A stretch of DNA of 57,861 nt from a virus. Lineage: Duplodnaviria > Caudoviricetes. The stretch is from the IMG/VR virus record IMGVR_UViG_3300048996_000092, positions 1 through 57,861 of that record. One strand, written 5' to 3'. A program made the position numbers and the translations under genes. Below are positions 1 through 57,861 of the stretch, one piece after another (the first letter of the stretch is position 1; every line of letters starts with the position of its first letter). A model generated the notes under the pieces. It searched no databases. It was given only the letters and a program-made list of their open reading frames with translations, and was not told the DNA's origin.

Positions 1-820
1 CGCCGCCATTCCGCGTCCAAAGGATGGCGCTGCTGGTGTTGACGGGGTGGATGGCCGCGACGGTGTGGATGGCAAGTCGGTTTCTCTGGACGACGTTCGC
101 CCGCTCGTTGCTGAGGCGGTTGACGCGATTCCGCGGCCCAAGGACGGAGCTGACGGCAAGGACGGCGCAGATGGCCGTGACGGCCTTGACGGGAAGTCCG
201 TGTCACCTGAGGACATGCAGCGGCTGATTGCTACGGAAGTCAGCCGACTACCCGCCCCAAAGGATGGGGCGCCGGGCCTTGATGGCCGCGACGGTGTGGA
301 TGGTGTCAACGGAAAAGACGGCGCCAACGGCACGTCGGTAACTCTGCAGGAGGTGCGCGGCTTTCTGGAAGCGGAACTGGCGCGCTGGGAACTGGACATG
401 GAGCGCCGCGGCTTCGAAGTCATTCAGCGGGCCTTGGACCGAATCGAAAAGCCCAAGGATGGCGCGCCCGGCAAAGACGGCAAAGACGGCAGAGACGCGC
501 TGGATCTTGAACACTTCGACGTCGTCAAGAGCGAAGACGGCCGCACACTGACTTTCGTGCTAACGCGCGGCGATGATCGAGCCGAAAAGGCCGTCGTGCT
601 CGACAGCCCCGTTTACCGCGGAATCTGGAAGCCCGCTTCATACAAACGCGGCGACTGGGTGACGTTCGGCGGATCAATCTTTGCCGCGACACGTGACACC
701 GATTCCAAACCGGAGACCAACGACAGCTGGAAACTGTGCATCAAGCGCGGCCGTGATGGAAAAGACGCCACGCCGCGTGACCCGCAGGTACCGCGTCGCG
801 TCGTAGTCGGGGGGCGCTGA
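1..820 (+). CDS. Collagen-like (Gly-X-Y) repeat virion/head-associated protein, 5'-truncated by window
   Basis: Repeated PKDG/GxDGxDG blocks; frame is open from the window start; lies directly before head-tail connector genes. Confidence 0.8.
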   Translation, partial: AAIPRPKDGAAGVDGVDGRDGVDGKSVSLDDVRPLVAEAVDAIPRPKDGADGKDGADGRDGLDGKSVSPEDMQRLIATEVSRLPAPKDGAPGLDGRDGVDGVNGKDGANGTSVTLQEVRGFLEAELARWELDMERRGFEVIQRALDRIEKPKDGAPGKDGKDGRDALDLEHFDVVKSEDGRTLTFVLTRGDDRAEKAVVLDSPVYRGIWKPASYKRGDWVTFGGSIFAATRDTDSKPETNDSWKLCIKRGRDGKDATPRDPQVPRRVVVGGR

Positions 821-1152
821 TGGTCATGCTCGTTGAGTTGGCACAAGTGAAGGCGCGTCTACGGTTCGACCACGAGGAGGAGGACGCGGATATTGAATTC
901 GCCATCAAGAGCGCGTCCGCGGCGGTTATGAACTATCTCAAGCTTGATCACGACTTCTACACGGATTCGTTCAATTCCTCGGGCGAAGTCTCAACCAATG
1001 TTCCGGAGGAAGTGGCCCAGGCCGTGATTACGCTCGTCGGCATTTGGAAGCGCGATCCAGCCGGAGCGGAAATGAGGGATTGGGAAATGGGCTACCTGCC
1101 GCGCCCGGTCATGGCAATCCTGTACCCGTTGCGCGATCCGGCGATGCAATGA
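820..1152 (+). CDS. Head-tail connector (HK97 gp6-like)
   Basis: LVELAQVKARLRFDHEEEDADI..SASAAVMNYL; C-terminal LPRPVMAILYPLRDP. Confidence 0.85.
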   Translation: MVMLVELAQVKARLRFDHEEEDADIEFAIKSASAAVMNYLKLDHDFYTDSFNSSGEVSTNVPEEVAQAVITLVGIWKRDPAGAEMRDWEMGYLPRPVMAILYPLRDPAMQ

Positions 1153-1460
1153 ACGCCGCGTGCCTGGAAGTCATGGCGAGCATTGGTGTGATCGCCACCA
1201 TCATGACGTTCGTCGCGATCGCGGTGTACTTTGTGGACAAGTTCCAGACCGACGACAACGGCACTGGCGTCAAAGACATGCCGCGGGCACTCGGCGTTGC
1301 CAAACCGGGCGACGTAGTAATCCTCGAGGTTCCTGGCGCGGTGTCTGTCGAAGCGCACCAGCGCTACATGCAAGCCCTGGACGCCATGAACACCGGCGTC
1401 AAGTTTGTACTTCTGAGTGATGGCGTGCGCCTTGCGCGCGTGGGATCGGATGAGCCTTGA
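1149..1460 (+). CDS. Small membrane-anchored hypothetical protein
   Basis: ATGA overlap with gp6-like stop; one N-terminal hydrophobic helix. Confidence 0.55.
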   Translation: MNAACLEVMASIGVIATIMTFVAIAVYFVDKFQTDDNGTGVKDMPRALGVAKPGDVVILEVPGAVSVEAHQRYMQALDAMNTGVKFVLLSDGVRLARVGSDEP

Positions 1461-1794
1461 CCCTGGCCGCCTGCGCCATCGCGTCACAATTCAAAGGCCC
1501 GTCACAGTTCAGAATGTCACCACCGGAGAACTCAGTACGTCCTGGGCGACCGTAGTCGCCAACATTGCAGCGGCCATCGAACCACTGAGTGTCCGCGAGT
1601 TCATCGCCGCGCAGGGAATGCAAAGTGAGATCACGGCAAGGATTGTCATTCGATATCGCGCCGGCCTCACGGCGGAAATGCGGATCGTTCACGGATCGAG
1701 GGTCTACAACCCGCAAGGCTGGCTGGCAGATGCAGACAGCGGGCTGGAGTACCTGACGGCGCCGTGCTCTGAGGGTGTGAACGACGGCCAATGA
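1450..1794 (+). CDS. Head closure / head-tail adaptor (SPP1 gp16-like)
   Basis: GRLRHRVTIQRP, PLSVREFIAA, RIVIRYRAGLTAEMRI motifs. Confidence 0.9.
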   Translation: MSLDPGRLRHRVTIQRPVTVQNVTTGELSTSWATVVANIAAAIEPLSVREFIAAQGMQSEITARIVIRYRAGLTAEMRIVHGSRVYNPQGWLADADSGLEYLTAPCSEGVNDGQ

Positions 1795-2897
1795 GCACGT
1801 TCGCGGTGCTCGGCACCGGCCCTTCCATGAGTCAGGGGCTAGCCGACCTCGTACGAGACAAGTGCCGCGTTGTTGCCGTCTCCGACTCATACAAGCTGGC
1901 GCCATGGGCGGACGCCTTGGTCAGTAACGACCGTGCGTGGTGGAAGCAGCATCCCGAAGCCATGAAGTTCGCCGGCAGGAAGTTCGCGGGCGCGAAGTTG
2001 AGCGGCACCGAATACCTGATGGCCACTGGCATCTATCGAGCTGGGTCCAACAGCGGCCTGCAAGGACTGCGCGTCGCGGAAATGCTGGGGGCGACCCGCA
2101 TTCTGTTGCTGGGCTTCGACATGCGCGGCTCGCACTTCTTTGGTGAACACCCCTCGCCCCTGCGAAACACCACAGCAAAACGGTTCGCCGCGCACATCGC
2201 GCAGTTCAAGGGATGGTACGGAACGAAGGTGATCAACTGCACGCCGGGGTCGGCCCTCACGGCTTTCCCCATGATGGACATTCGTGAGGCACTGAGCCTG
2301 AAGTCAGATTCGGCGGGAGGCAAACGCGCGGCTGAAACAAAGGCTGCGACTGCGCCGGTATGCCGCCCCTCTTCGACCGATTCGGCGCTGGTCTCAGAAA
2401 GACACGCGCGGCTGTATCGCGACTACTACGCGCAAAGACACATCGAGCCGCGCCCGAGTGGCTGGCTGGATCGGGTCGAGCAACTAGCATCGAGCCTGGA
2501 GGCGGCAAGCATCATTGACTACGGATGCGGCGCGGCCCGCGGCATATCGCGATTCTCCAGGTTCACCGTAGTTGATTACGATCCTGGACTCCCACAGTGC
2601 GCGGCCATTCCTCAGCCCGCGGACCTCGTGGTCAGCATTCACGCGCTTGAACACGTTGAGCCCAACTGCGTGGATACGGTGATCGACCACATGTTGGCGC
2701 TCGCCAGGAAAGCCGTGCTCATCACGGTTTCCTGTGAGCCATCAACCAAGAAATTGCCAGATGGTTCGCCATGGCATTGCTTTGTCCAAAGCGCGGACTG
2801 GTGGCGGCGCCGTCTTTCGTCCTTCGAACCGCAACCCGTATTGAAGGATCGCATTGGCGCGGAATACGCGGCGATCTACAGGCACAAACCACAATGA
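1791..2897 (+). CDS. Fusion: Maf/DUF115-like glycosyltransferase-type domain plus class I SAM methyltransferase
   Basis: N-term VLGTGPS, NSGLQGL..A..LGATRILLLGFDM; C-term IIDYGCGAA, HALEHVEP; Ala/Ser-rich linker. Confidence 0.7.
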   Translation: MSTFAVLGTGPSMSQGLADLVRDKCRVVAVSDSYKLAPWADALVSNDRAWWKQHPEAMKFAGRKFAGAKLSGTEYLMATGIYRAGSNSGLQGLRVAEMLGATRILLLGFDMRGSHFFGEHPSPLRNTTAKRFAAHIAQFKGWYGTKVINCTPGSALTAFPMMDIREALSLKSDSAGGKRAAETKAATAPVCRPSSTDSALVSERHARLYRDYYAQRHIEPRPSGWLDRVEQLASSLEAASIIDYGCGAARGISRFSRFTVVDYDPGLPQCAAIPQPADLVVSIHALEHVEPNCVDTVIDHMLALARKAVLITVSCEPSTKKLPDGSPWHCFVQSADWWRRRLSSFEPQPVLKDRIGAEYAAIYRHKPQ

Positions 2898-3883
2898 CGC
2901 AATTCAAGAACCGCACCGTGCTGGTCACCGGCGCGGGCGGCTCGATTGGCACTCACTTGTGCCGAATCATTGTCAGTCAGAACGCCCGTGAACTACGGCT
3001 GCTGAGTGTTAGCGAAAACGCGCTGTACAACGTCGAGCGCTCGTTGCGCCGCGAGTACCAGAAATACCGCGATACGAAGTTGGTGCCGATCCTGGGAAGC
3101 GCCTGCGACGATCAGCTGTTGCACGAATCCCTGGCAGACGTGGATGTGATCATTCACGCCGCGGCTCACAAGCATGTGCCGCTGTGTGAGGCCAATCCAT
3201 TTGAGGCGATCACCAACAACGTTGGCAGCGCGTGGACTCTCATGTGGGCGGCCTTCCGCGCTCGCGTGCCGCAGCTGTGCGTCATTTCAACCGACAAGGC
3301 GGTGAACGCGAAGTCTGTGATGGGCGCGACCAAGCGTCTGTCGGAGATCATGCTGCAGGACGTTCCGCGGGCTGACGTGTTCACTGACTGCTTCGTGGTC
3401 AGGTTCGGCAACGTCATGGACTCGGCGGGATCTGTACTGCCGCTGTGGCGCGAACAGTTAGCCGCGGGTGAGCCCATCACGCTGACGCATGAACTGTGCG
3501 AGCGTTATTTCATGTCCATCGAGCAGGCCGCCGGCTTGGTGTGTGACGTGGTCGCCCTTAAGCCACGTGGTGGCACATATGTGCTGGATATGGGCAAGCC
3601 GGTGAGCCTGAAGAGTCTCGCCGAGCAGATGCTGAAATCGGCGCGCAGTGCGATGCCAATTCAAATCATTGGCCTACGCCCAGGTGAAAAGCTGACCGAG
3701 GAATTGCACTTCGGTGGGGAGCTTCACCAAACCGCCGTTGCGAAGGTTTTCCGCGTTCAGGAGACCAACCATCGGCCGCGGGTTACGCGGGATGACATTG
3801 AAAACCTGCTGACGCTATCAGCGCTTCGAAGCCCGCAAGCATTGCCACTGCTGTGGCGTTTGATAGGTGGTCAGCATGGCTGA
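2894..3883 (+). CDS. UDP-GlcNAc 4,6-dehydratase-like SDR (CapD/PglF/Polysacc_synt_2 family), soluble form
   Basis: VLVTGAGGSIG, HAAAHKHVP, STDKAV, MGATK (Met-type catalytic motif), VRFGNV, GLRPGEKLTEEL. Confidence 0.92.
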   Translation: MTQFKNRTVLVTGAGGSIGTHLCRIIVSQNARELRLLSVSENALYNVERSLRREYQKYRDTKLVPILGSACDDQLLHESLADVDVIIHAAAHKHVPLCEANPFEAITNNVGSAWTLMWAAFRARVPQLCVISTDKAVNAKSVMGATKRLSEIMLQDVPRADVFTDCFVVRFGNVMDSAGSVLPLWREQLAAGEPITLTHELCERYFMSIEQAAGLVCDVVALKPRGGTYVLDMGKPVSLKSLAEQMLKSARSAMPIQIIGLRPGEKLTEELHFGGELHQTAVAKVFRVQETNHRPRVTRDDIENLLTLSALRSPQALPLLWRLIGGQHG

Positions 3884-4580
3884 GGCATTCAAGGTTGACC
3901 CGGCATGGACGGACAAGGATTCCAAGGTGGAGGAATTTCGGCAGCTGTACGAGACGCGCGAGTTCATGGATGCCTACGCGGCGCACACGGATATCAGATT
4001 GAAGGCCGACCCGAAGAGCGCCATCGGCCGTAGTGATGAGTGGGAATCTCACGGCGCGATGCAGTTGAAGTTTTTGAGACGCCGCGGCATGAAGCCATCG
4101 AGCAGGTTGCTGGACATAGGGTGTGGCCCTGGGCGCGCAGCGCGGCACTTGGTGCCGTACTTGGATAGCTGCAACTACATCGGCGTTGATATATCGGCGG
4201 CGTGCCTTGAGCACGCGAACGCCCTGGCCCGCGGGGAGGGGTGGGAGGACAAGTGGCCGACGTTCATTCGCAACGGCGACCTGGACATCGACGCGCCACC
4301 GGCATTTGACTTCATGTGGGCGCATTCCGTGTTCACGCATCTGCCCGCAGCGCAGATTGAAGTCATGGTTTCCAATGCGGCGCCGCGGTTGAAGAGCGAC
4401 GGGCAGCTGCTGTTCACGTACAAGCACAGCGATCAACCGGAACGGGTGGGGCTGAAGCAGTTCAAGTATCCGTTCGCCGTGTTCGAGGAGATCGCGATAC
4501 GCCACGGGCTACTGGCGACATTGTTGGATGTGCGTTGGCCGGCGAAGCAACGTACCGGCCTCATGGCGAAGCCGCTATGA
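3876..4580 (+). CDS. Class I SAM-dependent methyltransferase
   Basis: LLDIGCGPGR, YIGVDIS, FDFMWAHSVFTHLP. Confidence 0.88.
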   Translation: MAEAFKVDPAWTDKDSKVEEFRQLYETREFMDAYAAHTDIRLKADPKSAIGRSDEWESHGAMQLKFLRRRGMKPSSRLLDIGCGPGRAARHLVPYLDSCNYIGVDISAACLEHANALARGEGWEDKWPTFIRNGDLDIDAPPAFDFMWAHSVFTHLPAAQIEVMVSNAAPRLKSDGQLLFTYKHSDQPERVGLKQFKYPFAVFEEIAIRHGLLATLLDVRWPAKQRTGLMAKPL

Positions 4581-5329
4581 CACTGACCGATGTGACCCTG
4601 GTCGTGCCGTTCTATCGAAACGGAGCAATGCTGGCGCGTCAAATCGCAGAGTGGGAGTTGTATCCGCCGGGCGTTCAGGTCCTGGTCGTTGACGACGGAA
4701 GCCCAGACCCGGCGCGGCCCATCATTGAGCAACACGCGTCCGCCAGTCTGCGCGAGCGGTTGTCGCTGCTACGAATCAAAATCGACATTCCATGGAATCG
4801 CGAAGAGGCGCGCAACCTGGGGACCCTGCAAGCGCGCACAGACTGGGTGATTCACGTGGACATTGATCACGTGTTGCCGCGCGCCTCGGCGAGCGCGCTA
4901 TTTGAATTCCAACCAAAGCCGCGGCACTGGTATCGGTTTCCGCGGTGGCGAAACGGCAAGGCCGACGAGACACGGAGGAAGGACGCCATTCCAGACGACT
5001 GCGAGTTCGGCCGCATACACGAGCACGTTGACAGCTACCTGATAGGCGCGGACCTGTACGCGGAAGTGGGCGGTTACGACTTGCGATTTTCCGGGTGTCT
5101 CGGCGGCGGCAGTGACTTTCTGAAGCGCCTCTCCGCAATCTCACCGCCACAAATGATGCCGGACCCCGTGTGCCTGCACGTGTACACCCGCGGCGTAGTC
5201 AAGGACGCATCGGACTGGTGCTTGAGTCGCGATACAACGGAAGGCAAACGCCGCGCGCGCGCCAAGCGTCTGAGCGGACAGCCATACAAGAAGTGCGAAG
5301 TTCGGTCGGCATGGGAGCGTGTGCTTTGA
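4577..5329 (+). CDS. Glycosyltransferase, GT-A fold (GT2-like)
   Basis: VVPFYRN, VVDDGS, ARNLG, DxD (VDIDH), VGGYD. Confidence 0.85.
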   Translation: MTLTDVTLVVPFYRNGAMLARQIAEWELYPPGVQVLVVDDGSPDPARPIIEQHASASLRERLSLLRIKIDIPWNREEARNLGTLQARTDWVIHVDIDHVLPRASASALFEFQPKPRHWYRFPRWRNGKADETRRKDAIPDDCEFGRIHEHVDSYLIGADLYAEVGGYDLRFSGCLGGGSDFLKRLSAISPPQMMPDPVCLHVYTRGVVKDASDWCLSRDTTEGKRRARAKRLSGQPYKKCEVRSAWERVL

Positions 5330-5979
5330 GTGAGTACCCGAAATGTCTTGGTGAGCATGAAACGATCCGCATGGCCAACACTGGTCGAAGTCTTTCGCGC
5401 CTGGGCGACGGCGAAATCAAGATTGCGTTCGGCCACGGGATTGGCCGCGAGCCACGTAATCGCAAACTCACGGAGGAGATTCGGTCGATTATTTTCAAGC
5501 CTGCGCGCGGCCTGTTGGTCGGAATTCCGACAATGGACCCGAATGGCTGTCGCTTCTGGAATTGGTCGCGGCACATTCAAAGATACGCCAACCTTCTCCC
5601 ATCAGACGTGCTGTTCTATTCCGCGTTCGTCGCGCGTCCCGACTGCGCGCAGTGGATCGACAACAAAGAGTACGTTGCCGGCGTCGCCGCGCTGTGGAAG
5701 GACAAGCGCGTCACCGTTGTCGCCGAAGCCAACGGCTCGATGATCAAGGCAGTGGAGTACGGCGCACGGGAGATCATTCACGTCGAATGCCCAGTTCGCG
5801 AGGCGTACGCGGTCATTGACCAGCTGGAGGCTGACGTTGTGAAGAGCAAGCCGGAAATCACCATCATGGCGGCCGGCGCAACGGCAACCTGTCTTGCTAA
5901 CCGTCTCCAGCGCCGCGGAATGCATGCGATGGACCTTGGCACCGGCGGCAAGTTCTTCCAACGCTGGCTAGTCTCGTGA
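5326..5979 (+). CDS. GT-D fold glycosyltransferase (DUF1792-like)
   Basis: SLSRLGDGE, LLVGIP, AAGATATCLA, AMDLG; probable TTG start in a TTGA overlap. Confidence 0.75.
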   Translation: MSEYPKCLGEHETIRMANTGRSLSRLGDGEIKIAFGHGIGREPRNRKLTEEIRSIIFKPARGLLVGIPTMDPNGCRFWNWSRHIQRYANLLPSDVLFYSAFVARPDCAQWIDNKEYVAGVAALWKDKRVTVVAEANGSMIKAVEYGAREIIHVECPVREAYAVIDQLEADVVKSKPEITIMAAGATATCLANRLQRRGMHAMDLGTGGKFFQRWLVS

Positions 5980-6755
5980 ACTTTGTCGTTTGGATCTGGA
6001 AAGGCAATCGGAAGTACGAGGCGGAACACGTCAACCATTTGTATCGGCAGTTGGACCGCGTGTGCCCCGGTCGATTCACGCTGACATGCGTAACAGATGA
6101 CACCAGCGGGTTCCACAGCAAAATCCGCGTAGTTGAGACGCCGCCTGCAGCCCGCGCTCTGCGCTACCTGCTGACACCTGAGAAGGCCAACTTCCCCAGC
6201 TGCTATCCGCGGCTGTGGATGTTCTCTGAGGAGGCGCGACTGCTTGGCGAGCGAGTGATGCTCATCGACGTGGACTTGGTATTTACGGCGGACCCGAGCC
6301 CGTTGTGGCAACGACATGAAGAGTTCGTCGGATGGCGACCAATGCGAACCTGGGGGCGAGAAACCCGGTTTGGCGGTGGCATCTATCTGCTGACAACGGG
6401 CACTCGAACCGACGTGTGGACGTCCTTCAAGGGCGCAGAGTCAATCAAGCTGGCGCGCGCCGCCGGCCTTCGCGGCAGCGATCAAGCTTGGCTGAGCTAT
6501 TGCCTCGCTTCCAAAGAGGCGATGTGGCCGCGCAATTCAGGAATCTACAGCGTGCGCGACCTGACCCACGAGCTGAAACGCGCACGTGTCGTGAAGCGCA
6601 CTAAGCCGCCCCTGAGCCTGCCGGCTGACGCGCTGATTGTTCAGTTCAACGGCCCGGACAAACCCTGGCACATCGACGCGCATTCGCGTCACGAATGGTT
6701 ACGTACTCACTTCATTCAACCATCCAATGGCAGCGCAATACGTCAAGGGGCTTGA
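5976..6755 (+). CDS. Glycosyltransferase, GT-A fold (GT8-like)
   Basis: TCVTDD, LIDVDLV (DxD), GSDQAWL, QFNGPDKPW. Confidence 0.8.
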   Translation: MNFVVWIWKGNRKYEAEHVNHLYRQLDRVCPGRFTLTCVTDDTSGFHSKIRVVETPPAARALRYLLTPEKANFPSCYPRLWMFSEEARLLGERVMLIDVDLVFTADPSPLWQRHEEFVGWRPMRTWGRETRFGGGIYLLTTGTRTDVWTSFKGAESIKLARAAGLRGSDQAWLSYCLASKEAMWPRNSGIYSVRDLTHELKRARVVKRTKPPLSLPADALIVQFNGPDKPWHIDAHSRHEWLRTHFIQPSNGSAIRQGA

Positions 6756-7215
6756 CGGAATACTGGCAACGCTGAAGGCGCTGCCACCGCACATTGTTTC
6801 AAAGGCCGGCGGTCCGGTACGCGGCGCGCTCCGAAAGGGCGCTGTTGTATTTCAGAAAGCCTACCAAGAGAACATCCGCGCCATCATTGAGGAGCCCAAC
6901 AAAGACGGCAGCACTCCGGACACGTCAGGCACGTTGGTCAAGTCAGTGATCATCAGCCGCGGCAAGTATCGCGCGGGCTTTCAGGGCGAGACGTTCAAGG
7001 TGCGAATCAAGCGCGGCGTAAAGGCGCCGAACGGCCAGAGCGTCAACAAATACGCCGGTGTTCTGGAGTTTGGCTATGAGGGGGTGCCGGCGAAGGCGCC
7101 GATGCGCAAAGCATACGAAGCAAACAAGGCCGCGGCGCTCGCGGTGATTGTCAGTGAAATGAAGAAGCGCACCGATGCAGCTGCGCGTAAGGCTCGCAAA
7201 CAGGGGTTCAAATGA
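6727..7215 (+). CDS. HK97 gp10-like neck/tail-completion protein
   Basis: VKGLDGIL..LKALP, VRGALRKGA, SGTLVKS, LEFG..PAKAPMRKAYE. Confidence 0.85.
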   Translation: MAAQYVKGLDGILATLKALPPHIVSKAGGPVRGALRKGAVVFQKAYQENIRAIIEEPNKDGSTPDTSGTLVKSVIISRGKYRAGFQGETFKVRIKRGVKAPNGQSVNKYAGVLEFGYEGVPAKAPMRKAYEANKAAALAVIVSEMKKRTDAAARKARKQGFK

Positions 7216-7586
7216 CGCCATCAATCTTTGCGCTTGTGGCGGCGTCACCCGCATGTGTTGCGCTGATCGGTACGCCGCCGCTGATGCGGTTCTACTCATT
7301 CGCCGAGGCTCAGCAGCCTACCGCGCGGCCATACGCGGTGTGGCAAATGGTCACGTCGGTGCCGGCCAACTACCTCGGCCAACTGCCAGACACCGATGAC
7401 GCCCGTGTGCAGGTTGACGTTTACGCGGACAGCCAGGCCACCGCCAACGCGCTGGCCATTGCAGTTCGCGATGCCATAGAGCCGCACGCTCACATGATCA
7501 ACGCGTCAGACCGCGCACGCGACCCGGTGACGCGCTCATACGGTTACCTGATGGAGTTTGAATTCTTCACGCCGCGCGACACCTGA
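7212..7586 (+). CDS. Tail terminator (DUF3168-like)
   Basis: RPYAVWQMV..PANYL, RVQVDVYA; position before tail tube. Confidence 0.85.
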   Translation: MTPSIFALVAASPACVALIGTPPLMRFYSFAEAQQPTARPYAVWQMVTSVPANYLGQLPDTDDARVQVDVYADSQATANALAIAVRDAIEPHAHMINASDRARDPVTRSYGYLMEFEFFTPRDT

Positions 7587-7614
7587 CAACGTCGTGCCAC
7601 ACGATTGATCCACC

Positions 7615-7645
7615 AAACCCGGCCTAGCGCCGGGTTTTTTGTTTT
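7615..7645 (+). terminator. Intrinsic terminator
   Basis: AAACCCGGC-CTAGC-GCCGGGTTT followed by a T tract. Confidence 0.75.
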
Positions 7646-7668
7646 CCGCCACAGAGGAACGAAGCACC

Positions 7669-8172
7669 ATGGCCCTCAAGACCGCTCGAACGAGCTTGTA
7701 TTTTGTAGACCCCAATCCGGATAACACGTCAGGGGCAGCGGTCGTCGCGGTCGGATGCGTGACGAACCTAACCGGAATCGAAGCCGGCCGCGACCAGCTG
7801 GAGAACACGTGCCTTGAAGACAGCGCACGCAGTTACGAGGCAGGTCTCGCAACCCCCGGCGCCGCCACGTTCACGATCAACTTCGACCCACAGGACGAGT
7901 CGCACCGGCGCGTATACGAGCTGTGGCAGTCCGGCGAAACGCTGCAGTGGGCGGTCGGCCTCTCTGATGGCCCGGCATTTCCCGCCGCGTTGATTCCGCC
8001 AGAAATCGACACAGACGAAACGGGCTTCAACCTTCCTGATACGCGCAGCTGGATCACGTTTGAGGGCTACATCGCCAACGTGCCGCTGGATCTTGCGCTG
8101 AACGCGCTCGTCACGGCCAGCGTGACGCTGCAGATCAGCGACTTCCCTGTCGTTACGCCGAGGATTCCATGA
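7669..8172 (+). CDS. Major tail tube protein
   Basis: CVTNLTGI..RDQLENTCL..YEAGLATPG..FTINFDP; GAGGA RBS. Confidence 0.88.
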   Translation: MALKTARTSLYFVDPNPDNTSGAAVVAVGCVTNLTGIEAGRDQLENTCLEDSARSYEAGLATPGAATFTINFDPQDESHRRVYELWQSGETLQWAVGLSDGPAFPAALIPPEIDTDETGFNLPDTRSWITFEGYIANVPLDLALNALVTASVTLQISDFPVVTPRIP

Positions 8173-8582
8173 GCAAGTTCTTCAACGTTCGCACGCCGGT
8201 CTCGATCCGAATCGGTGAGCAGGCTCACACGTTCTACATCCGCGAGCTGGGATACCTACGGTTCATGGAAATGAACGCGAAAACCGGCGGTCCCGATACG
8301 CCTCGTGATGAGCGCGGCCTTGCATTGATGAAGGCAGTCTGTCTCGCCGCCATCGAGGAAGAGGACGGCACCCTCAGCTACACGGAAGACGATTGGCAAA
8401 ACGAGCTGCAGGAAGTAGTGCGCACGTTGTCCAGGGCCGCGATGAAAGCCCAGGGTGTGGACCTGGAAAAAAACAGGGCCCAGGCCGACGTCAGTGAGGA
8501 GGACGCCGAGGGAAACGCCGAGCCGTCGAGGAAGTCTGGTGCGAACTCGCACTCCACCTCGGCGGCACCGTCGGTGAACTGA
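8169..8582 (+). CDS. Tail assembly chaperone (lambda G-like)
   Basis: Between tail tube and tape measure genes; contains slippery heptamer G GGA AAC at 8510-8516. Confidence 0.8.
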   Translation: MSKFFNVRTPVSIRIGEQAHTFYIRELGYLRFMEMNAKTGGPDTPRDERGLALMKAVCLAAIEEEDGTLSYTEDDWQNELQEVVRTLSRAAMKAQGVDLEKNRAQADVSEEDAEGNAEPSRKSGANSHSTSAAPSVN

Positions 8583-8821
8583 AGCACCGAATGAGCGCGG
8601 CCGAATTTGGCCGCTGGATCGACTACTTCAACAAACACGGCCGAGTCGGACCTACGCGCATGTTCGACGGCGGCGCTGCCCTGATCGCGTGGAAGGTGGA
8701 TCACGTCATGGGCGGCAAAACGCAGATCAAAGACTACCTACCGTTCTATGTGGACCCGGAGCAAATCGCAACCGTGAACGACGTTATGAAGGCATTCGGC
8801 GGGATGACGTCGCGTGGCTAA
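8510..8821 (+). CDS. Tail assembly chaperone GT extension via -1 frameshift
   Basis: The -1 frame is open from GGGAAAC and reads LALHLGGTVGELKHRMSAAEFGRWIDY, a typical T-like motif. Confidence 0.8.
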   Translation, partial: GKRRAVEEVWCELALHLGGTVGELKHRMSAAEFGRWIDYFNKHGRVGPTRMFDGGAALIAWKVDHVMGGKTQIKDYLPFYVDPEQIATVNDVMKAFGGMTSRG

Positions 8822-11156
8822 CATCGGCTCGCTTGTAATCGACCTTCTGCTGTCCACCGCCAGCTTTGACACAGACCTTGATAGGCAGGCGAAGGCGCTA
8901 AAGAAGCGCGTCGCGGAGATCGGCCGTGACGCGCAGACGATCGGCAAACGGGTAGCACAGGGCGCGCTAGCTACGGCTTCCGCATTCACCATCATGGTGA
9001 AGTCCGCGATCAACACCGCGGACGATTTGCGGGACCTTGGGCAAGCCACCGGCGTCAGTGTCGCAAATCTTTCTGAACTGGAACACGCGGCGCACCTTTC
9101 TGGGGCCGGCATTGAGGATGTCGCCACTGCATTTCGTCGGCTGACCATCAGCGCGATTGAATCCAAAGACTCAAACTCCAAGGCGGCGGCGGCATTCAAG
9201 GCGCTCGGCGTCTCTGCCACAAACGCCGATGGCTCACTCAAAGGAAGTGAAGAGCTTCTGCTGGATATTGCCGATGGATTCAGCAAATTTGCTGACGGAT
9301 CAGGTAAGGCCGCCGTTGGCCAAGCGCTACTGGGGCGCAATGCACAGAAGCTGATCCCGTTGCTGAATGAAGGGCGCGCTGGCATCGAGGCATTCAAGGA
9401 TGAAGCCCGAGCGTTGGGGCTGACCATCACCGATGAGACGGCCGCGGCGGCTGATGAGTTCAACGACAACCTGACCCGGTTAAAGGGCGGCATCACAGGG
9501 ATTGCGCGCGAGGCTTCAGCGCGGCTGTTGCCGACGTTGGTCGGCATCACAGACCAGCTCGTGGAGTTTGCGAAAGACGGCGACGCCGTCAACAAGGTGG
9601 TCGACCAGATTGAGGCGGGATTCAAGGCCCTAATTTCGTTGGGCGTAGCCGTCAAGATTGTCTTCGACGTGGTCGGCGGAGCAATAGGAACTCTTGCAGG
9701 CGCTGCGGCCAAACTGACGAAGGGACTCACTGCGGCCGACTTTGTCTCGCCTGCGCGGCTGTTGTTCAAGGTTGGCCAAAACGCTATTGAAGCAGGCGAC
9801 GCCTTCGATCACCTCGGCGAAGGCTTCGGCGACATCGCCGATCAAGTGGGCAAGGACGTCAAGTTCATCGACGGCCTATGGAACGGCTTCGATGAAACGC
9901 TAAACGAAGTGGTAGTAACGGCGAAAAAAATCAAGCCGGTACTCAAGTTTGGTGACGAGGAAACCAGCAAGGCGGTTGCCAAGGCGACCAAGACGCTGGA
10001 GGAATTCCGCCAGGGTCTTCTGGAGCAGGTTGCAACGTTCGGCCTGGGTGAGGCGGCGGCGACCAAGTATCGGCTTGAGTTCGGCAATCTTTCCGATGAA
10101 GTCAAGAAGTCCGGCGAAAAGGGACTGGCGATAAAGGACGGCATCCTAGCTGCCGCGAACTTCAAGCAAGCCCAGGAAGACACCAAGCTCCTCGGCGAAG
10201 CCATCACCGACATCAACATTCAACTGGACGAGCTGGCCGGCAAGGACGTGTCGGCCGCGCTGTCTCGATTCGATCAGCAGAACGCGGAACTTCGCAAAAC
10301 CATCGCCCGCAGTGGCACAGCCGCGGACAAGGAAAAGCTGGACGCCTTGCGCGTCCAGATTGGCGCGCAGGCGGAGTTCAACCAGCTGCAGAAAGAGGCT
10401 GGCGCGATCACGGACGAGCTGGCGCGCGAAGAGGAGCGCATTAGGAACACACAGGAGACTGGCGCGCTAACCGAGCTGGACTCATTGCTTGCTCTCGATG
10501 AGGCGCGGAAGAAAGCGCTGGTGCAGCTGGAGGCCATTCACGCCAAGCAGAAGGAAATCGCCGCTCAAAGCGGTAACCCTGCGCTCATAGAGGGCGCGCA
10601 AAAGGCCGGGGCGGAAATCGACGCGCTGGCAGCGCAGACGGATCTACTCGCCAAAAAACTTCGGTCCGGTTTTGAAGACGCCGGCACTGACGCCTTTGCG
10701 GGGTGGATCAGCGGCGCACAGTCTGCTGGAGATGCCTTCGACCAATTTATCGGGGACATCGAAAAGCAGATCACTGCGTTGGTTGCAAAGCAGCTGGTGC
10801 AGAAACTGTTCAGCAGTTTTTTTGGCCAGACAGGAAACACCGGCGCCGCAGCAGCTGGCGGCGGATCGGGCGGTGGTACGGATTACTTTGCGCTCATCGC
10901 ATCACTGTTCGGTGGCGGCAAGGCGTACGGAGGTCCTGTTGCCGCCGGGACCATGTACCGCGTCAACGAGCGGGAACCGGAATTCTTCAAGCCAAACGTC
11001 GGCGGCAAAGTCGTCCCGCTTTCACAGATGGGCAACACAGGTGGTCAAGTGACGCAGAACATCAACGTGCGCGGCGATGTGACAGAGAAGAGCGCCCAAC
11101 AGTTGGCTGTTGAGACCGCCCGGCGGCAGCGCGCTGCAAGTTCAAGGCTGGGCTGA
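8814..11156 (+). CDS. Tape measure protein
   Basis: 780 aa, Ala-rich helical; N-term IGSLVIDL..TASF; C-term AYGGPV..YRVNEREPEFF. Confidence 0.93.
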   Translation: MANIGSLVIDLLLSTASFDTDLDRQAKALKKRVAEIGRDAQTIGKRVAQGALATASAFTIMVKSAINTADDLRDLGQATGVSVANLSELEHAAHLSGAGIEDVATAFRRLTISAIESKDSNSKAAAAFKALGVSATNADGSLKGSEELLLDIADGFSKFADGSGKAAVGQALLGRNAQKLIPLLNEGRAGIEAFKDEARALGLTITDETAAAADEFNDNLTRLKGGITGIAREASARLLPTLVGITDQLVEFAKDGDAVNKVVDQIEAGFKALISLGVAVKIVFDVVGGAIGTLAGAAAKLTKGLTAADFVSPARLLFKVGQNAIEAGDAFDHLGEGFGDIADQVGKDVKFIDGLWNGFDETLNEVVVTAKKIKPVLKFGDEETSKAVAKATKTLEEFRQGLLEQVATFGLGEAAATKYRLEFGNLSDEVKKSGEKGLAIKDGILAAANFKQAQEDTKLLGEAITDINIQLDELAGKDVSAALSRFDQQNAELRKTIARSGTAADKEKLDALRVQIGAQAEFNQLQKEAGAITDELAREEERIRNTQETGALTELDSLLALDEARKKALVQLEAIHAKQKEIAAQSGNPALIEGAQKAGAEIDALAAQTDLLAKKLRSGFEDAGTDAFAGWISGAQSAGDAFDQFIGDIEKQITALVAKQLVQKLFSSFFGQTGNTGAAAAGGGSGGGTDYFALIASLFGGGKAYGGPVAAGTMYRVNEREPEFFKPNVGGKVVPLSQMGNTGGQVTQNINVRGDVTEKSAQQLAVETARRQRAASSRLG

Positions 11157-11749
11157 TGTCGTTCATTGAGACGCGACTACTTGATTGTGTCGCGTACGGA
11201 ACTCAGGGCGGCCCAACGTGGAGCACCCGAAAGATTGCCTTACGTTCTGGGATCGTGCGGCGAAACGCAAACCGAAGTAGGCCTCTGTACAGGTTCATCG
11301 TGCTGTATCAGAACCTGCGCGCGGCAGATCACGAGGAAGTGATTGGGGCCTTCAACGCGTGCCGCGGCGGCCTGTTCGGTTTCAGGCTCAAGGATTGGTC
11401 GGACTTCCGCGGCACAAATGAACTGATTGGCCTTGGCACCGGAGCACCGCAGACCGTGCAGCTGGCCAAGCTTTACGAGTTCGGCGCCCAGAACGTATCC
11501 CGCCCCATTAGAAAGCCCGTCAGCGTCTCCCTAACTGATGACGGCGCGCCGCTGGCTTCATCCACTGACATGACCACCGGCGAGGTTACGTTCACCGGCT
11601 CCAACGGCGGCGTGATTCGCTGGTCTGGCGAATTCGATGTGCCAGTTACGTTTGAACAGGATGAGCTGATGTTTGATGCAGTTAATCGCTCCAGCACCGG
11701 CCTGATTCTCACGGCGGACGTCGGGCTACTCGAAGACGTGAGCGCATGA
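11156..11749 (+). CDS. Distal tail protein (DUF2460-like)
   Basis: YGTQGGPTWST, FNACRG..FRLKDWSD, GEFDVPVTF. Confidence 0.88.
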   Translation: MSFIETRLLDCVAYGTQGGPTWSTRKIALRSGIVRRNANRSRPLYRFIVLYQNLRAADHEEVIGAFNACRGGLFGFRLKDWSDFRGTNELIGLGTGAPQTVQLAKLYEFGAQNVSRPIRKPVSVSLTDDGAPLASSTDMTTGEVTFTGSNGGVIRWSGEFDVPVTFEQDELMFDAVNRSSTGLILTADVGLLEDVSA

Positions 11750-12696
11750 GGGAGGTGCCGGTCGCACTCCAGGCTCACCTGGACCAAGTCGACAACACCA
11801 CAACGCGCCTCATCAAAATCACGCTACGCAGCGGCTTCACATACGGTCTGGCAATGCTGGATCGGAATGTCACCTACGACGATGGCGGCGGTGAAGGTGA
11901 AATCCAATACATCGCGACGCACGGCTTCGACGCGGCGGCGTTGAGCGCAGACATCGGCTATTCGGTAGACAACGCCGAAATTTATTCCCTCGTCTCCGAA
12001 ACCGTTGATGGAATCACCACGGCAATGGTGGACGCTGGCGAGCTGGATGACGCCACGTGGATTTGCTACCTCGTGAACTACGAGGACCTGACTATGGGCC
12101 ACGTCATGCTCGATGCTGGCGACTTGGGGGAAGTGCGCACGCGCTACGGCATGGTGTGGATACCCGAGCTGCTGTCCTACGGGATGCGGCTACGGCAGAC
12201 GGTGGGCTCTGTATGGTCGCGCAAGTGCCGAGCCATCTTTGGATCTCCGGCGAATTCGCAGACCGGATGCGGCGTCAACCTCGTGCCGCTGTGGGTTTCC
12301 GGTGAAGTGATTGCCATTGGCGATGAAAGCACCCGCACTTTCGTTGGGGATGCCGTTACCGCGACGGGCGGTGAGGTGCCGTTCCCTGGTCGCGTTCAAT
12401 GGCTGACTGGCGCCAACGCAGGCAGAGAGTACGCCACAGAGGAAATCGCCAGTGACGGCGAGACCGTGTCTCTCATTGAGACAACTGGGTATCCCATCGA
12501 AGTCGGCGACACCTATCGAATTCGGCCGGACTGCAGCAAGCGCTTTGTCGAGGACTGCATAGACGTTTGGGACAACGGCCCCAACTTCAAAGGCGAGCCA
12601 TACATTCCGGTGGGTGATGCATCGGCGGTCCAGTCGCCCGGCGCAGAGGTTCCCGGCGGTGGCGGACATCGGCCTGGGCCGAAGCAGGACGTATGA
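11746..12696 (+). CDS. Tail hub protein (DUF2163/BR0599-like)
   Basis: CRAIFG..GCGV, PDCSKRF..C..NFKGEPYIP Cys pattern. Confidence 0.88.
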   Translation: MREVPVALQAHLDQVDNTTTRLIKITLRSGFTYGLAMLDRNVTYDDGGGEGEIQYIATHGFDAAALSADIGYSVDNAEIYSLVSETVDGITTAMVDAGELDDATWICYLVNYEDLTMGHVMLDAGDLGEVRTRYGMVWIPELLSYGMRLRQTVGSVWSRKCRAIFGSPANSQTGCGVNLVPLWVSGEVIAIGDESTRTFVGDAVTATGGEVPFPGRVQWLTGANAGREYATEEIASDGETVSLIETTGYPIEVGDTYRIRPDCSKRFVEDCIDVWDNGPNFKGEPYIPVGDASAVQSPGAEVPGGGGHRPGPKQDV

Positions 12697-13112
12697 GCGC
12701 GGAGGATTTTGTTGCCGCAGCTCGTCAACTGAAAGGCGCGCGATGGCGGCACCGCGGCCGTAAACCGTGGGCGGTTGACTGCATTGGTGTTCTCAAGCTG
12801 TCAGGAGATGCGTGCGGCCTGAACCTGAGAGACCAGATTGGATATGGACGAGAACCCTGGGAGGACCGTCTGCGCAGCGCGATGCGCGAGCACTTCGGCG
12901 ATCCTGTGCCTCCGCCGTGGCGCCCTGGCGATGTGCCTTTAATCCGCTGGGGCAAAGGTGAGCCGTCGCATGTGGGGATCTTGGGAGATCACCCTGACGG
13001 CGGTCTGACGCTCATTCACGCGCACAACCTTCATGGCGTGGTTGAAAACTCTCTCACCGGCAACTACGCGCGCTGCGTGATTGAAGTTTATCGCCCGTGG
13101 CGGGAGGACTGA
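12693..13112 (+). CDS. NlpC/P60 tail-tip peptidase
   Basis: WRHRGR..VDCIG, PSHVGI, LIHAH. Confidence 0.88.
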   Translation: MSAEDFVAAARQLKGARWRHRGRKPWAVDCIGVLKLSGDACGLNLRDQIGYGREPWEDRLRSAMREHFGDPVPPPWRPGDVPLIRWGKGEPSHVGILGDHPDGGLTLIHAHNLHGVVENSLTGNYARCVIEVYRPWRED

Positions 13113-13115
13113 CGC

Positions 13116-14171
13116 GTGTCAACCCGTCAGATCCTCGGCACCGTTGGCGCGGCGGTCGGCGCATATTTCTTTGGACCACAGGGAGCACAGTGGGGTTGGG
13201 TGATCGGCTCTGCTATCGGCGGGGCGATTGATCCGGAAATCATCAAGGGCCCCAGTGTCGGCGACATTGCCGCTCAGACGAGTCAGGAGGGCATACCGCG
13301 GCCGATTGTGTTCGCACTATCGCCGCCCATGGCCGGCAACATCATTGCCAGTGGCGAGCCGCGAATAGTCAGACGTCGCGAGAGCCAGGGAAAGGGTGGA
13401 CCAAAGGTTGAGACTGAATCGGTCTATCGCACGTACGCCATCGGCGTGTGCGAGGGGCCGATCACACGCTTCGTTCGCGTGTGGAGAAACAACCAGCTTG
13501 TCTATGACGCCGAAAATGAAGCGATGGGCGGCGACATACCTTTTGATTTTTTGGGTCAGCACCACACCACGCCCGGTGAGAACGGCCAATTCCTCAACAC
13601 CGGCCGGTTTTTTCTTGGCGGCTGGGATCAGGACCCATCACCGGATCTTGAGATTGTTTTCGGCGTTGGATTGACGCCATCGCACCGCGGAACGGCATAC
13701 ATGGTGATGGCGGACGAGGATCTGACCGACCTCCGCGGCGCCATTCCGCAATTTCAGTTTCAGGTCGAGCGGTGCGAAGGATTCTTTCTCACCAGTCGTC
13801 CGTATGCGTTGGAGCACATCGACGCCGTAGGCAGCGATCACGCGGAGCCGGACGACAGCCGGCTCATGGAATTGATGATCGAGGGAATGCAGAGCGAGCA
13901 CGTCCAGCCGCGCTTCGGCGAGATATTCGGCGGCCTTGTTGAGTACGAGGATGCCGAGCCGGAGGGCATGGAGTCGCTTCACGTGGAGCCGCTATTCGGC
14001 GACATCTTCGGCGGGCTCGTTACCTACGAAGATGCCGAGCCGGAGGGCGTGGAATCCGGTCTGGTCGAACCGCTATTCGGCGAATTGTTCGGCGACCTTG
14101 TTGAGTATGAGAACTGGCCGCCAGAGGGCATCGACTCGTTGCTTACGCCCTTGGATGGCACCCTGGAGTGA
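13116..14171 (+). CDS. Tail tip protein, N-terminal part, ending in 27-aa repeats
   Basis: GKGGPK..YAIGVCEGPI..RVW, HRGTAYMV, GAIPQFQFQV. Confidence 0.8.
   Translation: MSTRQILGTVGAAVGAYFFGPQGAQWGWVIGSAIGGAIDPEIIKGPSVGDIAAQTSQEGIPRPIVFALSPPMAGNIIASGEPRIVRRRESQGKGGPKVETESVYRTYAIGVCEGPITRFVRVWRNNQLVYDAENEAMGGDIPFDFLGQHHTTPGENGQFLNTGRFFLGGWDQDPSPDLEIVFGVGLTPSHRGTAYMVMADEDLTDLRGAIPQFQFQVERCEGFFLTSRPYALEHIDAVGSDHAEPDDSRLMELMIEGMQSEHVQPRFGEIFGGLVEYEDAEPEGMESLHVEPLFGDIFGGLVTYEDAEPEGVESGLVEPLFGELFGDLVEYENWPPEGIDSLLTPLDGTLE
13881..14168 (+). repeat. 81-nt (27-aa) coding tandem repeat, about 3.5 copies
   Basis: EGxxSxxVxPxFGxxFGxLVxYE units start at 13881, 13962, 14043 and 14124. Confidence 0.85.
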
Positions 14172-15184
14172 AAACCCCCATGACAGCGAATAAAGCACCG
14201 CACCTCTGGACGCGGCGACCGAAGATCCTGGAGCCGAATAAGGAGATCCTTATCGCGCCCACGGTGTGCGGCTTCTTCAAGCTCGAAGCTGTGCGGCCGA
14301 ACGGGCAACGGCGGCTGCTGGCCGACTGGTTCCCGAACCTGATAGTGGACACCGGCCTTGATTATATTGGCGACAACGGCGATTGGATCAACGGCTGCGT
14401 CGTTGGAACCGGCAACTCTGCGCCAGCCAATGGCGATACCGCTCTCGATACGCAGCTCGCGCTAACTACCAACAAGACGGAACTCGACGCCGCCATGAAC
14501 GTGACGGCTGACCGGTACGCGCGAGCACTGCACACTTTCCGATTCTCTACCGGCGCCGCCGAGGGCAACCTTGCAGAGATCGGTATCAAGGCGGGCGGCA
14601 GCAATCCGCTTTGGTCGCGCGCACTAATTCTTGACGGCGGCGGCAGCCCGACGACAGTCACCGTCCTGGCGGACGAAGCGCTCGACACATCATATGAGCT
14701 GCGCCACTACCCGCCACTTGATGACCTTGAGACAACCATGGTCATCAGCGGCGTTACGTACGACGTAGTCGTGCGCGCAATGGAAGTCGATTCCCAATGG
14801 CCGATAGTGGGAGCCTTCCAGGCAACAGGGTGGCGCGCCGGCGTAACAAACAGTCTGCCGTCGTTCTACGGCTCAACGAGCACGCTAGGCGCTGTGACGG
14901 CCGGCCCAAGCGGCGGAGCTGCGGGCGGCTCCACGGGCGCCAACGTTGCATATACCCCAGGCAGCCTCGTGCGCGACTTTTCGTTCTCAGCCGGGCTGAC
15001 CGCCGCGAACGCCAGTGGCGGCATCGGGGCTATCGCTATGCCGCTCGGCTTTCAGGGAAGTTCCTCAGGCGAGGCGCGCCAAGGATTAGCGTTCCAGCTG
15101 AGCTTCGACCCGCCGATTCCAAAAGACGGCTCGAACAATATGGTGCTGAACTTCCGCCAGTCCTGGGCGCGAAGGAGCATCTGA
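14168..15184 (+). CDS. Virion structural (tail) protein
   Basis: WFPNLIVDTGLD..CVVGTGNSAP, GNLAEIG, LWSRALILD; Gly/Ser/Thr-rich. Confidence 0.7.
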   Translation: MKTPMTANKAPHLWTRRPKILEPNKEILIAPTVCGFFKLEAVRPNGQRRLLADWFPNLIVDTGLDYIGDNGDWINGCVVGTGNSAPANGDTALDTQLALTTNKTELDAAMNVTADRYARALHTFRFSTGAAEGNLAEIGIKAGGSNPLWSRALILDGGGSPTTVTVLADEALDTSYELRHYPPLDDLETTMVISGVTYDVVVRAMEVDSQWPIVGAFQATGWRAGVTNSLPSFYGSTSTLGAVTAGPSGGAAGGSTGANVAYTPGSLVRDFSFSAGLTAANASGGIGAIAMPLGFQGSSSGEARQGLAFQLSFDPPIPKDGSNNMVLNFRQSWARRSI

Positions 15185-15186
15185 GA

Positions 15187-15780
15187 ATGCTGCCGGATGA
15201 AGTGCTCTCCACGGTTTCGCTGCCGGCGCAGTTCATATTTCCGCGCAACATTCCGCGTCGGCATCTCATCGACTACGAATACGGCGGTGCTGGCATAAAC
15301 GATCCGCAGGGAAGCTTGCGCCTGAAAGTCTGGAAGGGCGAGTACATCGAAAACGAGGTCGTGCTGTCGGCCACGGGCGTCGCGCCGGTGTCGGTACTGG
15401 CCATCGAGGGATTGTCGGATTTCTCTTTCACGTTCGACCGCAACATGCGGCTCGCGGTCGCTTACGAGTTTGAAGACGGCAGTACGCCGCGCTTCCGCTG
15501 GTTCGATACGATCGCCAACGACTATGTGACGCTTGTATTGCCGTCTGGCTCGATCACGCCACGCTGTGCGCACGACGATAACCGCGACAATCAAAGCGGC
15601 ATCTCCGACATCATTCTCGCGTACTGCCGCGCAGGCTCCCTGTACTTCCGCGCACAGCGCGAGCGCTACGCAGAAGAACACCTGCTAAGCGCGGAGGCTG
15701 GGGAATCCGGCCTCATACAGATCGGGATGAACAGCGGCTGGCGGTTGCAGTTCCAGCTGTCCACGGCGTCCACGACGTAA
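15187..15780 (+). CDS. Virion structural (tail) protein
   Basis: DYEYGG..NDP, SFTFDRNMR, SDIILAY, QIGMN..RLQF; tail context. Confidence 0.7.
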   Translation: MLPDEVLSTVSLPAQFIFPRNIPRRHLIDYEYGGAGINDPQGSLRLKVWKGEYIENEVVLSATGVAPVSVLAIEGLSDFSFTFDRNMRLAVAYEFEDGSTPRFRWFDTIANDYVTLVLPSGSITPRCAHDDNRDNQSGISDIILAYCRAGSLYFRAQRERYAEEHLLSAEAGESGLIQIGMNSGWRLQFQLSTASTT

Positions 15781-17396
15781 TGGCTTACTGCACGTACTCC
15801 CTATCAACAGTGGTGATGGAGTTGGCGATTCGCGCGGGCATGGACCCGCGCAACATCGACGTACAACGACTGGATGCGCAGGTTCGCGGTTTCGCGGTAA
15901 TTAACACCTATCCGTGCACGGAGGCATTGCGCGCGCTCTCTCAGGTATTCCTGTTCGATCCGTCAGGCTATGACGGGCAGGTGCACTTTACGCCCAGAGG
16001 CGACGACACCATTGCCACCGTCACGGAAAACGACATGCTCAACGACGAGCAGGATATCGAGCAGACGCGGCGGTCTGATGGGATTCAGATCCCGCGCGTG
16101 TTGCACCTGAACTACTACGACGTTGCAGGCGGCCTCGCAACCGAGAAGCAGTCTAGCGAGCGTTCTGGAGATCACCGCGCCACCGGCGAGACGTCGCTGC
16201 AATCCGCCGTGCTGATGAATGCAGAGGAAGCAGCGCACACAATCGCCATCAATCACAAGCTGATGGCGGAAGAGCAGGGCGGAGAGCTGAAGTTCTGCCT
16301 GCCTGACAAGTGGCTGCGCATCGTTCCCGCCAGCACGTTGTTCGTGCAGTGGCAGGGAAAAACCGTTCGGACGCGCGTCATCAAGATCGTGACCAACGAG
16401 GGCTATCAGGAATACGCGCTACTGCGTGATCGCCAGAGCGCCTACACATCTAACCTTGAGGCGTTTCCGGTTTCGCCGCCGTCCTCGCCACCGTCCAACG
16501 TAGTCGGTCCAACCGTCATTGTTCCGCTCGACATCCACATCCTACGGGACGCAGACGATGCCCAGGGGCTGATCTACTACGTGGCACTGACGGGCCTTCT
16601 AGGCGCATGGACCGGAGCCCTGGTGGAACTCAGCTATGACGGCGGCGCGAACTATATCGACGCCGGCTCTAGCAGTCTCTCGGCGGTTATTGGGGAACTG
16701 GTCTCAACGCTGGGGGATCACCCGCAGGAGTTTCCTGATGAAGTGAACTCCTGCACCGTGCGGATTCATACGCCGTTCGCCGAACTTGAAGGAGGAACGC
16801 TCACTGAACTCCTGAATCGCGCCAACCTCGCGATCATCGGTAACGAGATCATTCAGTTTGGCAACGCCGATGAGACGTCGGATGGCGTCTGGGATCTGTC
16901 GTACTTCATTCGCGGGCGCAAAGGCACCACAACCGCGGCGCACGCTATCGGTGAGCGCTTCGTGCTGCTGGACGCAAACGCCCTCATTCGGGTGAACGCA
17001 AGCTTGGTGGACATTGGGCGAACGCTGACGTTTCGCGCCACCAGTTTTGGCACCAATCAAGACGACGGCATTGTGGTGAGCATGGTCTACGCGGGGCGCT
17101 CACAGATTGAGCGTGAGCCTGGATACGTGCGCGCCAGACGTGAAGGGACGGACGCCATTGTTGATTGGCAGGGCGTGGCGCGTCTTGGCGCTGGCGCGGT
17201 CACGGTTCACGGCGAGCGGTTCGACGGATATCGCGTGACTTTCTCTGACGGGACCAACCCCGTCATCAGCGTCGACACAGACGCGCAAACACTGACGCAA
17301 AGCATCGCCGCGCTGGGCTCGCCCGTGACCATTGGCGTCCGGCAGCTTAACGAACTGACCGGAGCCGGGCCGACTATCGAGGTGATCATTACATGA
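15780..17396 (+). CDS. Tail tip protein, C-terminal part (Phage-tail_3-like)
   Basis: RAGMDP..VRGF..ALRALSQVFLFD..HFTPRG; ANLAIIGNEIIQF; RGRKGT..HAIGERFVLL. Confidence 0.85.
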   Translation: MAYCTYSLSTVVMELAIRAGMDPRNIDVQRLDAQVRGFAVINTYPCTEALRALSQVFLFDPSGYDGQVHFTPRGDDTIATVTENDMLNDEQDIEQTRRSDGIQIPRVLHLNYYDVAGGLATEKQSSERSGDHRATGETSLQSAVLMNAEEAAHTIAINHKLMAEEQGGELKFCLPDKWLRIVPASTLFVQWQGKTVRTRVIKIVTNEGYQEYALLRDRQSAYTSNLEAFPVSPPSSPPSNVVGPTVIVPLDIHILRDADDAQGLIYYVALTGLLGAWTGALVELSYDGGANYIDAGSSSLSAVIGELVSTLGDHPQEFPDEVNSCTVRIHTPFAELEGGTLTELLNRANLAIIGNEIIQFGNADETSDGVWDLSYFIRGRKGTTTAAHAIGERFVLLDANALIRVNASLVDIGRTLTFRATSFGTNQDDGIVVSMVYAGRSQIEREPGYVRARREGTDAIVDWQGVARLGAGAVTVHGERFDGYRVTFSDGTNPVISVDTDAQTLTQSIAALGSPVTIGVRQLNELTGAGPTIEVIIT

Positions 17397-18274
17397 GCGA
17401 CACACCAAACGTTGGACTGCCTCTTGTTCCGGAGGGCACGTTAGATCCAGCGGCGGGACTCAATCTTGCGCTCATCGTTGCGGATGCTTTGATTCAGACC
17501 GGCGTCATTTCCATGGCGCTGACGGCGCCGCCGGTGGGGCCTTCTGACGGCGATATGTACATCGTCGCAGGTGAGGGCGGCGTGGCGACGGGCGCATGGG
17601 TAGGAGAGGAAGACAACCTAGCGCGCTATGTCGCCCAGGGCACGTTCTGGCAGTTCTATCAGGCCGGCAGTCAGGTCAAGTTCATACTCAACGTCGATAA
17701 CGATGGGTTCTACAAGTTCACCGGCGGAACCGGCGGATCATGGAGTCTAGCCGCGGGACTTGGCGACGCCCCTTCAGACGGCGCGCTCTACGGACGCAAG
17801 GATGCAACGTGGGAGGAGATCAGCCTAACGCTCACTGATGAGCAAAGTTCTCCGACGGAAGTTGAGAACGTAACCGCGATCATAGTGGGCGACGGTCTTG
17901 TTCTTTCCCAAGACACCGCCGGCATAGCGCGACTTGAAGCCGTGCAAACGACGACATTCGCGGCAGTCATCACGGAATCTGGAACGTCGCGCAATGCATT
18001 GCCTGCCGCTGCGGGCGCGTATGTCAGGTTCACCAACGCGGCTGCCAAAGAATATGTTTTTGACGACACAGCTGGTTACACGCTAGGCCAGGAGTTCCAC
18101 GGCCGCAACGTCGGCGCAGGCGATCTTGAAATCACGCCGACGACGGGCATGACCATCAATGCGCCATTCGGAGGCTCACTGGTGATCCCTCAGGATGGCA
18201 CGTTCACTGTAAAAATCGTGGCCGTTGATGGTAGCGAAGCGGATCTGTTCGGCGCCACGGAGCAGGTCACATGA
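17393..18274 (+). CDS. DUF2793-domain tail fibre/adaptor
   Basis: TPNVGLPL..NLAL..DAL..TAPP..DGDMYIV..ATGAW. Confidence 0.8.
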   Translation: MSDTPNVGLPLVPEGTLDPAAGLNLALIVADALIQTGVISMALTAPPVGPSDGDMYIVAGEGGVATGAWVGEEDNLARYVAQGTFWQFYQAGSQVKFILNVDNDGFYKFTGGTGGSWSLAAGLGDAPSDGALYGRKDATWEEISLTLTDEQSSPTEVENVTAIIVGDGLVLSQDTAGIARLEAVQTTTFAAVITESGTSRNALPAAAGAYVRFTNAAAKEYVFDDTAGYTLGQEFHGRNVGAGDLEITPTTGMTINAPFGGSLVIPQDGTFTVKIVAVDGSEADLFGATEQVT

Positions 18275-20421
18275 TTCCAGGAATTGTCGCCAGCATCCGC
18301 ATCGTCATAGGCGGCGGTGGTCCAGGTCCAGACCCAGGAGACCTCTGGACGCCGGCTGATATCACTACACAGCTTTGGTTTGACGCCGCCGATACAGACA
18401 CCGTGACCATCTCCTCTGGCGTCTCGCAGTTGGAGGACAAGAGCGGGAACAACCGAGATGTCGCGCAGGCCACTGCGGCGAATCGGCCGACACATGGTGT
18501 TGTGACGCTGAACAGTCTGCCGGTTCTTCACTATGACGGCAGCAACGACAGCCTCGTTGGCGCAGCGAATCTAGCTGGACTCGGCCAGAACGTGCCGCGC
18601 ATTGCGTACTACGTCGTGCGGCGCTTCGGCGCCCTGGCGGGCAGCGCCTTTCCGGTTGTCTTCACGATTGGAGATGGCGACGCCGCAAATAATACCAATG
18701 CTCGCTTCGGTCACTACGCGTCCGAGGTGGACAACATAGAGCGCCCAACAGGGCAACGGACCGACGCGCAGGGTCTGGATAGTGAGGACGCAGGCGCGAT
18801 TGCCGGCAATACGTGGCAGCTCTTCGCCATTCACTCAGAGTATCTGAGTGCGCTCTGCAGAGCGTGGCGCGATGGAACATCGGTGCTCAATACGACGCAT
18901 CAGGATGCAGGAAACACTTCCAATACTGCGCCAAGTTCTATCGGCGTGGGCAGCTGGGTGGAAGGAAGTTTCAGCCTGGATGGCGACATCGCGGAAATCA
19001 TCGTCACGCACGCCATAGATGACCGGCTGAAAATCGAAGGGTATTTGGCGTGGAAGTGGGGCCTACAGGCAAACCTCCCCGCAGCTCATCCGTACAAAGC
19101 TGCGGCACCGCTGACTAGCGATGGCGGCGATCCGTTCTATGACGACGTCGTGTCGTTGCTCAAGTTCAACGCGAGCGGCACCACCTTCACGGATGAAAAG
19201 GGCGTCGCCTGGACTCCTGCAGGGAACGCAACCTGCGGCGCGGTCGCGCCGCAGTACGGAAGCGGCGCACTGGAGCTTGACGGAACGGGCGACTGGCTAA
19301 ACGCCACCGACGCTGTCTTCGTGCACAACACCCGCGACTTCACAATGGAGGCGTGGCATCGGATTGGGGCCACGCTCACCGGCAATCACTTCATTTTCTC
19401 GTATGCCGGCGGCTGGGGAGTGTATGCGCTCACATTCAATTTCGGATGGGCGTTATTCGATGGGGCAGCAAGCAACGTCATCGTCGGCGGTGGCGGCGAA
19501 GCAGTGCCATTGATTTACAAGCACATCGCTCTATGCAGGGCCGCCGGTATCTACCGGCTGTTCGTCGACGGCCTCTTAGTAGGCAGCCCCACGAGCGACG
19601 CAACAAACATCACAAGCAACGCGGTACGGATTGGCGCCCAGCCCGGCGGCACCGGCGGCTTCAATGGGCAGATTGACGAGTTCAGAATCACGCGACGCGC
19701 TCGGTATACAGAAGCTTTCACGCCGCCCGCCGCGCCCTTCGGAAGTTTCCGCACGGACCTGATTGATCCGCATTTCGCCAGCGTCGTGGCCCTACTGAAC
19801 TTTGAGGGCGCGAACGCGCAGACGTGGTTCCTGGATGAGCGCGGCAATCTCTGGACGCGCAGCGGCACTCCAACAATCAGCACCGCGCAAACGCCGGGCT
19901 TCGGTACGTCGTGCCTGGATGATCCATCCGCGCAGAACTATATCGTGACCGAGAGCCACGCGAACTTCGGCTACGGCACTGGCGACTTCACCATCGAGTT
20001 CTACGCGCGGCCGACGACGCTCGCTGGCGGGCCGCAAATCTGGTACGACCAGCGCACGGCGCTGAATCAACTCCGCCCGGCCCTATATCACGCAGGCTCC
20101 GGCGATCTACGCCTATACGTCGGCGGCTCTGACCGAATCGCCGCACCGACTGGAACTATCGTCGTCGATACATGGCACCACATCGCGCTTTGCCGCGCTT
20201 CAGGCAGCACGCGGCTCTTTGTAAATGGCGTGCAGGTCGGCTCTACGTTCGCCGATGCGACAGACTACGAAGCGAGCCGAGTCCTCTTAGGAAACGCGGG
20301 CGATCAAGACGCAAACGTCTTCGGCTTCACGGGGCAGTTCAAGTGCCTGCGTATCACGAAGGGTGTGGCCCGATATCCGACTAACTTCACGCCGCCATCG
20401 GCGCTCTTTCCGGTGTCCTGA
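18271..20421 (+). CDS. Receptor-binding/tail fibre protein with ConA/LamG-like domains
   Basis: LWFDAAD..EDKSGNNR..GDIAEII, plus two repeats of DPxxxxVVxLLxF..DFTxE..HIALCR..RLFV..RIT..ARY..FTPP. Confidence 0.8.
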   Translation: MIPGIVASIRIVIGGGGPGPDPGDLWTPADITTQLWFDAADTDTVTISSGVSQLEDKSGNNRDVAQATAANRPTHGVVTLNSLPVLHYDGSNDSLVGAANLAGLGQNVPRIAYYVVRRFGALAGSAFPVVFTIGDGDAANNTNARFGHYASEVDNIERPTGQRTDAQGLDSEDAGAIAGNTWQLFAIHSEYLSALCRAWRDGTSVLNTTHQDAGNTSNTAPSSIGVGSWVEGSFSLDGDIAEIIVTHAIDDRLKIEGYLAWKWGLQANLPAAHPYKAAAPLTSDGGDPFYDDVVSLLKFNASGTTFTDEKGVAWTPAGNATCGAVAPQYGSGALELDGTGDWLNATDAVFVHNTRDFTMEAWHRIGATLTGNHFIFSYAGGWGVYALTFNFGWALFDGAASNVIVGGGGEAVPLIYKHIALCRAAGIYRLFVDGLLVGSPTSDATNITSNAVRIGAQPGGTGGFNGQIDEFRITRRARYTEAFTPPAAPFGSFRTDLIDPHFASVVALLNFEGANAQTWFLDERGNLWTRSGTPTISTAQTPGFGTSCLDDPSAQNYIVTESHANFGYGTGDFTIEFYARPTTLAGGPQIWYDQRTALNQLRPALYHAGSGDLRLYVGGSDRIAAPTGTIVVDTWHHIALCRASGSTRLFVNGVQVGSTFADATDYEASRVLLGNAGDQDANVFGFTGQFKCLRITKGVARYPTNFTPPSALFPVS

Positions 20422-20423
20422 GT

Positions 20424-20756
20424 ATGAGCGAGAACGTCATCCTCTGGCTCTTCGGCATTCTGATTACTCTGCAGACCACTGTCCTGGGCGCCGTTATCGC
20501 GGCCATCTGGAGGCACGGCGACGATTGCCGCGATTTCCGTACTGGCCTAGCGACTGCCGTGGCCGACATCAAGGCAAAGCTTGAGAGGGTGGAGCGCGAC
20601 ATCGGCACGCACGAGACCGGGCTGCGGGGGCAGGTGCACAAGCTTGCGAGCGAGATAACGCCGCTAGCTGTTTGGGCACAGATGGAGCAGCGGTACAGCG
20701 AACGTCGCGAGCATCAGCGGCGCATTCAAGACGAAAGGGAAGATGATTCCCGCTGA
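20424..20756 (+). CDS. Putative holin-like single-TM protein
   Basis: N-terminal TM plus coiled coil; immediately before the endolysin. Confidence 0.5.
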   Translation: MSENVILWLFGILITLQTTVLGAVIAAIWRHGDDCRDFRTGLATAVADIKAKLERVERDIGTHETGLRGQVHKLASEITPLAVWAQMEQRYSERREHQRRIQDEREDDSR

Positions 20757-21261
20757 GCTGACTCAAATGATGCCGTTCGCCGCGGCTCGGGCAACAACGT
20801 ACGCGGCACCACTGACCAGCGCAATGCTGGAGTTCGATATCGACACCACCAAGCGGCAGGCCGCGTTTCTCGCCCAGGTGTGTCACGAGTCCGGATCACT
20901 TCGGTACGTCAAGGAGATCGCAGACGGCGCTGACTATGAAGGCCGCAGGGACTTGGGGAACGTCACTCCGGGAGACGGGCCCAGGTTCAAGGGCCGCGGG
21001 TTGTTGCAGATCACAGGTAGAGCGAACTACGCGAGCTGCGGCGCTGCTCTGCACCTGGACTTGATGGCTTCACCGGAAATCCTCGAGTTGCCTCAGAACG
21101 CCTGTCGATCGGCCGGGTGGTTCTGGGCGACACGTGCGCTCAACAAACACGCCGACGCAGATCATTTCGCCGCGCTCACCAAGGCCATCAACGGCGGCTA
21201 CAACGGCCTTGATGACCGAATACAACACTGGCTTCGAATTAGAGGAGTTCTGGGAATATGA
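20743..21261 (+). CDS. Endolysin, glycoside hydrolase family 19
   Basis: AAFLAQVCHESG, FKGRGLLQITGRANY, SAGWFW, INGGYNGLDDR. Confidence 0.93.
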   Translation: MIPAELTQMMPFAAARATTYAAPLTSAMLEFDIDTTKRQAAFLAQVCHESGSLRYVKEIADGADYEGRRDLGNVTPGDGPRFKGRGLLQITGRANYASCGAALHLDLMASPEILELPQNACRSAGWFWATRALNKHADADHFAALTKAINGGYNGLDDRIQHWLRIRGVLGI

Positions 21262-21602
21262 GCGATCCACAACCGCTGTTGCCGCCTATTCCCTGGTACG
21301 AATCCGAAGTGCAACTGCGCGCCGTGCTCGCAATGGCGGCGCAGCTGCTTTCAATACTGACGCGTATCGCAGATCACCTCGGGCTGCATGTTCAGTTTTC
21401 TGGCGCCGACATCGACGCCATCTTTGCTGACCTCACGCAGGGCGCGGCAATCTGGCTCGGCGCGCTCGCGATCATCAAGCGACAGAAGTCTCAAGTCGCG
21501 CCGCTGACCCTCACGGCTGGCGCCGCCGCTGTCCAGGTGGTGACGAACCCACCGCTGCTCGATGCCGATCCCACCAAGGTGCCAAAGGAGCCCAAGCCAT
21601 GA
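21258..21602 (+). CDS. Putative holin / membrane protein
   Basis: PWYES motif and two hydrophobic segments; follows the endolysin. Confidence 0.5.
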   Translation: MSDPQPLLPPIPWYESEVQLRAVLAMAAQLLSILTRIADHLGLHVQFSGADIDAIFADLTQGAAIWLGALAIIKRQKSQVAPLTLTAGAAAVQVVTNPPLLDADPTKVPKEPKP

Positions 21603-21994
21603 AGCTGAAACTATCAATCCTGCCCCTGCTGCTGATTCTCGCGGCGTGCGGTAGCAACCCATTCAAGACCGCACAAACCGTCGAGCAGCAAGGAGACGCG
21701 CTCTATGGCTCGTATGTGATCGCCAAGGACCAAGGGGCCTCGATCCTTAAAAACCCCGCCGTTGCTGACGACGTGAAGCGGCCGGTCGCCCAAGCCATGG
21801 TTGACAGCAAGCCAGTGGGCGACTCACTGCAGGATGCGCTCACTGCGTATTCCCAAGTAAGCGTGGAAGTTAAGCAGGGGACGACGCCGCAGGAGCGGCT
21901 TGAAATCGTCGAGCAGAATGTCGCGGACTGGATCGCCAGGGCGACACCGATCATCAACAAACTGATTGACACTGTCGGAGGGTTACTGAAATGA
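21599..21994 (+). CDS. Lipoprotein in lysis region
   Basis: Signal peptide with lipobox LAAC. Confidence 0.7.
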   Translation: MKLKLSILPLLLILAACGSNPFKTAQTVEQQGDALYGSYVIAKDQGASILKNPAVADDVKRPVAQAMVDSKPVGDSLQDALTAYSQVSVEVKQGTTPQERLEIVEQNVADWIARATPIINKLIDTVGGLLK

Positions 21995-22284
21995 ACACGC
22001 TGATGATCTACCTGAGCATCGCGCAATCCGTGGCCACCGCATTGCTGCAAGGCCGCGCCGATCCGAGCAAGGTGACGGAGTGGACTGGGTATCTGAGTTT
22101 GGCGACTGCGCTCGCGGGCGCGGTTACCAGCGGCAACCAAGACTTGGCGGAGTTGGATCGTCAGCTGACAGAAGCTGTGGCAGCAGACCGCGGACTGACG
22201 GTAGAGCAGCGAGCCGCGTGGCGTCTTCGCGATGATATCTCAACGGAAGTAGCGCGCACGTGGCTCGCGGAGCATCCCACCTAA
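21991..22284 (+). CDS. Hypothetical protein, end of late operon
   Basis: ATGA overlap; amphipathic helices. Confidence 0.6.
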   Translation: MNTLMIYLSIAQSVATALLQGRADPSKVTEWTGYLSLATALAGAVTSGNQDLAELDRQLTEAVAADRGLTVEQRAAWRLRDDISTEVARTWLAEHPT

Positions 22285-22291
22285 GGGCTCC

Positions 22292-22738
22292 TCAGGTGCT
22301 CATGCGAAGGGTGCAGTAGGCAACGCGCAGGCGCCGCAGGACCACAGGGTCCGACAGCTGTAGTCGCGCAGCGATTTGCCTGTAGGTAAGTCCGTCTGAA
22401 ACGTGCAGCATCAGGACTTCGCGCTGTTCAGGAGGCAAGCGCTGCGTCGCCGCGCGCAGCGCGCCTTCAGTTGCTTGTCGATCCGCGTCTGACATCTGTT
22501 TACCAGCGAGCGCTGGTGTCTCATCACAAACATCCATCGCGAGCCTGAATAGACGCCCCTGTGGGTCCTGCACGCCGTCGTCGTCGTTGATCTGGCTCAG
22601 TCGCGCGAACACTTCGGCGGCCAATCGTTCGGTCTCTGAATCGGGGAATTGCGCCTCCGTCTCTTCTGGCGTGACGTGTGGTGGAAATATTGGTTCAAAT
22701 ATTCTGGTCATCCATCTGGGCAGCTTGAGAGTTGTCAT
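22292..22738 (-). CDS. Sigma-70 region 4 (ECF-like) HTH protein
   Basis: LPPEQREVLMLHVSDGLTYRQIAARL..V..RLR. Confidence 0.75.
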   Translation of the reverse strand: MTTLKLPRWMTRIFEPIFPPHVTPEETEAQFPDSETERLAAEVFARLSQINDDDGVQDPQGRLFRLAMDVCDETPALAGKQMSDADRQATEGALRAATQRLPPEQREVLMLHVSDGLTYRQIAARLQLSDPVVLRRLRVAYCTLRMST

Positions 22739-22875
22739 GATTTTTCAAATGCCTCCGTGTGGTTGGGGCTTGCACCCATTGTCATTCTCAGCACGCGTAA
22801 ACCGGCCAGCAACTAGGTATAACGCACAATGCGCGTAACGTGCAATGCACGCAAAAGGATGTGTATGCTTCGCTC

Positions 22876-22998
22876 TGCTGTGCTCCGGTGTACCTGGATC
22901 GAATCTTTGGTTGCGGTGCGACTTTAGGAGGCACCAGACCACCTAGGGCAGTTAGGCAGACCGAGCCTAGATCGTAGAATGGGGGCCGGAGCACAGCA
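22876..22998 (+). ncRNA. Candidate structured RNA (13-bp closing stem with two internal hairpins)
   Basis: TGCTGTGCTCCGG (22876-22888) pairs with CCGGAGCACAGCA (22986-22998); intergenic; strand uncertain. Confidence 0.4.
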
Positions 22999-24157
22999 CT
23001 CCCTCTCGCCAATTTTCAATTCTGTCTTTCCGTCTCTAGCGCGTCGGCGTTCGCCGAGCGCCACCCGCGCTTTCGAAGGTATTGCGGCGCCACTGATTCA
23101 ATCTTTCCCGTCGGCATCAAGACTCGATACGTCTCCCGTTCCACTTGGTAGCCGCGAATAACCATGATCACGCGCGTCGCCAGCTCGTCCACAATCTCCA
23201 CTTCCCTGCCTTCAAATCTTCCGTAGGTCAGAAGAACAATCTCCCCAAGGCGGAAGCCGCGCTCACCATCCATATCCGTGCTCCTCAGTTTCTGACAACG
23301 ATCCATCTGCCATCACTTCACGCCAATACCAAAAATTACTCAGTCCGTGCGTGCCCCAATATTGGCCGCTGGTCACCTTCACCGTGCGTCCGTCAGGGTG
23401 CTGCACCACCTTGCCGATCGCCATCGAACCAGGCATCAGCTCTTCAGTGATGCGCCGCGCCTCTCGACGCATCCACTCCTCGTCCATCATGTCTTTCATT
23501 GTCATGGCCACACCACGTAGATGACTAACCCGTCCCCAGTCTCCGCGTCCTGCACATGCACTGCGTTAATGCGCGCAGCTCCTGAAATCAGGAATGCCAG
23601 GGACGTAGCGCCACCGGCGTGGGAACGCGCCAGCTCACGGATGTCGTCATTGTCGTATTTCGCCTTGAGGTGAATCGGGTCCGGGTCTTCGTTGCGCCAG
23701 ATGCGTACACGAAGGCCGTTGGCCACGAAGTCGGCGGTAGACTCAACGCACGGGAACGGCGGAACAGTCGAATCATTTGCCATGTTGCCTCCCCAGGCCG
23801 TACCCAAGAATTACCCCGAGACCACCAATGATAAATGCCATCACGAGCTGTGGACCTCCGTCGCTCGCCAGGATCGCGCACACGACAATGGCTATCAGGC
23901 AGCGCCAATCAGCTGTGCTCATCTTGCGCGTCCTCACTGTGGCGTCCGCCGCCAAGGCGTGAACTCCACGACAACGGTCTCGGCAATTCCGCCTAGGCGA
24001 GAAATAAACTCTTCCGCCTCACGTTTCTTGCGAAACCCCTTTGCCTTGTCCTTGTCATCCGTCCACGCCGCGTGCCCTTTGGGCATTTCGTCTTGAACGT
24101 ACAGCGTCACGGGCCAATCTTTCAGGCGAATCGTCCACCCGCGCCAATCGGTGCGCC

Positions 24158-24754
24158 TCATCTCAGCTGATCCTCTCGGCTGTCATACCAAGCGAGCCCA
24201 TCCCCATAGCCGGCAGCGTACGCGTCGGCCGGTGACAGTGTTGCCCACGATCCTGGGTGCGGTTGGGGCGTAGCCAACAGCGTATCGAACAACACCGGGC
24301 GCAAATCGTGATGCTCAACTGACACGCAAATGTAGCGCGGGTCTTTCATCTTGGCGCTGTGCATGTGTCCGTGAATGTTCCGCGCGTACCTGCGGAACTG
24401 ATCTGGATGAACCGGCACGTGAGTCAGAATGCAGTGGCGATATTCCGCAGCGCCGTAGATCCTGCTGAAATATTGCTGATACACCGCCATCGGATATTGG
24501 TCATGGTTGCCCATCACCAGCTTTTTGACCCCGTGCAGGTAGCCAAGGACTTCGTGCCGCGCGCTTCCGCCAAAGTACACGTCGCCCAAGTGCCATACGG
24601 TGTCATTGGGCTTGACGGTCGCGTTCCAGCGCTCCACCAGCTCCCGGTCATGCTCTTCGATTGTTAAGAACCGCTGCCGCGCCAGCTCCCACTTGATGAT
24701 TCCATTGTGGTGGAAGTGCGTATCAGCGGTTGCAAAGACGCGGTTACAGCTCAT
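24158..24754 (-). CDS. Calcineurin-like metallophosphoesterase
   Basis: ADTHF, HLGDV, GNHD, THVP, HGHMH. Confidence 0.9.
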   Translation of the reverse strand: MSCNRVFATADTHFHHNGIIKWELARQRFLTIEEHDRELVERWNATVKPNDTVWHLGDVYFGGSARHEVLGYLHGVKKLVMGNHDQYPMAVYQQYFSRIYGAAEYRHCILTHVPVHPDQFRRYARNIHGHMHSAKMKDPRYICVSVEHHDLRPVLFDTLLATPQPHPGSWATLSPADAYAAGYGDGLAWYDSREDQLR

Positions 24755-25398
24755 GGAAAGGTTGGGCGCTTGCCCAGGCAACGTACGACGATGCTGTATT
24801 TCCCGCGACTGCTGTCATCGTCAATCAGGCCGATGCCGCCGATGACAATGATGTTGCCATTGTTGTGCTCCACGTAGCGGCGCACCGCTCTGTACAACTG
24901 ACTCACGGGATCGCGGCCGGCAAGCAAGTCGCGTTTCCTGGACGATCTGCGCTTCGCCTTCATTGGTCTCTCCCGGCTGCCAAAGCCATCGCACAACCCT
25001 TGCACGTTCTTTGGTCAGGCTCAGCAAGCCGATGACAGAAATCGCACAGGACAATTCCCTTCGCGGTGGCGCGGCGCCAGCTCGCTGCTGCCTTGTATAG
25101 CGACCGTGCCGTGACGGGCGCGAACGGGAACGGCGTGCGGCCCCACAGAATGTGCTCGCACAGGTATCCGTCCGCACCTGGAATGGCCGCACGCACGATT
25201 TGCGCCGGGGTCATGGCGACTTCGAATGTTCGTTCCGCAACATGCCCAGCGCCAGCACGATGTTGAAACAGTCATCCAGACTGACCCCGGCGTACGCGGC
25301 CACGCCCTCGTAGAAAGCCAGCATTGGCACGGGCATTGTTACAACGATCTTGCTGCGCGCCTTCTTCTTTCGCTTGGCCATGGCTCTCTCCTTTCGTG

Positions 25399-25812
25399 TC
25401 ACCGCAGTCGTGGATGAAGGACGTTGCGCACTATGTCTAACTCATACAGCCGGACGTCCGCGCGCATCGCCATGTATGCAAGGAATCGTTCAAGCATATC
25501 CGCAGTGCCGTTGCCGCCGGGACAGCAAAGACCGAAATCCGGCTCAAGTTCCAGCATGGTGCCGTTACGCGTCTTGCCGGCGACTTTTACCTTGCCGAGT
25601 CCCCGGTAGTATTCCCACAGGGCATCACATGCCACGGGCTGAACGCCGTGGGCTCGCGCCCATTGGTCAGCGAGCGTGTCCGCGCCGCGGGCATTTCCGT
25701 GAAGCAGGTGCGTGAAACGATACATTCCATGCAGATGATCCAGCGCCCTGTTCAGTGCCATATGTGCAACAAACTCGCGGCCACCGAAAACGCAAATCAT
25801 CCGGCGCGTCAT
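25399..25812 (-). CDS. SLOG-family (DUF2493/YspA-like) protein
   Basis: VFGGREF, HGNARGADTLA, RNGTML, PGGNGTADM. Confidence 0.85.
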   Translation of the reverse strand: MTRRMICVFGGREFVAHMALNRALDHLHGMYRFTHLLHGNARGADTLADQWARAHGVQPVACDALWEYYRGLGKVKVAGKTRNGTMLELEPDFGLCCPGGNGTADMLERFLAYMAMRADVRLYELDIVRNVLHPRLR

Positions 25813-28633
25813 ACCCAGCATTCCACGATGCACGGATCGTCATCCGGGAACCGGCCGATATTTGCGCAGGCTCCAGCCTCGATCAGCTTTCGGCGCATCT
25901 CAGCCAGACTTTCTGCGGTCATGATCTGCGTCGTAGCAAATTCCCCGTACCACACGCGGCAGAGAATGACGACGTTGGGGAAGTCGCGCGGCCGGTCATA
26001 GACCACCCACATGGGCGGGAAGTGGTTCTGAGCTTCCTCAAGTGTCGTTGGCGCGTTCACCAGTCCTGGTCCGGCGCCCGGTCAATGAACAGTGGCGGCG
26101 CCTCAATATTGGGCCAGTGCACCTCCGCGAAAAACCGGAAGTCCCCGATTGTGCCGTCCGTGGTGAAGCGCATCGCCCATTCTTCAGTGAGCGGCCATTC
26201 GCCACGCATGGAGTTGTCTTCGCTGTAGATCAACAGGCGCGGCCCCACGGTCGAGAACAGGCTACGCTGAATCTTGACGATCATGGCGGCGGCTCCTTGG
26301 TTTGAATCACCTCGATAGTCCAGCCCCGTTCCGCGCAGAACGCTTTGATACGACGCACCGTCCAGCCCTTCATGTATTTGAGAATGGGCGCGCACAGTCC
26401 CTCACCAATGGCGGCGCAAAACAGTCGCCCGCCGTACGTTTTTCCGGTGATGCGGTAGAGGGTCAAGGCATTGCCTGGATGATCGCCAGGGTGCACGTCG
26501 CAGAACACGTGGCCGCGAACGGCTTGCCGATTTCCTTAGCCGCGACCTCTGCACCTGGGAGATACCAACACCACTGGTCGCACAGCGGGTTTGCGCACCA
26601 ACCCCAAATCCAATCCGGCGGAATATGCAGCCGATCGCGGCTCTCCGCTACTTCTTCCGCAGTCGGCGTAATTCGGTTACTGATCATTTCAACTCCTGGA
26701 GTCGCGCGATTTCCTCTGCACGCTCGTTTGCAAGGCCCTGCCAGAAGTTACGCGAATCCTCCATTGCCACGGCCCATTTCTTCAGATCCCTGACGAGGTC
26801 GGCCGCATCGTGATGACTCCATAACGTATCAGGCGGCGGGTCGCCCTTGACGGCATTGACTACATCCGTCAACACCTTGAACTGCCGCGCACACACGGTT
26901 CGGATGTTCTCGTAATCCTCAAGTGAGAACACCAACGCCGTCCATGTGTCCGCCATTGATATGGCGCGCGGCTGCTTACCCTGCCCATTGCTTTGACCAG
27001 TCGTCCAGTAGTCGCGAGCGCGGCGCGCGAACGACAGTTGGTCATGAAGCGTCACGTCGGTTGGTTTCATTGCTATGCCCTTCCATGGTGGTTGCTAGTG
27101 GGCGCTCTTCCGTATGGCTTCGATCATGTCGCCAGACGCGATATTGGCTGCCTGGGTTCGCGCGAGGGCGGGAATCGCTTCCTCCATAGTCTTAAACGGG
27201 GTCTGGCGGGTTTCATAGTGAAACTTCTCGCTAAGGCACACTCTGCACCGGCGGTTTTTTGGGTCCGCGGCAACCATGCTTTCGAAGCCAATGCGCGTGT
27301 CTTCTTCCGCCTTGGCCGGCGGCAGCACCGCGTCGTCAAACGCGGCCGCGATCATGCAGTGCCGTTGCTCGCAAAGGCATTGGCAAAGCCACACAGTCAC
27401 GACAGCGCTTCCTGTATCAGCGCACGCTCGGCGCCTTCGACGCGCGGTAGCAATGCCTGCAGCGCCTCCTCGTATCGCTCATACCGACCTTGCAAGTAAC
27501 CGGAGTTGAATGCCAACGTCGCGTCTAGTCGCGGCAAATGCATGATCGTGTGGCGCATGCGACCCAGGATTTTCTTGGCCTCGTATTCCCACTGGTCCAC
27601 CTGAGTTTCGAGGGCGACGATGCGCGCGCGGCGCTCGTTGGCGATTGCTTGCCAATCTGGGCTGGAGTTGTCGGTCATGGATCGAACACCTGGAGACGTT
27701 CGCGCACCGCGAGGTCATAGAACTGATCCTCGTTGAAAACCAAAGACGGTATAAACGGCGGCGAGTACCACAACTTGACGCCACACTGCGCGCACTTGAT
27801 GTTTCTTGCAGCGCCGCCGCGTGGACCGGGGTGAAATTCAAAACAGCCACAGAGTGGACACGAGCCGCGCTTGTTCAGAAAATCCGGAAAAGTTCTTATC
27901 CTGTACGTGTCCAACGCAGCTTGAGCCGCCTGTCTCTTGGTCAGCCCCGCTGGATCTTCCTCCGTCGAGCCTGGGATGTAGCAGTGGCACCGCCGCTCTT
28001 GGTGCGCAACAGATCCCAAGACAAGCCGGCACATGCATTCCCAATGAAGCGGGTCGCCGTTGGCCATGTACCGGATGGCGTCATCAGCCGCGATCAGTTC
28101 ATCGCAGCAAATGCACACTGGAATGGAAACTTTATCCAGCATCTGGCGTAACCAGTGCAACGTCTTCTGCCAGTACAAACCGCACAAGACGAATGGACTT
28201 GCCGGACCGCCGGGCCTGCAGGCGCAGTTGCTGAATGATGTCCTCCCGCTCGATCTTATCGCGGCGAACGGAGACCATTGGAATGCAGCCGGCGGGCACA
28301 ATGGCTTGCTTCAACCCGATTTCGCCGCTACCCAACTCGTCCTCACCAATCCACGCGTAAAGGTTCATCAGTTGCCTCCTGGGTTAGTCGACGCGCCAGC
28401 CCGCGTCCAGCATCTCGTTAACACTCTCGAAATTCTGCTTCGGTAGTGATCTCAGAACTTCTTCCCAGCCGCCGCCGCTCGGCAGTCGATAGGTATTGCA
28501 CAGGTAAACGGTGGTCATGCTGCTGACGTGAAGGAAGCCGCACTGCAAGTCGCGGCCAGTGCTGTTCTTCATAGGCAACAGCGGCCATCGCGGCCATGAT
28601 GCGGGGCGGCCAATGTCCTCTATTTCTTGCTCC

Positions 28634-28831
28634 CTAGTCACCGTCTTTGTCCTCCCACGCGGCCAAGTTCTCCACGGCGAATAGGCAGCGCTTTGCGATT
28701 CGCCGGTATAGCTCCGCGCGATCTGCCGGCGGAAACATTGTAGCCAGCACGTCGATAACTCCGACTGCCTGCGCCGACATCTGCTCGATGCGGGCGCCGC
28801 GCGTCGCTTCCTCCAGCTCAAGTAGGTTCAT
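28634..28831 (-). CDS. Hypothetical protein, paralog of 51099..51356
   Basis: PPADRAELYRRIAKRC vs PLSDQAELYTRMATRC. Confidence 0.6.
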   Translation of the reverse strand: MNLLELEEATRGARIEQMSAQAVGVIDVLATMFPPADRAELYRRIAKRCLFAVENLAAWEDKDGD

Positions 28832-29036
28832 GGCTGCCGCCCGAACAGGTGGACGACGAGAATCAACCATGGCAACGCAAGAGCCCAGTCAAAAAACGGC
28901 GGCAGCGGCACGTGAAACTTGTGCAGCACGGCGAGTAAAAAGATCATGGTGAAACCTCCAAGAGCCGCGCATGCCTGTATCCACGGCCGAATACGCGCAT
29001 CCGTTTTCCGCTCCCACTCTCTGAACTCGTCCTGAC

Positions 29037-29651
29037 TCATGTCAAACGCTGCTCCAGTTGTTCCAACCATTCGATCAGCTCCCGCACCGCTTCCTTGGCG
29101 CCTTCGCGATGGCGCGGCCGGAGTTGACGCGCCGCAGCCGCTACCTGGGTAGGTGTCTGATTGCGGCATGCGGCCCGCAACATGTGCGCGCACTTGGCAA
29201 AGTTTCGCCAATCCGCGTTGCGCTTGGTCATGACGTCAGCAACGGTCGTCGGGGCCAGCGGGCGCACAAGAATCTTGGCGAACTTGCTGTCCGCCATATC
29301 CGCCAGCTGGCAGGCCGCTGTTGCCTCGTGCTTCTTGAAGCCGTGTTCCATCATCAGGCTTGTCGGCCCAGGCAGACGGCCCCTGCTACTCTCGCCACCG
29401 GGGCGCAGCTCCGCCGCGATCACCCCCATGCGACGGAATGCATGCAGCTTGAGACGCTTGGCTTCGGTTAGCGCTTCATTCTGGCGATAGATGCGCGCCC
29501 ACGCGGCCAGGGCCTCGCCCCTGTTGTGCCACATACGCGCTTCATCAAAGGTCGTGCATGCCTGCAATGCTTTGACTGCATCGACATACACAACCGGCAC
29601 GGGTGGTCGCGGCGTCTTGCGCGTGACCGCCGTAGTCTTTTGGCTGAACAT
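29037..29651 (-). CDS. Helical phage protein, paralog of 38863..39540
   Basis: AVKALQACTTFDEA..EALAAWARIY..RLKLHAFRRMG. Confidence 0.75.
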   Translation of the reverse strand: MFSQKTTAVTRKTPRPPVPVVYVDAVKALQACTTFDEARMWHNRGEALAAWARIYRQNEALTEAKRLKLHAFRRMGVIAAELRPGGESSRGRLPGPTSLMMEHGFKKHEATAACQLADMADSKFAKILVRPLAPTTVADVMTKRNADWRNFAKCAHMLRAACRNQTPTQVAAAARQLRPRHREGAKEAVRELIEWLEQLEQRLT

Positions 29652-30290
29652 CACTCCTCCCCGGCGGCAGCGTCGCGCCGCCCCTCGTATCGTTCTCTTC
29701 TTCGTTCGCGGCGGGCCCACATGCGCTCAAGAGCGCAAACCCGACAGGAGCTGGATGGATGGCTCTCGTACGGCCTGTGTTTTCTCATCGTGCCCATGCC
29801 GCGCCCGCAATGACAATTTCCAAAGTCACGCCCGTGGGCTTCCCATTCTTTTCGCCAGCGCTTCACCATCAAAGCGCGTTCCAGTTGAAACCTCTGCATC
29901 GCTGTTCCCCTTGCTGCGGGCGGGATTGCCCGGAGTAGGGGTCACGAATGTTTCCTTCTGCATCGCCAGTCCCACCAGATGACAAACACGCCGCATAGAA
30001 ACCCGCCGGCAAAGGCCAGCCACTTCCACCCTGGAGGCGCGCTCGCCGTCATCCCTGCCAAGGGCGCTGCCATCAGCAGCAGGCAGGTGCGCAGCGTCAT
30101 GAATCAATTCCGTCAACCCACCACACGTGCTCGCACGTCGTACACGTATACCGGTGATCCTCATATCCGCCGCAGTGCGATTCCCATAGCTGATGCTGCA
30201 CTGTCTGTCGGCCGCATAGCCTGCAGAAAAGACTCGTCTCGGCCGGCTCTGAAAAGTCGCCATAGCAATCCGCGATAGTGCCGGTGTGCG

Positions 30291-30557
30291 TCACTTGGCT
30301 CCCGCGTACTCAGCGCCAATCAACCGCGCTTCGATCTCAGTCAATGTGCGGAAAAGACTCTTGTGCACTTCGGTCGCCCGGTTGTTATCAGCAACGAGCA
30401 GCCATACGTCGCCGTCGCGCTGATAGACAGATTCCAGGTCGATGTAAGGCGGGCTGCCGAGGAGGCGCATGAGCCACAGGTTCCGGTGTCGGAAGGTGAC
30501 GCGCATGCGCGTCCGTCCAGGAACCGCGCTGATGAGCCTGCTATCCAGTTCCTTCAT
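30291..30557 (-). CDS. Hypothetical protein, tandem paralog of 30541..30825
   Basis: RLISAVPGRTRMRVT. Confidence 0.65.
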   Translation of the reverse strand: MKELDSRLISAVPGRTRMRVTFRHRNLWLMRLLGSPPYIDLESVYQRDGDVWLLVADNNRATEVHKSLFRTLTEIEARLIGAEYAGAK

Positions 30558-30825
30558 TTTCCGCCTCCTCGCTCCGCTTCAAAATTAGCTCTTCAATCTC
30601 TGAGAGCGCCGCCGCCATACGTGGGGGGCATTCAGCGCCGCCAACCAAGCGCCACTTCTCCCCGCTCCCCTGGTAGATTCCGAACACTTCAGAGGGAAGC
30701 CACCACGAAATCAGTAGTTGCGCCCAAAATGGGTGCCTAACTCGCCATGTGACACGCATGCGGGTACGTCCTGGCAGTGCAGTGATCAGTCGGCAGTTGA
30801 TGCAAGTGAATGAACTGCTAAACAT
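30541..30825 (-). CDS. Hypothetical protein, tandem paralog of 30291..30557
   Basis: RLITALPGRTRMRVT. Confidence 0.65.
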   Translation of the reverse strand: MFSSSFTCINCRLITALPGRTRMRVTWRVRHPFWAQLLISWWLPSEVFGIYQGSGEKWRLVGGAECPPRMAAALSEIEELILKRSEEAENEGTG

Positions 30826-31062
30826 CCACGAACTCCACCGCGTTCAGCCGTTGGGCGATCTGCCCGGCCTGGAATTCGTTTTTGTGGGCGTTCCAGAAAC
30901 CGCGACAACACACTTGAGACCCCTTCGGCGCGTGATGACAGATACGGTGACCCTTGAAGCCCATGTGCGGATCGCGCACCGCGTCTTCCAGGGCTTTCAG
31001 GTCGAGGGACGAGTCGGGTCGATAAATGCACGTGGCGCACATGCGCTGCTGGACCTTGAACG

Positions 31063-31281
31063 TCATAAACGCCGCGCCTCGAACATGGCTGTTATAGGCA
31101 ACAGTCGGCGCGCATCCAGTACCTCGATGCCAAGTAGCCGACCGTCAGCGCCGAAGTCCAGATTGATAGTGCCAGCGCGCTTGTCGCAGGCATAAGTCTT
31201 GACCGCAGAGCCGGGCGCAGCAGGGGCGTCATCAAGGTAGATATACGCTGCGTCAGCTTGTTCGTCGTATTGGATATGCAT
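31063..31281 (-). CDS. DUF2283-domain protein
   Basis: YDEQADAAYIYL..INLDF..GRLLGIEVLDA. Confidence 0.85.
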   Translation of the reverse strand: MHIQYDEQADAAYIYLDDAPAAPGSAVKTYACDKRAGTINLDFGADGRLLGIEVLDARRLLPITAMFEARRL

Positions 31282-31913
31282 GGCCCATTGGCCTCCTCAC
31301 GGCTCGATAGGTCCAATCATTCTGATTGCGTTGTTGCTGCCTCGATACTGGCGCACGAAGTCCGCGAAGGAGACGTCCTGTGGGCACCGCGCCCGAATAC
31401 GGGATGGCGCGCCCTCCGCTGCGACGGCACATATGGCGCAAAGCGCATATGAACCAAAGATCACCCCGCCGACTTCAGTGGAATCCGTGTAATCAACGGC
31501 ACACCCGTCGCACACAACGATTCTGCCTATGTCGATGCTCTCGCCAGGATTCTCCGCCGCCTTTTCCCATGCGCGCTCAAGATCCCGGTTCATTGGCCGT
31601 TTGAACATTTCAGTATCTCCAGAACGTTGGCGCGGGTGGCCTCGTACTCGCGGGAAATCTGCTGCAGCTTGGCGACGAGCTGGGCAGTGGTTCCATTCTC
31701 TTGGGCTACGCGATACGCGGCAAAGTGGGCGATATAGGAATCCGCGGCAACCATGTACAAGCGGATCATAAATGTGTCCGTGATCCTTGCCCCGCCGATT
31801 AGCCCCTGGAAAACTTGCAGACGTTCCTGTGTGCTCAAGTGTGCGGTGGCGCCGTTAATGCACCCCGCGCAGACCGCATGGGCGCGGTCGATTCGAGTGC
31901 CCGCATCGTTCAT

Positions 31914-32516
31914 TCACTTGACTCCGAGAACTTTCGCCAGCGCGTTGTACGCGATCTGGCCACGACAGAAGTCGTCAGAGAAATTTTCGGCGCCCGGCAC
32001 ATTGGCACGAATGTCATCTGCCTTCTCACGCCGCCCTTGCTTGAGATTGATCCAAGCTTTTTCAGCTGCGGCCACAAGCGCCGCGACGCCGTCAGGCTGA
32101 ACGCGCGTGGGCTCGATCGCCGGACCTTTGTGGACCACCAGCTGACCGCCGTTTTTCTTCCGGTCAGTGGTGCGCCACCCGTATGCGGTGGTGATCGGAA
32201 CCCCAACCTTGATCGCGGCGGCCTTCACCTTCATGCCTTGTGCGACCAAGGCGTATAGCTCTTGCTTCTTAGCGTCCTTGTCATCGGCGGGAGCGGGCTC
32301 GTGCGCGTGTCCGTTCTTCTTTGTAGCAACGACGAGTGCCGTGGATTTAATAACCGGCGCCGCGCCTGGGGGCTCGTCTGGAAATCTCTTGAGCCAGTTG
32401 GCAAGCATGCTAGAGCAGATGCCGCGCTTGGCTAGAACCTGTTCAGTTGGAATGCCCGCACGGCGCATTCGAACCGTCTCGATCTTGAACTCATCGGTAT
32501 ATGCTTTGCGTTTCAC
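31914..32516 (-). CDS. Double-HTH protein with IS3 OrfA-like N-terminus
   Basis: KRKAYTDEFKIETV..GICSSMLANW; second HTH GMKVKAAAIKVGVPITTAYGW. Confidence 0.65.
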   Translation of the reverse strand: MKRKAYTDEFKIETVRMRRAGIPTEQVLAKRGICSSMLANWLKRFPDEPPGAAPVIKSTALVVATKKNGHAHEPAPADDKDAKKQELYALVAQGMKVKAAAIKVGVPITTAYGWRTTDRKKNGGQLVVHKGPAIEPTRVQPDGVAALVAAAEKAWINLKQGRREKADDIRANVPGAENFSDDFCRGQIAYNALAKVLGVK

Positions 32517-32877
32517 GCTCGTCTCCGGTGCAGTGCTTCAGCGGCCTTGATTGAAACAACCACGGCCTTCGCGCGACGTTTGACCCTTGACGCGAAAAGG
32601 ATGTGCTTGGCTTCCAGCTCTTTCTGATCTACGAACTTCACGCGGTCGTCTGATACAACGGCGACAGAATCGACCAGCGTTTGCCGCAGTCTCAGTCGCT
32701 CTGCGTGCTCAAGCACGCGATCTGCGCCTTCGTTTCCCCACCGATGCATATAGGCGCGACATCGCGCACAGGTGCTGCACCTCGTTGTGGCTTCTCTCTC
32801 TCTACACTTCACACAAGCGGCCATGGTGATCCTCCAATCTAGGGGAACGTGAGTTGAACAACAGCCCGCGACACACA

Positions 32878-33186
32878 TCACCGCCGTGGAGTTGCGAGAC
32901 GCTTAAGTTTTAGCTTAAGCAGCGCGACCCGCGATTGATGGCTGTGAGTGAGCAAGCAGAAGAATTCATAGTCGCGCCCCTTCATGGACCGCGCACCTGA
33001 CTCCCATTGTTGCCAGGAGCGAAGCGAAGTAGTCATGAGTAGGGCGCACTCTCGTTGAGTGAGCCCGACGCTCTTTCGAACGGCGGTGACATCTTTGGGC
33101 GTAGCGTTGGCTTTTGAGCGGCTACATAAAGCACGAAGTTCGGGCAGAGGATTCTTGTGGTTTTTTGTATTCTTGTGGACGGGCAC
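32878..33186 (-). CDS. XRE-family HTH transcriptional regulator
   Basis: VRKSVGLTQRECA..SLRSWQQWESG. Confidence 0.8.
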   Translation of the reverse strand: MPVHKNTKNHKNPLPELRALCSRSKANATPKDVTAVRKSVGLTQRECALLMTTSLRSWQQWESGARSMKGRDYEFFCLLTHSHQSRVALLKLKLKRLATPRR

Positions 33187-33831
33187 GCAATGTTCCTCCG
33201 AGACCTTCTTTGTTGGTCACTGATGCGGCGCCGGTGTGGGCGGCAATAATCGGCGCAGGTGATGTGCAATGGGGGGCGCATGATATGCGCGGAGTTGCGA
33301 CTGCAACCCCTGGGATTTCCGAAAGCCCGCGTGTTCCCTTGCACTGCATGTGTGGCGGTCTCCCTTCAGGTCTCGTAAAGAACTACCGACCGCCCCTGAT
33401 TATTAATTGGTGGCGCGCGATCTATCAACAGTCTTTCCCGCAGCCTTCTTGTACACATCGGCGATCAGGCGCTTCAATGCTCGACCCTCGTCTGTACTAT
33501 TCAGGCCGGAAAGTGCGTATGCCCGCGACAGAACATAAAGCAAGTCCGCGCAGCAGGTGACCACACGGGCGAGCGCCTTGGAATCTTTACTGTCGCCGTA
33601 GACCAGGGCGACCGGTGTTGAGTCATCGGCTCGTACGACCTCGATGCCTGCCGCGGTGGTTCTGAGCGCCAATCCTTGTGGCAATTGGCCGTGGTTGTCT
33701 GTAGTACCCATGTCGCGGCAGCCTCGTGTCCTGCGGTTCGATGGTGCGCCGAGCCTGGAGCTATCATGAAGACGTGCACGGTACGCACACAAGACTAAGA
33801 CCGAACAGGCACCCCTGGCTTTGTAGTGCTC

Positions 33832-34040
33832 TATGATAGGTTCGGCGGACGATCAGGCCCAGGTTATTGATTTGTTAGAGGGCATTGGTGGAGAGGGAGT
33901 CCGCGTATTGACTGTCGCAGCCCGCCGCATCTCGTCGCAATTTATCTCGCGCCTCAGTCTCTTAGGTGCTAACCCGTACTCGCATCCCGTCGCATGGTGT
34001 CGCAACTCACTGCAGGAGTTATGATAGGTAGGATGATAGG
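33832..34040. promoter_or_regulatory. Divergence region; candidate attP-like or divergent promoter site
   Basis: ATGATAGG at 33833, 34021 and 34033; IHF-like GGTTATTGATTT at 33862-33873; tRNA-3'-like CTCCCTCTCCACCA on the minus strand at 33886-33899. Confidence 0.4.
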
Positions 34041-34060
34041 ACACCACGGAGGCAGACCCA

Positions 34061-34921
34061 GTGACGAAGAAGACGCGCGAGCAAATTGCCGCCCGGCCAC
34101 ACAACAAAAAGCCGCCCACCCTTCACGAGCCGCCGCTTCGATACGGCACCAAGCCGCCAACTGAGAAATCCAAATCAGGCGACCTCGCATGGCTAGACGT
34201 CAAGGGGCGTCTGCACATGCTTGTCGGCGACAACCGCGGCGGCTGGCGGGATGTGGGCGACAGCGGGCTAGCTGCGAGTCAGCGGGCCGCGGCAATGTGT
34301 GCTGCAGCCATTTGTGCGCCGCCAGACGCCACGCCAGAAGAACTACAAGCAATGATGGCGACGGCCGCCGCATTGACCATTCCTATGTTTACGCGATCTG
34401 GCAAGCAAGTGTTGGAGATCCGCAAGTTCGATGCAGTCACCGGACAATGCGCGTGTCTCGTGGAGGGCGGCGCACTTCGCACTTTGAAATACACCAGCCT
34501 TGCGCACCACTTCGGCGATCCCGGAAAGCGCGCGCACTTGAAGGCGGCGGCGCTTCGTATGTCAACCCAATCAACGACACAACACGAATACGCATTCGAG
34601 ACGACGTTGACTGCGGCGATACGTGTCAAGGCCGCGACCGAGGAAGAGGCGCGCGCCATGCTGAGGGCGGAACTAGATTCGGCGAATTCAAACCTTGGCG
34701 CATGGCCGAGTGGCGAGCCGATTCTGTGCGAAGTCTCACTGTTCCTCATCAAGGGGCCGCCATACGAGATTGATGGACGCGAGGCCGTGCCGACCGGCTG
34801 GAAGAAGTGCAAGACATGCGGCGGTGATGGATCGCATCCGCGCCAGGAAGACCAAGACTGCGAGGACTGCGGCGGTAGTGGTGACGTGCCGACAGGCTAC
34901 CAAGGCGACCACGGTGCCTAA
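34061..34921 (+). CDS. Multidomain hypothetical protein with C-terminal DnaJ-type CxxCxGxG zinc finger
   Basis: CKTCGGDG..CEDCGGSG. Confidence 0.6.
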   Translation: MTKKTREQIAARPHNKKPPTLHEPPLRYGTKPPTEKSKSGDLAWLDVKGRLHMLVGDNRGGWRDVGDSGLAASQRAAAMCAAAICAPPDATPEELQAMMATAAALTIPMFTRSGKQVLEIRKFDAVTGQCACLVEGGALRTLKYTSLAHHFGDPGKRAHLKAAALRMSTQSTTQHEYAFETTLTAAIRVKAATEEEARAMLRAELDSANSNLGAWPSGEPILCEVSLFLIKGPPYEIDGREAVPTGWKKCKTCGGDGSHPRQEDQDCEDCGGSGDVPTGYQGDHGA

Positions 34922-37437
34922 CTCAAAGCAGGGAGACCGCGGGCGCTCCGTTCATTTCCAAGCAATTCTAGCGGCATGTGCTGTCGCATTTGTCATTGCC
35001 GAATTCTTCGAGGTGACCCGCGCGGGGGCCGTCATCTTGGGAGGAGTGCTGGGCATGGGCGCGTTTTTGACTGTTCGCATCTGGCTCAGGCGCCGATGAA
35101 GCGACTGCAACTGATCTGCGGCAAATGCGGCGCACAGGTGAGAGCGCTTGCCAACGGTAACTTGCCCGAGCACTTAAGCTCCAGACACACGCGCGTGCGC
35201 GGCCACAGATGGCAGCGCCTTCGATGTGACGGGCTCAACGTTGAGTCGCCGGTTCGCGTGTTCCTGGGCTGCCCATATCGAGATCCGATTATGGCGGACG
35301 GGTGGTTGGCGTTTCATCAGGGGCGAGCGGCCCCCAAGGGACTATGGCCGCGAACTCGCGGCAAGTCGTATGCATGGCGACAAGGATGGATCAAAGCAAA
35401 GTTGGCGGCGCAACAGGGAAAGCCGAGGTGCTGACAATGGACAGCAACCAACTGAGAGCCATGCGCGCAATCCTCGCGGGCGAAGCTAACGGGACGGGCT
35501 TCCCGCAGATGTCGCAGCCAATGCTGTACGTCCTACTAGAGCGCAAGTGGGTAGAGAACGTCGGCCACTTCGGCAGCTACGTTTACAAGAGCACGCAATT
35601 GGGGCGGAGCACGGTGCTGGCCGCCGGATCAAAGGGAGGTCAGTAGTTTATGCCTAAGAAGAGACCCGAGGCCGAGCCGGAGATCCGCGTCGGCATTTGC
35701 TGCGGTTGCCAGCAAGACTCCATGCAGCTCTACAAGGTGCCAAACGTCTTTCGATACCGATGTGCGCTGTGCTTTCTGAAAGAGACCGGCTACCAGCACC
35801 ACTTGGCGCCGCGTATCGCCCCGCCGCTGATCGACACCACCACCACACTGCCCGCGGCATTACGCGAGGACTCCTGACATGGCAAAGAAAACTGTTGAAA
35901 TCGACGTCGATGAGGTTGACGTCTTGCGCGCGCACGCGGTCGGCGCTGCTCTCAGTAAAGCGCGCCCCAAAGACTATATGACCAACGTGCCTGCCCGTGA
36001 GGCGTGGGAAGAGGCCGTGAGGCAGGTGGCGGCCGTGGTGTGCACCGCCGACGGCACGAGCCTGACGCGGTTCTACGGCCTATGCGGCGTGCTGCCGTGA
36101 CAGCAACTGAAAAACTGGCGCTCGCATTGCTGCGCCGCCTAGTCGGCGAGGGGCGCGAGTTCCCGGACGCGCTGCACACCGTTCGCGAAACGCATCAGCT
36201 GTCGGAGCGCGCACTTGCGCGAGTTGTTGCTGCATATGACCAGGGGGCGAAATGACACTGCCAACCGAGCCGAAACACTTACAAACGCGCTACGGGGCGC
36301 GGGTAACCCGTATGCACGAGGTCACACACACGGACGACAATTGGTTTGTTGTCTGCGACGTTGAATGGCCGGACGGGCAAAAGAAAGAACGTCGGCCATA
36401 TCACCCCGGCGAAATCTTGTATGAGACTGACGAACACGGGTTCGGCCACAAGGAAGTATGCGACATGAGCGCAGCCGTCATGGAGCACCTGGGCGCGCAT
36501 GGCACGTGGGATGAGAAAGGCAGATGGACCGCCCACGGCGCAAAGACGCCGAAGCGCCGCGGGTCACCCGCATGAGTAAGTACAAAGAGGGTGACACCGC
36601 GAAGTTGACCAACCTGGGCGGCTATCTGAATGGCCTGCGCGTGGAGGTTCGTGCTGTGTCGAAGACTACAGGCGGGGTGACAGTCCGACTGTTGGAACAA
36701 CCCTCCGGCACCGCGTACCGCAGGGGCGACGACATTCATGTGATGCCGTACGAACTGAAGAGGGAGGGCGACAATGTTTCAGCGTAACAGCAGGCCAGCG
36801 CCGAAGACGCGCAAATGGTCAGTGCACTTGGACGACGGCACATTCGTTGGCTACGTCTGGCAAACCACCGACGAGTTGGCGCGCCTAGAGGCGCTGTCAC
36901 AGTTCGGCGATGCGGGTAAGCCGCTGCACGAAAAAGAATTCAGCGTGATGGAGCGTTAACCCATGGATCAAGCAACTCCAATGACCGAGCTGCATAAGGA
37001 CGCAGCAGCGCTCCGCGCATCCTTCATGCGAAACAAGGCGATTCTGCTTAGAGCGCTACGCAATGCCGAATTGCCCGATTCGTTCCTTGAGGGCTGGCAG
37101 CAAAAACTAGACCGCATGTGCAGTTTGGCCGCGCCACCGACAGAGATCCCCGCACCAATGAAAAAACTATTCAACGTCTCAGTTAAATATCCCAAGCAAC
37201 CGCGAGATCGTAGCTGGTCTGTGTTTCGCTACGCTGTCCTGGCTGAGTCAGTTGAGCACGCGGAGCAGAGGATGCGCGCAGAGCAGGTAGGGCATCGTCA
37301 ATACATTGACATCTACGCGCGCGAAGTGACAGACGGCATCATGGGCCGCGACAACTATAGATCCAAGGACGGCGAGAAGTTCAGCCGCGGCGAGAAGCCG
37401 ATGAGTGAAAGCCCGCTGTTTGCGGAGTGATTCCGCC

Positions 37438-38019
37438 ATGTACTCGCGCATGAAGAAGGGGCTCACCATTGAACAAAAGCGCGCTCGCGCGCGAGTGAGC
37501 AAGACGAGTGAGCGCGCCTATTTTATGTTTGGCCTTGGATGCAAACGGCTATCGGATGTCTATGTTCACCCGGAAGACATGCAGAAGGTCGCGAACTATA
37601 TTGACGCGGCCAACGCAAAGCGCTTTCGTGGCCGCCGACCACCGCGCATCATCAAGGCGCCGCCTCCACGTGGCGGATATACCAAGCAACAGTCTGCCGA
37701 GATGTTGGGTCGCGACGTTGGCTACGTCGAACGTTGTTTGCGAAAGGGCGTTCTGAAGTATCTGCCGCGCCACGGCGGTCGACAGCGCTATGTCAGCGGC
37801 GAGTCTATTCGACACGAAAAGCGGCTGCTGGAAGCGCTGGCACTGCTGACAACTGATCAGGCAGCTGCATACCTAAGCAGCCGCGGCGTGCACGTGGCCG
37901 CCAAGACACTGATCAACTGGCGATACAAAGGGATCGGCCCGAAGGCCAAGCTACTGCCGCGGCACAACACGCGGTATTCGCCGCGTGAGTTGGACCGATG
38001 GATGAACGCACGCACATGA
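37438..38019 (+). CDS. DNA-binding protein with two excisionase/MerR-like HTH domains
   Basis: YTKQQSAEMLG..; LLTTDQAAAYL..KTLINWRYKGIGP..RYSPRELDRW. Confidence 0.7.
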   Translation: MYSRMKKGLTIEQKRARARVSKTSERAYFMFGLGCKRLSDVYVHPEDMQKVANYIDAANAKRFRGRRPPRIIKAPPPRGGYTKQQSAEMLGRDVGYVERCLRKGVLKYLPRHGGRQRYVSGESIRHEKRLLEALALLTTDQAAAYLSSRGVHVAAKTLINWRYKGIGPKAKLLPRHNTRYSPRELDRWMNART

Positions 38020-38862
38020 AGCCAGCAGCCCAGACCGCGTTACTAGGGGAGACCACAAATGTTTAAAGACTCGGAGATAGAGAGCATCAGCGGCCATCTG
38101 GTGATCGTGGCTATGCACTACGACGACAACGCAGCCGACCTACGCAAGGCGAAGGCGGCTCCGGACCCGCAACGAGACGGACCGAATGCTGGCGCGGCTT
38201 ACGAATCACTGGCGCAACAGTTCGAGCGACAAGCCAAAGAGGCGCGGGCTTTTGCCGAGCGCATCGAGAACCGCGAGTCTGGCTCATGACTGCCACACCG
38301 CCGGATCGTGTCAGGTGCAGTAAGTGCAAGGTTGAGTTCCCAGATCCAATGAACCACACGGGTTGCTGCGAGGAACCTGGATGCAGCGGCATCGCGGAGC
38401 GGTACTACCCGGATGATCGGATCGGGCAGATGACCGGGCGCCAAACGCCGCCAGGACTGACACAACAGGAGCGCGCAGACATTACAGCGGCTCTGGAGGA
38501 TGTGTGTGATGAGTCCAGGCGGCTGCGGCAGATTGTCAATAAACGGAAGTGCACCGCGGAGGGCAAATGAAAACGGCGAGCAAACAGCAGGTCGTCATTG
38601 ACGCACTCAAGATCGTATCGGGCTTTGAGGACTGGCGATTCAAGCAAGGGTCGCGGGGCACGGTGATTGTGATGAGCTGTCACGACATCGAATACGAGCT
38701 TGCAACTGATGGCGCCCTGACCGCGCTTCCGCTGGAAAAGTGCGACAAGTGTCACGACACCGGCTTGGTCCAGAAAAAAGGATCTTTCTCTGCCAAGTCA
38801 TGCGACTGCGTGCTTGGGCGCCGCAAGTCAGAGGTAGCCGCGAGAGACCAGGGGTTCATCAA

Positions 38863-39540
38863 ATGAGAACAGCCATCACCCAAGTCAGCGCGCGTCCAAT
38901 CATCGAGCGCAAGGCGCGTGTCCCAGCTGAGTACAATGAGGCGGTCAAAGCATTGGCGGCATGCGTAACGCTGGATGAAGCCAAGTATTGGGATGACAAG
39001 GCAGAGGCACTGAAAGCCTGGGCCAAGATATATGGAGACGATGAAGCCGGCTTGTCGGCGCGCCGGTTGAAGTTGCACGCGTATCGCCGAATGGGGGAGC
39101 TGGCCATGCAGATGCGCCCGTGGAAACCCGGCGCACGCAAAGGCTGCAAAATGGGTGAGGGCGCGGGCAAAGGGGTGCCGTCACTGCTGGTCGAGCACGG
39201 TCTGCCCATGCACAAAGCCAATGCCGCCAGCGCGGCGGCGCGAATGCCAAGACGAAAGTTTCAGGCGCTGGTCAATCAGCCAAAGCCACCGGCGCCAAAC
39301 GCATTGCTGGCCAAGTTTTCGGACCGCAACGTCACAACAGCGTGGCGTGAAATCTCCGGCGTCATCGGCGGCAATTCCCTTCTCGGATTTCGCGGATGGT
39401 GCAGATCACGCGACGCGCGCCAACTGGCCAGAGCACTAACCCAGACGGAGACCGCGAAGGCACGGGAGTGCGCGCGGGAGGCTGCCGAATGGCTTGACGA
39501 GTTCGAACGCAATCTGAGACGCGCAGGGAAGTCAAAATGA
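38863..39540 (+). CDS. Helical phage protein, paralog of 29037..29651
   Basis: AVKALAACVTLDEA..EALKAWAKIY..RLKLHAYRRMG. Confidence 0.75.
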   Translation: MRTAITQVSARPIIERKARVPAEYNEAVKALAACVTLDEAKYWDDKAEALKAWAKIYGDDEAGLSARRLKLHAYRRMGELAMQMRPWKPGARKGCKMGEGAGKGVPSLLVEHGLPMHKANAASAAARMPRRKFQALVNQPKPPAPNALLAKFSDRNVTTAWREISGVIGGNSLLGFRGWCRSRDARQLARALTQTETAKARECAREAAEWLDEFERNLRRAGKSK

Positions 39541-40367
39541 GTGAGGCTCAATACAAGATCGACCCGCGCAATATCCACATTGGCACCACCAGCGACGGCG
39601 TGGAGATTCGGATTGTTGACGGCGTCGGTCTCAGCCTGACAGTTAGCGATCAAACGATTGTCCGCCCTATTCTCGATGTGCACGCGCTCATGCATATCGG
39701 CAAGTGTGTATGCGAGAGCGGCTTTGGGAAGGTCGTGCCTGTGTGCAATGCATACATAGACGGCGGCGAATGCTGTCTGACGTGCGACCACCCGCGGGGG
39801 TGTCACGCCGAGGCGGTTGTCACATGGACTTGCCCAAAATGCACAGCGCTCAATAGGGACGACTATCACCGCGTTTGCTGTCATCGGTGTTTCGCGTTGC
39901 GACCGCCGAACAATTCCATGGCCGCGGAGCTGAGAGAAATGGTCAGCACGCTTCGACGCACTCCCGTCTCACTGCGGGACATCATTCCATTGTTACAGCG
40001 CGCCGCGGACGCGATCGACACGCCAGGGGACCCATGGATCAGCGTTGACGACGAGCTGCCCGAAGTGGGCGAAGACGTTTTCTACGCATTCAACGGGTGC
40101 ACGTTCAGGGGCAAATACTTTGGCGCTGAGAATGAAGACAGGCTGCCCTGCTTCGGCGGCGCCGCGGGCTTCCTGACCGGCGACGTCATGTTCTGGATGC
40201 GTGTGCCGAAGGCACCAGCAAGTACGCGGCTTGATCTGAGAAAGGAACCAATAGGAGCCGCCGATGGAACCGAATTCTGTGTCGCGCGCTCGCCGCAAGA
40301 TACAGGCTTGGAATGCAGAAAACCTTTTGGACACAACGGGCGACATTCATGGGAGCAGGCGCAATGA
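39537..40367 (+). CDS. Mosaic protein with zinc ribbon and DUF551-like segment
   Basis: WTCPKCTALN..C..C; WISVDDELPE..VMFWMRVP. Confidence 0.6.
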   Translation: MSEAQYKIDPRNIHIGTTSDGVEIRIVDGVGLSLTVSDQTIVRPILDVHALMHIGKCVCESGFGKVVPVCNAYIDGGECCLTCDHPRGCHAEAVVTWTCPKCTALNRDDYHRVCCHRCFALRPPNNSMAAELREMVSTLRRTPVSLRDIIPLLQRAADAIDTPGDPWISVDDELPEVGEDVFYAFNGCTFRGKYFGAENEDRLPCFGGAAGFLTGDVMFWMRVPKAPASTRLDLRKEPIGAADGTEFCVARSPQDTGLECRKPFGHNGRHSWEQAQ

Positions 40368-40716
40368 ACACCGTCAAAGTTAAGAAAACAGAATTGCTGG
40401 CAAAGCTTCAGACAAACCGCGACAGCCATCGCGAACTTTTCCTGAAAGCGCAGGAAGGCTATAGACAGCTGGTCATCGCTGAGTTGGACAAGTCACTCAA
40501 GGAAGCGCGCGAGGGCCGTAACATTCGCACGCACATCCGCCTTGAGGCGCCGCATGACCACACGGACGAATACAACAACGTGATCGAAATGCTGCGCATG
40601 AGCGTTGACGACACCATTGAGCTGGAGGCGCACGCGTTCCAGTGCTACGTCATGGACAAATGGACTTGGGCCGCCGCGGATCTGTTGACCAAAACCGCGT
40701 ACCTGGGTGCTATCAA

Positions 40717-41019
40717 GTGAGCAGCCGCACGAAGGAACAGCGGCCTTCACTGGAAGACTTACGTGCCAAGATCGAGGCATCCCGCGAAGCGCCAGACGTG
40801 TCGCCGGCAACAAGAGGGCAGGAATTTGCCGTGCGCGCGCTCACGTCTCAAGTCGTCGCATGGCAAGCCGCATACCTTTGGCACGCTGGTATCACGCAGA
40901 AACTGCTTTCCGGATTCCCCCTGGGTGGGGACGGCGCGCAGAAAGATGAGTACGAGGCAATGGAGTGGGAGCTGCAGGAGGGCGCGTCCCTGATCCGCGA
41001 GAGGTTACCGCAGCCATGA
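40717..41019 (+). CDS. Hypothetical protein, paralog of 50822..51115
   Basis: AWQAAYLWHAGIT..EGASLIRERL. Confidence 0.6.
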   Translation: MSSRTKEQRPSLEDLRAKIEASREAPDVSPATRGQEFAVRALTSQVVAWQAAYLWHAGITQKLLSGFPLGGDGAQKDEYEAMEWELQEGASLIRERLPQP

Positions 41020-42502
41020 CTGAAGGGCCGACAAAGACCAATGTCAAAACGCTGGTCGATTCTCCGCGCCCCAAGAGCGGACCGCCGGCGCCAACTCCGC
41101 CTGAAGAGATATCGGCGCTGCGGTCCGCGCTTGAGTCTATTCGATGCGCCGCATGGAATGAGCACCATACGGCTGTATGGATGCAGAAAGTTGCGGCTCA
41201 CGCACTGGAGCCAAACACGTGGCCGCATCCGGGACAGCAGTTAGCCCCAGCGCCAAGAACGGAACCGACGGCCGACGAGATGTCCGCATTCCTCACGAAG
41301 TTCTACACCATCGCGCCGGCTCGCATGGAGTTCTACCGGGACGTATTGAGGCGGTGGACGCGGCACTACTCCCCCGCAACGAAGGGAGGCGAGTAGTCAT
41401 GTACGGTGAAATGATCGCGCGGGTTCTGGCGTTCTGGGTCGCGATGATTGCTGTCATCGCGTTCGTGCTGGGCGGGCTGGTGGTGTGGGGTCTTCCGAAG
41501 TTGTGGGCTGTCTTGAAGCCGTGGATTCACTCCGTCACTGGATGAAATTTGATATGAGCTATTGCCGCTGGTCTAGCGACTTTTTCGAGTGCGACGTCTA
41601 CGTGTACGCCAATGTGTCAGGAATGTGGACGACACATGTGGCCGGCCGGCGGCTCAAGCATCGCGTCCCTGACGAACTCAAGGCGGCGCATCCTCATGGC
41701 AGCGACCCTGAGTTTGCCCACAAGTACATGGCGGCTTATCGCGCCGTTGAGGCATGGCGCAACTCACTGCCGTGTGATGAGTTGCCCGTGAACTACGCGC
41801 AGCCGGACGGCACAAGTAAGCCTGGAATCTGGCGCACGCCAAAAGCCTCCGAGTATCTGGACCTGCGTGAGATCGGCGCCGAAGCCGGCGAGAGCTACGA
41901 CGACGCGAGCCCCGGTGAATGCGCCGACCGCCTGGAGCAGCTGAAAGCCAAGGGGTTCAACGTGCCTCAGTACGCGATCGACGCTCTGCGCGAGGATCAG
42001 TTGGAGATTCATCAGATCCAGGGTGAGCACGCCGCCGAGGTAACCACGCAATGACGCCGTTCGAAGTCTTCACCGCAGAAATGGCAAAGACCGTAAGACG
42101 CAGAAAGCGCAACGTGGAGCGAGACGCGGCGATCATTTCAGACAGACGAGCTGGCATGACGTACGCCGCGATTGCCGCCAAGCACAACGTCACTGAGGCG
42201 CGGTGCAATCAGATTTGCGCGGCTGCGGGCTTGCCAAAGACCAGCACGAAGCCATGGAACGCCGAAACCGCCGCCGGGGTGACGGTGGAGTCGGGTCAGT
42301 ACAAGGGTTACAGAATTCGCGTCGCTCGCAAGGCCGGTAGGTGTGATGGAGGTGGATGCGCGGTGCAGATTAACGGCGGTGACCACTATGTGGAAGGTGA
42401 CGGGCACGGGACGCGCGGTCCACTAGGCTTCGCGCGTGAGCGGCTTTGTTTGAAGTGCGCTGGAGTAGAGCTGCTTTGCTTGAAGCGCGGTGGGGTAACA
42501 GA

Positions 42503-43153
42503 GTGACGAGAGAGCAACCGATCCGTTTCGTTTCCCGAGAGACTGACTCCCCCGAGGTGCGTGCGCGGCTTGCAGAGCTGAATGCGCATGAGTACCCACA
42601 GGACAATGCAGATGCGATCACCGACCGGATCGACTGGGCGGAAGTCAACTCGCGCGCGCGCGCGATCATCCATGAAAACCGATCCATGCGGTCGAGGATC
42701 TTGGCGGTGTGGCAGATTGCGAACTACATCGGCGAGCAGACCGCGGGCCACGTAGCGTGCAAGCGCGGCTGCTCACACTGTTGCAACATCGCTGTCAGCC
42801 TGCCTAAGCAGGAGGCAGAGCTGATAGGCGAGCGCATCGGGCGAAAGCCCGCGACAACAAAACCCCGTCTCGACGGCGACCACATCGCCTTTGGATATCA
42901 CAACCCGTGCCCGTTTCTGCGCGACGGGGAGTGTTCAATCTACGAGTCGCGGCCAACAGCTTGCCGCATTCACTATTCGGTAGACCGGGACGACTTGCTG
43001 TGCCGCCTAGTGCCGCCGTATTCGATTCCGGTTCCGTATCTCAACACGACGCGCATAACCACATTATTGATTCAGGTGTCGTCCCGCGGCGCAATGCCGC
43101 ATTACGCGGATATCCGTGAGTGGTTTCCGCCATCCACACAGCAGGGAGTTTAG
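42503..43153 (+). CDS. YkgJ-family CxxxCxxCC putative Zn/Fe-S cluster protein
   Basis: CKRGCSHCC, PCPFL..CSIYESRPTACR. Confidence 0.88.
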   Translation: MTREQPIRFVSRETDSPEVRARLAELNAHEYPQDNADAITDRIDWAEVNSRARAIIHENRSMRSRILAVWQIANYIGEQTAGHVACKRGCSHCCNIAVSLPKQEAELIGERIGRKPATTKPRLDGDHIAFGYHNPCPFLRDGECSIYESRPTACRIHYSVDRDDLLCRLVPPYSIPVPYLNTTRITTLLIQVSSRGAMPHYADIREWFPPSTQQGV

Positions 43154-43158
43154 AAAAA

Positions 43159-43479
43159 ATGAAGACGATGATTATAGCGACAGCGGCGTTAGCGTTATCA
43201 GGCTGCGCGGTGCAGAAGGAAATGGTGCCGACAGGCGGCAGCCGATCCGATGGCACGGTGGAGCTGAGTTACGAGTTTGGAATGTTCGAGACACCAAAGG
43301 TAGACAGCGCACAGGGCGCGGCCACCGCGTCACAGCGTTGTCGTGCGTGGGGCTACACGGACGCGGAGGCGTTCGGCGGCTCCAAGTCTCACTGCCAAGC
43401 TTTCAATGGCTATGGCAACTGCCTCAAGACCCTGGTCACTGTTCAGTACCAGTGCATCGGCGCGGACACGCCGCGGTAA
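43159..43479 (+). CDS. YecR-like lipoprotein
   Basis: Lipobox LSGC; GGSRSDGTV; RCRAWGYTDAEAFG; YQC. Confidence 0.85.
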   Translation: MKTMIIATAALALSGCAVQKEMVPTGGSRSDGTVELSYEFGMFETPKVDSAQGAATASQRCRAWGYTDAEAFGGSKSHCQAFNGYGNCLKTLVTVQYQCIGADTPR

Positions 43480-43544
43480 TGTGGAACAGGGAGCAGCGGC
43501 GATTGCGGGGCCGCTGCTCTCGGCTATCAACACGGAGAACGACA

Positions 43545-43862
43545 ATGGCGCAAATGATCTGCAACAACTGCGGCAATACGGGCTCGCCGAAGACACATAC
43601 CAAGGGGAGCATTTTCATCGAGCTGATTCTGTGGCTGTGCTTCCTGATTCCTGGGCTTATCTATTCAGTGTGGCGCATGTCGTCACGCTCAAAGGTGTGC
43701 CGGTCATGCGGTGCGCCGCACACCCTGGTGCCGCTTGACTCGCCACGTGGCAAGCAGCTGATACAGCAGTTTGCGCCTGTATCGCGGGGTGATCAGGAGA
43801 TGCCGTGGTGTGCGCCATGCGGGTCCTACCATCACGCGAGCGCGCCACACATCAGGGCATGA
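43545..43862 (+). CDS. Zinc-ribbon membrane protein (LITAF-like)
   Basis: CNNCG..KGSIFIELILWLCFLIPGLIYSVWR..CRSCG. Confidence 0.75.
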   Translation: MAQMICNNCGNTGSPKTHTKGSIFIELILWLCFLIPGLIYSVWRMSSRSKVCRSCGAPHTLVPLDSPRGKQLIQQFAPVSRGDQEMPWCAPCGSYHHASAPHIRA

Positions 43863-44522
43863 GCCATGCCGCGAAGCTTGTTCACGCCTGAGCGGACGAC
43901 TCTGCGGGTGTACCCGCGAGACTACGCCCTCCAAATGATTCAGCTGCTTCGCGTGCTGGAACGGATGTACCCAGACTTGCCGGCCGTTCTCTCGGAGCGC
44001 ATTCGAATGGAATGGATTTACACATGAACTTTATCAACCACACAACGACCAGCTCCCTGGACTCAGGCGATGCCTTGGAGTGCATCGACGTCGGTGTTCA
44101 GTACGCCAGCGCCGTGCTGACGTTGTTTGAAAGCGCGCAGCTCGGTGTGAACCAGAAGCGCAACATGGAAACGGCGATGGAGTGGCTTCGGGCTTGGCGT
44201 GACGCTGCGCGCGATCTGTCAAAGGCGACGAACCCATGAACAGGGAAGAAGTCGCACAGAAGATGGCGGCCGAATGGCTTGCCGCTCACCCCGGCGCAAC
44301 CGTCGAGCATGTTGCAGGTTGGATCAGCGCGTGCGGATGCCTCGGCTGCCCGCAGTGGGGCGTTCGGTCGGGGCTTGGACCGTACGACTACTCATGCGAA
44401 TGCGGCGCCAAGTGTCGGTGCCGCTGCACGCTTGAGCCTTACAAGTCACAGAACGCCGCCAAGTGGGAATGGGCGCTTGGTCAGGCAGAGTTGGCGGTAG
44501 TGCGCGCGTCCGCGGTGAAGTC

Positions 44523-45107
44523 ATGAGTACGAACGCTCTTCGCCCCGGACTACCGCCACTGCCAGACCACATGAAGGGCTTGCCGGTTGATGCTCGCGGC
44601 TACCCGATTCCACACTTCGTGGCGTGGGTGGATGGCAAGCCAGACTTCCGCCTACTTGATGACGCCAAGTTTGCGCGCTCACTTTCCGAGAAGACGTGCA
44701 CGGTCTGCGGCATTCCACTTGGCCGCTTCAAGTCATTTGTCGGGGGGCCAATGAATGTGCTGCAGCGGATCTGCGGCGAGCCGCCCATGCATCGAGACTG
44801 CGCGCTGTTCGCAGTCCAGGCATGTCCGTTTCTTCTGTTGCCACTTGCCCGACGTCGATTGGCGAACTTGCCAGATGATCTACAACGCGTCCCAGGTGAG
44901 GAGATGTTCGAGGAAGGCAACCCCGGCGTCACCAGCATATGGACATGCACTGAGTTCCGCGCGGGCAGACACGTCCGGATATTTGAGCTGGGACAAGCCA
45001 CGTCACTTGAGTGGTTCACAGAAGGGAGACCCGCAACCACGGAGGAGATCGCCGCCGCCTGTGAACTCGCAAAGGGTCGATTGAGTGGCCGCGGCGTGTC
45101 GCTATGA
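44523..45107 (+). CDS. Phage hypothetical protein, Cys/His-rich
   Basis: RGYPIPHFV..PDFR..CTVCG..EPPMHRDCA..ACPFL. Confidence 0.7.
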   Translation: MSTNALRPGLPPLPDHMKGLPVDARGYPIPHFVAWVDGKPDFRLLDDAKFARSLSEKTCTVCGIPLGRFKSFVGGPMNVLQRICGEPPMHRDCALFAVQACPFLLLPLARRRLANLPDDLQRVPGEEMFEEGNPGVTSIWTCTEFRAGRHVRIFELGQATSLEWFTEGRPATTEEIAAACELAKGRLSGRGVSL

Positions 45108-45522
45108 CGTTGCACCATCCGGTGGATTTCGAGCAGGTGAAAAAGCAGCGCGACGAATACCACGATTGTCTTGTCAAACAATCGTCACTGCTTCACGACG
45201 TGCAGAACGAGCGTGACGCCGCGATCAAGCAAGTGGTCGAGCTGCAGGACGATAAGGTCAGGCTGCTGCGCGCGAATCTGAAGATGGCGATACAGGTGGA
45301 TCTAGTGCGTGCTCTCGATCACGAAGCAACAGCTGCACGCCGCATCGTCGCGATGCTTGCGTGGCGCAAACGGACGTCGCGTCGAACGGTAATCGGCGCC
45401 CGCAAGCTTGGGCGGCTGGACCCGCGCGCGCTTGGCCATATGGAGGGCGAAGAAAACGAAGCGCACAACGCATACGAGCTTGCGAGCCGCATTCTTCGAG
45501 GGATTGACCTATGACCAGCGCC

Positions 45523-45840
45523 TCACCAGTAGTACACCTGCGGCTTCTTGCAGTCAGGCCACTGGAAACGGTCGGGGTCTGCGCCGCGCTCAATCGCGTG
45601 CAGCATGCGATTGGACCGGATGCGCGCCGGGACAATGTGCCAGTCGTGGGTCCACCAGCCGGGCTCGTGCATGGTCAGCCGGTGGTAGCCGCGCCAGGGT
45701 CGTTCAGTGTGGGTAAACCCGTAAAGCAGCGGGCGCTCAAATGCGCGCCAGGAATGTCCTGTCACCGCGCCGCGGTACAGGATCTGAAGTTTGCGGATCT
45801 TGGCCACCTGCTGTTGGTGGCGGCGAATCGAACGCTTCAT
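45523..45840 (-). CDS. Hypothetical phage protein, antisense to its neighbours
   Basis: Trp-rich ORF (PGWWTH, KPQVYYW) filling the gap between plus-strand genes. Confidence 0.55.
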   Translation of the reverse strand: MKRSIRRHQQQVAKIRKLQILYRGAVTGHSWRAFERPLLYGFTHTERPWRGYHRLTMHEPGWWTHDWHIVPARIRSNRMLHAIERGADPDRFQWPDCKKPQVYYW

Positions 45841-46936
45841 GAAACGTGCTCCAAGTTGTTGGGGTCACGTCATTGGCGTCTCCAGGAGTTTCGAGGCGGA
45901 GGATATTAGCATGACGGATGACATTCAGGACCGCGGCCCATGGACCGTGCAGAAGGGCTCCGACGGCCTACTCGGCGTCGCCAGTGATGACTTCAAGCAC
46001 GACGTGTGGCTGAGAGTCATGGGCGACTTTGCCGACGACGACGCGCGGAAAAGCTACTGCGATTGGCTGGCGGCGAAGTTGAACGCCGAAACCGGCGACA
46101 TGCTGGTCAAGGCTGCGGCGCCGGAGCTGCTGTCGGCGTGCAAGGCGCAACACCAAGCCATCGACATTCTGTTTGCCATGCTGATCAGGGAAACCGCGGA
46201 GCGAACATCCAAGTTGTTCTATCCAAGTAAGAGCGGCGTTCCGTGGGACGCGATGCTTGAGGGCAACGTGGCGATTGCGAAGGCGGAAGGCAATCAGCCG
46301 CCGGTGGTTTCGTCGGATGGTGAGCGCGCCGAATGATCACCATTGATGAGAACCTGTTGGCGATTTGGTGGATAGCGCTGCCGTCGATGGCGAAGCCTGG
46401 GACCAACGAGGCGGACTTGCTGTGCTCATTGGCTCGCCGGTCGCCTGAGGAATGCGAAATCATCTATCGGTTTCGTTACTACGAAACCAAAGGCGCGTGG
46501 GATGGACTGGATCGAAAGAACTGGTACGACGGCGTTGTAAAGCAGCAGCCAGAGGAAATCATTCCGCACCTGCGCGCTATGTTCGAGAAGCTGTCCGCGT
46601 TAGCCGGGGGGAGTAAGGTGTTTGAGATTGTGCGCGGCGATATGACCATTCCTCAGTTCATAGATGAGTTCGCGAAAATGCCGTTCGTGCACATGAAGAG
46701 CGGCGACGATGCGGAGCGGTGGCTGAAGGAGCACGAGCATCAGCAGCGCGCCCAGACGCCATACCGCGCACCGCTGCCTATGCACTACGCGCCCAACGGC
46801 GGGCACAGGATTGCCTGCCCCATCGAAGTCATTGGAACCAACATCACAGCAGAGCCGGGGGACGTCACGTGCAAGCGATGCGCGAAACACGCCGACGTCG
46901 TGAACTACAGAAACAATTTACGAGACAAACCACCAC

Positions 46937-48202
46937 ATGCCTAAGCAAGCCAAAAAATTGAGCGCGTTCCACGTGCACCGCCTGAAGAAGACACACGCCG
47001 TCGGCGGCGTCGCAGGTCTGTACCTCCAGGTCCGTGGTCCAAGCGCACGGAGCTGGATACTCAAGGCCCCTATCCATGGGAAGCGACCGAATCTCGGGCT
47101 CGGGTCGTTCCCGGAGATCAGTCTGGAAAAGGCGCGCATGCGTGCAACCGTAATGCGCGAGCAGATCAGGGAAGGAAAAGACCCACGAGACGTTCAGCGG
47201 CAAGCCGCTGATGAGGCGCGTGCGGCTGCAATGTCTTTGATCAAGTTCAAAGAGGCTGCAGAGGATTGCTGGAAGGCCAAGGCGGCGGAGTTCAAGAACG
47301 CCAAACACAAGTTGCAGTGGATTTCTACTCTGCGCCAATACGCCAACCCGCACATCGGCGACATGTACGTGCAGAGCATCGAACGTGCCCACGTCCTGAA
47401 AGCGCTGCAGCCGATTTGGCACACAAAGACTGAGACGGCCGGACGTCTTCGCGGCAGAATTGAAGCGGTCATCGAGTACGTTCATGCGGTGCTGGGAATC
47501 AAAAACCGCGAGAACGCCGCCAAATGGGAAGGGTTAAAACCGTTGCTGCCGTCGCCACGAAAGCTGACGCGGCGAAAGAGAAAGCATATGGCGGCCCTGC
47601 AATGGAAGCGCATGCCTGAGTTCATACCGCTGTTGATCAAACAGGATGGCATGGCGGCACGGTGTGAGGAGTTCGCCATCTTGACCGTTGCGCGCAACAC
47701 CGAAGCGCGCGGCGCCAGCTGGGACGAGATTGATATGGAAGAGGAGGTCTGGAGGGTGTCGGCGCCGCGCATGAAGGAGTCTCTGCCTCACCGGGTTCCG
47801 TTGAGCCCAGCGGCTATGGATCTTCTGCGTGCGCTGCCGCGCTTCGAGGGAACGTCACTACTGTTCCCAGGGCTCGCCGGTAAGCAGCTGTCGGAGAATA
47901 CGTTGGGCAAGGTGGTCAACCGCGTGACGGCGCAAATGCCTGGATCGCCAGAGGCGACGCCGCACGGGTTCAGGTCTGCATTCAAGGACTGGGCGCGTAG
48001 TCAGCCTGGGCACGAGGACGAAGTGTCTGAACTGGCACTTGCCCACGTCAATTCAGACGAGACGCGCGCGGCATACGCGCGAGACGAGCTGATGGAAAAG
48101 CGACGGGTACTGATGAACGACTGGGCGCGCTTTTGCTACGCACCGGTTACTGGCAATGTCGTGCCGTTCCGCAAGGAAGACCGGGCGGTGGCGGCGCTAT
48201 GA
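46937..48202 (+). CDS. int: P4-like tyrosine integrase with arm-DNA-binding domain
   Basis: GLYLQV..RSW..LGLGSFPEISLEKAR; catalytic R (TVARNTE), HGFR, ALAH, Y (RAAY). Confidence 0.95.
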   Translation: MPKQAKKLSAFHVHRLKKTHAVGGVAGLYLQVRGPSARSWILKAPIHGKRPNLGLGSFPEISLEKARMRATVMREQIREGKDPRDVQRQAADEARAAAMSLIKFKEAAEDCWKAKAAEFKNAKHKLQWISTLRQYANPHIGDMYVQSIERAHVLKALQPIWHTKTETAGRLRGRIEAVIEYVHAVLGIKNRENAAKWEGLKPLLPSPRKLTRRKRKHMAALQWKRMPEFIPLLIKQDGMAARCEEFAILTVARNTEARGASWDEIDMEEEVWRVSAPRMKESLPHRVPLSPAAMDLLRALPRFEGTSLLFPGLAGKQLSENTLGKVVNRVTAQMPGSPEATPHGFRSAFKDWARSQPGHEDEVSELALAHVNSDETRAAYARDELMEKRRVLMNDWARFCYAPVTGNVVPFRKEDRAVAAL

Positions 48203-48915
48203 GTAAGACGGGTGGCGCTAGCGCGCAGCACGGTTTGACGAATTCGGATTTCGTTGTCCTGCAGAAGCAGCGGAATGGTGTTGCAATGGACATTGGCGCC
48301 TTTCTAAAACTGCCCACCCAGGCATGCAGGCTGGAAACCGCCCTGTCACTGTTGAAGCGCGCTCGATCCACCATTCTGCAGGCTTGTGCCGCGCTTGACG
48401 AGGCTCACGTGTCTGCCCATGACATCCGGGCCAAGGCGCTTGCGGAGGTAATGCCAGCGCTGCCATCGCGCCAGTTTTCATTTCGCTGTACAGGGTGCAC
48501 AGCCGGCAGGCACACGACGCAAAAGATGGTCAGTGAGTGTGTTGCGCGAAAGGAAAGGCGCGACGCAGACCGCCGCCTCAAGATTGCCGCCGCGGCTAAG
48601 GCGGAAGTCAATGCCCCCCAATGCAAGAAGTGCTGGGACACAAAGCAGTTGACGCTTGCGGGCGGCGCCAAGATCCGCTGCCAGTTCTGCAAACCGAAGG
48701 TGGACCACCCATGATCGACAGAGAGCAGTTACACGACTTCGTGGCCGCGCACGGGTTCGGTGCGCCAACGGCGGATGGTTACATTGTCGGTCAGCAGCTG
48801 ATCGAGCATGGTGACGACTATGCAACCGCCGCGGCTGAGATCGTCGCTCGCGGCCTGACCGAAGACCCGGAATAGTGACGGCGCCGGAGCCGCGATGACC
48901 AGTGGGAGGCATCTA

Positions 48916-49446
48916 ATGAGAAGCACGAAATGCAAGCCGAGCCCATGCCCACAATGCCGCGCTAATCTTGATGTTGCCACCAGCGCTGTGGGAACCAAGG
49001 CATACCCCGGCGCAGTCAGTGTCTGTCTGTATTGCGGCCACATGCTGGAACTCGGCGAAGGGCTGGTGATCCGGTCGCTTGCGCCTGAGAAATTTCTGAA
49101 GCTTGAGCACGAGCAGCAACTGTACCTTGGCGTGGTGCGCGAACAGGTCATGAAAGACATCGCGGAAAAGAAAGCCGCCGCGGCGGCGCCGCGTGTCGTT
49201 CACTTACAGCGCGAGCGGTACGACGTGCGGATCGACCGGCAGACGCACTGGGGCAATCCGTTCGTGATAGGCAAGGACGGCAACCGAGAGCAGGTAATTG
49301 CCAAGTACCGCGCGTGGATCATGCAGCCTGACAACGCGCACATGATCGAAATGGCAAAGAAGGAATTGCGCGGCAAGGTTCTTGGCTGCTGGTGCGCGCC
49401 GAAACCGTGTCATGGTGATGTGTTGCTGGAGATTGCCAATGGTTAA
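48916..49446 (+). CDS. Zinc finger plus DUF4326-domain protein
   Basis: CPQC..CLYC; WGNPF..LRGKVLGCWCAPKPCHGDVL. Confidence 0.85.
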   Translation: MRSTKCKPSPCPQCRANLDVATSAVGTKAYPGAVSVCLYCGHMLELGEGLVIRSLAPEKFLKLEHEQQLYLGVVREQVMKDIAEKKAAAAAPRVVHLQRERYDVRIDRQTHWGNPFVIGKDGNREQVIAKYRAWIMQPDNAHMIEMAKKELRGKVLGCWCAPKPCHGDVLLEIANG

Positions 49447-49448
49447 GC

Positions 49449-49538
49449 GGAGGGGTGGCAGAGCGGTCGATTGCACCGGTCTCGAAAACCGGAGCGCTCG
49501 AAAGGGCGCCGCGAGTTCGAATCTCGCCCCCTCCGCCA
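49449..49538 (+). tRNA. tRNA-Ser(CGA)
   Basis: GGAGGGG/CCCCTCC acceptor stem, G discriminator, CCA; CCGGT-CT CGA AA-ACCGG anticodon arm; long variable arm; TTCGAAT T loop. Confidence 0.96.
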
Positions 49539-50821
49539 TTTTCAGGAGGAGCATGTGAGCGGCGGAAATCTTGACTACCTGTACGAGCGCATCACGGAGC
49601 TGTCGGAGCTGCTGCATCGCCGCCTCGGCGACACCGAGCGAACCTGGGAGGCTGGCGAGCGCGGACTGGTCCGTCTCTTTGCCCGTTCACTGGATGAGAC
49701 CGCGGAGGTTGCGCGTCAACTTGAATGGTACTGGTCTGGGGACACCGGTCCAGCAGATGCGCTCGCAGCGGTTCGCAAGGCTGTGGCGCACGTTAAGCGT
49801 GACGCCTGCGCCAAGTGCGGTGGCGAGCAAGGCGGCGTCCCTGGCAACGAGAACATCATCGAAGGCGATCCGATATGTGACTACTGCCATAGCTTGAGCA
49901 TGACCCCTGGGGGCGCCCCATGAAGTTCAGAGAGCACCGCGGCGGTCTGGAGGATTCAATGCGGACGGTGGTGGAAGTTGCGGACCGCACCGCCCTGGTC
50001 GCTCTGATGCAGAGCAGATTAGCCGCGTATAGCTACGCATTCGAGCCGCACCAATTGAGAGTTCAGCCGTACATGCGCGATGAGCGCATAGGGTGGGACA
50101 CGCACATAGTCACAATTGACGGGTACGGCGTCGCAGGGTTCACTGACGGGCCGGTTGAGGAACCGCCCCCCACGCCGCCGTCTCTGGAACGCGAAGAATG
50201 GACGCCGCAGCAAGCGCTTGAGTTCTACGCCGCCGGTCGGCACTTTGACGTCGTGAACGGTAGAACGCGAATCATCGACACCGGCGCAATTGCCAGTGAC
50301 GCGCTGAAACAGCTTTCGGCCGAGTATGCCCAACTGAAGGGGCTTGATCAGTCGCCGGAAGTCGTGCCAGGAACGGCAGCCGTCCTCGAGCTTTCTGGCG
50401 CGGGTCAAGCGCACGCCGAGCAGATGCGAACCGCCTTGCTGCGTCTTCAGAAATTGCAAGTGCACGGATCGAAGTCGGACAGGATGATTCTCGCCGCCCT
50501 CACGCCGCCCAAATCCGGCGAGCCCAACTGGTGCTCGCGGTGTGAGACCGCGCACAAGCAAGGGTGCGATGTTCATTGTCACCTGGAGAGCGACGGGGAT
50601 TGCAGCTGCTGACCGCGCCTGGAGGCGTTTCCAATGGCAGACATTTCAAAGTGCACCGGCGTCGACACAACCACGAAGGGAATCTGCCCCAAGCGTGAGA
50701 CGTGCTATCGGTTCACCGCGGTCAGTGCCGGCAACAGTCAGTCATGGCTTTCGCACGCGCCATTCGACAGGTACGGCCAATGCCTCTTGTACAAGCCAAC
50801 ATCACAAAAGAGAGCGGCCCG

Positions 50822-51115
50822 ATGAAGCCGGCATCCAGTACGAGCACCGTGCGCACCACACTGCAGGAGCTGCGCGAAATCATTGAGAAGTACCGCGCAA
50901 TAGAAGAATCAGAGCCCGGCGGGCTGCGATCAGCAAACGTTCGCGCGCGCATCCGCGGGTACGAATCAGACGCCTGGGAGGCTGCATATAAATGGCACCT
51001 CGGCATCACAGAGCAGCTGAGAATTGCTGCGGCTCAGCAGGACCCGCTCGGATGGGCCGAATGCGAACGAGAGCGCATTGAGGGCAACACCATGATTCGT
51101 GATCGTCTTGGATGA
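50822..51115 (+). CDS. Hypothetical protein, paralog of 40717..41019
   Basis: AWEAAYKWHLGIT..EGNTMIRDRL. Confidence 0.6.
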   Translation: MKPASSTSTVRTTLQELREIIEKYRAIEESEPGGLRSANVRARIRGYESDAWEAAYKWHLGITEQLRIAAAQQDPLGWAECERERIEGNTMIRDRLG

Positions 51116-51734
51116 CGCAATGAAGAAACCGCCGCCACGCCCGAAGCGCGAGAAGAAACCCGCCGCGCCCGGCGTCGTGATAATCAACATTCCAATGCCG
51201 ATCAACCTGACCATTGAGGCGATCGAAGTGCAGACGGTGCGCATATTGGGCCTTCTGGCGCAACCGCTACCCCTGAGTGACCAAGCGGAGCTGTACACGC
51301 GCATGGCCACGCGCTGCAGGGAACTGTCATACCTAGCGCGTCAGGGGGATGGATGAAACTCGTTGATACGCGAACCATCACGCTTCCCGCTGGTGCGCTC
51401 GTGGGCATGGTGATTGCGCGCGAGCTGGCATCCGATTTCACTGAGGCACTACAGGCGCTTGGTCGCGGTTGGATGATAATCCCGTCGATGTTTCCGCGCA
51501 TGGCTTACGTCGTTGCGGTCGCGACTACAAATGACCGAATGGATAAAGGGGCGCCGATGGTCTATGGCTGCACCAGGGAGCCGGAGCTGCGCGATATCGT
51601 GGAGCTGGCTTGCGAACAGCTGGAAGAGGGCGCCAGAGTGTTCTGGTTTCTGATCGTGCGCGACACCACGCAGCGCGCGCAGATATTGGATTGGATCAAA
51701 CCGTATTCAGAGCCAGAGCCGTTGCATTGAAAAG

Positions 51735-52128
51735 GGAACTGCGCCGCCGGTTCGCAGACCAGACGACGCAGCTCGCAGCAATTTCCGACGACCCAACGGC
51801 ACCCACCAACACACGGGGGCGTGTTCTGTAAGTTGAGCCGGTTGGCCACCACGGACAACGGGCCGCAGACCGCTGCAGCAAGGACCCCCTGGAGGCGGGG
51901 CCAGCTCTCACCAGATAGACGGGGGCACGGCCAAGGGTCACCCCCTGACCGTTGGCCTCTGGCGACCAGGAGGGGTTGGCCTGACGTCGAGTGGGGGTCT
52001 TTGCATGTGGTGGTGGAGATGTCGTGCGGCCCCATTTTTGGGGTTGCGATCGGCCGAAGGGCCCGCCCGGTCACGTATGCAGTCATGCAGCTGCGCGCCG
52101 ATTCTCTAGCGCACGACTCTCCACCACG
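51735..52128 (+). ncRNA. Candidate large structured ncRNA
   Basis: About 400 nt intergenic with nested long helices containing G-U pairs on the plus strand. Confidence 0.55.
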
Positions 52129-52171
52129 TTTCACTTTCACGCCACAACAAACAGCGGAGTAACTAAGGACA

Positions 52172-52702
52172 ATGCGTACTATCACAGTGATTGTGCTGAC
52201 CATGATTTTCGCGGCGCACGCGAACGCAGAGGGAGCGTTTCGAATTGGCATCGGCGGCGGACAGGCAACCATCGAGGCCGATGATCTGGACCTGAAAGGC
52301 AGCGCAACTGCCTGGGAAGTATTCGGCGGCTATGAGGCCAACGAGAACTGGGCCGTGGAGATCGGCTACATCGACGGCGGCAGCGCAGACGACAGTATCG
52401 GCAACGTCACAGTCGAGGCCGACACGACCACCTTTGTCGCCTCAGTGATCGGGTCCCTGTGGGTCGGCGATAACTTCAGCGTCTACGCGCGCGCGGGGCT
52501 GATGCACTGGGAGTCTGAAGAGGCGCTGAAGGTGAGCGGCGTAACCGTCGCCACCGATGACTTGGACGGTGACGATCCATTCTTCGGCGCCGGTGGCGCT
52601 CTGCTGGTGGATGGCGCATTGCTCAGGCTGGAGTATCGGTTGGCGAATCTTGACGACACCGACCTGTCACTCATTTCACTGGCGCTAGCGTGGAGGTTCT
52701 GA
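52172..52702 (+). CDS. Outer-membrane beta-barrel (OmpA-TM/Ail-Lom-like)
   Basis: Signal peptide (AHANA), VFGGY..WAVEIGYID, YARAG, C-terminal WRF. Confidence 0.88.
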   Translation: MRTITVIVLTMIFAAHANAEGAFRIGIGGGQATIEADDLDLKGSATAWEVFGGYEANENWAVEIGYIDGGSADDSIGNVTVEADTTTFVASVIGSLWVGDNFSVYARAGLMHWESEEALKVSGVTVATDDLDGDDPFFGAGGALLVDGALLRLEYRLANLDDTDLSLISLALAWRF

Positions 52703-52704
52703 GG

Positions 52705-52902
52705 ATGAAAAAGCTAGCGTTCGTTCTGCTGTTGACCGGCTGCGCCTCTACCGGAGGTGGCAGATATGCGCCGCCGCCCCAGTGTGACTCCACCGACGTG
52801 GTAGTTAGCGCAGCTCTTCCACAGCCAACGGACTTGCAGGACTTGGTTCGCCGACGCCAGGACGCGGAGCGCCGCGCGCGGTGTAAGGCTCAAGAAAGTT
52901 GA
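52705..52902 (+). CDS. Small lipoprotein
   Basis: MKKLAFVLLLTGC lipobox. Confidence 0.7.
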   Translation: MKKLAFVLLLTGCASTGGGRYAPPPQCDSTDVVVSAALPQPTDLQDLVRRRQDAERRARCKAQES

Positions 52903-52944
52903 GGGGTTGAATCACCATTCCCGGAGGACAACCCTTTCAACTGG

Positions 52945-52979
52945 TGGGCGTGTGGTGAAAGCTGCACGCCCATTTTTTT
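52945..52979 (+). terminator. Intrinsic terminator of the rightward arm
   Basis: TGGGCGTGTGG-loop-CTGCACGCCCA followed by T7. Confidence 0.85.
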
Positions 52980-53070
52980 GCCGAGGATAGGAGAGGGGAG
53001 GGCCGTGCGTGCCTGCCGTGCCCTCCATCCCTGGTGTTACCCCGCGAAGCGCCGCGGTGACGATGACGAT

Positions 53071-53162
53071 TAATAACCCGGTGTCTTAGCCACCTAAACG
53101 ACTTCCCCATAAAGTTTGGTGGAGGGGAAGACGGGATTCGAACCCGTGTTTCCGAGTGATCA
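53071..53162 (-). ncRNA. Circularly permuted tRNA-like structure (3' half precedes 5' half, no anticodon loop)
   Basis: Minus strand reads ACTCGG-AAAC-ACGGG TTCGAAT CCCGT-CTTCCCC-T-CCA, 11-nt linker, GGGGAAG-TC-GTTT AGGTGGCTA AGAC-A-CCGGGT. Confidence 0.8.
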
Positions 53163-53249
53163 TATGTGCTTTGCTTCGCGCCTTACGCTGACGATTGTTA
53201 GGTGATACGCAGACGAGGACTATCACTCTGACAATGACGACAACGCTAC

Positions 53250-54023
53250 CTAACTCTGTTTCAGCGGCTCCAGCAGTAGCGGCACGAGAATCGCCGCGAC
53301 TGAGCCTTTCACAACCTCTGTGTCATTCGCGCGCGTTCGCGCCTGTTTCACTTCAACCAGCAGCTCGTCGATCAGCTTAAGCGCTTCCGCTTTCTGTGAC
53401 GACGTTGCCGCGCCGCTGCGCTTAACGGTGGTGAATTTGCCGACCACCGCATCACGCTGAATGGCTTGAACCTGTGCAGGATGCTTCTCGGTCGCGGGCG
53501 ACATCACGACCGGGACAACCTGCTTTTCAGTCTTGGTCGTCTCTTCCGCGTACTTCGTGACATAGATGTGCGCGCCGACAGCTGCCGCCAGTTCCCAATG
53601 CTTGGTTGCGTCGAGCGTGGGGATCTCCGCGTAGAGTGCGCGCAGCTTGGTTATCCGCGCCTCAAGGCCCATCAGTTCGTCCACCGGCAGTCCGGCCAGA
53701 AGTTCCTTGCCGCGCCACATAACAGTGCCCGTTGCCACGCGGTTGGTCGCATTCTTCTGGAACTGCAAATCCTCGGCGCGGCCGAATATCTGAAGCGCGT
53801 ATTCCAGGGTGTCGAATACCGTGGTGGTAACCGGCTTCTCCTCGCGCGCCATGTCTTCAATATTTTGGTTTGCTGGACTGTCTTCGATCATTGACAGGCT
53901 CTTGCTGTGGCCGTCGAAGAAGTGGGAGACGTTCTTGAATTTCTTCAGCGTGTCCTCGTACAGCTGGTTCCATGCGCCGGTCGGCGTTTTTTCCGCGGCA
54001 AGCAACTCATGCAGCTTGGCCAT
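53250..54023 (-). CDS. Conserved helical protein (recalled as DUF7873-like; unverified)
   Basis: MAKLHELLAAEK..KNATN..IPTLD..ATEKHPAQV..SGA..ARTRAN; AAGGAG RBS; overlaps the upstream gene by 17 nt. Confidence 0.75.
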   Translation of the reverse strand: MAKLHELLAAEKTPTGAWNQLYEDTLKKFKNVSHFFDGHSKSLSMIEDSPANQNIEDMAREEKPVTTTVFDTLEYALQIFGRAEDLQFQKNATNRVATGTVMWRGKELLAGLPVDELMGLEARITKLRALYAEIPTLDATKHWELAAAVGAHIYVTKYAEETTKTEKQVVPVVMSPATEKHPAQVQAIQRDAVVGKFTTVKRSGAATSSQKAEALKLIDELLVEVKQARTRANDTEVVKGSVAAILVPLLLEPLKQS

Positions 54024-55458
54024 GAACTTCTCCTTTCGGTGCGTGTGGTTGATCAGGTTGTAGAGCCAGCGCGACCGCATTAGGACCGTCGCGCCATGCG
54101 CGCCACAGGTCACGAAGCAGTCGCTTCTCGACGTACCGTTGCGCGCGGCGATGCCAAAGCATCTTGGAGCCGTCAGGAACTTTCTGCTGTTCGAACACCT
54201 TGCGCGCGAGATACAGGTCGCGATACGCGCTCTGCTGCTTGAGAAGTGAGTCGCCTATTACAAACATGATAGATCGTCGCGCGGGCGAGTAACCCATGAT
54301 GTCGCCCTTCGCCTTCGACTTGCACGCGGCCTTGCCATCGACGACGTGCAAACCCATGCGCTTCCAAATCTTGGCCGGGCTGGAATAGTTACCCAGGTCG
54401 CCGCATTCGCCGACTATCTGCGCAAGGCCGAGATCGCCGAATCCATTCACTGCCTCTACCCATGGCCACACCGGCAACTGCTTCGCCAATTTCCGGCATT
54501 TGCGCTCGGCTTCCTTACGTTGCACGGCTAGGCCCGCGCGCACTTCAACTAGGGGCTGCACGTAGAGAGCGAGCTTGGGGTCAACACCACGCCGCTGGAC
54601 GTCACGTAAGTCGAGGTCTCCCCCAAGCTCCGCAGAAGAAGCGATGTCGGCAATAAGGACGTGGTTGTCACTATCAACGGGGCCTTCATCGCTTGAACGG
54701 ACGGGCGCGGCGGCAGATCCTATCTGGGAATCCGCGTCGTTCGGGCCGCACGCGCCCTGTGAAACCGCGATGTCGGCACGCTCGCCTTGGCGGTCGACAT
54801 GGACTTGGCCTTCATCGCTAGAAAGGTCGGGCGCAACGACAGGGCTTTCGCGGGAATCAGCGGATTTTTGGTCGTCAGCGCCCTTCAATTTGAGTGCGCC
54901 TACATAGCGGCGCTCGATTGACTTGATGACGAGCGTCATTGACTTTTCCGGTCGGTGGAAGTCCTGACGGCGCCGGTGCGCCTCTCGAATCAAGTGGCAT
55001 AGGTCGGAGAGGGAAGGCATTCCAGTTTCGGGCGACAGACCGACACAGCCCTTCCCCTCCGATGGAAGATCAGCGCAAGCGCGCAACGGTGTCGCGGGCT
55101 GCGGTTCCAGAATGGCACGCTCGGCTGATGGAAAGTTGGACGAGTCAGGCACCACGTTGCTGGGCGTCACGTCATTCGAGGCCTGATCGTCCGATGAAAC
55201 GTCAGCACCAGCGCGCATGGCGGTCGCGGACTGCAGTTCCAATATGGCGCGCTGTGCTGATGGAAGGTCGGGCGACGAATCAGGCAGGACCCTGTTGGGC
55301 GTCACCGAGGGTGTGGCCTGATCGTCCGTAGAGACAGAAGGGCGCGGCAGTCGCGTTCGGGATAGCACCGTCTCATGGGCCTTGCCCTTCTTTGATTGGC
55401 GCCGAGCCTTGACATTGCCGTTCTGGGCGTCAAGCACATGCGGGTCTCGACTCAGCAT
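54007..55458 (-). CDS. Nop/IS110-C-terminal-like RNA-binding protein (TasA-like, no recognisable nuclease) with in-frame guide arrays
   Basis: Coiled coil plus VNGFGDLGLAQIVGECGDLGNYSSPAKIWKRMGL..YRDLY..HRRAQRYVEKRLLRDLW; GAGGAG RBS; ATG overlaps the upstream stop. Confidence 0.8.
   Translation of the reverse strand: MLSRDPHVLDAQNGNVKARRQSKKGKAHETVLSRTRLPRPSVSTDDQATPSVTPNRVLPDSSPDLPSAQRAILELQSATAMRAGADVSSDDQASNDVTPSNVVPDSSNFPSAERAILEPQPATPLRACADLPSEGKGCVGLSPETGMPSLSDLCHLIREAHRRRQDFHRPEKSMTLVIKSIERRYVGALKLKGADDQKSADSRESPVVAPDLSSDEGQVHVDRQGERADIAVSQGACGPNDADSQIGSAAAPVRSSDEGPVDSDNHVLIADIASSAELGGDLDLRDVQRRGVDPKLALYVQPLVEVRAGLAVQRKEAERKCRKLAKQLPVWPWVEAVNGFGDLGLAQIVGECGDLGNYSSPAKIWKRMGLHVVDGKAACKSKAKGDIMGYSPARRSIMFVIGDSLLKQQSAYRDLYLARKVFEQQKVPDGSKMLWHRRAQRYVEKRLLRDLWRAWRDGPNAVALALQPDQPHAPKGEVHGQAA
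54569..54883 (-). repeat. TIGR-like stem-loop guide array B (5 units), inside the CDS
   Basis: 32-nt cores start (minus strand) at 54871, 54808, 54745, 54682 and 54616, each closed by a stem. Confidence 0.85.
55004..55455 (-). repeat. TIGR-like stem-loop guide array A (7 units), 5' part of the CDS
   Basis: 32-nt cores start at 55444, 55379, 55316, 55247, 55181, 55115 and 55049, each closed by a stem. Confidence 0.85.
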
Positions 55459-55988
55459 GACTTTGTCTCCTCGTACATACGCGCGATGACGTCCTCCCTC
55501 ACGGAATGCCTGACGCACCCGCGTGCTGGCATTTCATTGGCGAGGGCGAGCAGCCAGCGCTTCTTGTGGCCGTTGCCAAGTTCCTGCAGTTCGTGAATGC
55601 GCGCTTGCGCAACGAGGTCATCTCTGTTTGCTGCGCCTAGGCTCATACCGCTCGCGAGAGGCCAGTCATACCAGTTACGCTCTATCGCCGTGATCAGTGC
55701 GTCGCCGGCATTGCCGCGTGCGCGAGTCGTGTGCTGGATAGATTGCCGCGTGTGGCGCAATGCCAGACGGATGACGTCGTATGCTGCCTGCTCTTTGAAG
55801 CGATCCAGAGCGGCGCGATACACGGCTGGCTCCGCATCCATAAGTGCCATGAACTTTTCCGCCGCTGCCCTGATGTCGCTCCCTGATTCATCAAGGAACT
55901 TCCTAGCCAGGGCGGCGAGGGTGATGTTGGCATAGGATCGTCGACGCCAACGTTCCCCCTCACCAGCCGATTCGTGTGGCGCTGCCAT
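55452..55988 (-). CDS. Hypothetical helical protein coupled to the Tas-like gene
   Basis: AAGGA RBS; its stop overlaps the Tas-like ATG (ATGCTGA). Confidence 0.7.
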   Translation of the reverse strand: MAAPHESAGEGERWRRRSYANITLAALARKFLDESGSDIRAAAEKFMALMDAEPAVYRAALDRFKEQAAYDVIRLALRHTRQSIQHTTRARGNAGDALITAIERNWYDWPLASGMSLGAANRDDLVAQARIHELQELGNGHKKRWLLALANEMPARGCVRHSVREDVIARMYEETKSC

Positions 55989-55999
55989 AAAAATTCCTT

Positions 56000-56257
56000 T
56001 CAGTTGACTGGAAGCTCTATCACGTGCCAGACAAAGCGGCCGTCATCGCACGTGCCAACGTACTGGCCGCGGTCTGGGATCAGATGGCCGGTGCCGATGA
56101 TTCTGAAGCGGCGATCGCACTGCGCACCATCAATATCAACCTCTACCCAGATGCATAAATCCGCCTGCATCGCGACGCGGCGGACGATGGCGCCCATGCT
56201 CATCGGGACGTCATTGTCGACACCGTGCCGCAGCGGATACTTAAAGATGGTGCGCAC
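56000..56257 (-). CDS. Small phage hypothetical protein
   Basis: RTIFKYPL..CIWVEVD..IIGTGH..YVGT..FVWHV. Confidence 0.65.
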   Translation of the reverse strand: MRTIFKYPLRHGVDNDVPMSMGAIVRRVAMQADLCIWVEVDIDGAQCDRRFRIIGTGHLIPDRGQYVGTCDDGRFVWHVIELPVN

Positions 56258-56258
56258 G

Positions 56259-56489
56259 TCAGGTCTCAGCTGCAATCCGCGCCGGCACCTTGTGGTCGGC
56301 GATGCGGCACAACCACGCCAGTTGATTGACGGTGATGTATGTGCCCAGCCCGTGCCGATTCGCCTTCAACATCATTTCGGCGGCGAATTCCTGGTCACCC
56401 TCGCTGCGCGCCTGGGACTGCGCGTCGCCGCACAACTGACGGAATTCGTAATCGGTTGCGTACCAGTCTGCTGCGCTCGTCATGACCAA
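56259..56489 (-). CDS. Hypothetical protein
   Basis: Fills the gap in the minus-strand operon. Confidence 0.55.
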   Translation of the reverse strand: MVMTSAADWYATDYEFRQLCGDAQSQARSEGDQEFAAEMMLKANRHGLGTYITVNQLAWLCRIADHKVPARIAAET

Positions 56490-57296
56490 TCACCGGTTTT
56501 GGGTTGTGGGGATTTGAATGAACGGCGTGGCGCCGCCCATCATGTACTGCGGCATTTTTCCGTCCCACCTTTGCACGGCTTCCCATTCGATCAGCTTGGC
56601 GTTCTGTTCCAGCGCGTTGGCGCGGATGCGGATGGACTCTGCGTCCGCCTTCGCGTTGAGGATCGTCGCCTTGGCGTTTCCCGAAGCTGTCTCAACCTTC
56701 TGATTGGCCTGCTCGCGGATTTGCACCGTGTGGTTCTGTTCCTCGATCGCCTTCTGCTGCGCGATCACCTTGGCCTCTACGGCGTGCTCGAACTCGGGCG
56801 TGTAGTCGATGTTTGTCAGCTGGAAGCCGGTGACGATGACGTTGCGCGCGGCGAGCTTCGAGGTTACTTCCGCCTCGATGGCGCGTGACGCCTTGTCGCG
56901 CTGCGCGATGATGTCAACCGCCTCGTGTTGGCCGAACTCACGCTTGATGCTCTCGTGCAGCACCTGCCCGACCAGCTTTGCCGCCCACTCCACTCCGACC
57001 GTTTGAAAGACCATGTGCGCCCGCGTCGGATCAAGGCGGTACGTCAGCGTGAACAGCACCTTGGCCTGCTGCACATCGCGCGTGTACGCGGTGGATTCGC
57101 CATCCCACTTCTGCACGCGCGTATCCATCTGGATGACGTCAGACGTAAAGGGGTTGTACCAATACAGGCCCTCCGGCAGTGATTCAGACATCACCTTGCC
57201 GAAGCGTGTTTCAACGCCGCGGTGGCCGGTGTCGACTGTCTGCCAGCCGCAGCCGCTTAGAGTCATGATCGCCGCGAACAACAGAATGCTTTTCAT
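56490..57296 (-). CDS. SPFH/prohibitin (band 7) family protein with lipobox-like N-terminus
   Basis: VDTGHRGVETRFGKV..EGLYW, AYTRDVQ, FEHAVEAK, RWDGKMPQ; LSGC. Confidence 0.9.
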   Translation of the reverse strand: MKSILLFAAIMTLSGCGWQTVDTGHRGVETRFGKVMSESLPEGLYWYNPFTSDVIQMDTRVQKWDGESTAYTRDVQQAKVLFTLTYRLDPTRAHMVFQTVGVEWAAKLVGQVLHESIKREFGQHEAVDIIAQRDKASRAIEAEVTSKLAARNVIVTGFQLTNIDYTPEFEHAVEAKVIAQQKAIEEQNHTVQIREQANQKVETASGNAKATILNAKADAESIRIRANALEQNAKLIEWEAVQRWDGKMPQYMMGGATPFIQIPTTQNR

Positions 57297-57511
57297 TTCT
57301 TCAACTCCTGGGTTTCCCTGGTGACGTGCCACAAAACTGCGCGACCTGATGCGGAGAAAAGCGCCAGCGGCCAAATCGCGCACAGAAGTAGGCGCCGCGG
57401 GAACTTCGAGAACGTTCTGGCGAAAGCGAGGTCCGACAGCGCGACCAACAGAAAGCCCATCGCGCCAAGCGACCAGACCATGAGGCTGAAGACAAACAAT
57501 CGGATCATCAC
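57293..57511 (-). CDS. Small membrane protein
   Basis: Two hydrophobic segments with a WP motif; coupled to the SPFH gene. Confidence 0.55.
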   Translation of the reverse strand: MMIRLFVFSLMVWSLGAMGFLLVALSDLAFARTFSKFPRRLLLCAIWPLALFSASGRAVLWHVTRETQELKK

Positions 57512-57720
57512 GACGCCACCTCCATTTCCTGCAGGTGCTGCGCGTCGCACTGCTCAACCTGATCTTTAACCCAGCGCGTCGTTTGACTGGTGAGGCGCAC
57601 CGGTCGGGGGACGCGCCCCGTTTGCGTCCACCGCCAAATAGTTGCCGGGTGAACGCCATAGCGCGCGGCCATCTGCCGAACGCTTAGATAAACGATGTGC
57701 GGCGCCTGTTTTGTCATCAC
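57508..57720 (-). CDS. AlpA-family excisionase/regulator
   Basis: YLSVRQMAARYGVHPATIWRW..PRPVRL..TRW. Confidence 0.85.
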   Translation of the reverse strand: MMTKQAPHIVYLSVRQMAARYGVHPATIWRWTQTGRVPRPVRLTSQTTRWVKDQVEQCDAQHLQEMEVAS

Positions 57721-57861
57721 GCGCTCTCGCGCGTGTCGATGACGTATTGAGCGTACGCGCTGCGCAGCTCCTTCACGTCGACCATGCGGCGGCGCCGCCC
57801 CTTGGGCACAGTCTGGATGCGCCCAGTCTCGATGAACGTGCGATAGAACTGCGTGCGCGAC
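57717..57861 (-). CDS. Excisionase-like HTH protein, 5'-truncated by window
   Basis: Reads SRTQFYRTFIETGRIQTVPKGRRRRMVDVKEL; TGA overlaps the next GTG. Confidence 0.55.
   Translation of the reverse strand, partial: SRTQFYRTFIETGRIQTVPKGRRRRMVDVKELRSAYAQYVIDTRESA

Follow-up and report, generated by a model that had tools for sequence, protein, structure and literature searches.

Stem-loop TIGR arrays and their partner protein TasA were published in 2025 (Faure et al., PMC12045711), and in-frame intragenic TIGR arrays were reported in September 2026 (Xu et al., bioRxiv 10.64898/2026.09.09.750476). As RNA-guided DNA binders that are both compact and PAM-independent, TIGR-Tas systems currently attract interest for genome tools; TasA has been reported in the literature as an RNA-guided repressor, with EMSA. 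According to the preprint of Xu et al. (bioRxiv 10.64898/2026.09.09.750476), small-RNA-seq placed tigRNAs of Bifidobacterium longum TasA within coding sequence, the intragenic segment of BlTasA is located in the wedge loop, a CUU-type linker motif is a processing mark, and many clades have extended disordered N-termini. The system from a Peromyscus leucopus gut contig is described as consisting of tandem hairpins with box C and box D (PMC12045711, Fig. 7), with two spacers of 8–12 nt and with palindromic stems of variable sequence that replace edge repeats. Its TasA is a nuclease-less dimer, the structure of which is given in a separate preprint (bioRxiv 10.64898/2026.08.11.744272).

We find a locus of this kind on a phage-like contig from soil that looks like a temperate phage. 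The window (the whole 57,861-nt stretch of DNA that we analyzed) encodes a Nop-type Tas protein without RuvC or HNH, together with an array on the same strand, within tas, of units that have dual spacers of ~9 nt, boxes C and D, and palindromic variable flanks. The frame is intact through the array, and the units fall in disordered regions of the protein. We identify this as TIGR-TasA with an intragenic array (probability about 95%), and a stem-loop-type TIGR-TasA system is, in our judgment, likely to be the best explanation of the locus overall. The preliminary description of this DNA had recognized the TIGR format, which agrees with the stem-loop array described in PMC12045711, and it knew of no intragenic in-frame version. 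That layout is already reported for TIGR-Tas (bioRxiv 10.64898/2026.09.09.750476), and the present locus is a further member.

The arrays of Xu et al., as described, likewise have box C/D-flanked dual-spacer stem-loop units in frame inside tas, placed in disordered regions between Nop-domain elements of a protein with no nuclease domain, and the extended disordered N-terminus is also shared. Unlike in their example, all 12 of the units here are intragenic, as an N-terminal block of seven and a block of five at the tip of the coiled coil. The P. leucopus array is described as three sub-arrays with a ~450-nt intergenic region between (PMC12045711), whereas here the array is inside the ORF; the likeness to PlTasA is judged from its published description. 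The dual-repeat systems TasR and TasH (PDB 9MTY, 9VZX, 9W04, 21KL; 9MTY is the TasR RNP of PMC12045711) share the Nop-type coiled coil and C-terminal domain, as well as the logic of 9+9-nt dual spacers with CCA and UG anchors. They differ in having RuvC or HNH, and in having conserved edge repeats where this locus has stems, so its units are not uniform 36-nt RNAs.

Gene setting and fold of the TasA protein

The tasA gene (54007–55458) is a 483-aa ORF that runs from an ATG at 55458 to a stop at 54007–54009; all features described here are on the minus strand and are given in plus-strand coordinates. A longer alternative reading of 503 aa would start from a GTG at 55518. Reading from the sequence, a Shine-Dalgarno-like GAGGAG (55467–55472) stands 8 nt ahead of the ATG. 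The upstream co-oriented ORF (55452–55988, 178 aa) has its stop at 55452–55454, 1 nt past the tasA ATG, and this overlap suggests translational coupling. The 178-aa ORF belongs to no known family (no match in Pfam, PHROG, or PADLOC). In 16 of 80 viral loci a relative of it directly precedes tas in the same orientation, and it may be an accessory gene. Downstream, a co-oriented DUF7873 gene (53250–54023; Pfam PF25283, E 1.1e-61) begins with an ATG within the 3′ end of tasA, giving an overlap of 17 nt; relatives of this gene were found in none of the 80 viral loci, searched up to 3 kb on each side of tas, so nothing marks it as a conserved partner.

The protein is a Tas Nop-domain protein without a nuclease domain, and thus TasA. 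By profile and fold, its Tas/Nop-type domain comprises the C-terminal 170 aa plus an upstream helix. The helix (residues 150–200; 54859–55011) is the first arm of the coiled coil; it is modeled with pLDDT of 80–98, has a conserved consensus among homologues (the 149-sequence alignment A1), and is covered by the alignment to TasH. Residues 294–465 (54064–54579) form the second arm and the C-terminal RNA-binding domain of Nop-type fold, and this segment aligns to residues 133–295 of TasR 9mty. In the AlphaFold model, pLDDT is >90 over residues 150–195 and 290–460 (mostly >90 across 294–465), and it is <50 over residues 1–131 and 203–282, both of which are array-coded. The whole region ahead of the coiled coil is array-coded, and the model shows it as disordered; the array-coded parts are predicted to be a disordered N-terminal tail (units 1–7) and a disordered coiled-coil tip (units 8–12).

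When the profile of the 149-member family was compared with solved structures, it matched TasR (9mty_A, E 1.3e-24) and TasH (21kl_A, E 9.8e-9). A Foldseek search with the AlphaFold model returned only TasR or TasH chains at ranks 1–8 (E 6.5e-7 to 3.9e-4), followed at ranks 9–12 by the IS110-family recombinases ISCro4 and IS621 (E 0.012–0.063). These results bear out the earlier claim of an IS110/Nop-like C-terminus. They also raise the question of whether the gene encodes a degenerate IS110-family transposase, with hairpins that are bridge-RNA-like and serve recombination. The sole Pfam listing at E≤1 is a weak match to Transposase_20 (15 bits, compared to a cut-off of 21.3), and the closest PHROG family (phrog_4285, E 4.7e-20) is labeled transposase. 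The RNA-binding domain is indeed related in fold to that of the bridge-RNA recombinases (IS621, 8WT6/8WT9; ISCro4, 9T56). However, TasR and TasH outscore the IS110 proteins, and the DEDD (RuvC-like) catalytic domain is missing: neither DEDD_Tnp_IS110 nor any RuvC or HNH nuclease domain appears in Pfam at E≤1, and the N-terminus, where that domain would be expected, is disordered in the model. In place of one bridge RNA with target and donor loops there are 12 tandem single-hairpin units. We therefore consider the transposase reading very improbable.

For Nop5 and Prp31, a distant resemblance in fold and in box C/D-type RNA anchors is argued in PMC12045711. Their Foldseek matches to TasA are insignificant (E of at least 0.56) and the Pfam Nop model does not match the protein, so that a box C/D snoRNP of the Nop5 type was rejected. 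No k-turn/L7Ae or fibrillarin partners of snoRNPs are readily evident here.

Format of the hairpin units

The array consists of 12 hairpins (54571–55457), each with a 32-nt core in which box C and UG enclose two 9-nt spacers with a 9-nt loop (NG-N4-CC-N) between them. A perfect stem of 5–10 bp flanks the core in all 12 units, either abutting it or separated from it by an imperfect inner segment of 4–5 nt. All units are on the tas strand and within the tasA ORF, and no units were found upstream or downstream of tasA in the contig. Inside each sub-array the units are spaced at 62–69 nt. Below, the 5′ end of each core is its higher coordinate (from 55444 in unit 1 to 54616 in unit 12).

Sub-array 1 (55004–55457) encodes residues ~1–152, the disordered N-terminal tail. 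Unit 1 (55400–55457) has an outer stem of 9 bp and its core at 55413–55444, and unit 2 (55336–55391) has an outer stem of 8 bp and its core at 55348–55379. In unit 3 (55278–55323) a 7-bp stem abuts the core (55285–55316); unit 4 (55209–55254) also has a 7-bp stem (core 55216–55247). The 5-bp stem of unit 5 (55145–55186) abuts the core (55150–55181) and has an outer 6-bp extension to 55192/55138. Units 6 (55076–55123; core 55084–55115) and 7 (55010–55057; core 55018–55049) both have 8-bp stems, that of unit 7 being extendable to 55062/55004.

Sub-array 2 (54571–54883) encodes residues ~193–296, the disordered insertion at the coiled-coil tip, which stands between two conserved protein segments. 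Unit 8 (54834–54877; core 54840–54871) has a 6-bp stem with an outer extension to 54883/54829, and unit 9 (54767–54818; core 54777–54808) an outer stem of 6 bp. Unit 10 (54703–54757; core 54714–54745) has a 7-bp outer stem plus four inner pairs, with a 1-nt bulge. The outer stems of units 11 (54639–54694; core 54651–54682) and 12 (54571–54630; core 54585–54616) are 8 and 10 bp, respectively.

The preliminary description had listed 12 minus-strand hairpins with 32-nt cores, and all of the listed cores are present (coordinate printout, compared by eye). Its core formula, CCN with a TG-N4-CCN loop, holds for most units. Box C is CCN in 11 of 12 units, with GC instead of CC in unit 7, and the loop starts with TG in nine units, CG in two, and GG in one; these deviations were already visible in that list. 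Aligned without gaps, the 12 units have six invariant columns: box C contributes its second C, the loop its G and CC, and the 3′ end its TG. Tandem Repeats Finder reported nothing at the array, because the units share structure and not sequence.

An array of 12 units is far beyond chance. Under a strict rule that demands an initial CC, G and CC in the loop, a terminal TG, and a stem of at least 5 bp, the window has 12 matches on the minus strand, 11 of them in the array, and none on the plus strand; unit 7 is recovered once the first base of the rule is relaxed. Composition-preserving shuffles (n = 200) gave a mean of 1.31 matches per window on both strands and a maximum of 5. The stems covary: paired cells amount to 73.6% over the 12 units, compared to 49.7 ± 3.1% in shuffles (0 of 500 shuffles attain 73.6%) and 35.8%–50.8% when the partner is slid. 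Changes on both sides are seen in 12 of 12 stem pairs. For the 911-nt stretch, the minimum free energy corresponds to a z-score of −3.35; none of 20 shuffles folded equally well.

Relatives offer a broader view of the units. The TasA family comprises 3039 representative clusters at E≤0.001, with members in phage contigs and in apparent prophage regions of cultured Bosea, Methylobacterium, Mesorhizobium, and Aminobacter. In 80 viral loci, strict units number 298 on the tas strand versus five on the opposite strand. The nucleotide consensus of the units is unchanged by codon phase or by being inside or outside the ORF, and the spacers carry ~0 bits in it, indicating that the conserved thing is the RNA. 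It is worth asking whether the hairpins could be a by-product of a low-complexity protein region, or a generic palindromic repeat, rather than guides. The region does encode repeated peptide motifs, and there are two-unit duplications of 132–135 nt in the array. Yet one nucleotide motif is kept in two codon phases with different peptides, and outside ORFs as well; moreover, the stems covary, the units are strongly strand-specific, and the protein encoded with them matches the solved structures of TasR and TasH. Given this, a by-product or palindromic-repeat origin seems extremely unlikely.

Reading frame through the array and translation start

The claim that all 12 units lie within one 483-aa ORF stands, as this is the sole frame of six without stops across the array (0, versus 8, 17, 11, 4, and 7 in the other five). 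Units 8–12 are flanked in that one frame by the conserved helix 150–200 and the C-terminal domain. Among the viral loci, 194 of the 298 units are inside the tas open frame, and at least one unit is inside it in 53 of the 56 unit-bearing loci. We compared frames in 71 distinct related viral loci, 49 of which have upstream units. Between the first upstream unit and the C-terminal domain, 28 of the 49 have no stop in the tas frame, compared to 1 and 0 in the +1 and +2 frames. Upstream units themselves are stop-free in 192 of 207 cases in the tas frame versus 145 and 115 in the control frames; downstream units have no frame preference (22, 21, and 26 of 40). As judged from these sequences, arrays leave the tas frame open much more often than they do the control frames.

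Core starts fall at codon position 1 in just six of 205 in-ORF units (194 from the viral loci and 11 from the window). This position is almost never used because TGA, with which the loop commonly starts, would there be read as a stop. Together with the family-wide frame statistics, this codon-phase rule provides sequence-level support, from independent data, for the frame-preservation statement of the preprint (bioRxiv 10.64898/2026.09.09.750476). The constraint acts on the RNA motif, and the peptide need only stay open.

Full-length translation from the ATG at 55458 is likely. The array-coded parts have a weak codon-position signature (GC1/2/3 of 0.66/0.55/0.66 for units 1–7, compared to 0.63/0.39/0.73 for the DUF7873 gene), so it is the open frame and the start signals that speak for translation of the first 150 residues. 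Translation could instead begin at an internal ATG that the end of unit 7 provides just ahead of the coiled-coil helix (residue 144 in the 483-aa numbering). Only units 8–12 would then be truly intragenic, and units 1–7 would form a leader array on the 5′ side, with the shared open frame a coincidence. The lack of a coding-type GC2/GC3 contrast in units 1–7 fits such a start, as do two relatives (P0014 and P0022) that start right at the helix and two metagenome loci (L081 and L082; 58%–63% identity to the C-terminal domain) in which five of six units are upstream of the open frame. As for the coincidence itself, 150 open codons would occur by chance with a probability of ~0.1, based on the least stop-rich of the other frames (4 stops in 295 codons). 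Against this, the ATG at 55458 has a strong GAGGAG and overlaps the upstream stop, whereas the internal ATG lacks a comparable Shine-Dalgarno sequence. Two close relatives (P0001 and P0002, 68%–70% identity), at 503 and 372 aa, share the called N-terminus despite their different lengths, and the openness from first unit to domain in relatives (28 of 49, versus 1 and 0 in controls) speaks against coincidence. On balance an internal start is quite unlikely, and from the Shine-Dalgarno sequence and ATG we infer that units 1–7 are translated. The relatives that start at the helix and those with upstream units do indicate, at the level of sequence, that in-frame placement is common but not obligatory. 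Every part of the preliminary description that could be tested in silico is supported.

Guide production and array growth

If the locus works as other TIGR-Tas systems are published to do, a single operon transcript (178-aa ORF, tasA, and DUF7873 gene) would be both tasA mRNA and pre-tigRNA. Hairpin units would be excised in the linkers, probably by a host RNase, and a TasA dimer would bind each unit via two box C/D pairs, with the two 9-nt spacers pairing with opposite strands of an 18-bp site. Without a nuclease, the complex would only occupy DNA, and so block transcription or another DNA transaction; the DNA affected could belong to the host, to a competing element, or to the phage. A search of the contig alone yielded no guide targets at ≤1 mismatch. 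CTT occurs in the 3′ flank (within 26 nt) after seven of 12 units, a weak echo of the reported CUU mark.

That the tasA mRNA is the guide precursor is plausible by analogy, and we lean toward it. The guides might also be transcribed separately, from promoters within the gene, in which case coding and guide functions would share DNA and not RNA. The preprint states that its own data cannot tell whether a longer transcript is processed or the guides are transcribed independently from within the gene (bioRxiv 10.64898/2026.09.09.750476). At this locus, 12 units spaced at 62–69 nt leave little room for separate promoters, and a consensus scan of 53000–57861 found no sigma-70-like promoters compared to 1.3 expected from shuffles (weak evidence, as the scan covers the sigma-70 type only). 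Separate transcription thus appears unlikely. If the mRNA is indeed the precursor, the layout probably ties the protein-to-guide ratio together, because a diced transcript cannot be translated.

The tasA locus is a clean, rather extreme natural case of effector mRNA and guide array in one gene. With carriers among cultured Bosea, Methylobacterium, Mesorhizobium, and Aminobacter, questions raised in the field (bioRxiv 10.64898/2026.09.09.750476), such as mRNA versus internal-promoter guides, the processing RNase, natural targets, and spacer gain, could become approachable in native, culturable hosts.

The layout may do more than save space and may serve regulation. The tasA mRNA may be the sole source of guides, each transcript being either translated or diced, and nascent TasA that binds the hairpins of its own message may set the ratio of protein to guide. 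The units also hint at how arrays grow. Units 3 and 5 have 35 of 38 scaffold positions in common and only six of 18 spacer positions; for units 9 and 11 the values are 31 of 38 and, again, six of 18. Near-identical scaffolds with unrelated spacers hint that units are duplicated and that only their 9-mers are then replaced, in a directed or strongly selected way, with growth possibly constrained further by the need to keep the frame open. Taken jointly, the regulatory device and this mode of growth are a tentative proposal that we consider rather doubtful as a whole.

Twelve guide units within one open frame

The hairpin scan of the minus strand placed 12 stem-loops between 55457 and 54571, each holding a 32-nt core with CC at its 5' end (GC in unit 7) and TG at its 3' end. 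All twelve core strings listed in the preliminary description of this locus were recovered from their coordinates. When the units were aligned without gaps (12 nt of flank, the 32-nt core, and another 12 nt of flank), six columns were invariant: one in box C (its second C), three in the central 9-mer (G and CC), and two in the terminal TG. The two 9-nt stretches between these invariant columns were variable. A strict unit rule (CC, the inner G and CC, TG, and a flanking stem of at least 5), applied to the whole 57,861-nt window, returned 12 matches on the minus strand (11 in the array and a weak one at 19283) and zero on the plus strand. Relaxing the first base of the rule brought in unit 7. 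The control, in which 200 windows were shuffled, gave a mean of 1.31 matches over both strands and a maximum of five.

The flanks of the units pair far more often than expected by chance. Pairing was found in 73.6% of cells, versus 49.7 ± 3.1% when partners were shuffled (none of 500 shuffles was as high), and sliding the partners by one to three columns gave 35.8%–50.8%. Changes on both sides were seen in all 12 stem pairs, and folding of the 911-nt array stretch gave z = −3.35. Tandem Repeats Finder reported no array, which is uninformative for such divergent units because they have architecture, not sequence, in common.

The array-bearing ORF ends at 54007 and starts either at GTG 55518 (a 503-aa reading) or at ATG 55458 (483 aa). 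Across the array, the tasA frame contains no stops and the other five frames contain 8, 17, 11, 4, and 7, so the claim that the array lies within a single 483-aa ORF holds. GAGGAG is found 8 nt ahead of ATG 55458, and the 178-aa ORF upstream ends at a stop that overlaps this ATG, an arrangement typical of coupled starts. The core begins at codon position 2 in units 2–7 and at codon position 3 in units 1 and 8–12. The units are spaced at 62–69 nt in ten of 11 intervals, eight of which are multiples of three; the remaining interval is a 178-nt gap that codes for a helix. With the hairpin coordinates mapped on the protein, units 1–7 (sub-array 1) code for residues ∼1–152, the N-terminal tail, and units 8–12 (sub-array 2) code for residues ∼193–296, which lie between the arms of a coiled coil, that is, at its tip. 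The locus stands out because its twelve units (seven in the tail plus five at the tip) are in frame without exception.

Some units resemble one another closely outside the spacers. Units 3 and 5 (55138–55328) are identical at 35 of 38 scaffold positions (stems, boxes, and loop) and at six of 18 spacer positions. The corresponding values are 31 of 38 and six of 18 for units 9 and 11 (54639–54820), and 31 of 38 and 12 of 18 for units 4 and 6. Units 3–4 and 5–6 form a two-unit tandem duplication of 132–135 nt. Comparison of the unit sequences suggests growth of the array by duplication, with fast or directed turnover confined to the 9-mers, and arrays of this kind may diversify through replacement of 9-mers that preserves the scaffold.

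Identity and architecture of the protein

The protein encoded by tasA (54007–55458, minus strand) was searched against family databases. Pfam yielded a sub-threshold match to Transposase_20 alone (E = 0.033), and PHROGs yielded phrog_4285, labeled transposase (E = 4.7e-20; residues 308–477 of the 503-aa reading). PADLOC had no match for TasA or its four neighbors, and no RuvC, HNH, or DEDD domain was found in TasA. An exhaustive phmmer search retrieved 3039 representative proteins at E ≤ 0.001, including 469 at E ≤ 1e-30. These relatives range from 141 to 574 aa and have the C-terminal ∼165 residues in common, many with a second matched stretch. A 149-sequence alignment, inspected along with the sequences, contains two conserved blocks, a helix (consensus I..IRE.HR.R.D..RAE..LT.QIKAI.RR) and the C-terminal domain, with highly variable segments before and between them. 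The profile built from this alignment matched the TasR chain 9mty_A (E = 1.3e-24), which belongs to the TIGR-TasR RNP of Faure et al. (9MTY), and TasH (21kl_A and seven further entries; E = 9.8e-9), the latter in an alignment that extends from the helix to the C terminus.

The AlphaFold2 model that we used was run on the 149-sequence alignment (mean pLDDT was 43.8 for the single-sequence run). Its pLDDT exceeds 90 at residues ∼150–195 and 290–460 and falls below 50 at 1–131 and 203–282. The confidently folded parts of the model are thus the helix and the C-terminal domain, and the array-coded parts are predicted to be disordered. Extended disordered N termini are described for many Tas clades in a preprint (Xu et al., bioRxiv 10.64898/2026.09.09.750476). 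Searched against the PDB with Foldseek, the model matched TasR (E = 6.5e-7) and TasH chains first and then the IS110-family recombinases ISCro4 and IS621; Prp31 and Nop5 appeared at nonsignificant scores only. Together, the profile and Foldseek results support the IS110/Nop-like C terminus originally proposed from the sequence. Of the structural resemblances then put up for checking, those to Tas proteins (TasR and TasH) and to IS110 were recovered, and that to Nop5 did not reach significance. Assignment of the protein to IS110 or to Nop5 was considered and rejected, as it falls outside both by their definitions of membership. We conclude that the protein is TasA. By every property that can be tested in sequence, the tasA locus qualifies as a stem-loop TIGR-TasA system whose array is intragenic, and the central claim of the preliminary description, a TIGR-format guide array inside its own Tas gene, therefore stands.

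Reading frame and array placement among relatives

We compared 80 related viral loci (71 after removal of duplicates). The 80 loci contain 298 strict-format units on the tas strand versus five on the opposite strand. Most of the tas-strand units (194) are inside the stop-to-stop tas open frame, 168 of them past the first ATG; 55 are upstream and 49 are at or beyond the end. At least one unit is inside the tas open frame in 53 of the 56 unit-bearing viral loci.

Frame openness was evaluated using the 71 deduplicated loci. Of the 49 loci with upstream units, 28 have no stop in the tas frame from the first such unit through to the C-terminal domain, versus one of 49 in the +1 frame and none of 49 in the +2 frame. 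Considered individually, 192 of the 207 upstream units lack stops in the tas frame, compared with 145 and 115 in the other frames, and units downstream of the domain have no frame preference (22, 21, and 26 of 40 stop-free). Arrays outside the ORF can be full of stops. For example, the out-of-ORF array of the viral locus L061, one of several such cases, has stops in all frames (16, 4, and 7). Thus, units alone do not hold a frame open. We dropped a test of frame constraint based on spacing modulo 3 in favor of the frame-stop comparison, because adjacent-unit spacings that are multiples of three did not discriminate arrays inside ORFs (62 of 93) from those outside (21 of 36).

Codon phase is also uneven. 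Of the 205 in-ORF units, 11 of them from the window, 125 have their core start at codon position 3, 74 at position 2, and six at position 1. The commonest loop start, TGA (99 of the units counted), is a stop if the core is at codon position 1, and the loops of the five distinct units at that position start with TGT. Part of this bias is circular, since any in-frame TGA closes the open frame by definition.

The units have the same nucleotide consensus whether they sit at codon position 2, at position 3, or outside ORFs. This holds even at positions that the strict rule does not specify: the core is preceded by GG and followed by CC, an A follows both the opening CC and the loop CC, and a T precedes the loop G. 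The spacer columns carry ∼0 bits, and the encoded peptides differ with codon phase. From these comparisons, it is the RNA motif that is conserved, and the peptide need only stay open. In five viral loci (L047, L054, L061, L026, and L071), runs of units are found downstream of the tas 3' end or straddling it, and array position is therefore flexible even in this single protein family.

Relatives also occur outside the viral collection. An alignment query of genome contigs retrieved 17 bacterial-assembly loci, and a single-protein TasA query of the same contigs retrieved no relative. The 17 loci include those of cultured Bosea vaviloviae, Methylobacterium iners, M. dankookense, Aminobacter anthyllidis, and Mesorhizobium mediterraneum, and others in MAGs of several phyla; most have strict-format units in or near the gene. 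The cultured Bosea, Methylobacterium, Mesorhizobium, and Aminobacter strains would be culturable native hosts for functional work. Metagenome contigs added two loci (L081 and L082) at 58%–63% identity. In the GenBank phage collection, megablast of 40000–57861 gave no match, and tblastn of TasA gave two weak matches only, to a Rhizobium phage and a Microcystis phage annotated as hypothetical. Of the 19 bacterial-assembly and metagenome loci, 13 carry one or more strict units within the open frame of tas. Five of the six units of L081 and L082 are upstream of the open frame, and some TasA relatives begin right at the helix; both observations argue against in-frame placement being obligatory.

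Expression, precedent, and gene neighborhood

A 2025 paper (PMC12045711) described TasA together with stem-loop TIGR arrays, which are transcribed and cut to single hairpin units that copurify with TasA. In published TIGR-Tas systems, a Tas dimer holds an 18-bp site whose two strands are each paired with one of the spacers. According to the preprint by Xu et al., TasA and catalytically dead TasR mediate guide-dependent, reversible repression of transcription, with target DNA bound in EMSA, and the ends of processed tigRNAs fall at a CUU motif at the base of the stem. In the window, seven of the 12 units are followed by CTT within 26 nt, in most cases as part of a recurring linker motif in which CTT is often followed by CCATC (e.g., after units 3, 5, 6, and 8, ∼14–18 nt past the core). 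This linker may be the counterpart of the reported CUU processing mark, albeit a weak match.

By analogy with the published systems, the operon transcript would be both mRNA and pre-tigRNA. If so, dicing and translation of one transcript would be in competition, and the intragenic layout may be an autoregulatory device. Whether the mRNA is the guide precursor is also left open by the preprint authors. No sigma-70-like promoter was found in 53000–57861, which is weak evidence against internal promoters. To look for self-targets, we scanned the contig for spacer A and reverse-complemented spacer B lying side by side in either order, allowing gaps of 0–3 and at most three mismatches. This gave 12 matches, four of them inside the array itself, versus ∼4 expected by chance; there was none at zero or one mismatch within the contig, and no target was identified.

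The intragenic in-frame layout, initially thought to be new, is already stated in the preprint of Xu et al. There, small-RNA-seq of the B. longum TasA system placed tigRNAs embedded in the coding sequence. In full-text literature searches, the layout was found stated in this preprint only, and no mention of it was found in bioRxiv 10.64898/2026.08.11.744272.

The window, which spans the entire assembled contig, carries genes for a tape-measure protein, tail proteins, a tail fibre, a baseplate-like protein, and a tyrosine-type integrase (8814–20421 and 46937–48202). Given the tail genes and integrase, it is temperate-phage-like. Among sequencing runs, it is listed for a single soil-metagenome DNA run, which may be its source. 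The minus-strand gene run comprises Band_7, DUF7352, the 178-aa ORF, tasA, and DUF7873. A relative of DUF7873 adjoins tas in none of the 80 viral loci. The 178-aa ORF (55452–55988, minus strand), read as translationally coupled to tasA, matched no family in Pfam, PHROGs, or PADLOC and had no usable match in the protein atlas. In 16 of the 80 viral loci, a weak relative (21%–36% identity) is encoded immediately ahead of tas in the same orientation, and the product of the 178-aa ORF is a possible accessory factor of the TasA clade. The neighbors of the tas operon include genes for an OmpA-like outer-membrane beta-barrel protein, a DUF7352 protein, and an SPFH/Band_7 protein (52172–52702, plus strand; 56000–57659, minus strand), which are possibly phage moron or accessory genes.

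What the first reader, a model, noticed from the sequence alone, without database searches (positions are those of the whole stretch)
54569..54883. Five guide units inserted in-frame within the coiled coil, with signs of dual RNA/protein selection
Seen: array B sits between helix LSDLCHLIREAHRRRQDFHRPEKSMTLVIKSIERRY and helix LALYVQPLVEVRAGLAVQRKEAERKCRKLAKQL, adding about 105 low-complexity residues. Unit spacings are 63, 63, 63, 66 in B and 63, 69, 66, 66, 66 between the last six units of A, all multiples of 3; only the first A spacing (65) is not. Many loop repeats begin TGA, and all 12 units use only the two frames in which this is not a stop. Inference: the arrays expanded under a requirement to stay translatable, so guide processing would cut the tas mRNA mid-ORF and give negative autoregulation.
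Basis: partly seen in the sequence, partly recalled or inferred. Interest (0 to 1): 0.85.

Follow-up and report, generated by a model that had tools for sequence, protein, structure and literature searches.

The report
Guide RNA array inside tasA gene
A gene for an RNA-guided DNA-binding protein (TasA) carries its own twelve guide-RNA hairpins inside its reading frame, five of them at the tip of its coiled coil; the case is real and shows clear signs of dual coding, but the arrangement was reported in a 2026 preprint.

Summary
On the minus strand, ORF 54007-55458 encodes a nuclease-less TIGR-associated protein (TasA). Its best sequence and fold matches in the PDB are TasR and TasH.

The ORF holds 12 stem-loop tigRNA units: 7 at the N-terminus (55004-55456) and 5 at 54569-54883. 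Each unit is a stem, CCN, 9 nt, NG, 4 nt, CCN, 9 nt, TG, then the closing stem. The stems covary.

Array B lies between two confidently predicted coiled-coil helices and encodes a disordered, acidic 105-residue loop.

Across 106 related loci:
- Helix 1 and the Nop domain share one open frame in 76 of the 76 loci where helix 1 was found; 13 of these carry tip units.
- In-ORF units avoid the codon phase that reads box D as Cys/Trp/stop: 4 of 339 inside, 104 of 276 outside.
- In-ORF spacings are multiples of 3 about twice as often as extragenic ones.

The translatability constraint is therefore supported. Negative autoregulation by mRNA cleavage is untested.

In-frame intragenic stem-loop tigRNAs were already reported by Xu et al. 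(bioRxiv 2026), so this is a new member of a known kind.

The parts
54007..55458 (-). tasA ORF (483 aa from ATG 55458; stop 54007-54009). The start overlaps the stop of the upstream gene; GGAG lies 8 nt upstream.
   Evidence: Sequence match to TasR 9mty_A, E 1.6e-10. Top Foldseek hits are TasR and TasH.
55004..55456 (-). Array A: 7 stem-loop tigRNA units (a1 55401-55456, a2 55336-55391, a3 55274-55326, a4 55202-55260, a5 55138-55192, a6 55069-55129, a7 55004-55062). They encode the disordered N-terminal residues of about 1-150.
   Evidence: pLDDT below 55; 0 stops in the tas frame against 3 and 7 in the other frames.
54884..55003 (-). Coding core of coiled-coil helix 1, the only 120 nt between the two arrays. 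The helix ends extend into the a7 3' stem and the b1 5' stem.
   Evidence: AF2 helix 150-193, pLDDT 96-98. A helix-1 HMM hits 76 loci, always in frame with the C-terminal domain. 'Protein core' residues are 88% identical to P0002.
54569..54883 (-). Array B, the finding: 5 stem-loop tigRNA units (b1 54829-54883, b2 54767-54818, b3 54703-54757, b4 54639-54694, b5 54569-54633). All are in codon phase 2 and together encode a 105-aa acidic disordered loop at the coiled-coil tip.
   Evidence: AF2 residues 194-293 have low confidence. Net charge -13.
54010..54568 (-). Coiled-coil helix 2 (aa 294-326) and the Nop-type C-terminal domain (aa 331-465).
   Evidence: weak Pfam Transposase_20 hit at aa 355-426.
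55452..55988 (-). Upstream gene, 178 aa, no known family. Its stop overlaps the tas start, and it is a conserved neighbour of tas.
   Evidence: tblastn finds relatives in 15 of 111 loci, upstream of tas on the same strand in 14 and downstream in 1 (L047). No Pfam, PADLOC or Atlas assignment.
53250..54023 (-). Downstream gene (DUF7873). Its ATG at 54023 overlaps the 3' end of tas.
   Evidence: Pfam PF25283, E 1.7e-61; sequence reading. No relative found next to tas in the 111 loci.

Best explanation
The minus-strand gene 54007-55458 is a nuclease-less TIGR-associated protein (TasA: coiled-coil hairpin plus Nop-type domain) of the stem-loop class, carried on an integrated mobile element.

All 12 of its detectable guide units lie inside its own reading frame: 7 in the N-terminal region and 5 (54569-54883) as an insertion at the tip of the coiled coil. 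Each unit is an RNA hairpin of 52-65 nt. A variable, covarying stem encloses box C (CCN), a 9-nt spacer, box D (NG), 4 nt, box C' (CCN), a second 9-nt spacer and box D' (TG).

The same nucleotides are translated into disordered linker peptide. This works because the units sit only in the two codon phases in which the boxes do not read as Cys/Trp/stop, and because arrays grow and shrink mostly in steps that are multiples of 3.

Shown here: the identity of the protein, the RNA architecture and covariation, the in-frame status, and the comparative signature of dual constraint.

Inferred: the units are transcribed with tas, folded, bound by the TasA dimer and trimmed by host RNases to tigRNAs. These would guide nuclease-free DNA binding, that is, transcriptional repression, as shown for other TasA proteins by Xu et al. 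One transcript then cannot serve both as intact mRNA and as processed guides. TasA binding or cleavage at embedded units would lower TasA synthesis; unit a1's stem begins directly after the AUG. I put this negative feedback at roughly 35-40%.
For: Protein:
- phmmer against the PDB gives one hit, 9mty_A, E 1.6e-10, aa 321-456. 9MTY is the TasR RNP of Faure et al..
- The AF2 model has helices 150-193 and 294-326 and a C-terminal domain at pLDDT 90-98. Residues 1-149 and 194-293 are disordered.
- Foldseek ranks TasR (9.5e-6) first, then TasH, then IS110 recombinases, then Nop5/Prp31.

RNA:
- There are 12 units with a fixed 32-nt core.
- Stems covary.
- The covariance model finds 12 of 12 units in the window, all on the tas strand and none elsewhere.
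- In relatives, 142 of 143 hits and 307 of 308 hits are on the tas strand. My own scanner finds 681 units on the tas strand against 5 on the opposite strand.
- The family consensus has informative boxes and information-free spacers.
- The architecture matches the stem-loop definition of TIGRFinder.

Dual constraint:
- Frame-specific openness.
- 76 of 76 loci have helix 1 and the C-terminal domain in one open frame; 13 of them carry tip units.
- Phase 0 is used by 4 of 339 units inside ORFs and 104 of 276 outside.
- Spacings divisible by 3: N 76/116, tip 18/21, preCT 32/45, C 5/7, against upstream 50/116 and downstream 14/51.
- Against the nearest homologue P0002, residues encoded by stems are 86% identical, protein core 88%, and spacer-encoded residues only 22%. 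P0002 also carries a 42-aa (126-nt) extra block in array A.
- A Shine-Dalgarno-like GGAG motif followed by ATG lies shortly before the first in-frame unit in many relatives.

Precedent: Xu et al. report in-frame intragenic stem-loop tigRNAs, small-RNA-seq reads from units inside BlTasA, and repression by TasA (sections read).
Against: - There is no expression or processing data for this locus; no listed run is on record as RNA.
- No target was found for any spacer pair in the only DNA available, the 57.9-kb contig. The best match has 2 mismatches, which is at chance level.
- Only 2 of 12 units carry the exact TIGRFinder box set in both halves; the rest are single-base variants (listing).
- 'Inside the ORF' is partly circular as a class, because units with in-frame stops cannot be inside. 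About 46% of cores would carry a stop in phase 0, so part of the phase bias is definitional.
- Related loci are not independent samples.
- For array A, an alternative start (ATG 55023-55021) would make it a 5' leader.
- The simple sigma-70 scan found no internal promoter, but this is weak evidence either way.
- The autoregulation step has no direct support.
Confidence: 0.75

Rival explanations
1. Only array B is truly intragenic. Translation starts at the ATG at 55023-55021, at the 3' edge of unit a7, and array A is an untranslated 5' leader array that merely happens to be open in frame.
For: - An ATG lies immediately before helix 1.
- Upstream extragenic arrays are common in relatives: 179 'up' units.
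- A 146-codon open stretch at 62% GC is unlikely but not impossible.
- The first A spacing (65) is not a multiple of 3.
Against: - Array A has 0 stops in the tas frame, against 3 and 7 in the other frames.
- No unit is in phase 0.
- ATG 55458 has GGAG 8 nt upstream and overlaps the upstream gene's stop, a sign of translational coupling. No comparable Shine-Dalgarno-like motif was seen before 55023.
- Predicted homologues P0002-P0004 start with the same MLS... N-terminus.
- 'N' arrays in relatives show the same phase-0 avoidance (2 of 200) and excess of multiples of 3 (76 of 116).
- SD-ATG is followed by in-frame units in many loci.
Confidence: 0.17
2. The embedded units are fossils: former guide units that now persist only as tolerated disordered linker sequence, with no RNA function.
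For: - No target and no RNA data.
- Several boxes deviate from the family consensus: a7 has GCT, b3 has GG, and CCC, CCG and CCT variants occur (listing).
Against: - All 12 stems are intact, with compensatory changes.
- The four anchor bases of the core (first base of each box C, last base of each box D) are kept in 135 of 142 family units.
- Stem-encoded residues are as conserved as the protein core (86% against 88%), while spacers have turned over (22%). That is the pattern of working guides, not of a free linker.
- No extragenic unit exists in this window that could serve instead.
Confidence: 0.08
3. It is a protein repeat only: a tandemly repeated low-complexity peptide. The hairpins and motifs are by-products of repeated codons.
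For: The region encodes repetitive peptide motifs; direct repeats of 132-135 nt are reported.
Against: - The same nucleotide unit occurs in two codon phases within this gene, giving different peptides.
- In relatives it also occurs outside any tas ORF (276 units).
- Conservation lies in base pairing and box nucleotides, not in peptide sequence.
- The strand bias is 681 to 5.
Confidence: 0.02
4. The units are real guides, but they are made from promoters internal to tas or are otherwise uncoupled from the mRNA. Their placement in the ORF then reflects only compaction and permissive disordered sites, with no autoregulation.
For: - Xu et al. state that internal promoters cannot be excluded (Discussion).
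- Units occur upstream, inside and downstream in relatives, which suggests that position is flexible.
- The gene sits in a tightly packed, overlapping operon.
Against: - No sigma-70-like site on either strand in 53000-57861, where 1.3 are expected by chance; this is weak evidence.
- Unit a1 starts 2 nt after the A of the AUG, so at least that unit must overlap the translation-initiation region.
Confidence: 0.35

Closest known systems
Intragenic stem-loop tigRNAs in tas genes (Xu et al., bioRxiv 10.64898/2026.09.09.750476; BlTasA of Bifidobacterium longum). I read sections 5, 6, 7, 11 and 13 and searched passages; figures and supplements were not seen.
   Same: - Stem-loop TIGR units lie inside the tas coding sequence without breaking the frame and map to disordered segments.
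- The protein is a nuclease-less TasA.
- The authors suggest a link between tigRNA maturation and Tas translation.
- They note longer coiled-coil tips and long disordered N-termini in stem-loop Tas proteins.
   Different: - The worked example, BlTasA, has its embedded units in the wedge loop and also has extragenic units. Here the internal array is at the coiled-coil tip (100 aa, against 3 aa in TaTasR as partitioned in their Methods).
- All 12 units here are intragenic, covering 682 of 1449 coding nt by the unit extents, or 768 nt for the two array spans with their linkers.
- The word 'autoregulat' does not occur in that text.
- I did not find the codon-phase rule or the excess of multiples of 3 in the sections I read. 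Fig. 1d and the supplementary tables, which I could not see, may cover tip arrays and this clade.
Stem-loop TIGR arrays with TasA (Faure et al., Science 2025, PMC12045711; sections 6, 9 and 24 and passages read).
   Same: - Tandem hairpins, each enclosing two 8-12-nt spacers bracketed by box C/D-like motifs.
- A TasA protein with a coiled coil and an RNA-binding C-terminal domain.
- Units processed one per hairpin.
   Different: The arrays described there are intergenic sub-arrays; here they lie within the ORF.
TaTasR / SpTasH dual-repeat TIGR systems (PDB 9MTY, 9VZX, 9W02)
   Same: - Homologous Nop-type domain and coiled-coil dimer scaffold.
- 9-nt tandem spacers.
   Different: - No RuvC or HNH domain here.
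- No conserved edge or loop repeats and no 36-nt unit.
[quoted passage not shown]
IS110-family recombinases with bridge RNA (IS621, ISCro4)
   Same: Distant fold similarity of the coiled coil plus C-terminal domain (Foldseek E 0.06-0.3). Pfam Transposase_20 and PHROG 'transposase' labels.
   Different: - No N-terminal DEDD/RuvC domain.
- The RNA is a tandem array of short hairpins, not one bridge RNA.
- Tas structures match far better.

Membership tests
TIGR-Tas, stem-loop class, TasA | Nop-type C-terminal domain homologous to solved Tas proteins | tested here: met
   9mty_A at E 1.6e-10 is the only PDB sequence hit. Foldseek ranks 1-5 are TasR and TasH.
TIGR-Tas, stem-loop class, TasA | Two-helix coiled-coil hairpin preceding the C-terminal domain | tested here: met
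   AF2 helices 150-193 and 294-326 at pLDDT 88-98. The alignment register to the end of TaTasR helix 2 is. Helix packing in the model was not measured separately.
TIGR-Tas, stem-loop class, TasA | No RuvC or HNH nuclease domain (distinguishes TasA from TasR and TasH) | tested here: met
   No Pfam domain in the N-terminal region. Residues 1-149 are predicted disordered.
TIGR-Tas, stem-loop class, TasA | Tandem units, each with two ~9-nt variable spacers bracketed by short box C-like and box D-like motifs, and ~9 nt between the spacers | tested here: met
   12 units with cores CCN-N9-NG-N4-CCN-N9-TG. The PWM of 142 family units has information only at the boxes.
TIGR-Tas, stem-loop class, TasA | Variable palindromic stems (at least 5 bp) flanking each spacer pair | tested here: met
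   8-14 pairs per unit. 12 of 13 pairs show double changes; 75% of cells are paired against 52.7% in shuffles.
TIGR-Tas, stem-loop class, TasA | Exact TIGRFinder stem-loop box set (box C is CCA, CGA, CTA or CAA; box D is TG or CG) in both halves | tested here: inconclusive
   By my reading of the listing against the rules quoted, 2 of 12 units (a3, b2) are perfect and the rest differ by one base in one or more boxes. TIGRFinder itself was not run.
TIGR-Tas, stem-loop class, TasA | Units expressed, processed to discrete tigRNAs and bound by Tas | not testable with these tools
   No listed sequencing run is on record as RNA.
TIGR-Tas, stem-loop class, TasA | DNA target complementary to spacer A on one strand and spacer B on the other | tested here: inconclusive
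   Only the 57.9-kb contig could be searched. The best hit has 2 mismatches in 18, which is chance level. The exact target geometry was not stated in the texts I read, so both symmetric arrangements with gaps of 0-6 were scanned.
IS110-family transposase | N-terminal DEDD/RuvC-like catalytic domain | tested here: not met
   No such Pfam hit and no folded N-terminal domain.
Archaeal/eukaryotic box C/D sRNA with Nop5 | Canonical RUGAUGA and CUGA boxes (recalled definition) and a match to a curated C/D family | tested here: not met
   The Rfam scan of 53000-56200 gives no snoRNA or sRNA family. The boxes here are CCN and TG. Nop5 fold matches are weak, E above 1.

The most novel reading that the evidence does not exclude
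The tasA transcript is a true bifunctional molecule, and this fixes the protein-to-guide ratio. TasA binds the hairpins in its own mRNA, starting with a1 at the AUG, and this binding or the trimming that follows shuts off its own translation.

In addition, the codon phase of the embedded units is selected for the peptide it yields. Tip units use phase 2 in 31 of 35 cases, which turns box D plus loop into Asp-rich codons. The result is an acidic (net -13) disordered tip on an otherwise basic DNA-binding dimer. This tip could act as an intramolecular nucleic-acid mimic that gates DNA binding until a guide is loaded.
Probability: 0.2. Interest if true: 0.75.

Novelty: new member of a known kind. 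Interest (0 to 1): 0.5.

Why it matters
This is a clean natural case of the same nucleotides being selected both as structured guide RNA and as translated protein. The selection leaves a measurable signature: one codon phase is excluded, array growth is biased to steps of 3, stems are conserved and spacers turn over.

About half of this tas gene is guide array, and no guide lies outside the ORF. The locus is therefore a good test bed for a question the TIGR-Tas literature leaves open: whether intragenic tigRNAs come from the tas mRNA, and whether guide maturation and Tas translation are coupled.

The comparative set assembled here also shows the family in many cultured Alphaproteobacteria genomes, probably on integrated elements. 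That would make native-host experiments feasible.

Tried and rejected
- Tandem Repeats Finder found no array at 50000-57861. The units are too divergent, so periodicity had to be found by motif.
- A very relaxed motif-plus-stem scan gave as many hits on the wrong strand as on the right one and was discarded. It was replaced by covariance models and by a PWM-plus-stem scanner calibrated on the opposite strand (139 of 142 recovered, 3 wrong-strand hits).
- My first ORF classification gave the window a wrong frame anchor, so its window rows are meaningless. This was redone with HMM-anchored frames.
- The final scanner finds only 10 of the window's 12 units. R2 at E<=0.05 lists 11 of 12.
- Self-target search: nothing above chance. 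Searching public viral collections for 18-nt split targets was not attempted, because by my own estimate about a dozen chance hits per pattern are expected. Xu et al. make the same point.
- Target geometry was not recoverable from the texts read.
- Sequencing runs: no RNA holder listed. The only holder is a soil metagenome that may be the source.
- The upstream 178-aa protein has no Pfam, PADLOC or Atlas assignment. A ParB-like identity was considered because of the TasParB association in Faure et al.; it was not tested by structure, and sequence searches do not support it.
- DUF7873, DUF7352, the 76-aa protein and the SPFH-like protein have no tblastn relatives beside tas in the 111 loci.
- A CUU processing motif was looked for: CTT occurs in 5 of 10 short linkers and TTC in 8 of 10, too weak to claim.
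- The careful tree did not finish; only the quick tree is reported. Rows with fewer than 140 matched C-terminal-domain HMM positions were left out, as were 6 duplicate loci (99 rows used). L032, the window's nearest row, is a contig cut inside tas, so its 'tip0' label carries no information.
- Thirty of the 106 loci had no detectable helix 1, through truncated contigs or divergence, and could not be tested for frame breaks.
- P0002's own DNA was not among the returned loci, so the nearest-homologue comparison is at protein level only.
- Supplementary files and figures of Xu et al. and Faure et al. were not seen. They may already list this clade and tip-located arrays.
Full report
WHAT IS THERE. 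The finding lies in a minus-strand ORF, 54007-55518 as listed. The likely start is ATG 55458. GGAG lies 8 nt upstream of it, and it overlaps the stop of the upstream ORF 55452-55988. This gives a 483-aa protein (P0001).

On the minus strand I found a repeated 32-nt core: CCN, 9 nt, NG, 4 nt, CCN, 9 nt, TG. It is flanked on both sides by mutually complementary arms. Core starts are 55444, 55379, 55316, 55247, 55181, 55115 and 55049 (array A) and 54871, 54808, 54745, 54682 and 54616 (array B).

The relaxed core pattern is expected about 28 times per strand in the whole window. It occurs 13 times in the 830 nt of the arrays: 11 units and 2 off-register hits. Unit a7 has a degenerate first box. 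Tandem Repeats Finder sees nothing here. The units share architecture, not sequence.

THE RNA SIDE.
- All 12 units fold with a terminal stem of 8-14 pairs. Several have a 2x2 internal loop two pairs from the core.
- In an ungapped alignment of the 12 units, 12 of 13 stem pairs show changes on both sides. 75% of cells are paired, against 52.7% in shuffles (0 of 500 as high) and 36-47% when the partner is slid.
- A covariance model built from the 12 units hits only those 12 places in the 57.9-kb window, all on the minus strand.
- Rfam has no family for them.

THE PROTEIN SIDE.
- The only PDB sequence match is 9mty_A (E 1.6e-10, aa 321-456). This is the TIGR-TasR RNP of Faure et al..
- The AlphaFold2 model was built on 59 homologues. 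It has helix 150-193 (pLDDT 96-98), helix 294-326, and a helical C-terminal domain at 331-465 (pLDDT 90-98). Residues 1-149 and 194-293 are low-confidence coil.
- Foldseek against the PDB ranks TasR first (9.5e-6), then TasH, then IS110-type recombinases, then Nop5/Prp31 weakly.
- There is no nuclease domain.

The protein is therefore a TasA. Array A encodes its disordered N-terminus. Array B encodes a 105-residue disordered loop between the two coiled-coil helices, that is, at the coiled-coil tip. That peptide is acidic: 17 Asp and 5 Glu against 9 Lys plus Arg, net -13. The rest of the protein is basic.

FIT TO THE KNOWN SYSTEM. Faure et al. (section 9) describe stem-loop TIGR arrays: hairpins with variable palindromic stems that enclose two 8-12-nt spacers flanked by box C/D-like motifs. 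Xu et al. give detection rules (Methods passage): box C is CCA, CGA, CTA or CAA; a 9-nt spacer; box D is TG or CG; two such intervals at most 15 nt apart; a stem of at least 5 bp. The units here match this plan. The 9 nt between their spacers (TG, 4 nt, CCA) equal the usual 'loop' length quoted by Xu et al.. Only 2 of 12 units carry the exact box set in both halves; the others are one-base variants (listing).

This locus is of the stem-loop class.

RELATIVES.
- A protein search found 451 relatives at E<=0.001 among the 8000 candidates scored. The 120 listed are 266-503 aa long. The length differences lie in the N-terminus and between the two helices.
- I fetched 31 loci from species genomes. 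I also fetched 80 from metagenomes, the best 80 of 239 confirmed.
- A second model (R2) gave 143 hits in the first set, 142 of them on the tas strand. It gave 308 hits in the second set, 307 on the tas strand.
- My PWM-plus-stem scanner recovered 139 of 142 model hits with 3 wrong-strand hits in calibration. Over all 112 sources it found 681 units on the tas strand and 5 on the opposite strand.
- The family consensus is GG-CCA-N9-TG-nnAC-CCA-N9-TG-CC, with essentially no information in the spacers.

(a) Frame-breaking arrays at the tip would refute it. Six duplicate loci were dropped, leaving 106. A helix-1 HMM searched in all three forward frames found helix 1 in 76 of them. In all 76 it is in the same frame as the Nop domain, with no stop between. 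13 of these, the window included, carry 1-5 units between helix 1 and the domain. The other 30 loci could not be judged.

(b) Codon phase. In phase 0, CCA is read as a codon. Box D then reads as TGN (Cys, Trp or stop), and the closing TG plus C reads as Cys.
- Phase 0 holds 4 of the 339 units that lie in the tas open frame.
- It holds 104 of the 276 units outside it.
- By array, phase 0 is the phase of the first unit in 4 of 150 in-frame arrays and 36 of 109 outside arrays.
- Part of this is definitional, because in-frame units cannot hold stops.
- Only about 46% of cores would have a stop in phase 0, against 9-17% in the other two phases. From these stop-free fractions I estimate that stop avoidance alone would leave roughly 10-23% of in-frame units in phase 0. 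About 1% are observed.
- This points to additional selection on the peptide, against Cys/Trp or for the hydrophilic readings.

(c) Spacing.
- Multiples of 3 make up 76 of 116 (N-terminal), 18 of 21 (tip), 32 of 45 (before the domain where helix 1 was not found) and 5 of 7 (C-terminal) in-frame spacings.
- Outside, they make up 50 of 116 upstream and 14 of 51 downstream spacings.
- Without the window the totals are 126 of 183 against 64 of 167. A bootstrap over loci gives a difference of 0.30 (95% interval 0.18-0.42; 0 of 2000 resamples at or below zero).
The real rule is 'never phase 0', and multiples of 3 are its easiest solution.

(d) Conservation pattern. Against the nearest homologue P0002:
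- Residues encoded by stems are 86% identical (87 of 101).
- Protein core is 88% (181 of 205).
- Spacer-encoded residues are 22% (16 of 72).
- P0002 has a 42-residue (126-nt) extra block in array A.
The guides have turned over and units have been gained or lost, yet the frame has held.

(e) Tip arrays are clustered on a quick tree of the Nop domain but need several changes: 7 by parsimony, at least 2 forced by well-supported branches. Unit number varies within clades, 2-4 and 3-5. The careful tree did not finish.

IS ARRAY A TRANSLATED? The tas frame has no stop across array A, while the other two frames have 3 and 7. The start at 55458 has a Shine-Dalgarno-like GGAG motif and is coupled to the upstream gene. 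Homologues P0002-P0004 begin with the same residues. In many relatives an SD-ATG is followed within 4-90 nt by in-frame units. An alternative start at ATG 55023, at the edge of a7, cannot be excluded without protein data. I give it about 17%.

MECHANISM.

Shown: identity, architecture, in-frame status, and the dual-constraint signature.

Inferred from the family (Faure et al. section 9; Xu et al. sections 11-13): the units are transcribed on the tas strand, fold, are bound by the TasA dimer and are trimmed by host RNases. The RNP then binds DNA through the two spacers and represses transcription.

No sigma-70-like promoter was found within 53000-57861. The genes from 57720 down to 53250 are packed or overlapping on the minus strand. 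Co-transcription with tas is therefore the simplest reading. If so, a transcript that is trimmed into guides is lost as mRNA, and also as mRNA for the downstream DUF7873 gene. In addition, a1's stem starts 2 nt after the A of the AUG, so TasA bound there could block initiation.

It is plausible (about 35-40%) but untested. [quoted passage not shown] No spacer pair matches the contig beyond chance, and no RNA data exist for the locus.

CONTEXT.
- The contig comes from a soil metagenome.
- It holds phage tail genes at 8.8-20.4 kb and an integrase at 46937-48202, next to tRNA-Ser at 49449-49538.
- The tas operon lies beyond that, next to a fragment matching the 3' end of tmRNA at 53102-53148.
- It is followed by an AlpA-like ORF near the contig end, by my reading. 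This suggests a separate element integrated at ssrA.

NOVELTY. In the library searched, the only paper holding both 'tigRNA' and 'intragenic' is Xu et al.. It already reports in-frame intragenic stem-loop arrays at the 5' end, 3' end and internal regions, with BlTasA (wedge loop) as the worked example.

This locus is a further and rather extreme member. All 12 guides are intragenic, about half the ORF is array, and the internal array is at the coiled-coil tip. I did not find the quantitative phase rule or the excess of multiples of 3 in the sections I read. Figures and supplements were not available to me.

Noticed in passing
window 53102-53148 (-): A short match to the 3' end of tmRNA (Rfam RF00023, model positions 346-363 of 374, E 0.0019, below gathering score), with no full tmRNA or tRNA called there. 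It looks like an att-site copy, so the tas-bearing element may be an island integrated at ssrA.
   Followed up: partly
window 55452-55988 (-): A 178-aa protein of no known family is translationally coupled to tas. tblastn finds relatives in 15 of 111 loci, upstream of tas on the same strand in 14 and downstream in 1 (L047). It is a possible conserved TasA partner. No Pfam, PADLOC or Atlas assignment.
   Followed up: partly
window 53250-54023 (-): A DUF7873 gene (Pfam E 1.7e-61) starts inside the last codons of tas. No relative of it was found beside tas in the other 111 loci.
   Followed up: partly
related loci, units straddling the tas stop ('edge' class): Of 20 units that overlap an end of the tas open frame, 12 are in phase 0. 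This suggests that the tas ORF often runs into a flanking array until the first phase-0 unit supplies the stop, through TGA at box D plus loop.
   Followed up: no
L009, L010, L012, L017, L019, L022/L023, L024, L027-L031 (genome contigs): This TasA clade, with arrays, occurs in cultured Alphaproteobacteria: Magnetospirillum, Bosea, Methylobacterium, Aminobacter, Mesorhizobium, Rhodoplanes (two identical copies on one scaffold), Erythrobacter, Rhizobium, Shinella, Metarhizobium and Zhengella. Xu et al. call CPR bacteria the only known non-viral hosts with arrays. These loci are probably prophages or islands, but that was not checked.
   Followed up: no
window 46937-49538 (+): A tyrosine-integrase-like gene (PHROG 1, E 1e-30) lies directly before tRNA-Ser(cga), downstream of phage tail genes (tape measure at 8814-11156). 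This is a prophage end distinct from the tas element.
   Followed up: no
window 54569-54883 and tip units of 13 loci: Tip units use codon phase 2 in 31 of 35 cases; 9 of 13 loci use only phase 2. N-terminal units are split 111 to 87 between phases 1 and 2. Phase 2 gives Asp/Glu-rich peptide and phase 1 gives Leu/Met/Val-rich peptide.
   Followed up: partly
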